Assembly: GCA_023425025.1 (NCBI GenBank)
Contig: JAFADG010000045.1
Location: 8,172-72,171, forward strand
Origin: Bacillota bacterium
Lineage (GTDB): Bacteria > Bacillota > Clostridia > Christensenellales > Aristaeellaceae
Direction: 5' to 3'
DNA length: 64,000 bases
Notes under the pieces: generated by a model
What the model was told of the DNA's origin: nothing
The model's database searches: none
Seen by the model: the letters and a program-made list of their open reading frames with translations, nothing else
Shown here: in pieces, positions 1-64,000 of the stretch
Position numbering within the stretch: the first letter of the stretch is position 1
Layout: every line of letters starts with the position of its first letter
Made by a program: the position numbers and the translations under genes

Positions 1-439
1 TGCCCATCAGCCCCGAAACGGAGGAGATATTAATGATACGTCCCCAGCGCTTGCGCAAAAAATCGCCGTAAGCGGTACGGATGACGTAAAAAGCGCCGTT
101 CAGATTCACCTGGATAACCTTGTCGAAGGCTTCCTGGCTCATGCGCGGGGTCAGGCCGTCCATGGTGATGCCGGCGTTGTTGACGAGGATGTCCACCGTG
201 CCCCATTCCGCCTTGATGCGGGCAAAGGCTTCCTGCACGGAAGTCAAATTGCCGACATCACACTTTAGCGCCATGGCCTTTGTGCCCAGGGCCTGCAGGT
301 CGCCGAGCGTCTTCTGCGCGGCGTCCTCGTTGCCGGCATAGAAGAAGGCCACATGCGCGCCTTCCTTGGCCAGGCGCAGGGCGATGGCCCGGCCGATCCC
401 ACGGGAGCCGCCGGTGACCAGGGCAATTTTATCCCGCAT
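1..439 (-). CDS. fabG: 3-oxoacyl-[ACP] reductase FabG, N-terminal part (the gene runs off the left edge)
   Basis: Reverse translation from the ATG at 439-437 gives MRDKIALVTGGSRGIGRAIALRLAKEGAHV, with the SDR TGxxxGxG motif. ATGA start/stop overlap with fabD. Last gene of the fab operon. Confidence 0.9.
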   Translation of the reverse strand, partial: MRDKIALVTGGSRGIGRAIALRLAKEGAHVAFFYAGNEDAAQKTLGDLQALGTKAMALKCDVGNLTSVQEAFARIKAEWGTVDILVNNAGITMDGLTPRMSQEAFDKVIQVNLNGAFYVIRTAYGDFLRKRWGRIINISSVSGLMG

Positions 440-1362
440 CAGGGCTTTCCCCCTTCCAATATGGTGACGGCTTCGGCGAGGCTTGCCGCGTTTTCCACGT
501 GGCAGACAGTCGCGTCGGGGATGATTTTTTTGATCAAGCCGGTCAATACTGTGCCGGGCCCCAGCTCCACAAACAAATCCGCGCCCGCATCCTTCATGCC
601 GCGCACGGTTTGCTCCCACAATACCGGGTGATCTACCTGTTCACTGAGCAGTTTGGCGGCATCCGGCCCGTAAGGCGCCGCGGTGCGGTTGGCATACAGG
701 GGTACGGAGGGAAGATGGGTGACAGCGGTTTTCAGCCAGCCGTCAAGCGCCTGCGCGGCGTCGGACATCAGCGGCGAATGAAACGCGCCCCCGACCTTCA
801 GCGGCATAGCACGGCCGCCCTGCTCCGACACTGCCTGCAAAAAGGCTTCCTTTTGATGTACAGCGCCGGATACGACCACCTGACCGGGAGCATTAAAGTT
901 TACGGGATACACATCGGCAAACTTTTCGCAAAGGGATATGACCAATTCGTTGGACAGGCGCAGCACCGCGGCCATGAAGCCGGGGGCTGAATCGGCGCAA
1001 GACTGCATCAAACGGGCGCGTTCCTGTATAAATGCAAATGAAGTTTCAAAATCCAAAACACCCGTAAAGGATGCGGCCGCCACTTCTCCCAGGGAGAAGC
1101 CGGCGCAAAGGTCAGGCAGTATGCCCTTTTCCAAAAGGGCTGCCGCGCACATCATATCCACCGTGAAAAGGCAGGGCTGGGTATTGGCTGTAATGGCCAG
1201 TTCCTCTGCGGTGCCGTTGAAACATTGCTCCATGGTGCCGGGGCGGAGCCGCTCCGCCTCGTCCATGATTTTTCTGGCGGCAGGGGAGCCATCATAGAGC
1301 TCCTTGCCCATACCGGGATACTGGGCCCCCTGGCCCGCGAAAACAAACGCTACTTTACCCAT
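439..1362 (-). CDS. fabD: malonyl-CoA:ACP transacylase
   Basis: 307 aa. N-terminus VAFVFAGQGAQYPGMG and active-site GFSLGE motif. Lies between fabK and fabG. Confidence 0.93.
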   Translation of the reverse strand: MGKVAFVFAGQGAQYPGMGKELYDGSPAARKIMDEAERLRPGTMEQCFNGTAEELAITANTQPCLFTVDMMCAAALLEKGILPDLCAGFSLGEVAAASFTGVLDFETSFAFIQERARLMQSCADSAPGFMAAVLRLSNELVISLCEKFADVYPVNFNAPGQVVVSGAVHQKEAFLQAVSEQGGRAMPLKVGGAFHSPLMSDAAQALDGWLKTAVTHLPSVPLYANRTAAPYGPDAAKLLSEQVDHPVLWEQTVRGMKDAGADLFVELGPGTVLTGLIKKIIPDATVCHVENAASLAEAVTILEGGKP

Positions 1363-2297
1363 GGGGCAGCCCCTTGCAGGCGGGCCTCCGCCTGTGCAAA
1401 CATTTCTTTGATGATTTGTTCTGCCGGCAGGCAGCTTGCCACAAGCCCGGCGGATTGCCCGGCCATGAAGCAGCCCGTTTCCAGATCACCGTCCACCGCG
1501 GCGCGGCGTAGCGCGCCGGAACCGAAGGCTTCCAGCTGCTCATTGGTAACGGAGGGGTCTTCTTCCCTTTGGCGGAAGGCCTGCATATAGGCGCTTTTCA
1601 GCCCGCGGACGGGGTGGCCCAGCTTGCGGCCGGTGACCATGGTGTCGATGTCGCGGGCCTTTACCACCTGGTCCTTGTAGTTGTCGTGGATGCGGCACTC
1701 GCAGGAGGCCAGGAACCTGGTGCCGCACTGCACACCCTGGGCGCCCAGCATGAACGCTGCGGCAATGCCCCGGCCATCGGCGATGCCGCCGGCTGCCAAC
1801 ACGGGGATCGATACGGCATCCACCACCTGGGGTACCAAGGTCATGGTCGTCAGTTCGCCGATATGGCCGCCGGATTCGCAGCCTTCGGCGATGACGGCGC
1901 TTGCGCCTTCCCGCTCCACCCGCTTGGCGATGGCCACGGAGGGGATGACCGGCACGACCTTGATGCCGGCCGGAATCCATTTTTTCATGTATACGCCGGG
2001 GAAGCCCGCGCCGGTGGTCACCACGGGCACCTTCTCCTCCAGCACCACCTGGGCCGTTTCCTCCACAAAGGGACTCATGAGCATGATGTTGACGCCAAAA
2101 GGCTTGCTGGTCAGCTCGCGGCATTTTTGAATCTGGGCCCGCAGGTATTCGCCGTTCAGGCTCATGGCGGAAATGATGCCAAGCCCGCCGGCGTTGGAAA
2201 CTGCCGCGGCGAGATAAGCGTCCGACACCCAGGCCATGCCACCCTGAAAAATGGGGTATTCAAGGCCAAACAGTTTGGTAACAGCCGTTTCCATCAT
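1350..2297 (-). CDS. fabK: enoyl-[ACP] reductase II (FMN-dependent, nitronate monooxygenase fold)
   Basis: 315 aa, LEYPIFQGGMAWVS and glycine-rich FMN barrel motifs. In the acpP-fabK-fabD order typical of streptococcal/clostridial FASII clusters. Confidence 0.85.
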   Translation of the reverse strand: MMETAVTKLFGLEYPIFQGGMAWVSDAYLAAAVSNAGGLGIISAMSLNGEYLRAQIQKCRELTSKPFGVNIMLMSPFVEETAQVVLEEKVPVVTTGAGFPGVYMKKWIPAGIKVVPVIPSVAIAKRVEREGASAVIAEGCESGGHIGELTTMTLVPQVVDAVSIPVLAAGGIADGRGIAAAFMLGAQGVQCGTRFLASCECRIHDNYKDQVVKARDIDTMVTGRKLGHPVRGLKSAYMQAFRQREEDPSVTNEQLEAFGSGALRRAAVDGDLETGCFMAGQSAGLVASCLPAEQIIKEMFAQAEARLQGAAPWVK

Positions 2298-2518
2298 GCT
2301 TTTGCTCCGTCGATCACGCGTACCAGGTCGCTGACAGACACCATGTCCTTGGTGATTTCGATGGTCACGTCAAAGGCGTCTTCCAGGTCCATCACCAGTT
2401 CCGCCACGTCCAGGGAATCCAGCTTCAGGTCTTGAAATTTGCTTTCCAGGGTGATTTCGCTGGGGGAGGACCCTTTGCGCTGGGCGACGAGTTCGGCTAC
2501 CTTTTCAAACGTGTTCAT
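2294..2518 (-). CDS. acpP: acyl carrier protein
   Basis: 74 aa, acidic, with the phosphopantetheine Ser motif LKLDSLDVAELV. 4-nt overlap with fabK. Confidence 0.92.
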   Translation of the reverse strand: MNTFEKVAELVAQRKGSSPSEITLESKFQDLKLDSLDVAELVMDLEDAFDVTIEITKDMVSVSDLVRVIDGAKA

Positions 2519-2569
2519 GATGTTTTCCCTCCTGCATATTTTGTATTATTAAATAGAAGAATGCCTGTG

Positions 2570-3532
2570 TTACCTTGGGCCGCTTTGCCATCTTAATACG
2601 CAGGCGCCGGTGGATAAGCCCGCGCCGAAGGCGCTCATGACGATGAGGTCATTGTTTTGAAGGCGGCCCTGCTGATTGAGCTCATCGAGCAAAATGGGGA
2701 TGCTGGCGGAGGAGGTGTTGCCCACGTGGCTTATGTTGCAGGGGAATCTCTCTTCCGGGGCGTTCAAGCGCTGGCGCACGGATTCCAAAATCCTGCGGTT
2801 GGCCTGGTGCAAAAGGAACCACTGTACGTCTTCCTGGGCGATCCCCGCATCAGAAAGCACCTTTGAAATATCCTCCGTGGCATGGGAGACGGCGAATTTG
2901 AAAACTTCCTGCCCCGCCATGTGCACGCCGGCGGCAACCTTTAAGGGTGCCGCGAAGGGATTGTTGTTGGGCGCGGGCTGGATAAACAGCGTATCCCTGT
3001 CTTCGCTGACGCCCAGGCGGATGGACAGCAAGCCTTCCCCGCCGTCCAGGACCACGGCCCCGGCTCCGTCGCCGAACAGCACGCAGGTGGCCCGGTCGCT
3101 CCAGTCGCAAAGCCTGGACATGCCCTCGGCGCTTACAATCAATATCTTCTTCGCTTTGCCGCTTTGTATGTAGGCTAGGGCCGTGTCCAGCCCGTAGAGA
3201 AAGCCTGTGCAGGCGGCGTTTACATCCATGCAGGGGCAGCTTGCGCCGACGGCCTTTTGCACAAGGCAGGCCGTGGCCGGGGCGATCAGCTCGCCGCGTG
3301 TGGTGGTGCCAATGATCAGATCGATTTCGCTGCCGGCCACCTGGGCGCTCTCCAGCGCCCGCTGCGCGGCCAGTATGGCCAAATCGGCCAGTGTTTCTTC
3401 TGTGAGAATGTGCCTGCTTTCTATCCCTGTCCTGGTCTTGATCCATTCGTCGCTGGTGTCCAAAAATTTTGCCAGAGCGTCGTTGTTCACCGTAAGGGCC
3501 GGCAGTGCGCTGCCTGTCCCCAGAATCCTCAA
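2570..3532 (-). CDS. fabH: 3-oxoacyl-[ACP] synthase III
   Basis: 320 aa. KAS III motifs NAACTGF (catalytic Cys), LHQAN, and SAFGAGLS near the C-terminus. Confidence 0.93.
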   Translation of the reverse strand: MRILGTGSALPALTVNNDALAKFLDTSDEWIKTRTGIESRHILTEETLADLAILAAQRALESAQVAGSEIDLIIGTTTRGELIAPATACLVQKAVGASCPCMDVNAACTGFLYGLDTALAYIQSGKAKKILIVSAEGMSRLCDWSDRATCVLFGDGAGAVVLDGGEGLLSIRLGVSEDRDTLFIQPAPNNNPFAAPLKVAAGVHMAGQEVFKFAVSHATEDISKVLSDAGIAQEDVQWFLLHQANRRILESVRQRLNAPEERFPCNISHVGNTSSASIPILLDELNQQGRLQNNDLIVMSAFGAGLSTGACVLRWQSGPR

Positions 3533-4029
3533 TGCGCTTCATCTCCTTGAACCGGGGTATTCTCTTTTTGTGTCTGGATAAGCAGTTCCTGGGTTTGAAT
3601 AAAGGTTTTCAGGTTGCGCAGCCCCTTTAGCAATACTTCCCTTTCCGCGTCGGGAATATCCTTTGTTACGGCCTGCACCATCTGCCGGTGGAAAAAGCGG
3701 TGGGAAACCTCCGCCCGCCGGCCCGCCTCCGTCAAAAGGACGTGGACCGTCCGACCATCCTCCCGGCCCTTCTGCTTGCGGACATAGCCCTTTTGCGCCA
3801 GCTTGCCTACGGCTACCGTCACCGTGGGCAGGGTGATGGAAAGGTCCTGGGCGATGTCCGTAATGGTACGGCCTTTTACCGGTTCCCTGTGGACGGCTTC
3901 CAGCATGTGCAGTTCGCTGATGCTCAGATCACTGCCGTTCATGTTTTTGATGGTCTGCTCTTCCAGCTTGAGAATCGTGTTGAAGGTGCTTACCAAAAGG
4001 TCGTTGAGGGCAGCGGCAAAAGCGTTCAT
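3529..4029 (-). CDS. fabT: MarR-family transcriptional regulator, FabT-like by position
   Basis: Winged-helix MarR signature (ITDIAQDLSITLPTVTVAVGKLAQKGYV). First gene of the fab operon and overlaps the fabH start. ATG at 4029 follows GAGGTGG; the track start at 4041 is a TTG. Confidence 0.7.
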   Translation of the reverse strand: MNAFAAALNDLLVSTFNTILKLEEQTIKNMNGSDLSISELHMLEAVHREPVKGRTITDIAQDLSITLPTVTVAVGKLAQKGYVRKQKGREDGRTVHVLLTEAGRRAEVSHRFFHRQMVQAVTKDIPDAEREVLLKGLRNLKTFIQTQELLIQTQKENTPVQGDEAH

Positions 4030-4249
4030 AGGCCACCTCAAGATGATTTGTTAGTTAAACTAACAAAATGGATTATACTCCCGGTCCTATTTCATGTCAA
4101 TAGGCAAGAGAGCGTATACCGGATGCGGTGTATGGTGTGCCAAGCTGCATGGAAAAGGCAAACGGGCTGTGATATACTGGAGTAGGAAGAATCATTTCCT
4201 GCAAGCCAAGCTTTGCAGGAGCCGGATGAAATTGATATGTATACGGGGG

Positions 4250-4966
4250 ATGGCGGGTATGGATCAGGCGGATCATCCTATATACGAAGGCTTTATTGAA
4301 AATATCAGGCTGTATCACGATTTGTATGAAAAAGGATTAAAGAAAGAGGCCAACCGGCATATCGGCAAATTCGCTTCGGAATTTCAAACAACGCTGCCCA
4401 AAGAAATACGGGACGGCTTGCTGTATCGGTTTTGCCGTGATGTATGCGATGGCAAGGACCTGATTAAGCTAAGAAGGCGTGGTAACTGGAGGCTTCCTTA
4501 CCCTTTGGACCAATTGGTATGGGAGTATTTAAAGGAGCAATGCCGCCTTGAGGCTATGCCGCAGCTAAGGTGGACCTACGAGTTGTATGGGCATAATCCG
4601 TTTGATGCCGCATTTGACAGTTTTGAAATGCTGAAAAGGGCCTTTTCCCAAAAAGGCTGCGACGAGAAAACGGCAGAACTGTATTTTGATCATCATCTTC
4701 ATGTACTTTCTTATGGCGCCCATGAGTTTCCGAATGGCTGCTGTATAGCGCGCCCGACGTATGAAGAAATGATTCGTGAATGCCGTCATGTATTGGCAAT
4801 CAAAAGCATCAAGCGCGATCAGATCAATATGCTGATGTATTATGAAAAATTGTACAAATGCTTTTATGCGCATTATGACAGCGGGCGCGAAAAGGATTTT
4901 TATGCGTTATGCGAAAACGAAGGAATAAACTTTGAGAACATGCCGGCGTATTTTTACAAGCAATAA
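4250..4966 (+). CDS. hypothetical protein (Tyr/Cys/Lys-rich, no family recognised)
   Basis: Open frame with protein-like composition. ATG at 4250 follows a GGGGG run. The gene is visibly AT-richer than its neighbours. The track start at 4094 would add an implausible basic/Cys-rich leader. Confidence 0.5.
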   Translation: MAGMDQADHPIYEGFIENIRLYHDLYEKGLKKEANRHIGKFASEFQTTLPKEIRDGLLYRFCRDVCDGKDLIKLRRRGNWRLPYPLDQLVWEYLKEQCRLEAMPQLRWTYELYGHNPFDAAFDSFEMLKRAFSQKGCDEKTAELYFDHHLHVLSYGAHEFPNGCCIARPTYEEMIRECRHVLAIKSIKRDQINMLMYYEKLYKCFYAHYDSGREKDFYALCENEGINFENMPAYFYKQ

Positions 4967-5120
4967 AATAAGCGGAAGACAGGCAATCTGCTGGAAGTTT
5001 TTGCGTTTTGCCTGGATTGAGATCATGCAAAGCAAGCTTACGATCGAAAACTGCCCTGCTGACCGGAGAAACGCGATCGGCGGGGCGGCTTTCATTATTC
5101 TTGCCTGTTACGTCGTACGA

Positions 5121-5777
5121 TCACTCAGACTCCTTGCGGATGATGTCCAGAATGGCTATGCCGCCTGTGTTTCCTTCGCCTGTCACAAGGTTCTTGGGGG
5201 AATGAATGTTATACATGAAGCCTGCTTCGCCGTACTTTTTGTCGATGCCCAGGGCGTATTCCGGCTGCATGGCAATGTGCGTAACCTTCCCGGCAACAAG
5301 GGAGATGATGCCGGCGCCGGACAGGTCCAGCGTTTGGTCAAGCTTGCATTCCAGGCAGAGAAACGCTTCCCCGATGCGGGGAACGCCGACTGTTTCGGCA
5401 TTTTCCGCGGTAAAGCCGCCGGCTTCAAACTCGTCCTGGTCCTCGCCGTTCTTGTGAATGGTGGCGATCAGGCTGTCATAATAGTCTTTCGATAGGAAGT
5501 TGACGACGAACTCGCCCGTGCGGGTGATATTTTTGCAGGTATGCCCGTGCTGGCCAAGGCCCCCCAGGATGGCGTGAAATGCCTGGCCGTCCCCGCAGAA
5601 GGTGCTCCAGGAATGGAAGCAGACGTTGGGCTTTCCGTTTTCCTTTACGGTGGTGATGGCAAACAGCAGGTTGGGTATGCCGCAGGCATACTCCAAATGG
5701 GAGAAGAAGCTGTACTGGCCATCCCAGGCGGCGGTGAAATTTTCGGGCTTCACGGTGCCCATTTCAATCTTGTGCAT
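5121..5777 (-). CDS. flavin reductase-like (FMN-binding split-barrel) domain protein
   Basis: 218 aa. PNLLFAITTVKENGKPNVCFHSWSTF fits the flavin-reductase-domain pattern. 47 nt downstream of the WYL regulator on the same strand. Confidence 0.55.
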   Translation of the reverse strand: MHKIEMGTVKPENFTAAWDGQYSFFSHLEYACGIPNLLFAITTVKENGKPNVCFHSWSTFCGDGQAFHAILGGLGQHGHTCKNITRTGEFVVNFLSKDYYDSLIATIHKNGEDQDEFEAGGFTAENAETVGVPRIGEAFLCLECKLDQTLDLSGAGIISLVAGKVTHIAMQPEYALGIDKKYGEAGFMYNIHSPKNLVTGEGNTGGIAILDIIRKESE

Positions 5778-5824
5778 GGTGGTCCCTCCTTTTTTGTACC
5801 ATCATACAGGAGGGAACACGACAT

Positions 5825-6742
5825 CTATTTGTCCTGTCCGCTGTAGGCCAAAAACATTTTCCGTGCGGTCTCCCTGATTTCCAGGGCCAAATCAGATGGC
5901 TCAATCACTTTTGCCTTGTCGCCAAAGCCCAATAGCCAGCCGGTGATGAATTGCCTGTTGGTATAGCCGCAGGAAAAGCGCAAGGACCCGTCCGCCTGCG
6001 TTTGATAACAGTCCGGTCCGTATGCGTCGATGAGCAGATGCCGGGCGGAAGGATGAAAGTCCGCCGTCAAACGGTGCTCGTCCGGAAACCTGGCGGCAAA
6101 ATCCATGGTTTCCGGCGGAATCTCCCTGGGACGGAAGGCTTCCAAAAGCACCTCAAGCGCCCACAGGCGGTTCATTTTGAACAGGCGGAAATCCTGCCGA
6201 TCCAGGCAATAGCCGAACACATACCAGGCGGACCACTGGAAGACGATGCAATACGGCTCCACCTGCCTGCGGGCCTGCCCTTTTTCTGAATAATAGTCAA
6301 ACGCGATCAGGTTGGCGGCGGCGATGGCCTTTTTGATGCTGCTGATTTTGGCGGACAGGCTGCCCCCGTAATAGGAAGACAGGTCGATGACCATGCTTTC
6401 CCGAAGGGATACCACGGCGTCGCCGCCTTTTGCCAGCTTGTCCAGCACGCGCTCCATGTGCGAATCCTTGTCCACCGTGCCAAGGCCCTTTACGGCGGCC
6501 AGCAGCGTTTGCAGTTCCTGTACGGTGAGCACGGACTTGTCGATTTTATAGCCTTCCGCCAGGGAAATGCCGCCATTGCCGCCCTGCCGCGTGACAATGG
6601 GGATACCGGCCATGCACAGGGCGTCGATGTCCCGGCCGATGGTGCGGCGGGTGACCTCGAATTTTTTTGCCAGCTGCGGCGCGGTGACGGCGCTGCTCTG
6701 CAACAGCGTGGTGAGGATGCCCATCAGCCTGTCGATTTTCAT
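5825..6742 (-). CDS. YafY-family transcriptional regulator (HTH + WYL domain)
   Basis: MKIDRLMGILTTLLQSSAVTAPQLAKKFEVTRRTIGRDIDAL is a typical DeoR/YafY HTH, and the central block EPYCIVFQWSAWYVFGYC is WYL-like. ATG at 6742 is preceded by GGAG. The upstream 73 codons in the track look non-coding. Confidence 0.8.
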   Translation of the reverse strand: MKIDRLMGILTTLLQSSAVTAPQLAKKFEVTRRTIGRDIDALCMAGIPIVTRQGGNGGISLAEGYKIDKSVLTVQELQTLLAAVKGLGTVDKDSHMERVLDKLAKGGDAVVSLRESMVIDLSSYYGGSLSAKISSIKKAIAAANLIAFDYYSEKGQARRQVEPYCIVFQWSAWYVFGYCLDRQDFRLFKMNRLWALEVLLEAFRPREIPPETMDFAARFPDEHRLTADFHPSARHLLIDAYGPDCYQTQADGSLRFSCGYTNRQFITGWLLGFGDKAKVIEPSDLALEIRETARKMFLAYSGQDK

Positions 6743-6912
6743 GCGTACTCCTCTGTTTGTTGACCGGTATTTTTCCGTGTATTTCGATGCCTGAATGGGA
6801 AAGACCTGCACCGCGTTTTTTGGACGCTCCGTCAACGCCGGTGGAGCACCGGTGATCGACAAGCCAGGGGAAGTGCGCAAAAAAATCCCGTAACCCGGCT
6901 GACATGGATAAA

Positions 6913-6949
6913 GCGATGCCCTGGCGGTGATAGACCGCCAGGGCATCGC
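6913..6949 (-). terminator. terminator after the GH2 gene
   Basis: 15-bp stem GCGATGCCCTGGCGG/CCGCCAGGGCATCGC with a 7-nt loop, followed on the minus strand by TTTATCC. Confidence 0.6.
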
Positions 6950-6967
6950 GCGTGGATACAATGGGGT

Positions 6968-9952
<2,985 letters not shown>

Positions 9953-10091
9953 TTACATCCTTTCTTACAGAACAAAATCCACTGTACTTATTGTAACCAA
10001 AGCGGGGCTTTCGTCCATTGACAAAAAGGGCAAAAACATGCACAATATGCGCATCTGGTTCGTGCCGGGCACGGGGGGATGGGTACGCGTT

Positions 10092-10949
10092 ATGCGCATG
10101 GATGCAGGATATTTCTACGGTCAGGACACCGATGTGTTTGGGGTCGAACCTGACATATTTGTCTCAAGCTGCGGCCACTACCAGTTGATCCGCCGGGAGA
10201 TGTTCGAAACCGTCCGCCGGGAAGGCAGGCACGACTGGCAGCTGTTGTACGTGGCCGGCGGAAAGGCCCATTTTTATTTGCCGGAGGGGGAACTGACGCT
10301 CAAAGAGGGCGAGGCGTTTCTCTATCCCCCTGGCCAGCCCCAGCGGTACGGATACTTCCTGCGCGAAAAGCCGGATATCTACTGGCTGCACTTTGCCGGC
10401 GAAAAGGCGTTCACCCTTTTGGACAAGGCCGGGCTGCCTGCCCTTGCGCCCTTTTGCCCAGGCTTTCACAGCCATATGACCCTGCTCTTTGACAGAATCA
10501 TTCGGGAGCTGCAGCAAAACGGCCTGTATAGCAAGGAGCTGGCCTCCGCCTACGCCCAGGCGCTTTTTTATTTGCTTTCCCGCGGGGTCAGCGAAAAAGT
10601 CTCGCAAAAGGATGCCGCCGGGCCGGAGATTGCAAAAGCGGTGGAGTGGATGCACAAGCATCCGGAAGACCCGTCTCCCATGAACGAATACGCCAAACGG
10701 GCCAACATGAGCCTTTCCACTTTCATCAGAAGGTTCCGCGCCCATACGGGCGTGCCGCCCCAAAGGTACATCACGCGGCTGCGCATGACAAACGCCAGGG
10801 AGCTGATGGATTCCACCACCCTGCCCATCACCGACATCGCCAGGCTGGTGGGGTATGACAACCCGCTGTATTTCAGCAGGATGTTTAAGAAAGAAACGGG
10901 GATGTCGCCAAGGGGGTACAGGCAGGGGGACCAGAAGCGCGCAAAATAG
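10092..10949 (+). CDS. AraC-family transcriptional regulator (cupin sensor + HTH)
   Basis: C-terminal double HTH (PITDIARLVGYDNPLYFSRMFKKETGMSPRGYR). Divergent from the GH2 gene. Start chosen at MRMDAGYF; 10038 and 10098 are also possible. Confidence 0.85.
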   Translation: MRMDAGYFYGQDTDVFGVEPDIFVSSCGHYQLIRREMFETVRREGRHDWQLLYVAGGKAHFYLPEGELTLKEGEAFLYPPGQPQRYGYFLREKPDIYWLHFAGEKAFTLLDKAGLPALAPFCPGFHSHMTLLFDRIIRELQQNGLYSKELASAYAQALFYLLSRGVSEKVSQKDAAGPEIAKAVEWMHKHPEDPSPMNEYAKRANMSLSTFIRRFRAHTGVPPQRYITRLRMTNARELMDSTTLPITDIARLVGYDNPLYFSRMFKKETGMSPRGYRQGDQKRAK

Positions 10950-11007
10950 CCGTATCCATACTAAGCATTTCCCTGGCCAAGTAATATTGCTTTCATACGC
11001 ATGCAAA

Positions 11008-11047
11008 ACATCCCGCCCAGGTGTTGCCTGAACGGGACGTTTGTTTT
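11008..11047. terminator. bidirectional terminator between the AraC gene and adhE
   Basis: Nested stem ACATCCCG..CAGG/CCTG..CGGGACGT, flanked by TTTGTTTT on the plus strand and TGTTTT on the minus strand. Confidence 0.5.
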
Positions 11048-11056
11048 GACGCTGAT

Positions 11057-13735
11057 TTACGCCAGCACCGGTTCCTTTTCCTTGACTACTTTGGCAGCCT
11101 TTTCCCCGGCTGCTTTTCCGCTTGCCTGCTTCTTGCTTGGCGCTTCGCCATAGTACGCCTCCAGCAGGATGTTTTCCAAGTCGCGGATTTTGGGGTACAC
11201 CGGGTTGGCGGTGGTGCACTGGTCCTCAAAAGCCCTTACGGCTAAGGCGGGGGCTTGTTCCAGGAAGGCATTTTCGTCAATACCCAGTCCCTTCAAAGTA
11301 GTAGGGATGTTCAGCTTCCTGGCCAAATCCCTGACAGCGGCGATCAGGCTGTTTACCTGTTCCTCCACCGTGTTTCCGCCAAGGCCCAGATACCTTGCGA
11401 CCTTGGCATACCGCTTGTCGGCGGCGTAGGTGCCGTACTTGGGGAAGGTGGCAAACTTGTCGGGCTTCTTGGCGTTATAGGCGATCACATAGGGCAGGAG
11501 CACGGCGTTGGCCCGGCCGTGGCTGACATGGAACTCGCCGCCGATCTTGTGGGCCAGGGAGTGGTTGATGCCAAGGAACGCGTTGGTGAATGCCATGCCG
11601 GCGATGCAGGAGGCGTTGAGCATCTTTTCCCCGGCCAGGGCGTCAGCCTGGTTCAGGTAGCTGCGCTCCAGAAATTCAAACACCATTTCGATGGACTTGA
11701 GCGCCAGCCCGTCGGTATAGTCGGAGGCCAGCACGGACACGTACGCCTCCATGGCGTGGGTCAAAACATCCATGCCCGTATCCGCCACAATGGTTTTGGG
11801 CAGCGAGCGCACAAACTGCGGGTCGATGATGGCCACGTCCGGCGTCAGCTCATAGTCTGCCAAAGGGTACTTCACATTGCCGTTGCGCTTGTCGGTGATG
11901 ACCGAAAAGCTGGTCACCTCCGACCCCGTGCCGCTGGTGGTGGGAATGCATACCATCTGCGCCTTTTTGCCAAGGTTCGGGTAATGGAAGGCCCGCTTGC
12001 GGATATCCAGGAACCGCAGCCGCAAACCGTCGAAGGAGGTTTCGGGATACTCGTAGAACAGCCACATGCCCTTGGCTGCGTCCATGGCGGACCCGCCGCC
12101 CAGGGCAATGATCACATCGGGCTGGAAGGCCTTCATGGCCGTAACGCCCCGCTCAATGGTTTCCACAGAAGGGTCGGGCTCCACCTGGTCAAAGATTTCG
12201 CTGTGGCAGTACGTGCCGCGCTTGCGCAGGTAATGGAGCACCTTGTTCACGTAGCCCAGTTTCACCATCATGGGGTCGGTGACGATAAAAGCCCTACTGA
12301 TGTTTGGCATATGGGAAAGGTACTGCACGGAGTTTTCTTCAAAGTAGATTTTCGGGGGGATTTTGAACCACTGCATGTTGGTGCGGCGGTGGGCCACCCG
12401 CTTTTTGTTGATCAGGTTGACGGTGGATACGTTGGCGGTGGTGGAGTTGTGGCCGAAGGAGCCGCAGCCCAGCGTCAGCGAAGGCGTGTTGGTGTTGTAG
12501 ATGTCGCCGATGGCACCCTGGGAGGAGGGAGCGTTGGCGATGACGCGGCCGGCCTTCATGGCCTGGCCGTAGGCTTTGCAAAGCTCCTCGTCGTTGGAGT
12601 GGATCACCGCGGAGTGGCCCAGGCCGCCGAGTTCCAGCATGGCCTGTGCGTAGCGGAAGCCTTCCTTTTCATCCTTGGCCACAAAATAGGCCAGCACGGG
12701 GGAGAGCTTTTCCAGCGACAGGGGATACTGTTTGGAGGGTTCGGGGAGCTTGGCAATCAGTATCTTGGTATTCTCGGGCACTTGCAGATTGATCTGGCCG
12801 GCGATCCACGCGGCGGTCTTGCCTACCACCTGGGGGTTCACGCCGCCGCGGCCGGCGGGCATCATATATTCGGTGAGGCGTGCGGCTTCGTCGGGATTTA
12901 AAAAGTAGCAGTTGTTTTCGGCCATAAAGGCTTCAAATTCTGCGGAAATGGCCTCGTCCACGATCACGCCCTGCTCCGAGGCGCAGATCATGCCGTTGTC
13001 AAAGGTCTTTGATAACATCAGGTCCGTGCAGGCCCGCTGGACATCCACATTACGGTGGATATAGCAGGGCACGTTGCCGGGGCCTACACCCAGGGCCGGC
13101 TTGCCGGCGCTGTAGGCGGAGTGCACCATGGACGAACCGCCGGTGGCCAGAATGAGGGATACACCCTTGTGGTGCATCAGCGCTGTGGTGGCCTCCACAG
13201 AAGGATGCTCGATCCACTGCACGCAGCCTTCCGGCGCGCCGGCCTTGACGGCGGCATCCCTAACGATGCGGGCGGCCTCCGCGGAGCACTTCTGGGCGGA
13301 AGGGTGGAAGGCGAAAATGATGGGATTGCGCGCCTTGGCGCAGATCAGCGCCTTGAACAACGTGGTGGAGGGGGGGTTGGTGACGGGGGTCACGCCGGCA
13401 ACCACGCCCACCGGCTCCGCCAGCTCGATATAGCCTTCCTGCTCGTTTTCATCGATGACGCCGACGGTTTTCAGGTTCTTGATGCTGTGCCAGATATATT
13501 CGGTGGCGAACATATTTTTGATGACCTTGTCCTCCACGTTGCCGCGTCCGGTTTCCTCCACCGCCATCTGGGCCAGGGTAAGATGGGCGTCCAGGCCGGA
13601 AAGGGTCATGGCATGGACGATCTTGTCCACCTGATCCTGATCCAGGGACATATATTTTTCCAAGGCTTCCTGGGCTTTTGTGACCAGGCCGTCGATCATG
13701 GTTTCCACAAGCTTCATATCCTGTTCCTTCGCCAT
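11057..13735 (-). CDS. adhE: bifunctional acetaldehyde-CoA/alcohol dehydrogenase
   Basis: 892 aa. N-terminal ALDH half with catalytic Cys (NGMICASEQ) and C-terminal iron-ADH half (ALGGGSAMDAAK, His-rich metal site). Confidence 0.95.
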   Translation of the reverse strand: MAKEQDMKLVETMIDGLVTKAQEALEKYMSLDQDQVDKIVHAMTLSGLDAHLTLAQMAVEETGRGNVEDKVIKNMFATEYIWHSIKNLKTVGVIDENEQEGYIELAEPVGVVAGVTPVTNPPSTTLFKALICAKARNPIIFAFHPSAQKCSAEAARIVRDAAVKAGAPEGCVQWIEHPSVEATTALMHHKGVSLILATGGSSMVHSAYSAGKPALGVGPGNVPCYIHRNVDVQRACTDLMLSKTFDNGMICASEQGVIVDEAISAEFEAFMAENNCYFLNPDEAARLTEYMMPAGRGGVNPQVVGKTAAWIAGQINLQVPENTKILIAKLPEPSKQYPLSLEKLSPVLAYFVAKDEKEGFRYAQAMLELGGLGHSAVIHSNDEELCKAYGQAMKAGRVIANAPSSQGAIGDIYNTNTPSLTLGCGSFGHNSTTANVSTVNLINKKRVAHRRTNMQWFKIPPKIYFEENSVQYLSHMPNISRAFIVTDPMMVKLGYVNKVLHYLRKRGTYCHSEIFDQVEPDPSVETIERGVTAMKAFQPDVIIALGGGSAMDAAKGMWLFYEYPETSFDGLRLRFLDIRKRAFHYPNLGKKAQMVCIPTTSGTGSEVTSFSVITDKRNGNVKYPLADYELTPDVAIIDPQFVRSLPKTIVADTGMDVLTHAMEAYVSVLASDYTDGLALKSIEMVFEFLERSYLNQADALAGEKMLNASCIAGMAFTNAFLGINHSLAHKIGGEFHVSHGRANAVLLPYVIAYNAKKPDKFATFPKYGTYAADKRYAKVARYLGLGGNTVEEQVNSLIAAVRDLARKLNIPTTLKGLGIDENAFLEQAPALAVRAFEDQCTTANPVYPKIRDLENILLEAYYGEAPSKKQASGKAAGEKAAKVVKEKEPVLA

Positions 13736-13809
13736 ATGATTACCTCCGTTTCAGTCGCTGTGCCGCCAGAGAGCTTCTGCCTCCGACTCGTTAATATTTT
13801 AACATGATA

Positions 13810-13827
13810 TTGTTAAAATTTCAACAA
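13810..13827. promoter_or_regulatory. Rex-like operator upstream of adhE
   Basis: TTGTTAAaattTCAACAA versus the clostridial Rex consensus TTGTTAAnnnnTTAACAA (one mismatch). 75 nt upstream of the adhE start. Overlaps a second palindrome, ATTTTAACatgatattGTTAAAAT (13796-13819). Confidence 0.55.
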
Positions 13828-14036
13828 TGTTATTTGGCGTTCTTTCAACCATTTTTTCCTGCAGGACATGCTTTATGCAGCTTCATTTTTACATACGCAT
13901 GAAAGGGCCCAAAACAAGGAAAAATTGTTTGTTTCAGAACAAGAACAGTTGTATCATATGGTATTATTTTTGCCGGTTTTCATTGTTCTTTTTCTGATTT
14001 TTGAAGGATGCATACAAAATAAATGCATTTTTCTGC

Positions 14037-14065
14037 TTACATCCACGGGGTATATGTGATAAAAT
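14037..14065 (+). promoter_or_regulatory. candidate sigma-70-type promoter for gltBD
   Basis: TTACAT, a 17-nt spacer, then TAAAAT with an upstream TGa (extended -10). About 30 nt before the gltB start. Confidence 0.45.
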
Positions 14066-14093
14066 CAATGTCAACCCAAAATTAGTTGCATGA

Positions 14094-17000
14094 ATGGGTG
14101 AGGTTATGGAATACCACCAGGGACTGCCCCTCAGGCAGGGGCTGTACGATCCAAGGAACGAACACGACGCCTGCGGCATGGGCTTCGTCGTCCACATCGG
14201 GGGAGAAAAATCCCACGCTATTCTGGATGACGCCCTCACGGTTCTGGAAAACCTGAGCCACCGCGGCGCCCATGGCGCAGACGAGCATACTGGCGACGGG
14301 GCCGGCGTGCTGACACAAATTCCCCACGCGTTTTTCAAGCGGGACTTAAAGACACTGGGCATCATCCTGCCGGAGGCAGGACACTACGGGGTGGGTATGC
14401 TCTTTGCCCACAGGTACGAGGATTTCCGCAAAAAGCAAATGGCGGCCTTTGAGGACATTGTTGTCAGCGAGGGTCAAACCATTTTGGGCTGGCGGGAAGT
14501 GCCCATCGACTTTACCACCATCGGCGAAAGCGCCAAGGCCGCGCTGCCGCGCTTCATCCAGGTGTTCATCGGCAAGAGTGAAGACATCCCCTGCGGCATG
14601 GCCTTTGAGCGCAAGCTGTTCATGATCCGCAAGCTGGCGGAGAAGACCATTCCGAAAATGAGCGAGGACTACGGCGGCATTTTCTACTTTTCCAGCCTGT
14701 CCTCCAAGACCATTGTGTACAAGGGCATGCTCACGGCCTCCCAGCTTCGCAGCTTTTATCTGGACTTGTCGGACCTGGATTATGAAACCGCCCTGGCCAT
14801 GGTCCACTCCCGCTTTTCCACCAACACCTTCCCCAGCTGGGAAAGGGCGCACCCCAACAGGTTCCTGGTACACAATGGCGAGATCAACACCATCCGCGGC
14901 AACGTGAACTGGATGAAGGCCCGCCAGCGCAGCATCGTATCCCCGCTGTTTGAGGACATATCAAAGGTCTGCCCGGTCATCGACGAAACCGGCAGCGATT
15001 CTTCGATGTTTGACAACTGCCTGGAGTTTTTGTACCTGATGGGCCGGTCGCTGCCCCATGCCGCGATGATGATGATTCCCGAGCCCTGGGAGAAAAACGA
15101 CCTCATGTCCCAGGAGAAGCGGGAATTTTACAAATACCAAAGCTTCCTCATGGAGCCCTGGGACGGCCCCGCCGCCATGGCGTTTTCTGACGGTGATGTG
15201 ATCGGCGGCATGCTGGATCGAAACGGCCTGCGCCCCTCCCGCTACTATGTGACGAAGGACAACCGGGTCATCCTGGCCTCGGAAGTCGGCGTGGTGGATT
15301 TGAAGCCCGACAATGTGGCCTACAAGGGCCGCCTGGAGCCTGGCCGCATGCTGCTTATCGATACGGTGCAAAAGCGCATCATTGCCGATGAAGAACTAAA
15401 AAGCGTTGTCGCCAGGGAATACCCCTACCCGCAGTGGAACAAAGAGCATATCTTTCCGCTGAGCAGCCTGAATGTGGACGCTTATCAGCCGCAGCCTGTG
15501 CCCGAAAACCTGCTGACGCTGCAAAAGGCGTTTGGCTATACGTATGAGGATGTGTACAAATTTCTTATGCCCATGGCGCAGGCGGCAGAAGACCCGGTAG
15601 GTTCCATGGGCATGGATACGCCCCTGGCCGTGCTGTCTGAAAAGCCGCAAATGCTTTATGTCTATTTCAAGCAGCTGTTTGCCCAGGTCACCAACCCGCC
15701 TATCGACGGCATACGGGAAGAGATCGTGACCTCCGCCAGCGTCTTTTTGGGTACCTCCGGCAACCTGCTAAAGCCCGATCAGGAGGAGCCCCACAGCCTG
15801 CTGCTGCCCCATCCCATTTTGACCAACGAGCAGCTGGCCGCCATCAAGGGACTGGATAACGGCACCTTTAAGACCGCCGTGGTTTCGCTGCTGTATAAAG
15901 TAAGCGACGGCCCCGGCGCCATGGAAAAGGCGCTGCACATCGTCAACCGCCTGGCCAGCCGTGCAATCGCCGAGGGCGCGAATATTCTGGTCTTATCCGA
16001 CCGGGGCGTGAACGCGGAATATGCCGCGCTGCCGGCATTGATTGCCTGCTCCGGGCTGCACCACAGCCTGATCCGCCGGGAAATCCGCACCAATGTGGGG
16101 CTGGTGCTGGAATCGGGCGAGCCTCGGGAGGTACACCATTTCTGCACGCTGCTGGGCTACGGCGTCACCGCCATCAACCCCTATCTCGTGTTTGACACCA
16201 TCCGTGATTTGGATCAAAAGGGGCTGCTGAACGGTATCGGCGCGGAGGAGGGCATTGCCCACTACATTAAGGGCGCTGTCAAGGGCGTGTTGAAGGTGCT
16301 CACCAAAATGGGTATTTCCACCATACAAAGCTACCACGGCGCGCAGATTTTCGAGGCCGTAGGCATTTCTCAGGCCGTCGTTGACAAGTACTTCACCCAT
16401 ACCCCCACAAGGCTGGAGGGCATCGGCCTGGAGGAAATCCACAAAGAGAACCAGTTGCGCCACGAAAGCGCCTATGCGGATAACTCTCCTTATAACGATA
16501 CCCTGGAAACCGGCGGCACCTTTCAAAGCAAGGCCGATGGCGAGGAACATTTGTACAACCCCGAAACCATTTACCTGTTGCAAAAGGCCTGCCGAAGCGG
16601 CGATTACAGCATTTTTAAATCCTTTTCCAAAAAGATCAACGAGGAACAGCTGGCCACCCTGCGCAGCCTGCTGGATTTCAAGTTTACCGCCGGCGAAACC
16701 ATTCCCATTGAGGAAGTGGAGCCGGTGGAGCAAATCGTCAAGCGCTTCAAGACCGGGGCCATGTCCTACGGCTCCATCAGCCGCGAAGCCCACGAGTGCC
16801 TGGCCATCGCCATGAACCGCCTGGGCGGCAAGAGCAATACGGGTGAGGGCGGCGAAGACCCGGAGCGCTTTTTGCCTATGGAAAACGGCGATTCGAAAAA
16901 GAGCGCCATCAAGCAGGTGGCCTCCGGCCGCTTTGGCGTCACCAGCAACTACCTGGTCAACGCCAAGGAGATTCAGATTAAAATGGCCCAGGGCGCCAAG

Positions 17001-18671
17001 CCCGGCGAGGGCGGACAGCTGCCCGGCCGCAAGGTATACCCGGCCATTGCCAAAACCCGCCATTCCACCCCCGGCGTAGGATTGATCTCTCCGCCGCCGC
17101 ACCATGACATCTACTCCATTGAGGACTTGGCGGAACTGATCCACGACCTGAAAAACGCCAACCGGGATGCCCGCATCAACGTAAAGCTGGTGTCGGAAGT
17201 TGGCGTGGGCACCATTGCCGCCGGTGTGGCCAAGGGCAAGGCGGATGTGATTTTGATCAGCGGCTACGACGGCGGCACAGGCGCGTCGCCCTTAACCAGC
17301 ATCAAGCATGCCGGCCTGCCCTGGGAAATGGGCTTGGCCGAAACCCACCAAACCCTGGTGCTCAACCGCCTGCGGGACAGGGTGATATTGGAGACCGACG
17401 GCAAGCTGCTAACCGGCCGGGACGTGGTCATCGCCGCCATGCTGGGCGCGGAGGAGTTCGGTTTTGCCACTACGCCGCTGATCGCCCTGGGCTGCCTGAT
17501 GATGCGGGTATGCAACCTGAACACCTGCCCCGTGGGCATCGCTACTCAGGATGAGAACCTTCGCAAGTGCTTTACCGGCAAGCCGGAATATGTGGAAAAT
17601 TTCATGCGCTTTATCGCCAGGGAAATGCGGGAGATCATGTCCCGCCTTGGCATACGCACCATCAATGAGCTGGTGGGCCGCACCGATAAGCTCAAAACCA
17701 AAGAAAACCTGCTCCACTGGAAGGCGAACAAGCTGGATTTGTCGCCCATCCTCTACCAGCCCTACGCCGGGGCGGATGTGGGCCGCTTCCACAAGCAGGG
17801 CCAAAGGCACAACCTGGAAAAAAGCCTGGGCATGAAAAAGCTGCTGCGCATGTGCAAGCCGGCCCTGGAAAGCGGCACGCCCATCCGTGCCAAGCTGCAG
17901 ATCCGCAATGTGGACCGGGTGGTGGGCACCCTGGTAGGCAGCGAGATTTCCAAAAAGTACGGCGAAAGCGGCCTGCCTGCCGATACCATCCATTTGCAGT
18001 TTGTGGGCTCCGCCGGCCAGAGCTTCGGCGCGTTCGCGCCCAAAGGCCTGACCCTGGAGCTTCAAGGCGACGCCAACGACTATTTCGGCAAAGGCCTGTC
18101 CGGCGGCAAGATCATCGCCTATCCGCCCAAGGCGCCGGGCTTTGCGCCGGAGGAGAACATTCTCATCGGCAACGTGGCCTTTTATGGCGCCACCGGGGGC
18201 GAGGCGTATTTGAGCGGCGTGGCCGGCGAACGCTTTTGCGTGCGCAACAGCGGCATCACCGCCGTGGTGGAGGGCGTGGGCGACCACGGCTGCGAGTATA
18301 TGACCGGCGGCCGCGTGGTGGTGCTGGGAAGTACCGGCCGCAACTTCGCGGCCGGCATGTCCGGCGGCATCGCCTACGTGCTGGACTTTGAGGAGATGCG
18401 CTGCAACAAATCCATGGTGCTGCTGGAAGGCTTCGCGTCCGACAAGGAAAAGCAGCAGGTGAAGGAACTTGTGCAAAAGCATGTGGCTCTCACCGGCAGC
18501 CCGGTAGGGGAGCGGGTGCTGGCCGATTGGGAGGCTTACGCCAAGCGCTTCACCCGCGTGATCCCCAAGGATTACAAGCAGATGATGCAGTATATCGAGG
18601 AAGCAAGTGCTTCTGGCTTAACGGGCGAGGAAGCCCTGATGGCCGCCTTTGAGCGCGGGGGGAAGGGGTAA
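14094..18671 (+). CDS. gltB: glutamate synthase large subunit
   Basis: 1525 aa. Ntn-amidotransferase Cys in [13 protein letters not shown]/Fe-S central domain, and C-terminal GXGXG beta-helix ([13 protein letters not shown]). Start ambiguous: 14094 or 14106. Confidence 0.95.
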
Positions 18672-18704
18672 GGCAAATACCTTTCCGATATTTATTTTCA
18701 TAGA

Positions 18705-18770
18705 GGTTTCCGTCCGAAGGTTTCCAAAGGGCGACCGGAAAGCCCTTTGGTCGCGCCTATCAAGGCGCGA
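18705..18770 (+). repeat. structured intergenic repeat, family A, copy 1 (gltB-gltD spacer)
   Basis: CGTCCGAAGGTTTCCAAAGGGCGACCGGAAAGCCCTTTGGTCGCGCCtatcaaGGCGCG. A 9-bp perfect stem CCAAAGGGC/GCCCTTTGG plus the adjacent hairpin GCGCC/GGCGC. Confidence 0.85.
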
Positions 18771-18829
18771 AATATCCCAATCACAATGATTATCTTAACG
18801 ACCTCACTTTTGACATTGAGGTGAATACA

Positions 18830-20314
18830 GTGGCAAAACCCACCGGTTTCCTGGAATACCAGCGCGTCAATTATCCCAAGCGCTCCCCGGCGGACCGTCT
18901 CACCGACTGGCAGGAAATCCGACTGCCCGCCGATCCTATCGAGGTCAAAACCCAGGCGGCCCGCTGCATGAACTGCGGCATCCCTTTTTGCCATGGCGGC
19001 ATCCTGCTTGCCGGCATGGCCGCCGGCTGCCCGGTGCATAACCTCATCCCTGAATGGAACGACCTCGTCTACCGCAACCAGTGGCACGAGGCTTACCTGC
19101 GCCTGCAGCGCACCAACCCCTTCCCCGAGTTCACGGGCCGTGTTTGCCCCGCACCCTGCGAGGGCAGCTGCACCGAGGGCTACCACATGGAGCCCGTGAC
19201 CATCAGCGCCCTGGAATACGAAATCATTGAGCGCGCCTACAAAGAGGGCTGGGTCAAGGCCCAGCACGCCAAGCCCACCGGCAAAAAGGTCGCCGTGGTC
19301 GGCTCCGGCCCCGCAGGCCTTTCCGCCGCGTATTTTTTGAACTACGTCGGCCATGCTGTCACCGTTTTTGAACGGCAGGATCGGCCTGGCGGCCTTTTAA
19401 CCTACGGTATACCCAACATGAAGCTGGATAAGGCCGTGGTGGACCGCCGCGTCGCGCTCATGAAAGAATCGGGCATCCACTTCATCATAAATACCGAAGT
19501 GGGCCGCGATATCCCCGCACAGCAGCTGCTTGCGGAATTTGATGCGGTGCTTATAAGCGGCGGTGCGACCAAGCCCCGTGGCCTGACCGTGCCGGGCAAG
19601 AACCTAAACGGCGTGCACTTTGCCGTGGACTTTTTGACCGCAAATACCAAGCATGTGCTGGACGGCGCACAGCCCGAAGGCTACATCAGCGCCAAAGACA
19701 AGCAAGTGATCATATTGGGCGGCGGCGATACCGGCACCGACTGCGTGGCCACCAGCCTTCGCCAGGGCTGCAAAAGCGTGGTCCAGTTCGAGATCATGCC
19801 GGAGCCGCCGGAGCACCGCATTGCCGCCGACAACCCCTGGCCCGAATGGCCCAAAAAGCTGAAGGTGGATTATGGCCAGGAGGAAGCCATACACGTGGCC
19901 GGCCGCGACCCGCGGTATTACCTCATCAACACCAAAGAGCTCATCGGCGATGAAAACGGCCACGTCAAAGAGGTGTGCACCGTGAACATCGACTGGATCA
20001 AAAATGCCCAGGGCCGCCTGATCCCCCAGGAGATACCCGGCAGCGAACGCATTTGGCCCGCCGACCTCGTTCTCCTGGCCATGGGCTTCCTGGGCCCGGA
20101 AGACACCCTCCCCAACGCCCTCACCCTGGATCGCGACGAGCGCAGCAATATAAAGGCCGCCTATGGCTCCTTCCAGACCAGCACCGATAAGGTCTTTGCC
20201 GCCGGGGATATGCGCCGCGGTCAAAGTCTCGTCGTCTGGGCCATTCAGGAAGGCAAGCTCGCCGCTAGGGAAATCGACAAGTTCCTGACCGGGAAATCGG
20301 TGATTGTGGAGTAG
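18830..20314 (+). CDS. gltD: glutamate synthase small subunit (NADPH)
   Basis: AKPTGFLEYQR N-terminus, Fe-S Cys cluster (CPAPCEGSCT), FAD motif VAVVGSGPAGLSAAYFL. The GTG at 18830 is 6 nt after GAGGTG; the track start at 18821 is also a GTG. Confidence 0.93.
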   Translation: MAKPTGFLEYQRVNYPKRSPADRLTDWQEIRLPADPIEVKTQAARCMNCGIPFCHGGILLAGMAAGCPVHNLIPEWNDLVYRNQWHEAYLRLQRTNPFPEFTGRVCPAPCEGSCTEGYHMEPVTISALEYEIIERAYKEGWVKAQHAKPTGKKVAVVGSGPAGLSAAYFLNYVGHAVTVFERQDRPGGLLTYGIPNMKLDKAVVDRRVALMKESGIHFIINTEVGRDIPAQQLLAEFDAVLISGGATKPRGLTVPGKNLNGVHFAVDFLTANTKHVLDGAQPEGYISAKDKQVIILGGGDTGTDCVATSLRQGCKSVVQFEIMPEPPEHRIAADNPWPEWPKKLKVDYGQEEAIHVAGRDPRYYLINTKELIGDENGHVKEVCTVNIDWIKNAQGRLIPQEIPGSERIWPADLVLLAMGFLGPEDTLPNALTLDRDERSNIKAAYGSFQTSTDKVFAAGDMRRGQSLVVWAIQEGKLAAREIDKFLTGKSVIVE

Positions 20315-20333
20315 GGCTTGATGGATGGCAAGC

Positions 20334-20367
20334 GGGGAGGGAGCTTTTTGAAAAAATCTCCCTCCCC
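20334..20367 (+). terminator. hairpin after gltD
   Basis: GGGGAGGGAG / CTCCCTCCCC 10-bp stem with a T/A-rich 14-nt loop. No clear T-tract after the stem. Confidence 0.45.
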
Positions 20368-20414
20368 GTACACCACCCGAAAAACTTCAATAAATCATTA
20401 TATGGCATTTGTGA

Positions 20415-20445
20415 AAGACGCAATGGTAAGCGGCCATTGCGTCTT
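20415..20445 (-). terminator. hairpin after the 58-aa ORF
   Basis: AAGACGCAATGG / CCATTGCGTCTT 12-bp stem, 4 nt after the stop. A short T-run follows on both strands. Confidence 0.5.
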
Positions 20446-20449
20446 TTGA

Positions 20450-20626
20450 TTAATCATGCCTTTGAATGCTGTCACCTTCCGACAAGACAGCATTCAAAGG
20501 CGGTTTGCTCTGGATTTCATTTTCGGCATACGTGTTTTCACCTTGCTGCTGCGCTTCAACAAGGGTATCCACCGCATCCGCCACCATTGCGGCAAGCTGA
20601 AAGTACATTTTTTCATAATCCGGCAC
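20450..20626 (-). CDS. small hypothetical protein (58 aa), below the ORF-track cutoff
   Basis: Hand translation gives (M)PDYEKMYFQLAAMVADAVDTLVEAQQQGENTYAENEIQSKPPLNAVLSEGDSIQRHD. The GTG at 20626 is 10 nt after AAGGAG (20642-20637). A hairpin follows the stop. Divergent from the XRE gene. Confidence 0.55.
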   Translation of the reverse strand: MPDYEKMYFQLAAMVADAVDTLVEAQQQGENTYAENEIQSKPPLNAVLSEGDSIQRHD

Positions 20627-20648
20627 CGAAACACACTCCTTTAAGCAT

Positions 20649-20749
20649 TAGTGTTATATCACTGATTATAACACAAAATAAAATCTAGTGCTATATCACT
20701 AACATCAAATCAAATTCTTTTTTATGATTTGTATAGTGATAAAACACTA
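20649..20749. promoter_or_regulatory. three related operator boxes between the small ORF and the XRE gene
   Basis: TAGTGTTATATCACT (20649-20663), TAGTGCTATATCACT (20686-20700), and the inverted AGTGATAAAACACTA (20735-20749). Each has AGTG/CACT arms. Confidence 0.6.
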
Positions 20750-20758
20750 GGGGGGCAT

Positions 20759-21001
20759 ATGGACACCAGACAAGCCGTGGCGGATAGAATCATGGAACTT
20801 TGCAACGAACGCAATATAACCCCCAACGCGTTAAGCTATCGCGCGGGGGTACCGCAGTCTACCATTAAAAGCATATTGAACGCGGAAAGTTTGAATCCGG
20901 GAATTGTGACGATCAAGAAATTGTGTGATGGGTTGGAGGTTACGCTGGTGGAGTTTTTTGATACGGGGATTTTTCGTGGGCTGGAGCAGGAAATCAAGTG
21001 A
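20759..21001 (+). CDS. XRE-family helix-turn-helix transcriptional regulator (80 aa)
   Basis: ITPNALSYRAGVPQSTIKSILN is a Cro/C1-type HTH. ATG at 20759 is preceded by a GGGGGG run. The track start at 20729 is a TTG lying inside an operator box. Confidence 0.85.
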   Translation: MDTRQAVADRIMELCNERNITPNALSYRAGVPQSTIKSILNAESLNPGIVTIKKLCDGLEVTLVEFFDTGIFRGLEQEIK

Positions 21002-21123
21002 TTGCATTTAAGCTGAGATATAAGTGCGGGGATGATTTCTTACATAAGGGAAGTTCTCCGCAAAGAATCTTGAGCCTCTTGCCATATAAAGATTCTTCGA
21101 TCGCTTCACTCTCTCAAAATGAC

Positions 21124-21149
21124 ACACTGATCCTTTCATCAGTGTTTTT
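21124..21149 (+). terminator. intrinsic terminator downstream of the XRE gene
   Basis: ACACTGAT / ATCAGTGT stem followed by TTTT. Confidence 0.5.
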
Positions 21150-21283
21150 CCAAGGGTATAGCTCTGTTTGTACCTTGAACGATAACTTCTCTGCATGTAT
21201 AATATTGGTAAACAACACCTAAGATGAATAAGGGCCAATTAGCCGTATCCTCTTCATCCCTTTGTCACAGAAAGGAGCCTCCC

Positions 21284-21598
21284 ATGTATTATTGCGAAAA
21301 ATGCATGCTTCTCACTCCAGAAAACCACTGCCTCACCTGCGGCGCGGAATACCTGCATCCTCCGGAAGAAGGCCAGCCCTGCTTCCTCACGGAAAAAGAA
21401 TCCCTGTGGAGCGGCATGCTGGCGGATGTCCTAAATCAAAAGAACATACCCTTTGTGCAAAAGCCATTGTTTGGCGCAGGCCTTGCCATGAAAGCCGGAC
21501 CGGCCATGGAGCGGTACCGGTTTTATGTTCCGTTCTCCTTCTATTCCGCCGCTCAAGAGATAGTGGAAGAATTGTTTGGGGAAACCAGCGAAAAATAA
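21284..21598 (+). CDS. hypothetical protein with an N-terminal zinc-ribbon (CxxC...CxxC) and a DUF2007-like domain
   Basis: MYYCEKCMLLTPENHCLTCG, followed by a small alpha/beta domain. ATG at 21284 is preceded by AAGGAG. Confidence 0.5.
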   Translation: MYYCEKCMLLTPENHCLTCGAEYLHPPEEGQPCFLTEKESLWSGMLADVLNQKNIPFVQKPLFGAGLAMKAGPAMERYRFYVPFSFYSAAQEIVEELFGETSEK

Positions 21599-21801
21599 TG
21601 TGCCTGACTACAAAAGAAGTAAGAAGCATGTTCTTTCTATTCCGGCGCTTCCTCCGCCTGTTTTATATGCGAAAAACATTCTGTTTCTTGATTGCCTTTT
21701 TATCTGGCATGCAAAAGCGCGCACCTTGGCAGAATACAAGCAATACGCTTTAGGCCCGGAACGATGGCTATGCGGCATAGAAAGGATTCTGCCAGGCTTT
21801 T

Positions 21802-22173
21802 ATGAAACTCCTAGCGCGCGCCAAACGATTAAAAGGCGATATCCCTGCCGTATTTCTGGCGCTTTTTAAGCGGGAGACGCCATGGCCGGCGAAAGTGATC
21901 GCCTTCCTGGCGGTGGGGTATGCCTTGTCGCCCATTGATCTGATTCCAGGCTTCATCCCGGTATTGGGGTCCTTGGATGATCTGATTCTCGTGCCGGCGC
22001 TGGTGGCGCTAGCGGCGCGATGGATTCCACAGCCTGTGATGGGGAAATGCCGTGCGAAAACGCAAGCGCTGTGGAAGGATGGGAAGCATAAGTTCTGGTA
22101 TTATATCGTGCCTATGGGGATTATATTGCTATTGCTTCTTTTCTTCCTGGTAAAACAGATATTCGGATTTTGA
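21802..22173 (+). CDS. DUF1232 (YkvA-like) membrane protein
   Basis: 123 aa. GYALSPIDLIPGFIPVLGSLDDL is the DUF1232 signature as I know it. Hydrophobic C-terminal helix. Confidence 0.7.
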   Translation: MKLLARAKRLKGDIPAVFLALFKRETPWPAKVIAFLAVGYALSPIDLIPGFIPVLGSLDDLILVPALVALAARWIPQPVMGKCRAKTQALWKDGKHKFWYYIVPMGIILLLLLFFLVKQIFGF

Positions 22174-22189
22174 ATGAAGGCAACCAGTC

Positions 22190-22251
22190 ATGCAGCCTTG
22201 TGAAACTCCCTTTATCTGCATAAAGGGGCTGTCGTGCTAAGGCTGCATTTT
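22190..22251 (+). terminator. compound hairpin after the DUF1232 gene
   Basis: Outer stem ATGCAGCCTT/AAGGCTGCAT, inner stem CCCTTTAT/ATAAAGGG, then TTTTG. Confidence 0.5.
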
Positions 22252-22281
22252 GCATAATGCGATTCAAGAAGAGGGATATCA

Positions 22282-22337
22282 CGTCTTCGGACGCGACCAA
22301 AGGGCTTTCCGATCGCCCTTTGGAAACCTTCGGACGC
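22282..22337 (-). repeat. family A repeat, copy 2 (downstream of nspC)
   Basis: CGTCttcgGACGCGACCAAAGGGCTTTCCGATCGCCCTTTGGAAACCTTCGGACGC, the reverse orientation relative to copy 1. Confidence 0.85.
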
Positions 22338-22397
22338 CATCTTCTTGGATATTCATGCAGTTTGCGCTTAACATGACAGCCCTGTATTGTTGCTATC

Positions 22398-23534
22398 TTA
22401 CGACAGCCTCATCTTGAAATCCTCGTACCCAAACCTTCGCACCAGCTCGATGCCGCCATCCTCCCGCCAAAGCAATATGTCCGGCAGGTTCATGCCGTTG
22501 AAGGTATTGTTCTTCACCATGGTGTAGATGGCCATATCGCCAAACACCAGCCGGTCGCCTGTTTGAAGGGGCTCGTCAAAGGAAAAATCCCCGATCACAT
22601 CGCCAGCCAGGCATGTAGGCCCGGCCAGGCGGAAGGTGTGGGCCTTTTCCTCCGGCAACCCGGCATTCAAAAGCGGCAGGCGGTAGGGCATTTCCAGCAC
22701 GTCAGGCATGTGGCAGGTGGCGGAGGTATCCAGGATGGCGATGGGCAGGGCGTTATGCACCACGTCCATCACCGAGGTGATCAGGTATCCGGCATTCAGC
22801 GCCACGGCCTCGCCGGGCTCCAGGTATACGGTCACATCATATTTCGCGGCGAAATCCTTCACCAAGCGTACCAGCCGCAAAATGTCGTAGCCAGGCCTGG
22901 TGATATGGTGGCCGCCGCCGAAGTTGACCCACTTCATGCGGGGCAAAAATTTCCCGAACTTTTCTTCCACGGCCTGCAATGTTTCTTCCAGCGCATCGGA
23001 ATCCTGCTCGCACAGGCAGTGGAAATGCAGACCTTCCAAGCCGTGAAGAAGGTCCTCCCGGAAGTGCTCCCGCAATACCCCAAGCCGGGAGCCCGGCGCG
23101 CAAGGGTCGTAGATGTCATGCTCCTGGGTGGAATGGGCAGGATTGATGCGCATGCCGCAGGAAACGCCTGCCTTTACAGCCCTTGGCCCGAACCTTTCCC
23201 ACTGGGCGAAGGAATTGAACACGATGTGTCCGCAAAGCGAAACCACTTCGCCAAACGCGCCTTCGTCAAAAGCGGGGGAGAAGATGTGCGTCTCGCCCCC
23301 GAAATGGTCATGGCCAAGCCTGGCCTCGTTCAGGCCGCTGGCGGTGGTGCCCTGCAGGTATTCGGCCATCAGCGGGTACAGCCGGAACATGGAGAAGGCC
23401 TTTTGCGCAAGCAAAATCTTTGCGCCGCTTTCCTTTGCAACCTTTTGCAAAATCGTAAGGTTGTGCCGGATGGCCGCCTCGTCAATCAGGTAGCAGGGCG
23501 TTTTCAGTTGTGAAATATCAGGCAGGCCGCGCAT
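22398..23534 (-). CDS. nspC: carboxynorspermidine/carboxyspermidine decarboxylase
   Basis: PLP-dependent alanine-racemase-fold decarboxylase (TPCYLIDEAAIRHNL, LLAQKAFSM, TASGLNEARLG). The ATG at 23534 sits 1 nt after the upstream gene's stop; the track start at 23558 is a TTG. Confidence 0.85.
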   Translation of the reverse strand: MRGLPDISQLKTPCYLIDEAAIRHNLTILQKVAKESGAKILLAQKAFSMFRLYPLMAEYLQGTTASGLNEARLGHDHFGGETHIFSPAFDEGAFGEVVSLCGHIVFNSFAQWERFGPRAVKAGVSCGMRINPAHSTQEHDIYDPCAPGSRLGVLREHFREDLLHGLEGLHFHCLCEQDSDALEETLQAVEEKFGKFLPRMKWVNFGGGHHITRPGYDILRLVRLVKDFAAKYDVTVYLEPGEAVALNAGYLITSVMDVVHNALPIAILDTSATCHMPDVLEMPYRLPLLNAGLPEEKAHTFRLAGPTCLAGDVIGDFSFDEPLQTGDRLVFGDMAIYTMVKNNTFNGMNLPDILLWREDGGIELVRRFGYEDFKMRLS

Positions 23535-23535
23535 G

Positions 23536-24735
23536 TCAGTCCACCAAGACCGGGTCAAAGCTTTCCTGCCACGGCAGACCCCACTTGTTCAGCGCATCCA
23601 TAAAGGGATCGGGGTCGAATTGCTCCATATTGAACACGCCGGGCTTTTTCCACTGGCCGCTCATCACCAGCATGGTGCCGATCATGGCCGGCACGCCGGT
23701 GGTGTAGGATATGGCCTGGGAGCCGACCTCACGATAGCATTCCTGATGGTCGCAGATGTTGTACAGGTAATAAGTCTTGGGCTTGCCGTCCTTGATACCC
23801 CTGAAAATGCAGCCGATGTTGGTCTTGCCCTTGGTGCGGGGGCCCAGGGACGCGGGGTCGGGCAGCACGGCCTTTAAAAATTGCAGGGGGATGATCTCGC
23901 GGCCCTCGTACATAATGGGCTTGATGGAGGTCATGCCCACGTTTTCCAGGCACTTTAAGTGCGTAAGATAGCTTTGTCCGAAGGTCATGAAGAAGCGGAT
24001 ACGCTTGACGCCGGGAATGAACTTGGCCAGCGATTCAATTTCTTCGTGATGCAGCAGGTACATGTCCTTTTGGCCGATGCCCTCGAAGTTGTACTCCCGC
24101 TTGATCTCCATGGGCTCGGTCTCCACCCAGCGGCCGTTTTCCCAGAAGCTTCCCATGGCGGTGACTTCGCGAATGTTGATCTCCGGGTTGAAGTTGGTGG
24201 CAAAGGGATAGCCGTGGTCGCCGCCGTTGGCATCCAGAATGTCGATCTCGTGAATCTCGTCAAAGTGATGCTTCAAGGCGTAGGCGGAAAACACGCTGGT
24301 GACGCCGGGGTCAAAGCCGCTGCCCAGCAGCGCGGTGATGCCGGCTTCTTTAAAGCGGTCATGGTAGGCCCACTGCCACTTGTATTCAAACTTGGCGGTG
24401 TCGGTGGGCTCGTAGTTGGCGGTGTCCACGTAGTCCACTTTCGTGGCCAGGCAGGCATCCATGATGGTCAGGTCCTGGTAGGGGAGAGCCAGGTTCAACA
24501 CCACATCGGGCCGGAACGCTTCGATGAGGGCGATCAGCTCCTGCACGTTGTCGGCATCCACCTTCGCGGTGGAAATCTTGGTTTTGCCGCCGGAAAGCTT
24601 GTCCTTCAAAGCGTCGCACTTGGACTTGGTGCGGCTGGCGATCATGATTTCTTCAAACACTTCGCTGTTCTGACAGCATTTGTGGATGGCGACGCTGGCG
24701 ACGCCGCCGCAGCCGATGATGAGCGCTTTTTTCAT
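23536..24735 (-). CDS. carboxynorspermidine/carboxyspermidine dehydrogenase (saccharopine dehydrogenase family)
   Basis: MKKALIIGCGGVASVAIHKC Rossmann N-terminus, and family blocks YVDTANYEP and LGSGFDPGVTSVF. ATG at 24735 is preceded by GAGGAGG. Confidence 0.85.
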   Translation of the reverse strand: MKKALIIGCGGVASVAIHKCCQNSEVFEEIMIASRTKSKCDALKDKLSGGKTKISTAKVDADNVQELIALIEAFRPDVVLNLALPYQDLTIMDACLATKVDYVDTANYEPTDTAKFEYKWQWAYHDRFKEAGITALLGSGFDPGVTSVFSAYALKHHFDEIHEIDILDANGGDHGYPFATNFNPEINIREVTAMGSFWENGRWVETEPMEIKREYNFEGIGQKDMYLLHHEEIESLAKFIPGVKRIRFFMTFGQSYLTHLKCLENVGMTSIKPIMYEGREIIPLQFLKAVLPDPASLGPRTKGKTNIGCIFRGIKDGKPKTYYLYNICDHQECYREVGSQAISYTTGVPAMIGTMLVMSGQWKKPGVFNMEQFDPDPFMDALNKWGLPWQESFDPVLVD

Positions 24736-24779
24736 GGTGGTGACCTCCTCATGTGCATAGAGAGTGCGGAAAGGATTTC

Positions 24780-24836
24780 GCATCTGCGGATGCGACCAAA
24801 GGGCTTTCCGATCGCCCTTTGGAAACCTTCGGACGC
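24780..24836 (-). repeat. family A repeat, copy 3 (speB / dehydrogenase spacer)
   Basis: GCATCtgcgGATGCGACCAAAGGGCTTTCCGATCGCCCTTTGGAAACCTTCGGACGC. The core is identical to copy 2, but the flanking hairpin has a different sequence and keeps its pairing. Confidence 0.85.
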
Positions 24837-25020
24837 TGTCCCCCAGATGATATAGAATAATTTTTCCTTCCCTAAAACAGGGATTCTTAAGGGATATATT
24901 CCGGCTGGCTCAATCGTCGCGCCGCTACGCTACCGCTTGCGTCGCTCGTTTCACCAGCTTCCTCCGCCTCACTTTATCCGCCACAGGCGGCGTTCGGCTT
25001 CGGAACCTTTAGCGGAGAGT

Positions 25021-25043
25021 CCAGGGAGGCAGCTCCTCCCTGG
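25021..25043. other. GC-rich hairpin immediately after the speB stop
   Basis: CCAGGGAGG cagct CCTCCCTGG. No T-tract, and it lies inside the operon. Confidence 0.5.
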
Positions 25044-25048
25044 CGGGC

Positions 25049-25900
25049 TTAAAGTATCGTCAGCAGCAGTTCCCGCAGAACCTTCAGGGCGGTTGCGGTG
25101 GATGTGCCGCTTTGGTCATAGGGCGGGGAAAGCTCATTGATATCACAGGCCACCACGTTGGCGTCTTTCAGGGACAGGATGGCATTCAGCAGCTCCATGA
25201 AGGTGACGCCGCCGGCTTCCGGCGTGCCGGTGCCGGGGAAGGCGGAAGGGTCCAGCACATCCAGGTCGATGGTTACATACAGGGGCTTGCCTGCAAGCTT
25301 TTGAACCGTCTGCGCGAAGCCGTTTAAATCAAACCTGCGCATGGTCACGTGGCCCTCGTCCGCCCACTTGAATTCCGGCCTGTCGCCGGAGCGGATGCCG
25401 AACTGATAAATGCGGCCGTCGCCCAGGATGTCCCAGCAGCGCCGAAGCACCGTAGCGTGGGAAAGGGTTTCTCCCAGGTAATCCTCCCGCAAATCGGTAT
25501 GGGCGTCAAAGTGCAGTATGTGCAGGCCCGGGTACTTTTTCACCGCGGCCCGCACCGCACCCAGCGTGACCAGGTGCTCACCGCCCAGCATGACGGGAAT
25601 CTTGCTGTCGGCAAGGATGACGTCCGTCTTTTCCTCGATCTTATTGAGCGCTGCCTGCACGTTGCCGAAAGGCAAATCCAGGTCGCCGCCGTCAAACACA
25701 CTGTAATCCGTCAGGTCCTTGTCCTGGTAGGGGCTATAGGTTTCCAGGCCGTAGCTTTCCGCCCGCATGACCCGGCTGGCAAACCGCGTGCCGGGCCGAT
25801 AGGAGGTGGTGCCGTCAAAGGGCGCGCCGAAGATCACAGCCTTCGCTTCCTCATACCCGCTGTCGCAGCCCAGAAAGGTGGATATGTTTTCAGTCCACAT
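25049..25900 (-). CDS. speB: agmatinase
   Basis: Ureohydrolase Mn-site motifs LHFDAHTDL and TIDLDVLDPS. ATG at 25900 is 8 nt after GGAGGA and overlaps the speE 3' end by 11 nt. Confidence 0.88.
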   Translation of the reverse strand: MWTENISTFLGCDSGYEEAKAVIFGAPFDGTTSYRPGTRFASRVMRAESYGLETYSPYQDKDLTDYSVFDGGDLDLPFGNVQAALNKIEEKTDVILADSKIPVMLGGEHLVTLGAVRAAVKKYPGLHILHFDAHTDLREDYLGETLSHATVLRRCWDILGDGRIYQFGIRSGDRPEFKWADEGHVTMRRFDLNGFAQTVQKLAGKPLYVTIDLDVLDPSAFPGTGTPEAGGVTFMELLNAILSLKDANVVACDINELSPPYDQSGTSTATALKVLRELLLTIL

Positions 25901-26750
25901 GCTCCACATCCTCCAACAGCTTTTGCACATAGTTGGGCAGCGCAAACGCGCCGCGGTGCAGGTTGGTGTTATAGTACTTGGTATCCAGCTCCAGCTTCTT
26001 CCACTCCTTGGCCTTTAAATCCCTTACGGGATGGTATTCCTTGGAGGCGAAGCCGAACAGCCAGTACCCCGAAGGATAGCTGGGGATGTGGGCCTGGTAG
26101 ACGCGGCTGATGGGAAAGGATTCGGTGATCCGCTTATGGGCCCGCTGCATGGCCAGCGCGTCGGCGTCGTAAAAGGGGCTTTCATGCTGGTTGACCATGA
26201 TGCCGTCGTCTTTCAGCGCCTTGTAGCAGTTGCCGTAAAACTCGCGGGTGAAAAGGCCTTCTCCCGGTCCGAAGGGGTCGGTGGAGTCCACAATGATCAA
26301 ATCATACGTGCTCTCGCGGCTGCGCACGAATTTCAACCCATCCTGGTAGTGGATGTGCACCCGCGCATCATCAAAGCCGCAGGCAGTTTGGGGCAGGTAT
26401 TCCCTGCACACCTTGACCACCATTTCATCGATTTCCACCAGGTCAATGCTCTTGAGGGTTTCATAGCGGGTCAGCTCCCGCAATATGCCGCCGTCCCCCG
26501 CGCCGATCACCAGCACGTTTTCCACATTGGGATGCACCGCCATGGGCACATGGGTCAGCATTTCGTGGTAAATAAACTCATCCTTTTCGGTGAGCATCAT
26601 AAACCCGTCCAGCGTTAAAAACCTTCCGAACTCCTGCGATTCAAACACGTCGATGCGCTGGAAGGCGCTCTGGCCGCTGTACAGCTGACGATCCACCTGA
26701 ATCGAAAGCTTCACCTGAGGCGTGTGTTTTTCGGAAAACCAGAATTCCAT
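25890..26750 (-). CDS. speE: spermidine synthase (aminopropyltransferase)
   Basis: 286 aa. WFSE N-terminus, VLVIGAGDGGILREL, and DLIIVDSTDPFGPGEGLF. Confidence 0.92.
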   Translation of the reverse strand: MEFWFSEKHTPQVKLSIQVDRQLYSGQSAFQRIDVFESQEFGRFLTLDGFMMLTEKDEFIYHEMLTHVPMAVHPNVENVLVIGAGDGGILRELTRYETLKSIDLVEIDEMVVKVCREYLPQTACGFDDARVHIHYQDGLKFVRSRESTYDLIIVDSTDPFGPGEGLFTREFYGNCYKALKDDGIMVNQHESPFYDADALAMQRAHKRITESFPISRVYQAHIPSYPSGYWLFGFASKEYHPVRDLKAKEWKKLELDTKYYNTNLHRGAFALPNYVQKLLEDVEHVD

Positions 26751-26832
26751 GATGCCTCCTTCCGGGGGCGCAATCCCCAGGCCCCCGCCAAAGGGACCAG
26801 TCCCTTTGGAATTCCTATATAAATTTCACATT

Positions 26833-26890
26833 GCGGCCGAAGGTTTCCAAAGGGCAAGCGGAAAGCCCTTTGGTCGCGCCAGCAGGCGCG
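26833..26890 (+). repeat. family A repeat, copy 4 (speA / speE spacer)
   Basis: GCGGCCGAAGGTTTCCAAAGGGCAAGCGGAAAGCCCTTTGGTCGCGCCagcaGGCGCG. A related mini-hairpin CCAAAGGGAccagTCCCTTTGG lies at 26788-26809. Confidence 0.85.
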
Positions 26891-26895
26891 AAAAT

Positions 26896-28341
26896 CTATA
26901 TAACCAGAATCTGTTTCACTTCCGGGTCCTGGGTCCCGGTCAAAAAGCAGCCCTTTTCCCTTGCATAGGAAATATACCCGATGATTTCCTTTGTGATTCG
27001 CTCGCCCGGCGCCACGATGGGGATGCCGGGGGGATAGCTCATCACGTACTCCGCGGCGATGCGGTCCGTGCTATCGTTAAGGGGCAGCAGCGTTTTGTCG
27101 GCGTAAAAGGCTTCCTTGGGCGTCAGCACCACCTGGGGGCTGATATATTCGTGATCCATCAAGCCGGCACGGTCCTTCTTGAAGCGCCGGCGGATCTCGC
27201 CCAGCGCCCCGATCAGCCGCTCGATATCCTGGAAACGGTCGCCCACGGACAGGTAGGCCAGTATGTTGCCGATATCGCCAAACTCGATTTGTATATCGTA
27301 TTCATCCCGCAACAGATCAAAGACCTCGATGCCCGCCAGTCCTACATCCAGCGTGTGGGCGGCCAGCTTCGTCTCGTCAAAGTCAAACACCGTGTCGCCG
27401 TTGATCAGCTCCCGGCCATAGGCGTAATAGTCGCCGATGCTGTTGATCTCATCGCGGGCATAACGCGCCATTCCGGTGACCTTGCGGAAGATCTCCGCGC
27501 CCTGTATGGCTAGCTTGCGGCGGGAAATATCCAGGCTGGACATCAAAATGTACGATCCGCTGGTGGTCTGGGTCAGGTTGATGATCTGGCGCACATGGTT
27601 GGGGTTGACTTTGGGGCCGCACAGGAGAAAGGAGCTTTGGGTCAGCGACCCGCCGGACTTGTGCATGCTCACCGAGGCCATATCCGCACCGGCCTGCATG
27701 GCGGATACAGGCATGTTCTCGCCGAAGTAAAAGTGGGTGCCGTGGGCTTCATCCACCAGCACCAGCATACCGGCTTCGTGGGCCATGCGCACGATTTCCC
27801 GCAGGTTGGAGCAGATGCCGTAATAGGTGGGGTTGTTGACCACCACGGCCTTGGCGCCGGGGTTTTGCCGTATGGCTTCCGCCACATCATAAACGGACAT
27901 GCCCAGGGCGATACCCAGCCGCTTGTTCACCTGGGGGCTGACGTATACCGGCGTCGCGCCGGTCAATACCAGGGCGTTGATCACGCTGCGGTGGACGTTG
28001 CGGGGCACAATGATCTTTTCGCCCTGCCGGACAGAGGATAAAATCATCGCCTGCACGGCGGAGGTGGTGCCGCTGACCATAAAAAAGGCGGCGGAGGCGG
28101 AAAACGCCTGGGCCGCCAGCTCTTCCGCCTCGCGGATCACGCTGGTGGGATGCACCAGGCTGTCCACCGGCTTCATGGAGTTCACATCCATGGAGACGCA
28201 TTTTTCGCCCAGCAGAGCAACAAGTTCCGGGTTGCCCTTTCCCCGTTTGTGGCCGGGCACGTCAAAGGGAACCACCCGGTTTTTTTGCACAAATTGCAGG
28301 GCTTCCACGATGGGCGCACGGTTCTGGTCGAGCTTTGCCAT
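26896..28341 (-). CDS. speA: PLP-dependent arginine (Orn/Lys/Arg family) decarboxylase, Bacillus SpeA type
   Basis: 481 aa. FDVPGHKRG, and the PLP-lysine block SMHKSGGSLTQSS. Collinear with B. subtilis SpeA as I recall it. Confidence 0.8.
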   Translation of the reverse strand: MAKLDQNRAPIVEALQFVQKNRVVPFDVPGHKRGKGNPELVALLGEKCVSMDVNSMKPVDSLVHPTSVIREAEELAAQAFSASAAFFMVSGTTSAVQAMILSSVRQGEKIIVPRNVHRSVINALVLTGATPVYVSPQVNKRLGIALGMSVYDVAEAIRQNPGAKAVVVNNPTYYGICSNLREIVRMAHEAGMLVLVDEAHGTHFYFGENMPVSAMQAGADMASVSMHKSGGSLTQSSFLLCGPKVNPNHVRQIINLTQTTSGSYILMSSLDISRRKLAIQGAEIFRKVTGMARYARDEINSIGDYYAYGRELINGDTVFDFDETKLAAHTLDVGLAGIEVFDLLRDEYDIQIEFGDIGNILAYLSVGDRFQDIERLIGALGEIRRRFKKDRAGLMDHEYISPQVVLTPKEAFYADKTLLPLNDSTDRIAAEYVMSYPPGIPIVAPGERITKEIIGYISYAREKGCFLTGTQDPEVKQILVI

Positions 28342-28344
28342 GTG

Positions 28345-29124
28345 TCAGCCTCCTTTGCGGTATACGTTGGAGCCGGAGAAGACCTCGATCATTTCCTGCC
28401 GAAGGTTGGTGGTGATCTCCAGCCGCGTTTTGGGCGGCAGTTCGTAGATGTCGGTATTGAACAGGTAATGCTGCAGGTCTATTTCCTTGATCATCATCTT
28501 GGTGTGGAACAGGTTGGCTTGGTACACGTTGATGTCGATGGCGTCATAGTGTTCCAGGGTTTTCTTGTTGATATAGTCCTGTATGGAGGTGATGTCGTGG
28601 TCGATAAATATTTTCTTGCCCGATAAGTCCCTGGTAAAACCCCGCACCCGGTAATCCATGGTGATGATGTCAGAATCAAAGCTGCCGATCAGATAATCCA
28701 GGGTGGAAAGGGGCGTGATCTCCCCGCAGGTGGCCACATCAATATCCACCCGGAAGGTGGCCAGGGCCGTCTCGGGGTGGAATTCGGGATAGGTGTGCAC
28801 GGTGACGTGGCTCTTGTCCAGGTGGGCCACCACGGTTTCTGAATCCATGCGGGAGAGCATCGATTCCTCGGCAATGAGGAACGTGACGCTGGACCCCTGG
28901 GGGTCGTAATCCTGGGTGGATATGTTGAGCACATGGGCGCCGATCATCTCAGTCAGCTTGCGAAGGATCTCGGTCAGCCGCTCGGAGTTGTACTGCGCAT
29001 CGATATAGGCGATATAATCCCGCTGTTCCCTTGGCGTTTTGGCGTAGCATACGTCATAAATATTAAAGCTCAAGGATTTTGTCAGGTTGTTGAACCCATA
29101 CAGCGTCATCTTTTCCTGGCTCAC
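28345..29124 (-). CDS. speD: S-adenosylmethionine decarboxylase proenzyme (E. coli SpeD type)
   Basis: [23 protein letters not shown], and the self-processing site [15 protein letters not shown]. The GTG at 29124 is 8 nt after GGAGG. The track start at 29133 overlaps that Shine-Dalgarno sequence. Confidence 0.88.
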
Positions 29125-29145
29125 GGTCGCCACCTCCCCTCAAAT

Positions 29146-29197
29146 AAAGAAAAAACGCACGAACACCGCTGCCTGCTGCACCGGATTTCTCGTGCGT
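29146..29197 (-). terminator. intrinsic-terminator-like element inside the speD leader (possible attenuator)
   Basis: Minus strand: ACGCACGA (29197-29190), a 27-nt loop, TCGTGCGT (29162-29155), then TTTTTTCTTTATTT. Ends about 20 nt before the speD Shine-Dalgarno sequence. The loop is large, so the stability is uncertain. Confidence 0.45.
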
Positions 29198-29531
29198 CAT
29201 ACGCAAACTGTAGGCTTTACGGGCATTCTTCGCCCATGTTCATACTTACAGCATACTCAGAGTCTATATAGCCTTACACTTTTAATACTCTTATTGAACA
29301 TTCACAAGTGGCTATGCCGCAGGGCATATTGGTTATAAAGTAACCAACTTATAAATTGAGCTTTTCCCGCCGTTTTGAAACGGTTCCGCTCCATCAATAA
29401 GGCAACAAAAGTTGCCAATCGGCTTAAGACCCGGCTGTCCGTATGGCCTATGCACCCCAGGGGTTTTCGTCGGGGCGGTCTTACTTGGTTTCAAACTGTA
29501 TGCATGGCCTGCATAGTCTGAAACGAACTAT

Positions 29532-29560
29532 AAAATACCATGATACTGTGCAAATGTCAA
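29532..29560 (-). promoter_or_regulatory. candidate promoter of the polyamine operon
   Basis: Minus strand reads TTGACA (29560-29555), a 17-nt spacer, then TGg TATTTT (29537-29532). This implies a leader of about 400 nt before speD. Confidence 0.5.
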
Positions 29561-29764
29561 TGGAAATTTTCGCAGATTTACAGAAGGTTTTTTTGCCGTA
29601 AAAACCGCCTGATTCCGGCCTGATAGCGGCGGATGGCAAGCCCAAAGCAAAAGGGGGCAGGTATACCGCCGGTTTAGAGGATGTAAACCGATTTTGGTTA
29701 TGGTTTTGTATATATTTTGACAGGCTGTAGTAAGCGAATCTCCATTATTTACCCGTATATACCG

Positions 29765-29793
29765 TTGCATCCAAAAGATTCCAATGGTATAAT
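29765..29793 (+). promoter_or_regulatory. sigma-70-type promoter of the methyltransferase/pirin genes
   Basis: TTGCAT, a 17-nt spacer, then TATAAT. Confidence 0.6.
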
Positions 29794-29841
29794 CTATTAT
29801 GCTGGCCCGCGCCGGCAAAAGGAGAGGTGACGCATTGCGGC

Positions 29842-30642
29842 ATGGAAACATTCGATTATTTGAACGCCTATTACAGCAATCATGATGAGGATGTAAGGCT
29901 TGCATCCAAACACGGTCAGGTGGAGTATTTAACCACCATGCGCTATATCACCCGCTATCTTCAGCCGGACATGCGCCTATTGGAGGTAGGATTGGGCACC
30001 GGCCGGTACGCCCACGCCCTAGCGCGGAGGGGCTGCACGGTGGACGCGGTGGAGCTGATCCCCCACAACATTGAGATCTTCAAAAGCAATACCCGGCTGG
30101 GGGAGAAGGTTTCCATCCACCAGGGCAATGCCCTGGACCTTACGGAATTTGAAGACGGGACCTATGACATGACCCTTGTGCTGGGCACCATGTATCACCT
30201 GTATACCACGGAAGATCAGTTGAAGGCTTTGAGCGAGGCGCTGCGGGTGACAAAACAGGGCGGCATCGTTTTTGTTGCCTACTGTATCAGCGACGCGTGG
30301 GTGATCGGGTCCGGCTTCAAAACAGGCAATGCCATGGCACTATTGGAAACGGGCCGTTTGGACCCTGTGACCTTCAAGGCTTATTCTACTCCGGCGGAGG
30401 TATTTCATCGCTGCCGCAAGGAAGACATCGACGCGCTGATGGCGCATTTTCCCGTGGCACGGCTGCACTATGCGGCCACCGACTTGATGACCAACCACAT
30501 GCGGGAAACCGTGGACGCCATGGATGACGGCCTGTTTGAACTGTATTTGAAATACCACTTTTCCATTTGTGAAAGGCCGGACATGGTGGGGCTCACCCAC
30601 CACAGCCTGGATATTTTCAAAAAAGGCCTTGCGGATGGATGA
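29842..30642 (+). CDS. class I SAM-dependent methyltransferase
   Basis: Motif I LLEVGLGTGRYAHALARRG. Strong sigma-70-type promoter 50 nt upstream. Start is either the ATG at 29842 or the GTG at 29827. Confidence 0.8.
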   Translation: METFDYLNAYYSNHDEDVRLASKHGQVEYLTTMRYITRYLQPDMRLLEVGLGTGRYAHALARRGCTVDAVELIPHNIEIFKSNTRLGEKVSIHQGNALDLTEFEDGTYDMTLVLGTMYHLYTTEDQLKALSEALRVTKQGGIVFVAYCISDAWVIGSGFKTGNAMALLETGRLDPVTFKAYSTPAEVFHRCRKEDIDALMAHFPVARLHYAATDLMTNHMRETVDAMDDGLFELYLKYHFSICERPDMVGLTHHSLDIFKKGLADG

Positions 30643-31528
30643 ATGCCCGGCGGCCCTGGAATACACTTACTTAAAAAATGGAAGGGTGAGCGGGTTGAAA
30701 CGTAAAATCGCGAAGCTTCTTCGTGGCGTGCCGGCGGTGGATGGGGCCGGGGTCCGGCTGGTCCGCGTATTAGGCTACCATGACGTGTATGACTTTGATC
30801 CTTTTTTGATGCTGGATTCCTTTGATTCCCAAAATCCCGACGATTATGTCCGCGGCTTTCCCATGCATCCCCACCGGGGCATTGAAACCATCACGTACCT
30901 GATTGAGGGAAAGATCGAGCATCAGGATAGTTTGGGAAACAAAGGCGTCATCCTTTCCGGGCAAAGCCAGTGGATGACGGCGGGGCGCGGCATCCTGCAC
31001 CAGGAAATGCCCAAGCCCTCCGAACGCATGCTGGGCTTTCAATTGTGGTTGAACCTGCCCAAAGCGGAAAAGCTGTGCGAGCCGGCCTATTTTGAAATCG
31101 CAGAGGAAATGATTCCTGTCGTCAAAACGGAGGGGATCGAAGTGCGGGTTATTGCCGGCAGCTACGGCGGCGCCGTTGGACCCAGACCCAGGCACATACA
31201 AGCCACGCTATTGGATATAAGCCTGGAGGAGGGCGCCACGTTAACGCTGGATACAAAGCCGGAGGAGACGGTATTCGCGTTTGTCATCCTGGGCAGCGCC
31301 TTTGCCGGCGGGCAGCCTTTGGAGGAGAAAACCGCCGTGCTGTTTGGGCCGGGGGATACGGCGGAGGTCACCGCGTCGGAGCATCAGGACGCACGGGTGA
31401 TCTTCTTTTGCGGAAAGCCCGTGAAGGAACCCATCGCCTGGGGCGGGCCGATTGTAATGAATACCGAGGAGGAGCTTAATCAGGCGTTTCGGGAGCTGCG
31501 GGAAGGGACGTTTATTTCGACCCGTTAG
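30635..31528 (+). CDS. pirin-family protein
   Basis: Bicupin with the metal motif FPMHPHRGIETITYLIEG. Start uncertain: the ATG at 30635 overlaps the methyltransferase stop, and a TTG at 30695 is an alternative. Confidence 0.88.
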   Translation: MDECPAALEYTYLKNGRVSGLKRKIAKLLRGVPAVDGAGVRLVRVLGYHDVYDFDPFLMLDSFDSQNPDDYVRGFPMHPHRGIETITYLIEGKIEHQDSLGNKGVILSGQSQWMTAGRGILHQEMPKPSERMLGFQLWLNLPKAEKLCEPAYFEIAEEMIPVVKTEGIEVRVIAGSYGGAVGPRPRHIQATLLDISLEEGATLTLDTKPEETVFAFVILGSAFAGGQPLEEKTAVLFGPGDTAEVTASEHQDARVIFFCGKPVKEPIAWGGPIVMNTEEELNQAFRELREGTFISTR

Positions 31529-32178
31529 TGTGCCTCAATATACGCCTTAATCTGCCCATGCCATTCATCCGGCTCATATACGCCGATCTGAGTATCTTCT
31601 GAAAACAACAAATCCACCAGGTGCCGGGGCCTTTTCCCTCCGATATGCATAGCCTTCACACACGAAACGCAATAGACCACCACGTCCTCACAGGGCATTT
31701 CATCTGCCCTGTTTTTCATGTACTCCTTGACCTTTTCTACCGGCAGCTGCCCGTACAGGCTGTCGCCGCAGCAGATGGATTTTTCCCTTGTATGCTCCGG
31801 CTCTACCACCCTGATGTTCATGCGGGCAAGCAATGCGCGCACCGCGTCGTGTACCCGCTTTTCCGCGCGGGTAGGGCAGGCGTCATGGATGGTCATGGGC
31901 TGTCCGTGATAATCGGGAAAGAGAAAGGCGTCGATTTCTGCTAATTTCTCCCAGATAGATGCGGTAGAAATCCCCTCGTACAGCGAGCGGAAGCGCCGGT
32001 CGCAGCCCGAGCAAGTGGTGATGATTTGGGTGCCGTGCGCAAGGCCCGGCTCATGGTGGCAGCAAATGTGATGCTCGGGGATAGTTTCGCCGGCTTCATT
32101 CAGGAATGCGGTGATTTGATGGGCCAGGTGGGGCTTGTACAGCATCAGCGCACAGCCGGGGGCGTAGACTCTTGCCAT
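31525..32178 (-). CDS. cysteine-rich (CCG-type) Fe-S oxidoreductase-like protein
   Basis: 217 aa with two Cys-rich modules (HHICCHHEPG...TTCSGC and SICCGDS...VVYCVSC), resembling HdrB/GlpC-type CCG domains. Confidence 0.5.
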   Translation of the reverse strand: MARVYAPGCALMLYKPHLAHQITAFLNEAGETIPEHHICCHHEPGLAHGTQIITTCSGCDRRFRSLYEGISTASIWEKLAEIDAFLFPDYHGQPMTIHDACPTRAEKRVHDAVRALLARMNIRVVEPEHTREKSICCGDSLYGQLPVEKVKEYMKNRADEMPCEDVVVYCVSCVKAMHIGGKRPRHLVDLLFSEDTQIGVYEPDEWHGQIKAYIEAH

Positions 32179-32428
32179 AGGAGCCTCCTTGATGGGTAAA
32201 AAATATGTATATGCCTATTGTACAGGAAATAGAACAGGAAGTCTTTACTGTTTAAAGAAATGTAATTTTTCGGCATCTTTAATAAAGCAATTTGCTCGAT
32301 ATCCCTGCCGGATGGGTTTGCCGCGCAGAACCAATACGATTGTACCGGATGCCGCAAAAAAAGCAAAAATAATCAAGACCAAATTCCGGGCAAGGTTTAT
32401 AATAAGTATATCCTTGGGGGTGAGGGCG

Positions 32429-32803
32429 ATGGAAGATAAGGCGAGGGTACTGCAAACGATGCGGCACATTGATAAAAACCTTACGGAGCCGTTCAGCCTT
32501 GATGGGCTGGCCGGCATGGCGCACCTGTCAAAATACCACTACCACAGGCTTTTTCACAAGGTGGCGGGGGAATCCGTTGCCAAATATATCAGCAGACGGC
32601 GAATGGAAATAGCATCCTACGAATTGCTGTCAACCGACCAGCCCATTATTGACATTGCCTTAAAGTACCAATATGGCTCCCAGGAGGCTTTCTCCAGGGC
32701 TTTTAAAAGGGTGCATGGTGTTATGCCGGGCCAGTACAGGCGCATTCACGGTGCGCGTAGGGTCCAAAGCGGCATAAACGCAATGATGAAGCTTGCCGCT
32801 TGA
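32429..32803 (+). CDS. AraC-type HTH-only transcriptional regulator (124 aa)
   Basis: [23 protein letters not shown] ... [30 protein letters not shown]. No sensor domain. ATG at 32429 follows GGGGTGAGGG. Confidence 0.75.
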
Positions 32804-32822
32804 CAGGCGAACAGGAGGGAAT

Positions 32823-33422
32823 ATGGGCTATCTGGTGCCAACGGTAATAGAACAGACGAACAGGGGCGAGCGCGCTTACGACATTTTTTCCAGGCTGCTC
32901 AATGACAGGGTGGTTATGCTCAACGGCGTGGTAAGCAATGAATCCGCCAGCGTGATCATTGCCCAGATGCTTTTTCTGGAATCAAGCGACTGCAATGCGG
33001 ACATCCACTTTTACATCAACAGCCCCGGCGGTTCCATTACGGATGGGCTCGCTATTCTGGATACGATGAATTATATCAAGTGTGATGTTTCGACTATCAG
33101 CATTGGTCAATCCGGCAGCGCCGGCTCGCTGCTTTTGGCGGCCGGCAAAAAGGGCAAACGGTTTGCGCTGAAAAACAGCGAGGTGCTCATTCACCAGCCG
33201 GCCATCTCCGGGGGGCTTTCCGGCCAGGCCACCGATATCAAAATCCACAGTGACTGGCTTGACAAAACAAAAGAAAGGCTCCACGCAATCTACAGCGAAT
33301 TGACGGGCCAGCCCCTTGCAAAGATCAAGGCCGACATGGAGCGGGATTTTTATATGACCGCCCAGCAGGCAGTGGAATATGGGCTGGTTGACAGGATATT
33401 GCTCAACCGTAACGAGCAGTGA
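32823..33422 (+). CDS. clpP: ATP-dependent Clp protease proteolytic subunit (paralogue-like)
   Basis: [22 protein letters not shown]. Ser-His-Asp context is retained ([24 protein letters not shown]). ATG at 32823 follows AGGAGGG, 19 nt after the AraC-HTH stop. Confidence 0.85.
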
Positions 33423-33443
33423 TGCGCTTGGAAACAAGACATA

Positions 33444-33482
33444 GAAAACGACGCAATGGCCGCTGGCCAGTGCGTCGTTTCT
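33444..33482. terminator. bidirectional terminator between convergent clpP and hypA
   Basis: GAAAACGACGCA / TGCGTCGTTTC stem. TTTTCTATG follows on the minus strand and TTTCTTAT on the plus strand. Confidence 0.6.
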
Positions 33483-33492
33483 TATATCCCAT

Positions 33493-33834
33493 CTACCCCG
33501 CCACAATCTCCTTGATCACAAACTCCCGCCCGCCCAGCACTTCGGGGCTTGCATCCCCGCAGGCCGGGCATTTTTTACGGTTTTTCAGGATATTGTACAC
33601 CCGGCCGCAGGCCCGGCAACGGCCGTTGCCGGGCAGAATTTCAATCTCCAGGCGCGTGTTTTCCAGCATCGTGCCATAGGCGGCGGCAGGGTAGCACTGC
33701 TCCACAAAATAGGGCACGACAGAAGACAGCTCGCCGATCTGCAATACCAGTGTTTCCACCCTTGTCACGTTCTGCGCTTTGGCGATGCCCTCCACTACCC
33801 GCACGATCTCGGCCACAATGCCCAGCTCATGCAT
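33493..33834 (-). CDS. hypA: hydrogenase/urease-type nickel incorporation protein HypA
   Basis: 113 aa. MHE N-terminal Ni motif and Zn site CRACG...CPACG. Its start overlaps the stop of the upstream flavoprotein by 8 nt. Confidence 0.9.
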   Translation of the reverse strand: MHELGIVAEIVRVVEGIAKAQNVTRVETLVLQIGELSSVVPYFVEQCYPAAAYGTMLENTRLEIEILPGNGRCRACGRVYNILKNRKKCPACGDASPEVLGGREFVIKEIVAG

Positions 33835-36565
33835 TCTGCGCCTCGCGGGTGAAGGATTTGCGCACCTTTTTGACGGCGATCTTGACCACGCGCTTGAGTG
33901 CGTGGGGCACCACGGCCTTTTTTAAGTTAAACAGCGTTACGCCTTCGCCGTCGTACTTGCGGGAAAGGGTAATGGCGTCAAACCGGCATTTGGTGGTGCA
34001 CTGGCCGCAGCCCACGCAAAGGAATTCATCCACCACCACCGCGCCGCAATGAAGGCACCGCTCGGTTTCCTTTTTCACCTGCTCCTGCGTAAAGGTCAGG
34101 CGCGCATCGGCAAAGGGACTGGCGGCCTTCTCGTGGGCGGCCTGCTGACGCGGCATGCGGTCAAAGCTATCAAGCAGCAGGTCTTCCTTGTTCAGCGCCT
34201 TGTATGCACGCCTGTCGCGGCCGAGCACCAAGCTTTGACCGGGCTGTACAAAGCGGTGGAGGGAGATTGCGCCCTGCTTGCCGGCGGCGATGGCGTCGAT
34301 GGCAAACTTCGGGCCGGTGTGAACATCGCCGCCGGCGAAGATATCCGGTTCGGCGGTTTGATAGGTGAAGCCGTCGGCCTGCACCGTACCGTTTTTGTTC
34401 AGGGCTGCCTTGGTGCCGTCCAGCAGCTTGCCCCAGTCGATGCTCTGGCCGATGGATAAGAGAATATGGTCGGCTTCCACTATGATGGTTTCGCTCTCAT
34501 CATACTTGGGCGCGAACCTTCCGCTTTCATCAAACACGGATACGCAGCGCTTGAATTCCATGCCCTTTACACGGCCGTTTTCTACGATGATCCTTTTCGG
34601 CCCCCAACCGTTTTCGATATGTATGCCTTCCTGCTGCGCTTCCTCGATCTCTTCGGGCAGGGCCGGCATTTCCCTTTCGCTCTCCAGGCAGTACATCACG
34701 ACCCCGGCCTTTGTCAGCCGCGCGGCGGTCCGGGCTACGTCCACCGCCACGTTGCCGCCGCCGATGACCAGCGTGCGGCCGGAAAGGGGAACATCCTCCC
34801 CAAGGGTTACGCGGCGGATAAAATCGATGCCGTTTTGCATGCCCTGGGCATCCTCGCCCTCGATGTTCAATTTCCGCCCCGCCTGGGCGCCGATGGCGAT
34901 ATAGAACGCCTCAAAGCCTTGTTCGCGAAGCTGTGCAATGGTCACATCGCGGCCTACTTCCACCCCTGTTTGTATGGTAACGCCAAGCTCCTTCACAATA
35001 TTGATCTCGGCCTTGACCACATCTTTTGTCAGGCGGAAGGCGGGAATGCCGAACATCAGCATGCCGCCCGGCTCCTTCTCCTTTTCAAACACGGTGACGT
35101 TGTACCCGTCGATGGCCAGGTAATAGGCGCAGGAAAGGCCCGCGGGGCCGGCGCCGATAACGGCGATCTTCTTTTGATAATCATGGCGCTTTTGCGGCAT
35201 AAATCGGTGCTGCGCATTCAGATCCTGCTGGGCGATGAACTTTTTGATTTCATCGATGGCGATGGGCTCGTCCACCTCCGCCCTGGTGCATGCGCTTTCG
35301 CAGCGCCTGTTGCAAATGCGGCCGCACACCGCGGGGAAGGGGTTTTCCTTTTTGATCAGTTCCAGCGCGTCGCAGAACCTACCCTGGGCGGCCAGCTTGA
35401 TGTAGCCCTGTATGCCAATGTGGGCGGGGCACTCGGTTTTGCAGGGCGCGGTGCCGGTATCCACCACGTTTTTGCGGTTGGTGCGGTAATCCGGGTTCCA
35501 GTGATCGGGCGTCCAGTGTGTGTCTCTGGGTGTGTCTTTACGTATGATCTTCTCCGGCACAGGCTTTTTGGAGCAGACCTTTTGCCCCAATTGCAGGGCG
35601 TTCACCGGGCAGTTTTCCACGCACTGGCCGCAAGCCACGCACTTTTCCCGGTCGACTTGCGATACATAGTTGGAGCGCACCATGTCGGCGTTTAAGAACA
35701 TTTCCGCCGTGCGCATGGAAAAGCAGCCGCAGCCGCAGCAGTTGCAAATGGCGTGGGTATGGCCGCTGCCGTCCAGGTTGGGGATCTCGTGCATCAGCCC
35801 GTTTTCCTCGGCCCGGCGCAGGATGGCGTAAACTTCATCCTTATTGACTTCGCGGCCCCGGCCGGTGCGGATGTAATACTCGGCGGCGTGGCCCATTTGT
35901 ATGCACATGTCTTCTTTCAGGTGCCCGCAGCCCTCGCCCATGATTTCCCTTGCGGTGCGGCAGGAGCAGTTGGATACGGAGAAGATGGTGTTCGCCTCGA
36001 TATACTTGGATAATTCCTCATACGATGCCCGGCGGCTTTCGCCGTCGATGGCCTTTTCGATGGGGATGACCCGCATCAGCCCGATGCCCACCGGTGTGAG
36101 GCCCACGGTTTTTCCGCCGCGCAGACGGCCATAGGCCTCAAAAGCCTGGGCAATCTGCGGGTATTTTTTTGCGTTGGTGGGGTGGTTGGTCATCATCTCC
36201 ATGATGCCGGGCACCCAGGTGTCGTACCAGAACGTATCCTTGCCATCAATGGTATTGACAAAGCACACCCCGGCGTCGGCCAGCTCCAATAAGATGCGGT
36301 AGCATTCATCGACAGGCTTGTCCATCCGCCGGCTGATGGCCTCCGCCGTCACCTTTTCTTGGAGTGCCATGCTCATGCAAACTTCCGCCATTTCATCCGT
36401 TACCACCGGCTCCAAGATCAAATACTCCGGATCGCTGAAGGTATAGGCATCCCTGGCGCCGGGCTTTTTGCGGCCGATATGGTTGGCCAGGGCCAGCACC
36501 TTTACACTGCCGGTGCGCTGCGGTGGTACCTGTATGCCGGGCTGTAACGGATGGGTTTGTGCCAT
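33827..36565 (-). CDS. 912-aa multidomain Fe-S flavoprotein: Cys-rich N-terminal module + ferredoxin motif + GltD-like FAD/NAD(P)H oxidoreductase + C-terminal ferredoxin-like motif
   Basis: N-terminal module has CSCRTAREIMGEGCGH and HAICNCCGCGCFSMR. A CVACGQCVENCP motif follows. The GltD-like Fe-S region is CPAHIGIQGYI...VCGRICNRRCESACTR, with KIAVIGAGPAGLSCAYYL (FAD) and LVIGGGNVAVDVARTA (NAD(P)H). C-terminal CLHCG...CVGCGQCTTKC. ATG at 36565 follows AAGGGGGA. Confidence 0.8.
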   Translation of the reverse strand: MAQTHPLQPGIQVPPQRTGSVKVLALANHIGRKKPGARDAYTFSDPEYLILEPVVTDEMAEVCMSMALQEKVTAEAISRRMDKPVDECYRILLELADAGVCFVNTIDGKDTFWYDTWVPGIMEMMTNHPTNAKKYPQIAQAFEAYGRLRGGKTVGLTPVGIGLMRVIPIEKAIDGESRRASYEELSKYIEANTIFSVSNCSCRTAREIMGEGCGHLKEDMCIQMGHAAEYYIRTGRGREVNKDEVYAILRRAEENGLMHEIPNLDGSGHTHAICNCCGCGCFSMRTAEMFLNADMVRSNYVSQVDREKCVACGQCVENCPVNALQLGQKVCSKKPVPEKIIRKDTPRDTHWTPDHWNPDYRTNRKNVVDTGTAPCKTECPAHIGIQGYIKLAAQGRFCDALELIKKENPFPAVCGRICNRRCESACTRAEVDEPIAIDEIKKFIAQQDLNAQHRFMPQKRHDYQKKIAVIGAGPAGLSCAYYLAIDGYNVTVFEKEKEPGGMLMFGIPAFRLTKDVVKAEINIVKELGVTIQTGVEVGRDVTIAQLREQGFEAFYIAIGAQAGRKLNIEGEDAQGMQNGIDFIRRVTLGEDVPLSGRTLVIGGGNVAVDVARTAARLTKAGVVMYCLESEREMPALPEEIEEAQQEGIHIENGWGPKRIIVENGRVKGMEFKRCVSVFDESGRFAPKYDESETIIVEADHILLSIGQSIDWGKLLDGTKAALNKNGTVQADGFTYQTAEPDIFAGGDVHTGPKFAIDAIAAGKQGAISLHRFVQPGQSLVLGRDRRAYKALNKEDLLLDSFDRMPRQQAAHEKAASPFADARLTFTQEQVKKETERCLHCGAVVVDEFLCVGCGQCTTKCRFDAITLSRKYDGEGVTLFNLKKAVVPHALKRVVKIAVKKVRKSFTREAQNA

Positions 36566-36778
36566 GATCGGTTCCCCCTTATGTGATGCTGATGAATGAA
36601 CGGGCGTATTGTATATCCTTGCTTGGCATGGATATATGAGGCTTGGCGGGCGGTTGATAACCGTCCCTACGCTGATGGGCATAATTGTATTGTATGCCCC
36701 AGCAGATATTATTCCGGCAGTGAAGCCAATAAGCAATCAAAGCCGTAGGGGCGAATGATCATTCGCCCGTATTTACGG

Positions 36779-37573
36779 TCATTCCCGCGTGAGTTTGAGA
36801 ACGTCTCCAGAGGCTTCCCCCTGGGGGGAAGCTGTCATCGAAGGTGACTGATGAGGGGGCATACCCAGGCCAGATAAATGCAGCGAAAGCACCTCATCCG
36901 GCGCTTCCTTCCGCCACGCTTCCACCTCGCCGCGCAGCCAGGCCGCCCATTCCTCCAGCCCCTCGCCAGTGCGCGCGCAAATGGGGATCACCCTGGCGCT
37001 GGGGTTGAGCCTGGCCACCCGCTCCCTGACCTTCTGCACATCAAAATCAAAATACGGCAGCACGTCGATTTTGTTGATCAGCACCACATCGCAAATGGTA
37101 AACATCAGCGGATACTTCAAGGGCTTGTCATCCCCCTCAGGCACGGAGAGGATCATGACGTTTTTGATGGCGCCGGTATCAAACTCCGCGGGGCAGACCA
37201 GGTTGCCCACGTTTTCCAGTATCGCCAGGTCAATATCGTCTGTGCCAAAGCCCTTTAGCCCTTCGCGGGTCATGCCGGCATCCAGGTGGCACATGCCGCC
37301 GGTATGCAATTGGATGACCTTTACGCCGGTTTCGGCGATGGCCTTCGCATCCACATCGGAATCGATGTCGGCTTCCATGACGCCGATGGAAAATGCATCC
37401 TTCAAAAGCGCAATGGTTCCTTTTAAGGTTGTGGTTTTCCCCGCACCGGGGGAGGACATGAGGTTTAACAGGAACACGCCCTTTTCCGTAAGCTCTGCGC
37501 GCAGGCGGCTGGCCTCCCGGTCATTGTCCGCAAATACGCTTTGCTTGATCTCCAGTATGCGAAAATTGCTCAT
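36779..37573 (-). CDS. hypB: nickel-chaperone GTPase HypB, with a roughly 40-aa C-terminal tail encoded by a repeat element
   Basis: P-loop SSPGAGKTT, ENVGNLVCPAEFD, and NKIDVL. The last roughly 40 codons (EAPDEVLSLHLSGLGMPPHQSPSMTASPQGEASGDVLKLTRE) read through repeat family B (36810-36905). Confidence 0.88.
   Translation of the reverse strand: MSNFRILEIKQSVFADNDREASRLRAELTEKGVFLLNLMSSPGAGKTTTLKGTIALLKDAFSIGVMEADIDSDVDAKAIAETGVKVIQLHTGGMCHLDAGMTREGLKGFGTDDIDLAILENVGNLVCPAEFDTGAIKNVMILSVPEGDDKPLKYPLMFTICDVVLINKIDVLPYFDFDVQKVRERVARLNPSARVIPICARTGEGLEEWAAWLRGEVEAWRKEAPDEVLSLHLSGLGMPPHQSPSMTASPQGEASGDVLKLTRE
36810..36905 (+). repeat. structured repeat, family B, truncated copy overlapping the hypB 3' end
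   Basis: GAGGCTTCCCCctggGGGGAAGCTGTCATCGAAGGTGACTGATGAGGGGGC...GCACCTCATCCGGCGC. Matches the reverse complement of 43258-43384 in all conserved stems. Confidence 0.8.
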
Positions 37574-37594
37574 GTTGTTTTCTCCGTTATTCCA

Positions 37595-38596
37595 TCAAAT
37601 TGCCACGGTATGCGTTTGGGCCAGTTCCTTCACCGCACGATACGCTTTGAGGTCGGTGTACAGCTCGCCCTTGTAGGGGTTGCGACGGGTCTTGCGTGCC
37701 TTGTAAACCATATAAACCAATACGCCGATGTTGGCAAGCAGCGCCAAGGCGCTTACGATGAAGTAGATGGTGGGATTGTAGGTGGAATTCACGCGGAAAG
37801 CCCCCGCATCCTGGAACATGGGGAAGGTTTGCGCGAACATGCACCACAGCGCCAGCGTTTGCGCCCGGTGCTGCAGCCAGGCGCCCTTGCCCACCGTAAA
37901 GGAGCACAGCGTCGGCGCCAGCAGCAGCGCAAAGCCGCAATACCAGGCGTGGTGGGGCAGGCAGTTGTAGGTGTAGGCAAAGTTCCAAAGGTCATAGGCG
38001 ATGATCCAGAACCAGAGCATATCGGGCCAGAGCATATCCCGGCTGCCGTCCGACTTGGTTGCCTTGCGCAGGCAGATGCCGAACCAGCCCGTGATGGTGA
38101 TAATGTTCAAAAGACCCGCGATGGCGTTCATATAGTTCCAGGGGCCGCCCATGAGCAGAACGGGTACGTCGGCGGCAGCATCCTGGGCCATGACGGCGTA
38201 TGTGATGCCCACCTCGATATCCCGGGCGCAGGCTTCCAGTATGTTGACGGCCAGGATCAGCGGCGGAAAGCACAAGGCGATCCTGTTATCCGCCAGCCTC
38301 CACTCCTTGCCGTTCTTGCGCTTGCCCTTCAAATGGCGGATGCACCAGAAGCCGATGCAGCCGGCCGTGGACGAATACACCTTGGCCAGGTGAAACCAGT
38401 CGGTATAGGTGCTGGATTTCAGCACCGTGAACCAAAGCACGGAAAGCACCGCGGGCAGCACCACAAAGCAGAAAAAGCCCATCCACTTGAAGCGCCGCGA
38501 CACCTCGTTCAAGGCAAACAACACTGACAGCACCAGCAGCCAGATGAGCAGCGAAGAAACGAAGGTTGCACCTTCCGCGTAATTGAACGTGAACAT
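37595..38596 (-). CDS. polytopic membrane protein of unknown function (about 9-10 TM, Trp/aromatic-rich)
   Basis: 333 aa and strongly hydrophobic. ATG at 38596 follows GGGAGGA. Ends 21 nt upstream of hypB. I saw none of the Ni/Co permease signatures I know (NiCoT HX4DH, HupE). Confidence 0.7.
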   Translation of the reverse strand: MFTFNYAEGATFVSSLLIWLLVLSVLFALNEVSRRFKWMGFFCFVVLPAVLSVLWFTVLKSSTYTDWFHLAKVYSSTAGCIGFWCIRHLKGKRKNGKEWRLADNRIALCFPPLILAVNILEACARDIEVGITYAVMAQDAAADVPVLLMGGPWNYMNAIAGLLNIITITGWFGICLRKATKSDGSRDMLWPDMLWFWIIAYDLWNFAYTYNCLPHHAWYCGFALLLAPTLCSFTVGKGAWLQHRAQTLALWCMFAQTFPMFQDAGAFRVNSTYNPTIYFIVSALALLANIGVLVYMVYKARKTRRNPYKGELYTDLKAYRAVKELAQTHTVAI

Positions 38597-38849
38597 GTTA
38601 TTCCTCCCACGCCTGTGTTTGCTTTGGGTTTCAGATGGGAAAACGGATGATGAGGACGGTATGATAGTGGACAGACCAGAGTGTAACAAGAATGTTATCA
38701 GTTTAACATTCTGCTTTGCGTACTGTCAATAGAACGCGGAAAAATCAAGCGGTAACAAGCGTTTTTCTTGCAGGATTCATTAAAATGATATATCATAAAT
38801 ACACGTGGTCCGTGGTTGAACCAGTATCAAGGAAGGCCGGGGTATCGCC

Positions 38850-39557
38850 ATGCAGTTTCAAAAGCTCAGCGCGCCGACGCTCAAGGAATTGTTCATTCGG
38901 GAAATGGAATCTATGATCTTATCCGGCCGGCTGCCGGTGGGCACCCAACTGCCCCCGGAGAGGGAACTGGCCGCCGCCATGCAGGTGAGCCGGGCAGTGG
39001 TCAACGCCGGCATCGTCGAGCTTGCGAAAAAGGGCTTCCTGGTGGTGCGGCCGCGGCTGGGCACCTATGTGGCCGATTACCGGCGGGATGGCACCATTGA
39101 AACCTTTCTTTCCATTGTAGGCTACAACGGCGGCATGCTAAGGCAGGAGGAGGTGCGCTCCATCCTGGAACTGCGCATCGCGCTGGATACCCTGGCCGTG
39201 CAGCTTTGCGCCGCCCGCATCACCGATGGGGAGCTGAGCGCGCTAAGGGCCGCCGCCAATGCCATCGGCCAATCGAAAACCGATGAGGAGGCGGTGGGCC
39301 ACGCCTTTTCCTTTCAGCACCAATTGGCCCTGTATTCCGGCAACACGCTGCTGCCCATTATCTTCAGCTCCTTCAAATCCCTGACCCGCACGCTGTGGCT
39401 AAGGTTTTGCATGCTCTACGGTGTACAGGCGTTGTTTGAAAACACCGACGCACTGTGCGCAAAATTGGAGGCGCGGGATTTTCAGGGGGCGATATGCTGC
39501 CTGACGGAGACGGTGAGAAACAGTATCGAGGGAAACAGAAAGATCTATTATTTATAA
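38850..39557 (+). CDS. GntR-family (FadR/FCD subfamily) transcriptional regulator
   Basis: N-terminal wHTH (LPPERELAAAMQVSRAVVNAGIVELAKKGFL) plus an all-helical FCD-like C-terminus. Divergent from the membrane-protein/hypB operon. Confidence 0.85.
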   Translation: MQFQKLSAPTLKELFIREMESMILSGRLPVGTQLPPERELAAAMQVSRAVVNAGIVELAKKGFLVVRPRLGTYVADYRRDGTIETFLSIVGYNGGMLRQEEVRSILELRIALDTLAVQLCAARITDGELSALRAAANAIGQSKTDEEAVGHAFSFQHQLALYSGNTLLPIIFSSFKSLTRTLWLRFCMLYGVQALFENTDALCAKLEARDFQGAICCLTETVRNSIEGNRKIYYL

Positions 39558-39858
39558 GAAAAATGTTATACATCAATCCATCGCCCTGCGGAAAACAATC
39601 TCAATGTGTTATTTGTGTAAAAAAACTGAATAATCACGGTCAAACCTGCCCATCTGTGCCAACCAGCCACCCATGCCCGATCCGCCCACGCCCAGCGCAA
39701 CATCCCTTTTCCTTTCTATATCGAACCCTCGGGGGAAGTCATGGCAGGGAGGGTGCCGTTGCGATTTCTCTACCCAAGGAGTCTGGCCAGACAAAAGCAA
39801 AGGCCGGACCGGCCGCCGGATTCGGAAAATACTGAGGCAATTCACGCATGCTAAATAA

Positions 39859-39904
39859 AATGGGCTGCCGCCCTGCGGCTGAGCCGCATAGGGGGCAGCC
39901 CATT
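39859..39904 (-). terminator. terminator after the 77-aa ORF
   Basis: AATGGGCTGCC / GGCAGCCCATT 11-bp stem, followed on the minus strand by TTTATTT. Confidence 0.6.
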
Positions 39905-39933
39905 GTTTCGAAACAGAAGCCGTTGGGGGAATT

Positions 39934-40167
39934 TTATGCTTCCCACTCGCTCAGCAGCGTTTCGCAGGCCGCGATCATCGCCCGCAGAACGCTGTCCTTG
40001 GCGTCGGTGCGGTCCATGTAGTTGTTACCCTGGTTCACATACATGCTCTGCAAAAGGCCGGTGAGATATTCTCTGGTAAACTCCGGGTCCGCGGCTTTGC
40101 GCAGCGTCAGGTTCGTATACTCGCGCTCAAACGCTTCATTATAGATCTGGTCCAGATCATGATCCAT
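39934..40167 (-). CDS. small hypothetical protein (77 aa)
   Basis: MDHDLDQIYNEAFEREYTNL... ATG at 40167 follows AAAGGAG. A strong hairpin plus T-run follows the stop. Confidence 0.55.
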   Translation of the reverse strand: MDHDLDQIYNEAFEREYTNLTLRKAADPEFTREYLTGLLQSMYVNQGNNYMDRTDAKDSVLRAMIAACETLLSEWEA

Positions 40168-40391
40168 AGCGAATCTCCTTTTCGGTGGCCGGCTCCGCTG
40201 CCCTGGCGCCCAGGGCGAAGCGTAGGCTGTTCCATTATATAAACAAGCGGCCCGGTACGCAAGCAAAAGCGTCGCTTTTTTGTGCAGTAGGGGGGATGCC
40301 CCCGTACAGCCAATGGATTATCAGAGGCGGGCGGGCAGGCAATTACACAAAAAACGCCCGGCTTATCGCCGGGCGGCTGTCATGAAAACAG

Positions 40392-40712
40392 TTACTGGCA
40401 CACCACCGCCGTGCCGGAGGCGGTCACCATCAGCATGCCGTTGTTGGCGCCCAGCACCTCGTAGTCGATATCCACGCCGACCACCGCGTTGGCGCCCAAA
40501 TCATGGGCCCGCTGCTCCATTTCGCGCAGCGCGTTTTGCCGTGCGTTAATCAGTTCCTCTTCGTAGCTGCCGGAGCGGCCGCCAAAAAAGTTGGACAGCC
40601 CTGCCGCAAAGTCCTTGATGAAATTGACGCCGGAGATGACCTCTCCAAAGACGATGCCTTTGTACTCCACTATGCGCTTGCCGTCAATGGACGGCGTGGT
40701 GGTGACGATCAT
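40392..40712 (-). CDS. YbjQ/UPF0145 family protein
   Basis: [25 protein letters not shown]...[11 protein letters not shown]...[13 protein letters not shown] is collinear with E. coli YbjQ. AAGGAGGA ribosome-binding site. Confidence 0.9.
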
Positions 40713-40878
40713 ATTTCTTCCTCCTTGCGTTGTGATTTGCCCGTGAAACCTATTCCACAAAGGAAATGGAAATTCCTACAAAACCTCGCCGGCATCAGCG
40801 GTTTTCGCCGGCCATGGCCGGGAGGATGTATGCATAATTTTCCGACCGCTGCCCGAAGATAGGAGCGAGGTGAAAAGA

Positions 40879-41064
40879 ATGCGTAATATGTTGAGCAATT
40901 CACAGATGCCGATGGGGCTGGGGATGGCATTCGCGGAAAACATGGAGGCGATGAGCCGCTTTACAGCCATGACAAACGCGGAGCAGCAATCGGTAATCAG
41001 CAGGGCGCGCACCATTCATTCCAAAGAAGAGATGCAAGCCCTGGTGCGTTCCCTGATTTCATAA
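40879..41064 (+). CDS. small hypothetical protein (61 aa)
   Basis: MRNMLSNSQMPMGLGMAFAENMEAMSRFTAMTNAEQQSVISRARTIHSKEEMQALVRSLIS. The ATG is 6 nt after GAGGTG. Confidence 0.5.
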   Translation: MRNMLSNSQMPMGLGMAFAENMEAMSRFTAMTNAEQQSVISRARTIHSKEEMQALVRSLIS

Positions 41065-41244
41065 AATGCTGTGGAACAGACTGACCGGCATGCGGGATTT
41101 GCGGGAGAGACGGCGCGGCACACGCCGTTTTTTTTGCACAGTAAAAGCCGAACCGTACCCGAAGGCACGTCCGGCTTCCAAAAATATAATAAAACGCTGT
41201 GTGATCCACTTTTACCGCGTGAAATCCTGCATACGGTTTCTGAA

Positions 41245-42186
41245 TCAGCAGGAGCAGATTGCGATGCCGCCGGGGCCCTGCACACCGGCAACGCTGCCAA
41301 GGGGCAGGCCGTAGGTGGTGAACGCGGCCACCTGTCCGACGCCGGAGATAAACAGCTTTGTTTCGCCGGCATCCAGGGCGAGCTGGTCAACGCCATAGTA
41401 TGACGTGATGGTAAGGCCGTGGGCGAACGAACGCTCAAACGTCAGGTTCCCTGCGATGGGATCGAAGGCGTAGATATCGACATTCGCGGCCGTCAGGGCG
41501 AACACATGCCTGCCGTCACGCGTAACAGCCAGGCTCTGCGGATCTTCGGAGGATGGCGCGCCGCCCAGCAAAACGACGTTTGGGGGGATCAGCGTGCTCA
41601 GCACGTTGACGCGGTGGTCCGTATTGGCGGCCACAAAGGCAAACTCTCCGTTGGGGCTGAAAACAAGATTGATCGGGCCCGCTCCGGCGGGAAAGCTCTG
41701 CCCCGTGTCCTCCAACGTGCCATCGGGGTGGATTACGAACCTGTGAACGCTGTTATTGAAAAAATCCGCCGTCAATACAAGCTCGCGGCTTCTGGGAGAA
41801 ATGGCGACAGCCTGCGCGCTGGCGGGCTGGGCGGAGACAAATACGTTCTGCCGGGACGAATAGGACACGATGTCCTGGTTCGTGGCAGAACCGTCTACGG
41901 ACAGCGCGTATTTGCCGTCCGGCGTCAGCGCCACATCCTCAAGAAAAGTGGAGGAAACCGCGCTGCCCACAACCCGGGCAGGCATTGCGCACAGATCAAT
42001 TTGATACATTGTCCGGTCATCAAAGGAAGTGACGAAGGCGCGGGTACACTCTGTGTTGACCGCCACATCAAGAAGGTCGGCGTCGATGGGTAGCTGCTGC
42101 AGCACTTCCAGTGTGTTTGTATCGAATATGCTGACTCTCCGGTTGGCGCTTTCCACGACAATACCGGGATAGCCTCTTGTATACAT
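41245..42186 (-). CDS. beta-propeller repeat protein (YncE/lactonase-like), no signal peptide seen
   Basis: 313 aa of repeated beta-strand-rich units of about 40 aa (V..D...A.V....). ATG at 42186 follows AAGGAG. Ends in ...GGIAICSC. Confidence 0.5.
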   Translation of the reverse strand: MYTRGYPGIVVESANRRVSIFDTNTLEVLQQLPIDADLLDVAVNTECTRAFVTSFDDRTMYQIDLCAMPARVVGSAVSSTFLEDVALTPDGKYALSVDGSATNQDIVSYSSRQNVFVSAQPASAQAVAISPRSRELVLTADFFNNSVHRFVIHPDGTLEDTGQSFPAGAGPINLVFSPNGEFAFVAANTDHRVNVLSTLIPPNVVLLGGAPSSEDPQSLAVTRDGRHVFALTAANVDIYAFDPIAGNLTFERSFAHGLTITSYYGVDQLALDAGETKLFISGVGQVAAFTTYGLPLGSVAGVQGPGGIAICSC

Positions 42187-42339
42187 GGGTGCCACTCCTT
42201 TTCTTTTGAAAAGATGTCCTCCCATATATCGTATGGAACCCCTGCGTGATTTGTTCCCGGGCGCGGCAAAGGGGAGCTTTGACAACCGGAAAAGACCATG
42301 CTATCTTAAGGGAAAGACCGCGCGCAAGGAGGAAGCGAT

Positions 42340-43095
42340 ATGGGGGACGGCCACCGCCCCGGACTGTATCCCGCGCCGGATGCAAAACTGGTAGTGATCT
42401 TCGTCCATGGCTTCCTGGGCGGACCGGGCCAGTTTGAGGCGCTGGTCCGGGCGGTCACCGCCGCGGGCTTTGCCGCGCAGACGCTGCTGCTGCCGGGCCA
42501 CGGCGGGCATGTTTGGGATTTTGCCCGCCATCCCGGCCGGGAATGGCAGGCGGCCGTGGACGATGCCTTGCGCTCTGCCCTTGCGCGATACGAAAAGGTG
42601 GTGCTGATGGGCCACTCCCTGGGCGGGCTGCTGAGCGTGAACGCATCGCGCAGGGCGGGCCCGGCCCACGGCCTGGCGCTGTGGGAAGTGCCGCTGAAGC
42701 TTCGCGTGCGTCTGCGCGGCCTCAAAAATGATCTGACGGTGGCCCTTGTGCCCCGGCGGCTGCATAATCCGGTGGCCAGGGCCTATTGCGCGGCCAACAG
42801 CGTGCGCGTTATCACGCCGCTTGGGTACCTGATGACCATCCCCCGGGCGGCGGAGTTGCTCCGCATCATGGCGGACACGGAGCGGGAGCTCTCCCACGTC
42901 AAGGGCCCGGTATTGCTCATCCAATCCCGGGAGGATGAGATCGTTCATCCCAGCAGCATCGAAAGGCTGGAAAAGGGATTAAGCGGCGCGCAGGTCACTC
43001 GCCTTGCCTTGCAAGCTTCCTGGCATTCCTATTTCCCGGACGATGAGTTTACCCTGCTGCGCGACCACTTTATCGCCTGGCTGAAAACTGTGTAA
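42340..43095 (+). CDS. alpha/beta hydrolase (carboxylesterase/monoacylglycerol-lipase type)
   Basis: VIFVHGFLGGPGQF, nucleophile elbow GHSLGG, and a C-terminal Asp/His region (SREDEIVHP ... SWHSYF). Confidence 0.75.
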   Translation: MGDGHRPGLYPAPDAKLVVIFVHGFLGGPGQFEALVRAVTAAGFAAQTLLLPGHGGHVWDFARHPGREWQAAVDDALRSALARYEKVVLMGHSLGGLLSVNASRRAGPAHGLALWEVPLKLRVRLRGLKNDLTVALVPRRLHNPVARAYCAANSVRVITPLGYLMTIPRAAELLRIMADTERELSHVKGPVLLIQSREDEIVHPSSIERLEKGLSGAQVTRLALQASWHSYFPDDEFTLLRDHFIAWLKTV

Positions 43096-43257
43096 AAGCG
43101 CACGTCCTGAGGCAAGCCCTTTAAAGTGGATTTGTCCATTCCGGGCGTTTTTCTCTGACCTTGTTTTTCTGCTTGGAGTCCAGTTTGGGCGCAAAGGGAA
43201 GAATGACTGGTGCATGTTTATTATACTGCCTTGAAAACTGGTTGCAGGTATGCAGAG

Positions 43258-43384
43258 CCTTTCCCCTCAAGGGGAAGGTGGCGCGTAGCGCCGGATGAGG
43301 TACTTAGTTGCACTTGTCGAGCCGAGGCTTGGCACCTCATCAGTCACCTTCGGTGACAGCTTCCCCTCAAGGGGAAGCCTCCCG
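43258..43384 (-). repeat. structured repeat, family B, full copy (five consecutive hairpins)
   Basis: Five hairpins in order: TTCCCCtcaaGGGGAA (43261-43276), GGCGCgtaGCGCC (43280-43292), GATGAGGTAC...GCACCTCATC (43294-43341), GTCACCttcgGTGAC (43343-43357), GCTTCCCCtcaaGGGGAAGC (43359-43378). Confidence 0.8.
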
Positions 43385-43438
43385 CATGCTTGCCGCAACC
43401 CATTTTCAGAATGGGAAAAATTAGAGGAAACAAGAAAT

Positions 43439-43477
43439 AGCCAAAGCAATTCTCCCAAGGGTTGGACTGCTTTGGCT
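43439..43477 (-). terminator. terminator of the ABC exporter operon
   Basis: AGCCAAAGCA / TGCTTTGGCT stem, followed on the minus strand by ATTTCTTGTTTCC. Confidence 0.55.
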
Positions 43478-43520
43478 GCTTCACACAAGGAGCCATTCTC
43501 TGCGCCACTAATCTCTGAAT

Positions 43521-45254
43521 TTATACACTCCAGCCCAGGCTTTCCTGCTGGATATGCCACAGCCTGGCATACAGCCCGTTCTTTTGGAGCAGCTCGTCGT
43601 GGGTGCCCTGCTCTGCCAGATTTCCTTCATCCAGCACGATGATCCTGTTGGCGCCGGCGATGGTTTTCAGCCGGTGGGCGATGACGATCACTGTCCGGTC
43701 GCGGATCAATTCGGAAATGGCCTCCTGAATCAGCACTTCGTTTTCCGGGTCGATGGAGGCGGTGGCCTCGTCCAGCAGCACGATGGGCGCATCCTTCAAA
43801 ATGGCCCTGGCAATGGAAATTCGCTGGCGCTCCCCGCCGGATAACGTGCAGCCGTTTTCCCCGATGAGGGTGTCATAGCCCTTTTCCATTTTGCCGATGA
43901 ACGCGTCGCAACGGGCGACCCTGGCGGCGGCGCGCACTTGCTCGTCGGTGGCGCCCTGCCGGCCGATGCGTATGTTGTTGATCACCGTGTCGTTAAAGAG
44001 CACCACATCCTGAAACACAAAGCTCATATGCTTCATCAGCGTTTCGGGGTCGATGTCCCGTATGTTTTTGCCGCCGATGGTGATTTCCCCCTTGTCCACA
44101 TCCCAGAACCTGGCGATCAGGCGGGAGATGGTGCTCTTGCCTGAGCCGGAGGGACCCACCAGGGCCGTCACCGCGTTTTGCGGCAGCGTGAAGCTGATAT
44201 TCTTGATGACATCCTCCCGGTTGTAGGCGAAGGTCACGTTGTTAAAGGCGATGCTGCAATCGGGCAGGATGACGCTTGTGTCACCCTCCATCACCGGCTC
44301 CTCCCGAAGCTGTTGCATGCGCCGGGTCGAGGCGAACAGGTACATCACCTCGGCCAGCATGGTCAATACCGCCAGCACCGGGGCGTAGATGCGGGTGCTG
44401 ATCATGGTATACGTCAAAAACTTGATCACGTCCAGGCTTCCCGCGGTTAACAGGTTCACGCCAATCAATATGACCACGCCGATGCCCACCTGCAAAATAA
44501 CGGAGGACAGGGTGACAAAGCTGCCGGCAATGGCTTCAAAGGTAATGGCCTCCTTCATCATCTGCTTGAGCGCCGATTTGAGGGCCGCCGATTTCTCGCC
44601 GGACAGGCCAAAGGCCTTCACCACCTTGATGCCGTCCAGGTATTCCTGAATCTGCTTGGAAACATTCAGCTTGGCCTTGATATGGCGCTCGCCGAACTTT
44701 TTTTGAATCTTTCTGGAAAGGTAGATCACGCCCATGGAGATGGGGAGCACGAACAAAAGCGCCAGCGTCATACGCCAGTCGTAAAACGCCAGCAGGATGG
44801 AAACAAGGGCAATGGAGATGGCATTGCCGGCGATTTGGGGCACCGCGTGGCTCATCATCTGTTCTACGGTGGCGCAGTCGCCCATGATGTTGGTGGTCAG
44901 TTCCGATAAATCCTTGCGGTTGAAAAAGGAAAGCGGAAGCCTGCGCATATGCTCCGCCACCTCGATGCGGATGTTGGTGCATTCGGCATAGGCGGTGGTG
45001 TAGGTTTTGTCATACTCCACGCTGTAGACAAAGTAATACAACGCCGCGGCCAGCAGGCCGGTAAAAAACAGCAGCCACAGCCGGCCGGTATTCAGGGGCA
45101 GTCCCGCGGCCAAAGGCGCGATGATGACCTGCATCGCCTGCATGATCACCGCAAAGGGAAGAAAAAGCACGATGTTGGCTAGCACGCAGACGAAGATTGC
45201 CCGCTTCAAATCCCGCGCGCCCTTGTCGGATAAATGCAGCAGCTTTTTAAGCAT
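43521..45254 (-). CDS. ABC exporter, fused permease/ATPase (second half of a heterodimer)
   Basis: Six TM helices, Walker A GPSGSGKST, signature LSGGERQR, Walker B LLDEATASID. The ATG at 45254 overlaps the upstream stop by 8 nt. Confidence 0.9.
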   Translation of the reverse strand: MLKKLLHLSDKGARDLKRAIFVCVLANIVLFLPFAVIMQAMQVIIAPLAAGLPLNTGRLWLLFFTGLLAAALYYFVYSVEYDKTYTTAYAECTNIRIEVAEHMRRLPLSFFNRKDLSELTTNIMGDCATVEQMMSHAVPQIAGNAISIALVSILLAFYDWRMTLALLFVLPISMGVIYLSRKIQKKFGERHIKAKLNVSKQIQEYLDGIKVVKAFGLSGEKSAALKSALKQMMKEAITFEAIAGSFVTLSSVILQVGIGVVILIGVNLLTAGSLDVIKFLTYTMISTRIYAPVLAVLTMLAEVMYLFASTRRMQQLREEPVMEGDTSVILPDCSIAFNNVTFAYNREDVIKNISFTLPQNAVTALVGPSGSGKSTISRLIARFWDVDKGEITIGGKNIRDIDPETLMKHMSFVFQDVVLFNDTVINNIRIGRQGATDEQVRAAARVARCDAFIGKMEKGYDTLIGENGCTLSGGERQRISIARAILKDAPIVLLDEATASIDPENEVLIQEAISELIRDRTVIVIAHRLKTIAGANRIIVLDEGNLAEQGTHDELLQKNGLYARLWHIQQESLGWSV

Positions 45255-47073
45255 TGTTTGCCACCTGCCTTTTCGCAATCGTCCAGCTCATCGCCGAGGT
45301 ATACTGCTGCCACATGCGGCTGTACCGTCCGCCGGACAGGACAAGCGCGTCGTGCCGGCCTTCCTCCGCAAGGCGCCCTTCATCGATCACCAGGATTTTG
45401 CCGGCGCCCCGCACGGTGGACAGCCGGTGGGCGATGATGATCACCGTTTTGTTCTTCATCAGCTGCTCAAAGGCAAGCTGTATCTTGTGCTCATTTTCTG
45501 GGTCCGCAAAAGCGGTGGCCTCGTCCAGCACGATGATGGGAGCGTTTTTCAAAATCGCCCTGGCGATGACGATGCGCTGCTTTTCCCCGCCGGACAGGTG
45601 GATGTTGTTGGTGCCGATAACCGTGTCGTAGCCGCTGGGCAGCTTTTCGATAAACTCATGGCACTGGGCGGCCTTGGCCGCCGCGATTACCTGATTCCGG
45701 CTGGCGTTCCTGTTCCCGATGCGGATGTTGTCCAATATGCTTTGCTGGAACAAAAACACCTCCTGGAACACAAAGCTGACGATGCTCATCAGGTAGTCAT
45801 TGGACATTTCCCGTATATCCACGCCCCCGATTTTGATGCTGCCGGCGTTCACGTCGTAAAACCGGGGGATCAGGTGGGCAATGGTGCTTTTGCCGGAGCC
45901 GGAGGGGCCCACCAGCGCCGTGACTTCGTTCTGTTTTGCGGTAAAGCTTATGTCCGACAGCGTCTCCGCCTCCCCGTAAGAAAAGCTGACATGCTCAAAG
46001 GCGATGTCAAAGCCGGATGCCGTTTTGGGGCTTTGGGTTTCGGGCAGGGGCTGTATTGCAAACACCCTATCCATGCGCTCGATGCCGTCGGCGATCTGCT
46101 TGCCCTTTTGGGATACGTACATCAGCTTTAAAAACGGCGCGGTGATGGCTACTGAGAAGATGAGGTAAAACAGGGCCGACATCGCGAACCTGGGATAATC
46201 GGTCACGCCGCCGGACAGCCAAATAACGGCCGGCACCAGGAAAATATAAATGTTGTTGAGGATGACAAGAAACATCACGAACCCTTTTTTGAAGGCCTTT
46301 GTGTAGGCCAGGGCGAAATCGCCGTAGGTTTTGATGGAATCGTAAAATTTGCGGAAGGAGTAAATGGTCTGGCTGAAGGCCTTCACCACCGAAATGCCCC
46401 GCACATACTCCACCGAGGCGTTGTTCATATCCTCCAGCGAATCCTGGTAGGTTTTGATGAATTGCATGGCGTTCTTGCCCGTGTAGGCGCTTTGCAGCAC
46501 GTACATCACAAAGACAGGCACCAGCGTCGCCAGCCCCAGCCGCCAGTCAAACACGAACAGTATGGCATGGATCACCACCGGCGTGGCCATGGAGCCCACG
46601 ATGTCGGGCAGCTGGTGGGCGATGAACCCTTCCAGCTTTTCAATGTTTTCGTCCACAATCTTGCGTATTTTTCCCGTGGCGTTTTCGGTATGAAAGCCCA
46701 TGGGCAGGCTGGCCAGATGGTTTGTGAACTTGAGTTTCAGGGCGTACAGCGTTTTGAAGGCAGCCATATGGGAACACATGAGCGCGAGGAAGTTCAGCAA
46801 AATCGCCCCGATGGCCGAGCCACCGGCCAGCCAGCCCAGGCGGACCATGTACCCGCCGTCCAGCCGGCCCAAGTCGCCCATGTTCAGGGCCAGTTCCCGT
46901 ATGATGTAATAGATGGCGATAAACGGCACGAAGGATACCGCCACGCTGATGACCGAGAGCACGCAGGCCGATACGGCCAGCGCCTTTCTGGTAAAAGCCA
47001 GCTCCCACATACGCTGCGTGCCGCTTTTGGGCCGGCTTTCCACCTGCGGATTTTCCACCTTTGGACGGATCAT
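45247..47073 (-). CDS. ABC exporter, fused permease/ATPase (first half of a heterodimer)
   Basis: Walker A GPSGSGKST, LSGGEKQR, VLDEATAFADP. AAGGAGGA before the ATG at 47073. Confidence 0.9.
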   Translation of the reverse strand: MIRPKVENPQVESRPKSGTQRMWELAFTRKALAVSACVLSVISVAVSFVPFIAIYYIIRELALNMGDLGRLDGGYMVRLGWLAGGSAIGAILLNFLALMCSHMAAFKTLYALKLKFTNHLASLPMGFHTENATGKIRKIVDENIEKLEGFIAHQLPDIVGSMATPVVIHAILFVFDWRLGLATLVPVFVMYVLQSAYTGKNAMQFIKTYQDSLEDMNNASVEYVRGISVVKAFSQTIYSFRKFYDSIKTYGDFALAYTKAFKKGFVMFLVILNNIYIFLVPAVIWLSGGVTDYPRFAMSALFYLIFSVAITAPFLKLMYVSQKGKQIADGIERMDRVFAIQPLPETQSPKTASGFDIAFEHVSFSYGEAETLSDISFTAKQNEVTALVGPSGSGKSTIAHLIPRFYDVNAGSIKIGGVDIREMSNDYLMSIVSFVFQEVFLFQQSILDNIRIGNRNASRNQVIAAAKAAQCHEFIEKLPSGYDTVIGTNNIHLSGGEKQRIVIARAILKNAPIIVLDEATAFADPENEHKIQLAFEQLMKNKTVIIIAHRLSTVRGAGKILVIDEGRLAEEGRHDALVLSGGRYSRMWQQYTSAMSWTIAKRQVANNA

Positions 47074-47186
47074 GTGATTCCTCCTTTATTATTGGTTAGC
47101 TTACGCTAACCAAATATCAAAAAGAAAACGCCCCTGTGCTGAAATTAGCCAAGGCTAACCCGGCGTGATAAAAAACAGCAGCTTCA

Positions 47187-47816
47187 TCATGCCCCGCCTT
47201 CAAACAGTTTGTGAAAGACACAGTTCCAGCCGCCGGTATAAAAGGTGCACAGAAAATCGAGGTTCTCGATAGCCTGCTCGTAGCTCAGGTTATGGCGGAC
47301 AGGCTCCAGAATCGCGTTGATGTAGCTGTCGGAGATGATGTGGATAAGCGTCTTGTTCAGCTTCGCTTTCATCCCCTTTTCCTTTTCCATGCGGTCAAGG
47401 TACAAAAGCGTATGCGCTACTTCATAGCCGACAATGGTATGCACATAATCGGCTTTGGACGAGCCTTCCGCGCAGGATACCAGCAGACGGAACACATCGA
47501 AGTTTTCATAGATGAATCCGTAGATTTTGTGAAGATCGTCGATTGTGCCCTGCAGGGTGATTTCCCCGACAATGCCGGTATTGTTGTAATAGGAAGTGCT
47601 CAGATCGGTGAACATTCGTTCCACCTGTTTGCATACCGGGTCTACGATCGCTTCAAACAAGGCGTTCTTGTCCTTGAAATAACCATAGATCGCCCCTGTC
47701 GTCAGCCCCGCGGCGGAGGCGATGTTCCGAAGGGAGGCGTTTTGAAAACCGTTCTGCAGAAATTCCTGCTTGCCGCAGCCCAGAATTTTCTCTTGGGTGC
47801 TCACCGATGAATCCAT
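47187..47816 (-). CDS. TetR/AcrR-family transcriptional regulator
   Basis: N-terminal HTH ASLRNIASAAGLTTGAIYGYFKDK. Directly upstream of the ABC exporter pair, with a large palindrome in its promoter region. Confidence 0.9.
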   Translation of the reverse strand: MDSSVSTQEKILGCGKQEFLQNGFQNASLRNIASAAGLTTGAIYGYFKDKNALFEAIVDPVCKQVERMFTDLSTSYYNNTGIVGEITLQGTIDDLHKIYGFIYENFDVFRLLVSCAEGSSKADYVHTIVGYEVAHTLLYLDRMEKEKGMKAKLNKTLIHIISDSYINAILEPVRHNLSYEQAIENLDFLCTFYTGGWNCVFHKLFEGGA

Positions 47817-47833
47817 ATCCGTCCCCCTTCCAC

Positions 47834-47884
47834 GCTTAATATAACACCGTTATATAACACCGTTATATAACGGTGTTATATTAA
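47834..47884. promoter_or_regulatory. 51-bp palindrome, probable TetR operator
   Basis: CTTAATATAACACCGTTATATAA caccg TTATATAACGGTGTTATATTAAG. The arms are perfect 23-bp inverted repeats, and an internal tandem ATAACACCGTTAT is present twice. 18 nt upstream of the tetR start. Confidence 0.7.
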
Positions 47885-47976
47885 GTGATATGGCACCCAA
47901 TGTCAAGATCAATATTTATGTCGATAAAAAATAATGGATTGCCCGGGAAATTGAACGGACAATTTCAGTCATTCGG

Positions 47977-49910
47977 TCATCGCACCGCCGCGAACCCCGC
48001 AGCCCGCATTGCTTGCTGGCCCTCGTCGGAAAGCAGCCAATCTGCAAGCTGCCTGGCTGGATGCTCCATGGGCAAGCCCTTTCTCAGTACGGCGTAATAG
48101 GTCACGCTCAGCGGATAGGAACCGTCGAAAACCGTCTGGTAGGTGGGGCGATACCATCTATCGCAAGCTTCCGCAGCCACTGCCCTTCTCCATCGCCCCA
48201 TAGCTCCGCCCGCTGGATGGCGATCAAGCCCTCCAGTCCCTTACGCTCAAGCACAGACAGTCTTTCCCTATCGCCCTCTGTCAGTATTCGGCCTTCTTCA
48301 TCATAAAAGATAAATTTGTTGAACATGCGCCTAGCCGTTGTTCCCATATAGGGAGCCAAGGCTTCCATGGACTGATCCTTCCCGCCAACCTCCTCCCAGG
48401 AGGTAATGCTTCCGCAATAAATATCCTCCAGCTGCTCTATGGTCAAGGCCTTAACTGAATTTTCAATGCGGCCGATGAAGACCAGCGCATCCCTGGCGAT
48501 GGGAATGAACTCAAAGTCCTCCCAAGTGCCTTTTTCTCCCTCAAAGGCTTCCTCCGCCTCTTCGTCAGCCTGTTGCACCGCCTTGTTCCCGGCCCATTGC
48601 TCCATGGCGCCTTCGCGGCCTGTGGTGACCAAGGCCAGATCAATGTCGCCTTTTAAAAGGCGGTCCAGGGCATTCCCCTCCCAGTCATTGGAAACGCGCA
48701 AGGCGGCTTCCTCCTGGCTGATGCCCAGCTGCCTGGCCTGAAAAGGCACCGTGAGCTGTATGAGCGCGGCATTGCCGTCGGCGCGGTTGCCGATATCCAT
48801 TATCCGCCGGCCGGTGTGCAGATCAAAACTGCCATCAAACACTGTCATAGTGTAATCGGGCGTAGGCACCTGAAGCCATACATGCAGTGTCTGCCCGCGG
48901 CACGCAATGGAAGGCGTGATCTGATAGTAGCCAAAGCCGCTGTCATCGATCGCGTTGGGTATGCGCATCTCCCGGAAGGACGCAGCCATCTGTACAAGAA
49001 CCTGGTTGATTTTCTTTTCCGCCTCCGGGCAGCGGCCCTGATCAATGGAAATTTGGGGTGCGAAGAACGTGAAATCCTGCCACTTTTCCGGCGTAAGCGT
49101 CACGTCGACCACGCATTCGCCGTAGGGGCTTGCCCAGTGGGTCAGGGGCACGCCTACAAAGCAATAGTCTTTCTCCGGGCCAAATCCGGCGTTCATCATC
49201 GGCGTCTGCCAGTAAGGATTGGCACCGGTCCATAAAAGCTGCAGCATCACCGGCAGCGGGTCATCGATTTCATACACGCAGGAGGGGTAGATAACGCCGA
49301 AGTAGGGGTAATCCCGCGCAAGGCCGGCAAAGGGGCGCTTGAACATTTCCTCGATGGGCCCATTGTCATTCCAGTAGGTGTGGTAGCACTGATCCGGCTT
49401 TTGCGTAAGGAAAGTATTGATGTAGTCAATGTAGTTGAAGCCGTCGTAAAAGAGATCCGAAAGCGTAAGCTGCTCGCCGGCCGCCAGGTCGAACACCGCA
49501 CAAGGTACTTCGCCATTCTCGGAACCGCGTTCCCAGCGAACGCTCAGCAGGCGGCCCACGATATTTTCTTCAAATTCGGCCTCAGCCTGCGGGTCATCTT
49601 TCCGCAATTGCCAAACCCGGATGGCGTCTTGTTTCCAGTTATCTACGATCTCCTGCATGTGCTGGCGCTCGGGGTCATTCAAATCGTCCTGCGACCACCA
49701 CTGCTCATACGTTAGATGGCTGCCCGGCACAAAGGATTCCCCCAACAGCGGCCGGGCGCCGCCGGTGCCGCTGGACTGATGGACGGCCTCCTTGTCGGCG
49801 GGGATGTAGGCGTAGTCCCTTGGCGGAAAAAACTTCTCTTCCCCCGCGGCGTAGGATGCGGCAGCCATGAAAAGCAGGAGCAGGCAGATGCAGCTTGCGA
49901 TTCTCCTCAT
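47977..49910 (-). pseudogene. secreted protein with an N-terminal unknown domain and a C-terminal PstS-like periplasmic-binding domain, interrupted by a 1-nt frameshift
   Basis: The 600-aa frame ends ...LAIDGIAPPTRRFSTVPIR*. A second frame continues YQTVFDGSYPLSVTYYAVLRKGLP...LADWLLSDEGQQAMRAAGFAAVR. This matches the C-terminus of the neighbouring paralogue (LLAVDGVQPTAKTIIDHSYPFFTYYYAVLRR...LVDWLLTDEGQKLVQDAGYIPLR). The shift maps to the G4/C4 run at 48145-48148. Confidence 0.75.
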
Positions 49911-50842
49911 TTTGACACCTCGAGGCCGCGCAGGGGGATATATCCGGCATCCTGGACGAGCTTCTGCCCTTCATCGGTCAGCAGCCAGTCCACCAGCTCG
50001 CGGTAGGGGCTGTCTGCCGGCGTGTCACGGCGCAGGACCGCGTAATAGTAGGTGAAAAAGGGATAGCTGTGATCGATGATGGTCTTGGCCGTGGGCTGAA
50101 CGCCGTCGACGGCCAGCAGGCGGATGCTGTCGTTTCCGTACATGTCGGTAATGTAATAGTAGACCGAATACCCCAGGGAACGCTTGCCGTTTTCAAAGTT
50201 GGATACCTCATCCACCAGCAGGCCCATGGAGGTGGGCCGGTGGGCTGTTGGCGGAACCATGGGCTGCACCTTGCCCATAAGAAGTTGTTCAAAGAGCGTC
50301 TGGCTCCCTGAGCGGGCCGGGCGTTGGAAGGGAAGGATCAGTTCATCCTCTCCGCCGACCTCTTTCCAGGAGGCAGTCTTTCCCGTGTAGATGTTAAGCA
50401 GCTGCTGGGTTGTAAGGCTTGTGACCGGGTTGCGCACGTTGTTTAAAAACACCAGCGCATCGTGGGCCACCGGAATGAATTCCAGCTCCACCTCAAATTC
50501 CTTTGCGCTTTCCAGTTCATATTCCGAGGGGGCTGTCACAAAGATCAGCTCCGCGCCTTCTTCATAATCTCCATAACCATTTATGAGGCTATCGTAGGCC
50601 AGAGAGGTGGTGTTATGGTGAATCAGCTGGGAAGCCTGCTCCTGCGTGATGCCCAAGCGTTTGGCCGCGATGGCCTCCGAAAGGGGAATGGTGGCGGTGG
50701 AGCCATCTATGGCAGAGTAGAAATGCTTATCCTCTTCGCTGAGCATATCCTGCCGATCCTTCTCCGCCCACGCCGCCGGGTTCAGGGCGCATATCATCAG
50801 GCAGAGTAACAGACACATCAGCCGCTTCATCATTTTCACCAT
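49907..50842 (-). CDS. secreted PstS-like (PBP type 2) substrate-binding protein
   Basis: Signal peptide MKRLMCLLLCLMICALNPAAWA. PBP blocks FIPVAHDALVF and RPARSGSQTLFEQL. No pstCAB genes nearby. Confidence 0.7.
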   Translation of the reverse strand: MVKMMKRLMCLLLCLMICALNPAAWAEKDRQDMLSEEDKHFYSAIDGSTATIPLSEAIAAKRLGITQEQASQLIHHNTTSLAYDSLINGYGDYEEGAELIFVTAPSEYELESAKEFEVELEFIPVAHDALVFLNNVRNPVTSLTTQQLLNIYTGKTASWKEVGGEDELILPFQRPARSGSQTLFEQLLMGKVQPMVPPTAHRPTSMGLLVDEVSNFENGKRSLGYSVYYYITDMYGNDSIRLLAVDGVQPTAKTIIDHSYPFFTYYYAVLRRDTPADSPYRELVDWLLTDEGQKLVQDAGYIPLRGLEVSK

Positions 50843-50872
50843 CCTTTTTCTCAGTTGGGCCGGCTTGGCCGG

Positions 50873-52753
50873 TCACCCCATGTTCTTTTGCTGGATTTCC
50901 TTCAAAAACACCTGTCCGTACCGCGCTGCCTTGATCTCGCCAACGCCGGTTACCTGCAGGAATTCCGCCATGTTCCGGGGCTGCCTGGCGGCCATATCCG
51001 CAAGGGCGGCGTTGGAAAAAATGATGTAGGCCGGTACGTTTTCCGCATGCGCCAGTTTGGTGCGCAGCGCTTTCAGCGCGGTAAGCATGCCGCCCTCCGC
51101 CTGCGCCGGCAGGGCCTTGTATTCCTTTTTCGAAGGAACGGCCTTTTCGAGAGGACTTTGCTTTGGGCAGGCGTACAGTACCTTTTCCCCATGGAAAAGC
51201 ACCTGCCTTGCCCGCTCGGTCGTGCGCAGCACCGGGAATTCATCGCCTGTCAATATCAGATAGTCCTCGCGTATAAGACAGTCGATATAGTCCCTGATTT
51301 TGGTGCGGTCCATATCGCGCAGGATGCCATAGGTCGGCAAACTGTCAAGATCCAGCTGCATGACCCGCTGATCCCTGCTGCCGTGCAGCATGCGTACAAT
51401 CAGTGTCAGGCCAAGGCCGGATGCGTATTTTCTCTCTACCCGGGTAACGGAGGAGAGTATTTTTTGCGCCGCCACGGTAATGTCGTCAAGCACCACTTCC
51501 CCGGTGCAGTTTCCGCAATTGCCGCAATTGGAAGGGGCGTTCTCGCCAAAGTAATTCATAAGATGGGCGCGCAGGCAGCCGGTGGTCTTGCAGTAGGCGG
51601 CCATTTGGTCCAACCGCTGCAGGTCCCTTTTTCGGACAAGCTCTCGTTCCTCCTCGGAAAGGGCCTCGTTTTCCTCGGCATTGTTGATAAGAAACTTTGC
51701 CGTTTGTATATCGCCGGCGGAAAAGAGCAGCGCGCAATGGGCCTTTTCCCCGTCGCGTCCGGCGCGGCCCGCCTCCTGATAGTAGCTTTCGATATTTTTT
51801 GGCATGTTGTAATGCACCACAAAGCTGACGTTGGATTTGTCAATCCCCATGCCAAAGGCATTGGTGGCGACCATAATCCTCGCTCTGTCGTAGACGAAAT
51901 CCTCCTGGTTTTGCTTGCGCTCCGCGTCATTCAGCCCGGCGTGATACCGCGTGGCGGCAAGGCCGTTTCGCCGCAGTTTGTCGCAAACCGATTCCACCGT
52001 TTTTCGGGTGGCGCAGTAGACAATGCCGTTTTGGCCCGGCCGTTCGGCAAGAAAGGCTTGCAAGCAGGCATCCTTGCTATGGGGACGTATCACCTCAAAA
52101 GAAAGATTGGGCCGGTCAAAGCCCGTGGTGACGCGCAGGGGATTTCGCAGCAGAAGGAGCCTTTCCATGTCGGCTTTTACTGCGGCGGTGGCGGTGGCGG
52201 TGAAAGCACCCACCACCGGCCGCCTGGAAAGAGAACTCGCAAACTCCGCGATCTTCAAATAGCTGGGGCGAAAATCCTGCCCCCACTGGGAAACGCAGTG
52301 GGCCTCGTCTACTGCCAGAAGCGATATTTCCGTTTCTCCGGCAAACCGCAAAAAATCCGCGGTAGTCAGCCGCTCCGGCGCCACATAGATGATTTTGTAG
52401 GCGCCGTTTTTGGCGCGCCGGAGCACCTCGCGGTTTTGCTCCGGCGTGAGGGAGGAATTGATATAGGCGGAAGAAATGCCGGCTTGGGACAGCGCGGTCA
52501 CCTGATCCTTCATCAGGGAAATCAGGGGCGAAACAACCAGCGTAAGCCCCGGCAGCAGCAGCGCCGGCAGCTGATAGCAAATGGATTTGCCCGCCCCGGT
52601 GGGCATGACGCCCAGCACATCCCGGCCGGACAGCAGCGCGTCAATCAGCGCCTCCTGCCCCGGCCGAAACTGGCTGTGGCCAAAATACCGCTTGAGCGGC
52701 GCGAATTTATCTATGGTAAACACCAGCCTTGTCTGTAAAAATACTTGTATCAA
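50873..52753 (-). CDS. recQ: ATP-dependent DNA helicase RecQ
   Basis: FGHSQFRPGQEALI, PTGAGKS, DEAH box AVDEAHCVSQWGQDFRP, Zn-binding Cys cluster, and C-terminal HRDC. The start is a TTG at 52753 or a GTG at 52723. Confidence 0.93.
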   Translation of the reverse strand: MIQVFLQTRLVFTIDKFAPLKRYFGHSQFRPGQEALIDALLSGRDVLGVMPTGAGKSICYQLPALLLPGLTLVVSPLISLMKDQVTALSQAGISSAYINSSLTPEQNREVLRRAKNGAYKIIYVAPERLTTADFLRFAGETEISLLAVDEAHCVSQWGQDFRPSYLKIAEFASSLSRRPVVGAFTATATAAVKADMERLLLLRNPLRVTTGFDRPNLSFEVIRPHSKDACLQAFLAERPGQNGIVYCATRKTVESVCDKLRRNGLAATRYHAGLNDAERKQNQEDFVYDRARIMVATNAFGMGIDKSNVSFVVHYNMPKNIESYYQEAGRAGRDGEKAHCALLFSAGDIQTAKFLINNAEENEALSEEERELVRKRDLQRLDQMAAYCKTTGCLRAHLMNYFGENAPSNCGNCGNCTGEVVLDDITVAAQKILSSVTRVERKYASGLGLTLIVRMLHGSRDQRVMQLDLDSLPTYGILRDMDRTKIRDYIDCLIREDYLILTGDEFPVLRTTERARQVLFHGEKVLYACPKQSPLEKAVPSKKEYKALPAQAEGGMLTALKALRTKLAHAENVPAYIIFSNAALADMAARQPRNMAEFLQVTGVGEIKAARYGQVFLKEIQQKNMG

Positions 52754-53223
52754 AAGTGGATTTCTTTTTCGTATTTTGTCGTTACGCCTAAAAAGGCAAG
52801 CGGCTTCTCATTGTGGCTATAAAACCCAATAAAACCTTCATACAAATTATACCGCATGGTTACTGAAAAAACCACATGTACCAAAATCAGGACCGCCGCG
52901 GCCGTACTTCCTTGATGCGTTATTTTTGTAAAGCCCCAAAAAATGACGTTATATACAGCGTGTGCATTTTGGCATACTGCTTGATACGATGCCTTTGCGG
53001 CAACCTTATTGTGCTTGCTTTTACCGCCATTTTTGCTGCCAATTGCATCAAAACGGACGGTAAAAATCCGTTATAGGGTTATAAAACAATAATGCGATAT
53101 TTCCAGACAAACAGACGGATGGGGCTGGCAGTTTCTGCCCTCCCCCTTGTTTTTTGAGTGTTTTTTTGTATGATAAAAAACAGTACACATGGCAATCATG
53201 CATTGCCAAGAAAGGCAATATGG

Positions 53224-54381
53224 ATGAGATACCGTTTGTTAATAATCGTTTGCTTTTCCTTTTGTGTCATTTTTTTGATGGCAAATACCATGACGGCACT
53301 GGCGCAAACCACCCCGGCCGCTGCAGCCGGGCCGGTCCTTGAGCTGAAGGTCAGCACGGCCAAGCAGAGCTACAGCGCGGGCGAAACAGTGAAAATGACC
53401 GCCGTGATCACTGGCACGGACTATAAAAACACGAAATTTTTTATCCAAAAAATTGGCGGATCCGGCGCCGGTATTGTGTATGAAGGCGCAGCGAAAACGG
53501 GAAAAACAATAAGCGACAGCTGGAATACGAAGGATGCGGCCCCCGGCACCTATGAGGTGGTTGCCATCGTTTACGGGGAAGGCGGCGCCGAGCTGCAAAT
53601 CGCCGGCAGCACATTCCGGCTGACCGTGCCGGTAACGGGTCTGGAACTGAACAATACCGAACTGTCGCTTGAAAAAGACGGCACGTTCCAGCTGACGGCG
53701 GAGGTCACACCCAAAGAGGCCAACCAGGCCGTCAGCTATCAAACCAGCGATTCTTCGGTGGCAGAGGTAGACGAAAATGGCTTGATCACAGCCAAGAAGG
53801 CCGGCACGGCGGCCATCACTGCCACGGCGGAGGATGGGGGCAAGAAAGTCAAGTGTACTGTAACGGTCACGCAATATACGTATAACGTCAACAAGCTCGT
53901 AAGTGCCGCGGTCAAGTACCTGGGCACCATCGAAGACCCGCCGGACAGCAACCTGATCTCCTTCAACGACTGGTACTTTGGGAAAACAGGCATGGCGGTG
54001 CCATGGTGCGGCGTATTTGTCACAAAAGTCATTTCCGACGCCGGGATGATGGGATCGACATGGGGCAGCCTGAACACCGCCCGGAAATCCGTCGCTGAGG
54101 GAGTGCGCAACTACCATACGCTGGCAAAGAGGCAAAGCCGTTGGATTACAAGCGGGTACAAGCGCGGCGACATCGTTTTGTTTGACTGGCAAAGCAATGG
54201 GGATTACGACCACATCGGGATCATCGAACGCGTAAGCGCGGATGGCAAGACGATCACCACCATCGAGGGCAACACATCCGACCCCGAGGGGATACAAATA
54301 GGCGACGTGGGCGTGTACCGCAAGTGGAGACCCGTAGACGGGCAAGTGCTCGGGGCGTACCGCCCGCCGTATGAGAAGTAG
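53224..54381 (+). CDS. secreted cell-wall hydrolase: signal peptide + Ig-like region + Big_2 domain + C-terminal CHAP domain
   Basis: MRYRLLIIVCFSFCVIFLMANTMTALA. Big_2 block VTGLELNNTELSLEKDGTFQLTAEVTPKEANQAVSYQTSDSSVAEV. CHAP Cys (VPWCGVFV) and His (DHIGIIE). Confidence 0.8.
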   Translation: MRYRLLIIVCFSFCVIFLMANTMTALAQTTPAAAAGPVLELKVSTAKQSYSAGETVKMTAVITGTDYKNTKFFIQKIGGSGAGIVYEGAAKTGKTISDSWNTKDAAPGTYEVVAIVYGEGGAELQIAGSTFRLTVPVTGLELNNTELSLEKDGTFQLTAEVTPKEANQAVSYQTSDSSVAEVDENGLITAKKAGTAAITATAEDGGKKVKCTVTVTQYTYNVNKLVSAAVKYLGTIEDPPDSNLISFNDWYFGKTGMAVPWCGVFVTKVISDAGMMGSTWGSLNTARKSVAEGVRNYHTLAKRQSRWITSGYKRGDIVLFDWQSNGDYDHIGIIERVSADGKTITTIEGNTSDPEGIQIGDVGVYRKWRPVDGQVLGAYRPPYEK

Positions 54382-54851
54382 CGGGGGCAGACTTCAGCCG
54401 CCTTTGCAATATGCGGCAATGGCCATAGGATCGGTTTGCTTTGGCTGCTCCATTTCCGGTTCACGTTCATCATGTCCCCCTGCAAGCGTCGCCGCCGCGG
54501 CCGCCCACTAATCATACATGACCTGAAGCTCGTTCCCCAGCGCCGCTTTTTCTGCGGGCACCTCATTGCGCCGTATAAAACCGCTCACGCGTACGGGCTG
54601 AATGATTCCGAACTGCCCAGCCGCGTTCAAAACATATACCAGACGAAGCGCGATGCGGATATCATTTCAGATATCAAGAAGATGTGGAATGGCGCGCCGA
54701 CAGCAGCGCAGCATCGGTGGTTGGGAACCGACTTAAGCAAGGGGACCATACAGGCGCCCTTTTTTACTGCCATTTTTACTATTGATTGCATTAGATTCAG
54801 TACTATAACGCAAAAAAGATATATTAATATAATAAAAACGATGACATGAAA

Positions 54852-54892
54852 AGCCCGAAAACCCTTTTCTTATAAGGGGTTTCGGGCTTTTT
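54852..54892 (+). terminator. strong intrinsic terminator in the AT-rich gap
   Basis: AGCCCGAAA...TTTCGGGCT stem with inner CCC/GGG pairs, followed by TTTTTCC. Confidence 0.65.
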
Positions 54893-55307
54893 CCTTGTGT
54901 AATGGCGCAAAAGGTGATACAAATAAACGATTGCCAAGGCTATCATTTCAAAGTATGGAACTATCGTGTAGTAGTATCTGAATATCCCTTATACACAAAA
55001 GTAAGGACCCTTTGCTCATCATAGCGTCACTAAGCCCCATGTTTGTTTTCCGGCTTTCCAGTACGGAATCACTCTTTTGCCGCTTTCCAGCGGTAGATAG
55101 CGTTTATCCGGTGGCTTCGTACAAATGCGCCATAATAAATCAATTCAACAATTCACATTTTGCTTATATAATGTTTGCCTTCATCCAAGCCGGAAGTCAT
55201 GATGTGCGGGAAATGGAGGAGGGGCTCCGCCTCACCTGCGTTAGGCCGGGTTACCACAAGGCACCATGGCTCTTGACCTATATTGAGTGGAAATAATTAC
55301 ACCATAT

Positions 55308-55336
55308 TTGACATGAAATACAGCTTGTGCTACAAT
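55308..55336 (+). promoter_or_regulatory. near-consensus orphan promoter
   Basis: TTGACA (55308-55313), a 17-nt spacer, then TGc TACAAT (55331-55336). Confidence 0.6.
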
Positions 55337-55342
55337 GGCATT

Positions 55343-55711
55343 GAGCCAAGGGAAGGGATCCATCAAAGAAAGATGGCTCAAAAGGAGGGCGATTTGCTGA
55401 AGACGGATGAAACCATATCACAATCTGTTGCTTGCTTCGCCCGTTTCGGTGAATACTGACAATCACTTGACACCAGGAACCTTTGTTCTGATGCAACGGA
55501 AAAGTACCTGACCTAACGGAAGGGATATTGCCGGAATCATCAAACCATGATTTGTGCATTTCAGACGGTTCATCCCCATAATGGGGAACGCTGATTGATT
55601 CCGGGCGGGGCAAGCAGGCCCATCGGCGGGAATTATCATGTGAAAACCCAAGCAGCCTGAAAACCGAATAGAACCTTACAGCCCGCCGGCCACAATGTCG
55701 GCGGGCCTTTT
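55343..55711 (+). ncRNA. candidate non-coding RNA or micropeptide transcript (class unknown)
   Basis: Bounded by the promoter above and the terminator at 55681-55711. No ORF of 60 aa or more on this strand. Local stems include TTGAGCCA/TGGCTCAA (55341-55380) and TCCCCAtaaTGGGGA. The only ORF with a ribosome-binding site is 21-28 codons (55373/55394-55459). Confidence 0.3.
55681..55711 (+). terminator. terminator shared by the candidate RNA (+) and the 3' end of the kinase gene (-)
   Basis: GCCCGCCG / CGGCGGGC stem with a 10-nt loop and CTTTTG on the plus strand. 12 nt from the kinase stop. Confidence 0.55.
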
Positions 55712-55722
55712 GCACGCCGACA

Positions 55723-57441
55723 CTAATAATAAACACTGATGATCACGCAAAGCCCGCAAGCCGGATTCATTTCCAACCGCAGCCCGCTTCTTTCCCCATA
55801 CCGCAGTTTGATTCGGCTATTGACATTGAAAAGACCAATGTTTGCTTGCTCTGCCGCAGCCACTTCCTTGTGCTCCATCTTTTGATTGAGCGCATCCAGC
55901 TGCTCTTTTTCCATGCCGCAGCCGTTGTCACTGACCATGATGGTCAAAAGATCTTTTGAAAAATCCGCGCTTACCCAAACGATGCCTCTTTCCTTGCGCC
56001 CGCGATCAAAGCCATGCTGAATGGCGTTTTCCACGACTGGTTCCAAAATCATTCTTGGCACATGCAGCGCTAAAAGATCCTCCGGAACAGCAATTTCTAT
56101 TTCATAGGCCTCGTCGTATCGCAGCTTGATAATTTGATTATACGTTCGTACACACTCCAGTTCTTCTTCCAGGGTGCCCTCGTTTTTATCCACGCAATAC
56201 CGGTACAGCTTTGCCAGAAGCATAGCCATTTCTCTTGTCCGCGGCGCCTGTTCCTCGGTAGACATGCCGCAGATGCACTCCAGCATGTTATATAAAAAAT
56301 GGGGATTGATCTGCGCCTGCAAAAACATGTTTCGGGCGCGAAGGTGCTCGACCTCCGCTTGTACAAGGCTCAGTTTTGTCCGGCTCATTTCCTGTCCCAG
56401 TTGAGTCGTACGTTCAATCATGGCGTTGATGCCATGGGCCAATTCCCGCAGCTCGTTCTTTCCCTGTACAGGGTTGATGATCTGCCCGTTTTCAATGCGG
56501 ATGGCTAGGGTTTGGGCGTGAATGCTGCTAATGGGGTGAAGGATGCCGGCATAGATGAGCAACGCAAGAATGAACTCACTTAGAATGAAAATGCCAAGAT
56601 AAATGCTGCCCCAACCAATGAAGGAATTGGTGGAACGGATAAACTCTGCCTGCGGATATGCCAGGGTGATGTCCCAATCGAGCGCACGAAGCCCTGTTGT
56701 CTCCAGCCTGTATGTCATGCCGCCGATTTCTGCCTTGCTGCCGGCGGCGTTTATGAAATTCTCCGCCGCCATGCCTGCCAATTGATTGGAAGCAATGACG
56801 GCTTTTCCGCTTGCAATCACATAAGGGTATTGCGCAAAGCGCAGGTCTGACAGAAGATCGGAAATAGAGGAAAAGGATACACACAGCCCCTCTGCTCCCG
56901 AAACCGGCACAGCTAGCGCCAAGACAAAATCGCTTGCCTCCGCCGGCATCAGCGGCAGGCTGATAAAGCTTGCCGGCGGCTTTTCCTTCAGAGAATGAAC
57001 CACGCCGCGCCGGGCTACGTAATTGCCAATGGATAATCCCCTGCCCAATTGCGATTCGGTGATTTGCCCCTGGTTTGTGACAACGCATACGTTGGCCATT
57101 TGCGGTATGTAGCGTAGGATATCGTTCAGTGTGGAAACAACCATATCCGCGTTGGAAAACTTATAGGCACTGTCGCCATGCAGGTATGTTTTGATCTCCG
57201 TCTTGTTCGCCAGTATGTACAGAGCGCTGCGCATGTTGGACAAAGAATCTTCCATGGCGGAAAGCTCATCTCTGGCATATTGCCGGACGCTTTGGGCGGC
57301 TGCCTCCTCCAACTGATTGGCCGCCATCCATTCCGTAGAAACAACGGCAGCGGCTGTCAGCAAAATAGAAGCTACCAAAAAAACGATCAGCATCTTTTTC
57401 AGCGACCAATTTATAAAGAAACCTTCCCGTCGGATATTCAC
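55723..57441 (-). CDS. sensor histidine kinase, YesM/LytS-type (two TM helices, HAMP, His_kinase, HATPase)
   Basis: FLQAQINPHFLYNMLECI and VSDNGCGM. The GTG at 57441 is 6 nt after AGGAGGAG. Confidence 0.88.
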   Translation of the reverse strand: MNIRREGFFINWSLKKMLIVFLVASILLTAAAVVSTEWMAANQLEEAAAQSVRQYARDELSAMEDSLSNMRSALYILANKTEIKTYLHGDSAYKFSNADMVVSTLNDILRYIPQMANVCVVTNQGQITESQLGRGLSIGNYVARRGVVHSLKEKPPASFISLPLMPAEASDFVLALAVPVSGAEGLCVSFSSISDLLSDLRFAQYPYVIASGKAVIASNQLAGMAAENFINAAGSKAEIGGMTYRLETTGLRALDWDITLAYPQAEFIRSTNSFIGWGSIYLGIFILSEFILALLIYAGILHPISSIHAQTLAIRIENGQIINPVQGKNELRELAHGINAMIERTTQLGQEMSRTKLSLVQAEVEHLRARNMFLQAQINPHFLYNMLECICGMSTEEQAPRTREMAMLLAKLYRYCVDKNEGTLEEELECVRTYNQIIKLRYDEAYEIEIAVPEDLLALHVPRMILEPVVENAIQHGFDRGRKERGIVWVSADFSKDLLTIMVSDNGCGMEKEQLDALNQKMEHKEVAAAEQANIGLFNVNSRIKLRYGERSGLRLEMNPACGLCVIISVYY

Positions 57442-57602
57442 ATCGCACTCCTCCTACAATCGTTTCTACTATAACAAAGATGGCATCTCTGGTCTATAAG
57501 TTCCCATATCACCCGAAATTATTGGAACAGAAGCCGAAGAAATCCGTCACAGGTTTTCGTGGGCACATGCTATCATGAAAAAAAGAACAAGGGAGCTGAC
57601 AT

Positions 57603-58565
57603 ATGAAGGCACAACTTGCGCACAGCGCACCTGCCAGCCTGCGCGGCAGCGGTCTGGCACGGCGAATTTGGAAAAAACGGCACGCCTATTACTTTCTATT
57701 GCCCGGTCTTATATTCTTTGTCCTCTTTGCTTACACGCCCATGGCCGGCCTGATTTTGTCCTTTAAAAAATACAGTGCCAGGCTTGGCATCTTTGCAAGT
57801 CCCGGGGTTGGCTGGGATAATTTCCAGCGCATCTTTATTACGCCTCTGGCTTTAAAATCCATCATAAATACCCTGACCATCAGCCTGGGACGCATCTTGT
57901 TCGAATTTCCGGCACCTATCCTTTTGGCGCTGCTGCTCAACGAAATGCGCGGCAGCCGGACAAAGCGCCTGTACCAGACCGTATTTACATTCCCCCATTT
58001 TCTCTCCTGGGTCATTGTCTCCATTATTCTGCAGGACTTTTTGGGCAGCAGCGGCGCCGTCAATTACATGCTTAACGGCCTGGGCCTTGAAAAAGTCAAT
58101 TTTCTCTCCACCCCCGGTTATTTCCGAACCTTGCTGTACGGCACCTCCGTGTGGAAAACCATGGGTTGGTCGGCCATTATCTACATCGCCTCGATATCCG
58201 GCGTCGGCGTGGAGCTGTACGAGGCTGCCGCCATTGATGGCGCCGGCCGGCTGCGGCGAATCTGGCATGTTACGCTGCCCTGCATCAAGACAACCATCAT
58301 TATCATGCTGATTTTGAAAATCGGCAAGTCCATGAACGCAGGTTTTGACCAGGTATTCAATCTTCGCAATTCCGTTGTAAAGAATGTTGCCGACATCATT
58401 GATACGTATGTGTACGATATCACTTTCCAGTCCACGCCCAATTACGGCTTTTCTACCGCGGTCGGCATGTTCAAATCGGTCATCAACGCGCTGCTTTTGC
58501 TGCTTGCAGACTTTGGCAGCAAAAAATTGTTCGGCATGGGCCTGTTTGGCGCGGAAAGGGAGTAA
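57603..58565 (+). CDS. carbohydrate ABC transporter permease (LplB/YesP type)
   Basis: Polytopic, with EAA loop YEAAAIDGAGRLRRIWHVTLP. AAGGGAG ribosome-binding site. Confidence 0.88.
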   Translation: MKAQLAHSAPASLRGSGLARRIWKKRHAYYFLLPGLIFFVLFAYTPMAGLILSFKKYSARLGIFASPGVGWDNFQRIFITPLALKSIINTLTISLGRILFEFPAPILLALLLNEMRGSRTKRLYQTVFTFPHFLSWVIVSIILQDFLGSSGAVNYMLNGLGLEKVNFLSTPGYFRTLLYGTSVWKTMGWSAIIYIASISGVGVELYEAAAIDGAGRLRRIWHVTLPCIKTTIIIMLILKIGKSMNAGFDQVFNLRNSVVKNVADIIDTYVYDITFQSTPNYGFSTAVGMFKSVINALLLLLADFGSKKLFGMGLFGAERE

Positions 58566-58569
58566 TACG

Positions 58570-59439
58570 GTGAAAAAAAAGCGGTTTGAAGCCCTGGATA
58601 TTATCAGCTTTATCCTACTTACACTGCTGCTGGTGATTGTTGTACTGCCTTTCTATTCTGCGTTTGTAACATCCCTGACCTCCAGCGCGTCCTACGCCCG
58701 TTCTCCGGTCCAGCTTTTTCCCCATGAATTTTCCTTGGATAGTTACCGGTACGTATTCCAAAACGCATCCTTGCTGGCCGGCTACAGCAACACCATATTT
58801 ATTACAGTCATTGGTGTGGCCTTATCCATGATCGTGTCCCTGACGACGGCATATGGCCTGTCCTACAAGGATTATCCGGGGAAGAAGCTGATGTTCATCC
58901 TTGTGCTGATCCCCATGTATTTTTCCGGCGGCCTGCTGCCAACGTACCTATTGATGAAGAATTTAGACATGCTTAATAACCCCTGGGGCATTATCCTTTT
59001 GTGCGGCGTGACACCCTTTAATATTATTATCATCAAAAACGGCATTGATCAGCTTCCCGACGAGTTGTCTGAGGCGGCGCGCATAGACGGAGCGGGTGAA
59101 TTCTTCATCTTTGCGCGGGTATTGGTACCGCTTCTGGCGCCCGTCATCGCCACCTTCTCACTGTTCTATGCCGTGGATTACTGGAACGAATGGTTCTGGT
59201 CCATGCTGCTTTTGACAAAGCCGGAGGCCAAGACGCTTCAAATCATGCTTCGATCCATCGTATCCAGTTCCCAGGACGCCGCCTCGGGTTCCGTAGCCGC
59301 CGCTTACGACAATGTCGCCTTCTCCCAGGGCATAAAAATGGCCGCTGTGGTCGTGGCCATGCTTCCGATCATGCTGGTATACCCTTTCCTGCAAAAACAT
59401 TTTGCCAAGGGCATGCTGGTGGGAGCCGTAAAGATGTAA
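58570..59439 (+). CDS. carbohydrate ABC transporter permease (LplC/YesQ type)
   Basis: EAA loop SEAARIDGAGEFFIFARVLVPL. In-frame GTG at 58570, 8 nt after AAGGGAG. The track start at 58384 lies inside the previous gene. Confidence 0.85.
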   Translation: MKKKRFEALDIISFILLTLLLVIVVLPFYSAFVTSLTSSASYARSPVQLFPHEFSLDSYRYVFQNASLLAGYSNTIFITVIGVALSMIVSLTTAYGLSYKDYPGKKLMFILVLIPMYFSGGLLPTYLLMKNLDMLNNPWGIILLCGVTPFNIIIIKNGIDQLPDELSEAARIDGAGEFFIFARVLVPLLAPVIATFSLFYAVDYWNEWFWSMLLLTKPEAKTLQIMLRSIVSSSQDAASGSVAAAYDNVAFSQGIKMAAVVVAMLPIMLVYPFLQKHFAKGMLVGAVKM

Positions 59440-59537
59440 TCCATTTGGCGGAGGCCAACAGATGATATTTTACAGGGAAGGAGGGGAGGCGGTAGTTTTT
59501 CTGGAATCAAAATAAAGGATATTAGGAGGATGCACCG

Positions 59538-61067
59538 ATGAAACGGATTTTCGCGCTGCTGCTCACCTGCATGATGGTTTTTGCGCTCGCCCAGGCGATG
59601 GCGGAAGCACCCAAGGATCGCGTCTCTTTTTCAGCAACCTACTACCAAAGCGCACAGGCTCAAAAGGATGCGGTGTACGATTACTTTGCCAATAAGTTTA
59701 ACGTGGATATAGATATGATCGGCGTTTCTCCCGACAGTCTTGCCGAAACAAACAACATCATGATCCCCGCGGGCACCATGTACGATTGGATGCTGTGGGA
59801 TTTTAATTACGCCACCTATCTTTCCTATGTTGATCAGGGCCTTTTAAAGCCCCTGCCCAAGGGCTGGGAGGAGAATTACCCCAACCTGTACGGCGCCATG
59901 AAGGCCAGCGGCATACTGGAAAGGCTGTATGTCAACGGCGAGGCATATGCCATTCCTAAAACGATCTACTACAATTTTGCAAAGGGCGATACCGCCCTCT
60001 GGCACATGATGCTCTACTACCGCGCCGATTGGCTTGCGGCATTGGGCTTTGAGCCTTGGGGCGACACCGTTGCCATCTCCCAGGTCATGGAGTTTATAAA
60101 AGCCGCCGTGGAAAAGGATATGGCCGGCAACGCCAATACCATCGGCCTGTGCGGCAGCACCGCCCACCTGACTTCCATGTTCATGCAGATGCACAACGGC
60201 TACTATGATTCTTTTGCAAAAGTGGACGGCCAGTATATCTGGGGTCCCACCCTGCCCGCCACGGTGGAAGGCATCGCCTATGTCAAGGACCTGTACTCGA
60301 AAAAGCTTTTGGATCCCGACTTTTATCTGGCTACGAGGGATGCGGCGCAAAACCTGTTCTGCTCCGGCATGGCGGCCGGCGTTTTCACCAACGGCACCGT
60401 TTCCAACTATACTTCCATTTTAAAAAACAGCCAGGCTGCCGGTATTGCCGATGCTCAAGAGAATGTGAAGAGCGTTGTGGTCACCGATGATCAGGGTGTA
60501 TGGCGCGGCGCAGAAACCGGAAACTATTGGCTGGCCTCCATTTTCTCCCCCTCCCTGGATGACGCGAAATTCGAGCGCATTCTTTCCCTGATTGATTACC
60601 TCTTCACCGAGGAAGCGGAATTGATTATCAACATGGGTCTGGAAGGCGTTGACTGGGAGAAAAAGGCCGACGGCGGATACACGATTTTGATGGATTCCTC
60701 CTACGCCAACGTTCGTGAAAAGTATCCCTCCTGCTGGTTCTGGCGCTTTATGGCCCTGTGCCCCGATGAGTTCTCGCTGGTGAATCCCGCTGAAAACCAG
60801 GTGGTGCAGCAGGCGGTCAACGCGGCCTATTCCGCCCGGGCAGCCTCTGCCGCCCAAAACGGCTTTATCAAGCTGGACTACAACGTAAGCTTCCTGGGCA
60901 CCCAGGCCAAGGCCGATTATTCGGTGAATATTTTGGATGAAGTGGTGCGCATCGTTGTGGATGAAAAGATTACGGCAAACGATATCGCTGCGCAATGGAA
61001 TACATTCATTGAAAACTACCGCCAGATCTGGCAGCCGGTAGTAGATGACCTGAATGCCATACAATAA
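59538..61067 (+). CDS. extracellular solute-binding protein (LplA-like, about 500 aa)
   Basis: Signal peptide MKRIFALLLTCMMVFALAQAMA. Size and position match those of large family-1 sugar-binding proteins. TAGGAGGA ribosome-binding site. Confidence 0.8.
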   Translation: MKRIFALLLTCMMVFALAQAMAEAPKDRVSFSATYYQSAQAQKDAVYDYFANKFNVDIDMIGVSPDSLAETNNIMIPAGTMYDWMLWDFNYATYLSYVDQGLLKPLPKGWEENYPNLYGAMKASGILERLYVNGEAYAIPKTIYYNFAKGDTALWHMMLYYRADWLAALGFEPWGDTVAISQVMEFIKAAVEKDMAGNANTIGLCGSTAHLTSMFMQMHNGYYDSFAKVDGQYIWGPTLPATVEGIAYVKDLYSKKLLDPDFYLATRDAAQNLFCSGMAAGVFTNGTVSNYTSILKNSQAAGIADAQENVKSVVVTDDQGVWRGAETGNYWLASIFSPSLDDAKFERILSLIDYLFTEEAELIINMGLEGVDWEKKADGGYTILMDSSYANVREKYPSCWFWRFMALCPDEFSLVNPAENQVVQQAVNAAYSARAASAAQNGFIKLDYNVSFLGTQAKADYSVNILDEVVRIVVDEKITANDIAAQWNTFIENYRQIWQPVVDDLNAIQ

Positions 61068-61140
61068 CTCACATTAATACATAGGTGCGGATTGCCTTTT
61101 CCGGCAGTCCGCACCCAAGTGTTCTTCGGGAGATGAGATC

Positions 61141-61872
61141 GTGGAAAAATATACGTGCATCATCGTAGATGATGACAAATGGGCGCTGACCGACATGCGG
61201 AGCAATATTGCCTTTGACAAAGCGGGCTTTCGCCTGACAGGGGAATATCTGAATGCCAAGGATGCGTTGGCTGCCATTTCCGCCAATCCTCCCGATCTTG
61301 TCATCACCGATATCCGCATGGGGGAAACCAGCGGGCTGGACCTGGTGGATGAATGCCGCCGGCGCGGCTGCCCCTCCTTGTTTGTGATTATCAGCGGCCA
61401 TTCCGACTTTGAATATGCCCAACGGGCGCTGAACAATGGTGTCTGCCACTTTATGCTCAAGCCTGTGGATGCAGGCGAAGGCCTGCGCGTGCTCCTGAAA
61501 ATACGGGACCTGCTGGCCAATAAAAACGTTGCCGAAGTATCCCACCATGGTGCCATGAATGATATTATGCAATATATGCGCAAACAGTATCATCAACGGC
61601 TGACCCTGGAGGATGTGGCGGACCATTTTTTTATGAACAAAACCTATCTCTCTGAGCTGTTTAAAAAGGAAACGGGCAAGAGCTTCGTGCAGTTCAAGAA
61701 TGAAGTGCGGGTGGAAAGGGCAAAGGTGCTGTTACGAAACACGGATGAGTTGATCAGCACCATTTCTCAGCAATGCGGCTTCGAGGACGCTGGATATTTT
61801 TCCACCGTATTTAAGCTCATGACGCAGCTGACGCCCCAACAATACCGGAATGAAAAAACGAATGACCGATAA
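61141..61872 (+). CDS. response regulator with AraC-type output domain (YesN-like)
   Basis: Receiver domain (IIVDDD ... LVITDIRM) plus a C-terminal AraC HTH (ISQQCGFEDAGYFSTVFKLMTQLTPQQYR). GTG start. Confidence 0.88.
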   Translation: MEKYTCIIVDDDKWALTDMRSNIAFDKAGFRLTGEYLNAKDALAAISANPPDLVITDIRMGETSGLDLVDECRRRGCPSLFVIISGHSDFEYAQRALNNGVCHFMLKPVDAGEGLRVLLKIRDLLANKNVAEVSHHGAMNDIMQYMRKQYHQRLTLEDVADHFFMNKTYLSELFKKETGKSFVQFKNEVRVERAKVLLRNTDELISTISQQCGFEDAGYFSTVFKLMTQLTPQQYRNEKTNDR

Positions 61873-61893
61873 CTTGATTGTGGAGGAGCCAAT

Positions 61894-63156
61894 ATGGAAT
61901 TTATTCGCCGCGCACGGGATGGCGGGGTTTATGATGTAATTGTATGCGGAGCAGGGCCGGCGGGCGTAGGCGCGGCATTAAGTGCCGCGCGCAAAGGGCT
62001 GAAGGTGCTGCTTTTGGAGTATGCCGGATGCGTTGGGGGTTGCTGGACCAGCAGCCTGATGAGTATTGCGCTGGACATGCCCGGGAAAGGCGGCATCCCC
62101 CGTGAGATCATGAATCACCTGATGTCAAAAGGCAAAGCGCAATGGGCCGATGAGGAAAGCTACGTATACGACGCAGAGGCCATGAAGCATCTATTGGAAC
62201 AGAAGCTGACCCAGGCAAAAGTGGATATTTCGCTGCTCACCCGTGTCACCGCCGTACAAACCGAACAAGGACGGATACAGGCCATTCTGGCCGATAGCTT
62301 TGATGCCTGCGCCTACCGTGCCCGGTGGTTTGTGGACGCGACAGGCCACGGTACCCTTGCCGCGCTGGCGGGATGCAGCTATCAGGCAGGTTATCCCAAT
62401 AGCTCAAAAAAGCAGCCGGCAAGCCTGGAAGCCCTGGTTACCGGTGTACCGGACAGCTGGCACAGTGACATTCACAATCCCGAAAGAAAGCGCACCTTCC
62501 GCAGCCTTCTTCAGTCTGTGGGCATTGAGTGCACCTACCCTTCTCCGCTGCTGTTTCAAACAGCACCCACCTCAAAGTGCTGGAAGTTTGCCATCAATCA
62601 GCAATATGGCGTGGATATTGAACAGCCGGGCAGCATCACTCAGGCCACGATTGCCGCCCGGGATGAAATCAACCGGGCTGTGGAAGCCTTGCGGACCCTG
62701 CCCGGTTGGGAGAACCTCACCCTGACAACCACCGCGGAACAAATCGGTCTTCGGGACAACAGGCGCGTCGAGGGGTTTTACCGGATTACGGGGGAAGACT
62801 GTCTTGCGGGAAAAACCTTCCCGGACGGCGTGGTTCCTGTACATTTCTTTATCGATGTTCACGAGCTTTCCTCTTCCGGCCATGTAGACGATGGTATCAG
62901 CAATCAAAAAACCCTTCCTTACCAGATTCCTATGCGATGCCTTGTATCCCGGGATATCAGCAACCTGTTTATGGCTGGAAGATGCCTTTCGGGAGATTTC
63001 TTCGCCCATGCATCTTACCGTATGACCAATACAGCCTGCGCCACAGGGGAAGCGGTGGGCATGGCGATTTCCAGCCTTGGCGCGCAGCAAAGCCATGCGG
63101 CACTGGATGGGTCTGGCGTACGCAATGCCATGTGTGAGGCGGGATATACGCTGTGA
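61894..63156 (+). CDS. FAD-dependent oxidoreductase
   Basis: YDVIVCGAGPAGVGAALSAARKG dinucleotide-binding motif. 420 aa. Co-oriented with the sugar-uptake locus. GGAGGAG ribosome-binding site. Confidence 0.75.
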   Translation: MEFIRRARDGGVYDVIVCGAGPAGVGAALSAARKGLKVLLLEYAGCVGGCWTSSLMSIALDMPGKGGIPREIMNHLMSKGKAQWADEESYVYDAEAMKHLLEQKLTQAKVDISLLTRVTAVQTEQGRIQAILADSFDACAYRARWFVDATGHGTLAALAGCSYQAGYPNSSKKQPASLEALVTGVPDSWHSDIHNPERKRTFRSLLQSVGIECTYPSPLLFQTAPTSKCWKFAINQQYGVDIEQPGSITQATIAARDEINRAVEALRTLPGWENLTLTTTAEQIGLRDNRRVEGFYRITGEDCLAGKTFPDGVVPVHFFIDVHELSSSGHVDDGISNQKTLPYQIPMRCLVSRDISNLFMAGRCLSGDFFAHASYRMTNTACATGEAVGMAISSLGAQQSHAALDGSGVRNAMCEAGYTL

Positions 63157-63214
63157 TGTCCACTTTGTAGTGCTCTTAAAACGGGAATGGCTTTCCGCCT
63201 GACCATCAGACATA

Positions 63215-63236
63215 GAGCAACTCCTATTTGTTGCTC
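63215..63236 (+). terminator. weak hairpin after the FAD oxidoreductase gene
   Basis: GAGCAAC / GTTGCTC stem with a poor T-tract. Confidence 0.3.
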
Positions 63237-63387
63237 ACTTTCTGGAATTGGCATGACTACTATATTTCGCCGGACTTGCGCAACAATGGCTTTGTGCCCT
63301 GTGGCAACAAAATCATGAGTGTTAACCCCAGGGTCTGAGAAGGACAGGCAAATGATTGCTTAATGCCATCCCCAACTATCCCATATC

Positions 63388-63431
63388 AAAAGCCTGCCAT
63401 TAGATTTGCGAAAAATCTGATGGCAGGCTTT
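63388..63431. other. long, nearly perfect hairpin (about 19 bp) of unknown role
   Basis: AAAGCCTGCCATTAGATTT gcgaa AAATCTGATGGCAGGCTTT. Lies between the sugar locus and the IS3 remnant. Confidence 0.5.
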
Positions 63432-63687
63432 CCTGACATTTTTGCCATCAAAAAGACATCCGAAACAATAAAAAACCGGTCTCAGACATCGGTGTAAACT
63501 CTTGATTTATCAAGCTTTTTTGGCTCGCGTTGGGCTTTCAAGACCAGCTCCATCAACCGCTCGGCTATCTCTCCATGTTTTACGAACCAGCGAAGACGAT
63601 TATACTTGAGTTTTTGGGCAGACCCCCCAATTGGTTAAGTCAATGTTCAGATGAGCATACAATATCCGTCAGCCGGATGAGACATTA

Positions 63688-63957
63688 ATTTTCCATACTG
63701 ACCGTGGGCCAAACTATAGATCTTAAACATTCTGCGATTATTTGAAGGCGCTGCATATTACTCAATCGTTTGCACGAGCATATGTACCTTATGATAATTC
63801 TGTTATAGAATCCTTCTTCGCATCCATGAAGCGAGAAGAACCATATCGTACCAAATATCGCTCTGAAAAAGAGTATCGTAATGCCATAGACAAATACATA
63901 GGCTTTTGCAATGCAAAGCGCCCACACACAAAACTGCAATACAAGACACCTTTATAG
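63688..63957 (+). pseudogene. IS3-family transposase (OrfB/rve) C-terminal remnant with an in-frame stop
   Basis: Reads IFHTDRGPNYRS*TFCDYLKALHITQSFARAYVPYDNSVIESFFASMKREE...RPHTKLQYKTP. The DDE-integrase blocks H(S/T)DRG and DN..(I/A)ESFF are present. TAA at 63724-63726. No intact N-terminal or catalytic portion lies upstream. Confidence 0.75.
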
Positions 63958-64000
63958 GCTGAAGCTGAATATGTAAGCAAACAAACAGGTTTCAAATGAC

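Follow-up and report, generated by a model that had tools for sequence, protein, structure and literature searches.

A five-gene locus in the window, the 64-kb stretch of DNA analysed here, encodes a 912-aa Fe-S flavoprotein that very probably belongs to the IsrA family and is, with the same high probability, functionally linked to the HypA and HypB encoded beside it. The complete explanation that we prefer, an IsrA-type reductase matured by dedicated HypA and HypB proteins, is reasonably probable. Within it, the delivered metal is probably nickel, and a conjugated-diene type of substrate is suggested tentatively. The initial annotation had proposed the flavoprotein as a new client of the HypAB pair: the conserved linkage described below supports its being a client, whereas the novelty does not hold since this was published in 2023 (PMC10134865). 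The arrangement itself was confirmed, is strongly conserved and was already known from that paper.

The unit consists of a GntR/FCD regulator gene (38850-39557, plus strand) that is divergent from a minus strand operon encoding a 333-aa DUF5692 membrane protein (37595-38596; PF18948, E=6e-119), HypB (36779-37573; TIGR00073, 247 bits with a cut-off of 121), the flavoprotein (33827-36565; Fer4, Fer4_20 and Pyr_redox_2) and HypA (33493-33834; PF01155, E=2e-30). ORF coordinates and strands agree with the gene order described in the initial annotation, as well as with two details given there: a 21-nt spacing between the DUF5692 gene and hypB, and a hypA start that overlaps the flavoprotein stop by 8 nt (33827-33834). 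The hypB and flavoprotein genes are 213 nt apart, and the flavoprotein ATG is preceded at a distance of 8 nt by a GGGGG ribosome-binding site. Hydrogenase, urease and CODH genes had been described as absent, and Pfam and motif scans found none in the 64 kb. Pfam scans or precomputed assignments covered nearly all ORFs of at least 120 aa plus a few shorter ones, and also identified no LarA or hypCDEF gene in the window; a six-frame motif scan gave no match to the [NiFe] large-subunit and UreC signatures.

The GltD-like FAD/NAD(P)H core and ferredoxin motifs previously noticed in the flavoprotein were recovered as Pfam domains. The NfnB/GltD-like core (34280-35455, minus strand) combines Fer4_20 (residues 371-450, two [4Fe-4S] clusters; PF14691, E=7e-21) with a Pyr_redox_2 FAD/NAD(P)H-binding domain (residues 466-762; PF07992, E=2e-27). 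It is preceded by a Fer4 [4Fe-4S] motif (residues 303-331, 35573-35659, minus strand), which comprises CVACGQCVENCP and downstream C331 with PF00037 at residues 303-324, and followed by a C-terminal ferredoxin-type motif, CLHCG...CVGCGQCTTKC (residues 837-860, 33986-34057, minus strand). The cysteines of both motifs (C309, C312, C315, C319 and C331; C837, C840, C850, C853, C856 and C860) are invariant across flavoprotein homologues, of which full-length examples with 67-91% identity occur in Clostridia, spirochaetes, Chloroflexi and others. The top-ranking PDB entries by sequence are 9bov, 8oh5 and 9n5u (NfnA), followed by NfnI (5jca) and GltD. With the NfnB/GltD small-subunit family (5jca, 4ylf, 2vdc and NfnA 9n5u) the flavoprotein shares Fer4_20 and the FAD/NAD(P)H domain over residues ~370-775, at E-values of 1e-49 to 1e-91, but beyond these it has two further ferredoxin motifs and, at the N-terminus, a Cys-rich module of 300 aa, all its NCBIfam equivalog scores are far under cut-off, and the operon contains no NfnA or GltB partner gene.

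The "putative isoprene reductase" (IsrA) family was published by Kronen et al. (2023, PMC10134865), and the likeness of the flavoprotein to IsrA was assessed from published motif positions and description. IsrA (PMC10134865; Jin et al. 2025, PMC12509576) is likewise a single ~900-aa polypeptide, in which a ~300-aa N-terminal module with two CxC motifs and no Pfam family is joined to an NfnB-like FAD/NAD(P)H core with Fer4_20 and two extra ferredoxin-type motifs. Its gene cluster also lacks hydrogenase genes, hypA and hypB are immediate neighbours and DUF5692 is frequent near family members. The CxC pairs of the flavoprotein at 200/202 and 274/276 are the counterparts of those at 180/182 and 254/256 in IsrA, an offset of +20 that equally relates the IsrA Fer4 motif at 289-300 to residues 309-320, and the C-terminal Cys motif matches the second ferredoxin-type domain published for IsrA. 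The flavoprotein would be a "clade 9" homologue of this putative isoprene/diene reductase of Acetobacterium wieringae; the same HypA/HypB/DUF5692 neighbours were described for clade 9 (Kronen et al. 2023, PMC10134865), and IsrA itself is 47-49% identical to other Acetobacterium homologues (PMC10134865). The isr operon differs in that hypA is present twice and the N-terminal module has a 350-aa ferredoxin paralogue, and its description includes neither DUF5692 nor a GntR gene. In the window, hypA is single and the ferredoxin paralogue is missing, while DUF5692 and the divergent GntR/FCD gene are present.

Residues 1-300 of the flavoprotein match no Pfam family above its cut-off; the N-terminal motifs CSCRTAREIMGEGCGH and HAICNCCGCGCFSMR pointed out earlier are present in the translation. 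The core of the Cys-rich module (residues 195-285, 35711-35983, minus strand) is the proposed Ni/Fe-S active site, and the module is most likely where the metal from HypA and HypB would be inserted. Thirteen of its residues (C200, C202, R203, C213, H215, C221, H259, C274, N275, C276, C277, C279 and C281) are invariant in 49 sequences with identities down to 41%, and C200, C202, C221, C274, C276 and C281 stay invariant at 26-52% identity, including in stand-alone proteins of 320-390 aa that share the module. The AF2 model of the module has a pLDDT of 85 and a Foldseek search of the PDB found no fold match covering it, so that, as modelled, it appears to lack a solved structural relative, which is new in the present analysis.

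In acetyl-CoA synthase the A-cluster (Ni-Ni-[4Fe-4S]) has a Cys-Gly-Cys Ni site. The flavoprotein also has Cys-Gly-Cys in a dense Cys cluster (C277-G278-C279 and C279-G280-C281, CNCCGCGC), presumably with an adjoining Fe-S cluster, and would share the need for a nickel chaperone. However, Foldseek sees no fold similarity between the two, and the residue between C277 and C279 varies, distant relatives having CNCCxC. This resemblance, drawn for IsrA by Kronen et al. (2023, PMC10134865), may serve as a lead rather than a test. The same authors proposed nickel insertion at this N-terminal Cys site (PMC10134865). The module could also bind Fe-S only, since stand-alone module proteins occur without hypA/hypB linkage, as they reported (PMC10134865) and as we found at one example locus; this counts against the preferred explanation.

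The linkage was tabulated over 62 GTDB species loci that include both flanks. There, HypA is adjacent in 57 (92%) and HypB in 54 (87%), DUF5692 is found in 45 (73%) and a homologous divergent GntR in 31 (50%), and the gene order of the window is the modal one. In 60 of the 62 species genomes (97%), at least one of HypA and HypB is encoded no more than 3 kb from the flavoprotein homologue, and the more divergent metagenomic loci show this for HypA in 42 of 45 cases (93%). As adjacency is kept across species and divergent loci, the linkage between hyp genes and flavoprotein is not due to chance. HypB is absent near 62% of the more divergent homologues, which counts against the preferred explanation. 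None of the first 80 loci contains the [NiFe] large-subunit motif. Published GNN co-occurrence values over 988 IsrA homologues (HypA 0.73, HypB 0.56, DUF5692 0.40; PMC10134865) are similar to our counts.

Expression studies point in the same direction. In A. wieringae, isoprene induces the proteins of the isr operon more strongly than any others; hyp genes are induced too, and IsrA is the sole redox protein that responds in this way; in Pelotomaculum isoprene induces hypA 373-fold and hypB 585-fold. The isr cluster is also present in a 1,3-butadiene-reducing strain. A literature search retrieved no nickel measurement, purified enzyme or knockout for any IsrA-family member.

The motifs attributed to HypA (MHE and CxxC...CPxC) and HypB (GTPase and ENVGNLVCP) were found in the translations as MHE and CRAC...CPAC, and as GAGKT, MCH, ENVGNLVCP and NKID, respectively. 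Of 130 linked HypAs, 129 retain the Ni-binding Met-His-Glu N-terminus and 121 the Zn site; the G-domain Cys-His is kept in 92 of 93 linked HypBs. As in the maturation of [NiFe]-hydrogenase and of Helicobacter urease, HypA has both Ni (MHE) and Zn sites, the GTPase HypB carries a Cys-His...Cys site in its G domain, and transfer would presumably run from HypB to HypA to client. Unlike in those systems, the proposed client is neither a hydrogenase large subunit nor a urease, hypCDEF, endopeptidase and structural hydrogenase genes are lacking in the 64 kb, and HypB has only the G-domain metal site and no N-terminal high-affinity site.

In the proposed mechanism, the FAD of the NfnB/GltD-like core would take electrons from NAD(P)H. 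Four [4Fe-4S] clusters, two in Fer4_20, one in the N-terminal Fer4 and one at the C-terminus, would relay them to the module with C200, C202, C213, C221, C274, C276, C277, C279, C281 and H259, where an unactivated C=C, most likely of a conjugated diene, would be reduced. The GTPase HypB and HypA would act as dedicated maturation factors that load metal into the flavoprotein.

HypA and HypB could instead equip the flavoprotein with another metal (Zn, Fe or Co), or act as general assembly or targeting factors for the Cys-rich cluster, in which case the hyp names would mislead. We regard this as rather unlikely. G3E GTPases (CobW/HypB/UreG, PF02492) handle several metals, the HypB of the locus, like all 93 linked HypBs, lacks the N-terminal high-affinity Ni site (CxxCGC) and any His-rich stretch, HypA with 77 bits stays under the TIGR00100 equivalog cut-off of 88, which counts against nickel, and the stand-alone module proteins manage without hypAB. 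Nickel is favoured by HypB clearing its equivalog cut-off twofold and having the Cys-His...Cys site that serves Ni in Helicobacter-type HypB, and by the nearly universal Met-His-Glu of HypA. Less probable still is a role of the flavoprotein as Nfn/GltD-like NAD(P)H:ferredoxin oxidoreductase or electron-input module without an organic substrate of its own, the Cys-rich module being an extra Fe-S cluster. Sequences that align with its core do include NfnA, NfnI and GltD small subunits, as well as NAD(P)H-input domains from formate dehydrogenase-type enzymes, but a genuine gltB/gltD pair is located elsewhere in the window, the equivalog scores fall well short, and neither the 13 invariant residues of a 300-aa module with no known fold relative, nor the isoprene induction of the A. 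wieringae member, nor the near-universal hypA linkage fits such a role.

That hypA and hypB serve a known Ni enzyme elsewhere in the genome, such as a [NiFe]-hydrogenase or urease, their position next to the flavoprotein being incidental, is very improbable and close to refuted by the conserved adjacency over several phyla and divergent loci. Some carriers of IsrA homologues, Pelotomaculum schinkii among them, do have [NiFe]-hydrogenases as well, which also counts against the preferred explanation. By contrast, A. wieringae ISORED-2 has the isr cluster, yet lacks [NiFe]-hydrogenase and hypCDEF (PMC10134865); the hydrogenase motif is missing from the 80 loci scanned, and in the window the reductase and hypA genes overlap at the reductase stop codon.

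The polytopic DUF5692 protein may be involved in nickel or substrate transport. Across 30 homologues its mean column identity is 77%, and numerous polar, His and Cys positions are invariant. The AF2 model (pLDDT 71) is mostly helical, with 11 helices of at least 15 residues, and had no Foldseek match in the PDB at E<=1e-3.

The divergent gene had been called a FadR-type GntR regulator, in keeping with the PF00392 (E=1e-14) and PF07729 (FCD, FadR-type ligand domain; E=9e-11) domains found, and its product is likely the repressor of the operon. Upstream of the operon lies a promoter-like sequence, TTGACA-18-TAAACT with TG (38729-38700, minus strand). A perfect inverted repeat, AGAATGTTA-N6-TAACATTCT (38689-38712, minus strand), overlaps its -10 region. 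This repeat is, from its sequence, a candidate GntR operator over the operon promoter, which is new in the present analysis. When up to one mismatch is allowed, TGTTA-N6-TAACA turns up in the corresponding intergenic region in 12 of 35 GntR-linked loci, against an expectation of ~0.5 derived from 450-nt windows elsewhere in these loci.

The 3' end of hypB contains a repeat element of ~100 nt (36790-36905, minus strand), with a second copy in the window at ~43285-43385 (plus strand). Similarity to a 227-aa HypB orthologue (91% identical) ends at residue 223, and the last 41 residues are a foreign tail encoded by the inserted repeat; the insertion also widens the gap to the flavoprotein gene.

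In some related clusters there is a gene for a linoleate-isomerase-like protein or for an oleate hydratase. These genes hint, newly in the present analysis, that gut members of the family may reduce conjugated fatty acids.

The ORF list reproduced the coordinates and strands that the initial annotation had given for the four operon genes and the divergent regulator, and all motifs quoted there were found in the translations. On the minus strand a 333-aa membrane protein (38596-37595) that belongs to DUF5692 (PF18948, E=6e-119, profile positions 5-302 of 304) is followed by hypB (37573-36779; TIGR00073, 247.2 bits against a cut-off of 121.2), the gene of the 912-aa Fe-S flavoprotein (36565-33827), in which Fer4, Fer4_20 (PF14691) and Pyr_redox_2 (PF07992) were identified, and hypA (33834-33493; PF01155, E=2e-30, 105.7 bits against a cut-off of 28.9). 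HypA scores 77.1 bits against TIGR00100, which is under the cut-off of 88.1. The regulator (38850-39557, plus strand) combines a GntR winged-helix (PF00392) with a C-terminal FCD domain (PF07729), both above their cut-offs, and attained no NCBIfam equivalog level. HypA has the N-terminal Met-His-Glu nickel site and the CxxC...CxxC zinc site; HypB contains GAGKT, MCH, ENVGNLVCP and NKID as well as the Cys-His...Cys metal site of the G-domain. Both the 8-nt overlap between hypA and the reductase stop, on which translational coupling had been proposed, and the 21 nt that separate DUF5692 from hypB follow from the coordinates, and a GGGGG ribosome-binding site precedes the reductase ATG at 36565.

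Which enzyme the two chaperones serve is not answered by a conventional nickel enzyme nearby, as had been noticed from the sequence alone and is borne out by the Pfam and motif scans. Hydrogenase, urease, CODH, LarA and hypCDEF are all absent from the Pfam annotation of the 64-kb window, which covers nearly all ORFs of at least 120 aa, and a six-frame motif scan of the window yielded no hydrogenase or urease signature. A hydrogenase, urease or CODH encoded beside the operon was rejected on the Pfam scans or precomputed Pfam matches of nearly all such ORFs and on the six-frame motifs. The operon was also rejected as a standard [NiFe]-hydrogenase maturation cluster, since the 64-kb window lacks hypCDEF, an endopeptidase gene and the genes of both hydrogenase subunits, large and small.

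The flavoprotein itself can very probably be placed in a described family, that of IsrA (VUZ27132.1), the putative isoprene reductase of Acetobacterium wieringae. This assignment was made by the defining features of the family and the published motif positions of IsrA. The protein is a full-length polypeptide of the expected size of about 900 aa with an NfnB-like core (PF14691, PF07992), and its PDB matches to NfnA, NfnI and GltD span residues 370-775. It starts with a module of the family's typical 270-300 residues that lacks an annotated domain (residues 1-300 match no Pfam family above cut-off) and carries the two CxC motifs of the Cys6 site or "cluster V". These lie at 200/202 and 274/276 compared to 180/182 and 254/256 in IsrA, and the first ferredoxin motif lies at 309-320 compared to 289-300, hence the offset is a uniform +20; the N-terminus of the window protein is about 20 residues longer than the consensus. 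Two ferredoxin-type [4Fe-4S] motifs, each with invariant cysteines, are found after the module (C309/312/315/319) and near the C-terminus (C837/840/850/853/856/860). The protein corresponds to IsrA in length and domain order, and the three characteristic neighbours of the family, hypA, hypB and DUF5692, all sit alongside the reductase gene in the window. Identity as glutamate synthase small subunit or NfnB was rejected, as the scores remain under threshold for both gltA TIGR01316 (285.9 < 471.75) and PRK12771 (455.8 < 516). The window has a true glutamate synthase pair at 14094-20314 on the plus strand (gltB, 1525 aa; gltD, 497 aa), which shows that the 912-aa protein is not the GltD of the cell.

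A full-text literature search for DUF5692 returned a single paper, Kronen et al. 2023, mSystems (PMC10134865). It describes an operon of A. wieringae ISORED-2 that encodes IsrA, a 901-aa FAD-dependent oxidoreductase, with two HypAs, one HypB and a ferredoxin; isoprene induces its products more strongly than any other protein, in a genome that lacks [NiFe]-hydrogenase and hypCDEF (PMC10134865). In the neighbourhood network of 988 IsrA homologues reported there, co-occurrence amounts to 0.73 for HypA, 0.56 for HypB, 0.40 for DUF5692 and 0.21 for TetR, and nickel was proposed to be inserted at the Cys6 site formed by the two CxC motifs of the unannotated N-terminal 270 residues (PMC10134865). The HypAB-client interpretation has been in print as a hypothesis since 2023. 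The cluster recurs in a 1,3-butadiene-reducing strain, where it is termed "putative diene reductase cluster" (PMC12509576), and two 2026 Pelotomaculum preprints describe induction by isoprene of hypA (373-fold) and hypB (585-fold) while they keep the IsrA-like protein as a hypothesis. Searches of the literature on IsrA, isoprene reductase, diene reductase and biohydrogenation in combination with HypA/HypB turned up neither a purification nor a metal analysis or a knockout. The isr operon proper of A. wieringae has five genes, among them another hypA and one for a 350-aa ferredoxin that is paralogous to the N-terminal module, an arrangement stated to be unique to two strains (PMC10134865). The window locus, in contrast, has one hypA, lacks the ferredoxin paralogue and also has DUF5692 and GntR genes, so it falls outside this narrow definition. 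It is a new, typical member of a known, biochemically uncharacterised family and represents the commonest form of the published arrangement; beyond a candidate operator and some substrate leads, which it adds to the literature, it is confirmatory.

To evaluate the linkage with the chaperones, an alignment of the N-terminal module was used to scan genomes (one per GTDB species), and relatives are encoded in at least 524 of them. The 80 best loci of these were fetched, 62 of which have both flanks present. The 80 loci belong to Clostridia, spirochaetes, Chloroflexi, Acholeplasmataceae and some Deltaproteobacteria-type MAGs. Among relatives with a name, Candidatus Limiplasma, Christensenella, Lawsonibacter and Oscillospiraceae MAGs are closest, and no Acetobacterium or Pelotomaculum locus is among the 80 best genome matches. 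HypA is encoded within 3 kb in 57 of the 62 loci (92%) and HypB in 54 (87%), with both present in 51/62 (82%) and at least one in 60/62 (97%). DUF5692 occurs within 5 kb in 45/62 (73%) and a homologous GntR in 31/62 (50%); some loci have TetR in place of GntR. The order of the window, with a divergent GntR followed by DUF5692, hypB, reductase and hypA, is the commonest (14 loci). None of these first 80 loci contains the [NiFe] large-subunit motif.

Metagenome contigs were then scanned with a more divergent subclade as seed, which gave 45 assessable loci at 35-75% identity to the seed. There HypA is present in 42/45 (93%), HypB in 17/45 (38%) and DUF5692 in 7/45 (16%). As the two scans agree on HypA, its adjacency is a near-universal trait, and the linkage of HypB and DUF5692 is a trait of the subclade of the window. 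The linked chaperones retain their metal sites: Met-His-Glu is kept in 129/130 HypAs, the zinc site in 121/130 and the G-domain Cys-His in 92/93 HypBs, and none of the linked HypBs has an N-terminal CxxCGC site or a His-rich stretch. The initial annotation had regarded the flavoprotein as a possible client of HypAB and had proposed to count how often hypA and hypB flank its homologues; with one or both in nearly all species loci and HypA in nearly all metagenome loci, that interpretation is supported by strong comparative evidence. Copy number and order vary in a few loci. The locus of Clostridium sp. Marseille-P2415 (L006:12663-19774) has three HypA ORFs within 7 kb downstream of the IsrA-like gene, whose identical HMM scores suggest a recent segmental duplication. 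Those of Terrisporobacter mayombei (L075) and Paraclostridium bifermentans (L076) each have two DUF5692 paralogues that flank the hypB and IsrA-like genes, with DUF5692 between the reductase gene and hypA.

If the reductase does receive a metal, the N-terminal module is the candidate site. Among 49 sequences, down to 41% identity, C200, C202, R203, C213, H215, C221 and H259 are invariant, as are C274, N275, C276, C277, C279, C281 and R285. With residues 120-300 as query, HMMER was run exhaustively against 1.84 billion representative proteins and identified 1480 clusters at E<=1e-3, of which 576 reach E<=1e-10. The clusters show two main architectures, the fused form of about 900 aa and a form of about 320-400 aa that consists of the module and a ferredoxin domain. 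In both, C200, C202, C221, C274, C276 and C281 are invariant, and retention is at least 90% for R203, C213, H259, N275 and C277; distant members do not conserve the residue that separates C277 from C279. AlphaFold2 modelled residues 1-300 with confidence (pLDDT 85). Foldseek comparison of this model with the PDB gave a weak match to a winged-helix sub-domain alone and nothing at E<=1e-3, which leaves the metal-binding part without a solved relative. The segment CNCCGCGC includes Cys-Gly-Cys, and nickel is bound by a motif of this kind in acetyl-CoA synthase. Kronen et al. also drew this comparison (PMC10134865). The main point against the module as nickel site is formed by the stand-alone module proteins, which are not linked to hypAB (PMC10134865). 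One such protein from our search, P0225 (locus L083), has no hyp neighbours on its upstream side, the sole side on the contig. A second candidate, P0190, was rejected as a stand-alone ferredoxin since it is the front half of a frameshifted full-length IsrA-like gene (metagenome locus L084).

The conservation of DUF5692 is unusually high for a membrane protein. Thirty homologues, 72-91% identical to the window protein, have a mean column identity of 77%, and many Asp, His, Arg, Asn and Cys residues are invariant, including those in LPHHAWYCG. Its structure was modelled with moderate confidence (pLDDT 71), and Foldseek comparison with the PDB gave only chance-level matches to GPCRs and rhodopsins and identified no relative, a result that speaks neither for nor against a transporter. 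Possible roles are nickel uptake or substrate handling, between which we make no ranking.

Taken with the published data, these observations suggest how the enzyme might work. FAD would be reduced by NAD(P)H, after which electrons would move through four [4Fe-4S] clusters and arrive at the Cys-rich site, where a C=C bond would be reduced; a metal, probably nickel, would be loaded into the enzyme by HypB and HypA. This electron path with metal loading by HypAB is the best-supported reading, in which we infer that the metal is nickel, where it is bound and what is reduced. Our analysis itself shows the gene content, the architecture, the conservation and the linkage; induction by a diene and the absence of hydrogenase are taken from the literature.

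Expression of the operon may respond to the divergent regulator. A promoter-like site upstream of DUF5692 (38729-38700, minus strand; 10/12 matches, extended -10 TG) is overlapped in its -10 region by a perfect 9-nt inverted repeat, AGAATGTTA-N6-TAACATTCT, at 38689-38712. Of the 35 GntR-linked loci, 12 carry TGTTA-N6-TAACA with no more than one mismatch in the corresponding region, compared to an expected count of about 0.5 as determined from other 450-nt segments of the same loci. The repeat is a candidate operator and its position fits repression by the GntR/FCD protein. No riboswitch, such as NiCo, was found in the intergenic regions of the operon; the Rfam scan, which covered 32500-40500 at E<=1, yielded a single chance-level match.

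Leads on the substrate come from neighbouring genes of related loci. Apart from the five core genes, a single specific neighbour recurs in the 80 genome loci, a gene with an amine-oxidase fold. It is found in six of them (L022, at 6690-7964, L025, L031, L047, L061 and L070), where it lies upstream of the hypB/IsrA-like/hypA cluster in the same orientation and is accompanied by an HTH gene. The PDB entry that it matches best over its full length is 2b9w (E=3e-55), the polyunsaturated fatty acid isomerase (linoleate isomerase) of Propionibacterium acnes, whose product is the conjugated diene t10,c12-CLA. Three metagenome loci also have a match to this gene near the cluster. On the metagenome contig of L084 (2344-7429) the order is TetR, DUF5692, MCRA/oleate hydratase, HypB and an IsrA-like gene that is split by a frameshift; no other MCRA was found in the 160 fetched loci. 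Oleate hydratase/MCRA in the cluster has been noted for A. woodii and A. fimetarium (PMC10134865). P. bifermentans carries the cluster (L076), and conversion of linoleate via CLA to trans-vaccenate is described for C. bifermentans, C. sporogenes and C. sordellii (PMC13365329; Verhulst 1985, cited in PMC12254105). The relatives that have been tied to a physiology are all tied to conjugated dienes, namely isoprene and 1,3-butadiene. The isomerase and hydratase neighbours, the linoleate-converting carrier and the diene substrates of Acetobacterium together suggest that some family members reduce conjugated fatty acids. Going further, the clusters of gut and sediment bacteria might encode a nickel-dependent conjugated fatty-acid diene reductase that performs the "CLA reductase" step, a poorly defined step of linoleate biohydrogenation in Clostridia and spirochaetes, with DUF5692 handling lipid or nickel at the membrane; we consider this full scenario speculative and rather improbable. 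Since the window has neither isomerase nor hydratase, the fatty-acid reading is an extrapolation for its locus.

If confirmed, nickel would make the family a further class of nickel enzyme and a new client of HypA/HypB, chaperones so far tied to hydrogenase and urease only, and the enzyme would perform a chemically hard reaction, the reduction of an unactivated C=C bond. Given that the family is widespread and many carriers are gut Clostridia or spirochaetes, its substrates could be relevant to how lipids or terpenes are turned over in guts, the rumen and sediments.

The window further encodes fatty-acid synthesis genes, beta-galactosidase, an AdhE-type dehydrogenase, ABC transporters and regulators. 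A polyamine biosynthesis cluster at 22398-29133 (minus strand) comprises AdoMet decarboxylase, Orn/Lys/Arg decarboxylase, spermidine synthase, an arginase-fold enzyme, a saccharopine-dehydrogenase-like protein and Orn/DAP/Arg decarboxylase. A 217-aa Cys-rich protein with a weak CCG (HdrB-like) match is encoded at 31525-32178 (minus strand) between a pirin gene and an AraC-type regulator, and the ORFs at 50855-52738 (plus strand, 627 aa) and 10164-11219 (minus strand, 351 aa) have no Pfam match at E<=1e-5. Finally, a repeat element of about 100 nt at 36790-36905 (minus strand), a second copy of which lies 6.5 kb away at 43285-43385 (plus strand), is inserted in hypB at its 3' end, where it takes the place of the final few codons and extends the protein by a tail of 41 aa. 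HypB counts 264 aa in the window compared to 227 aa in a 91%-identical orthologue, similarity ending at residue 223.
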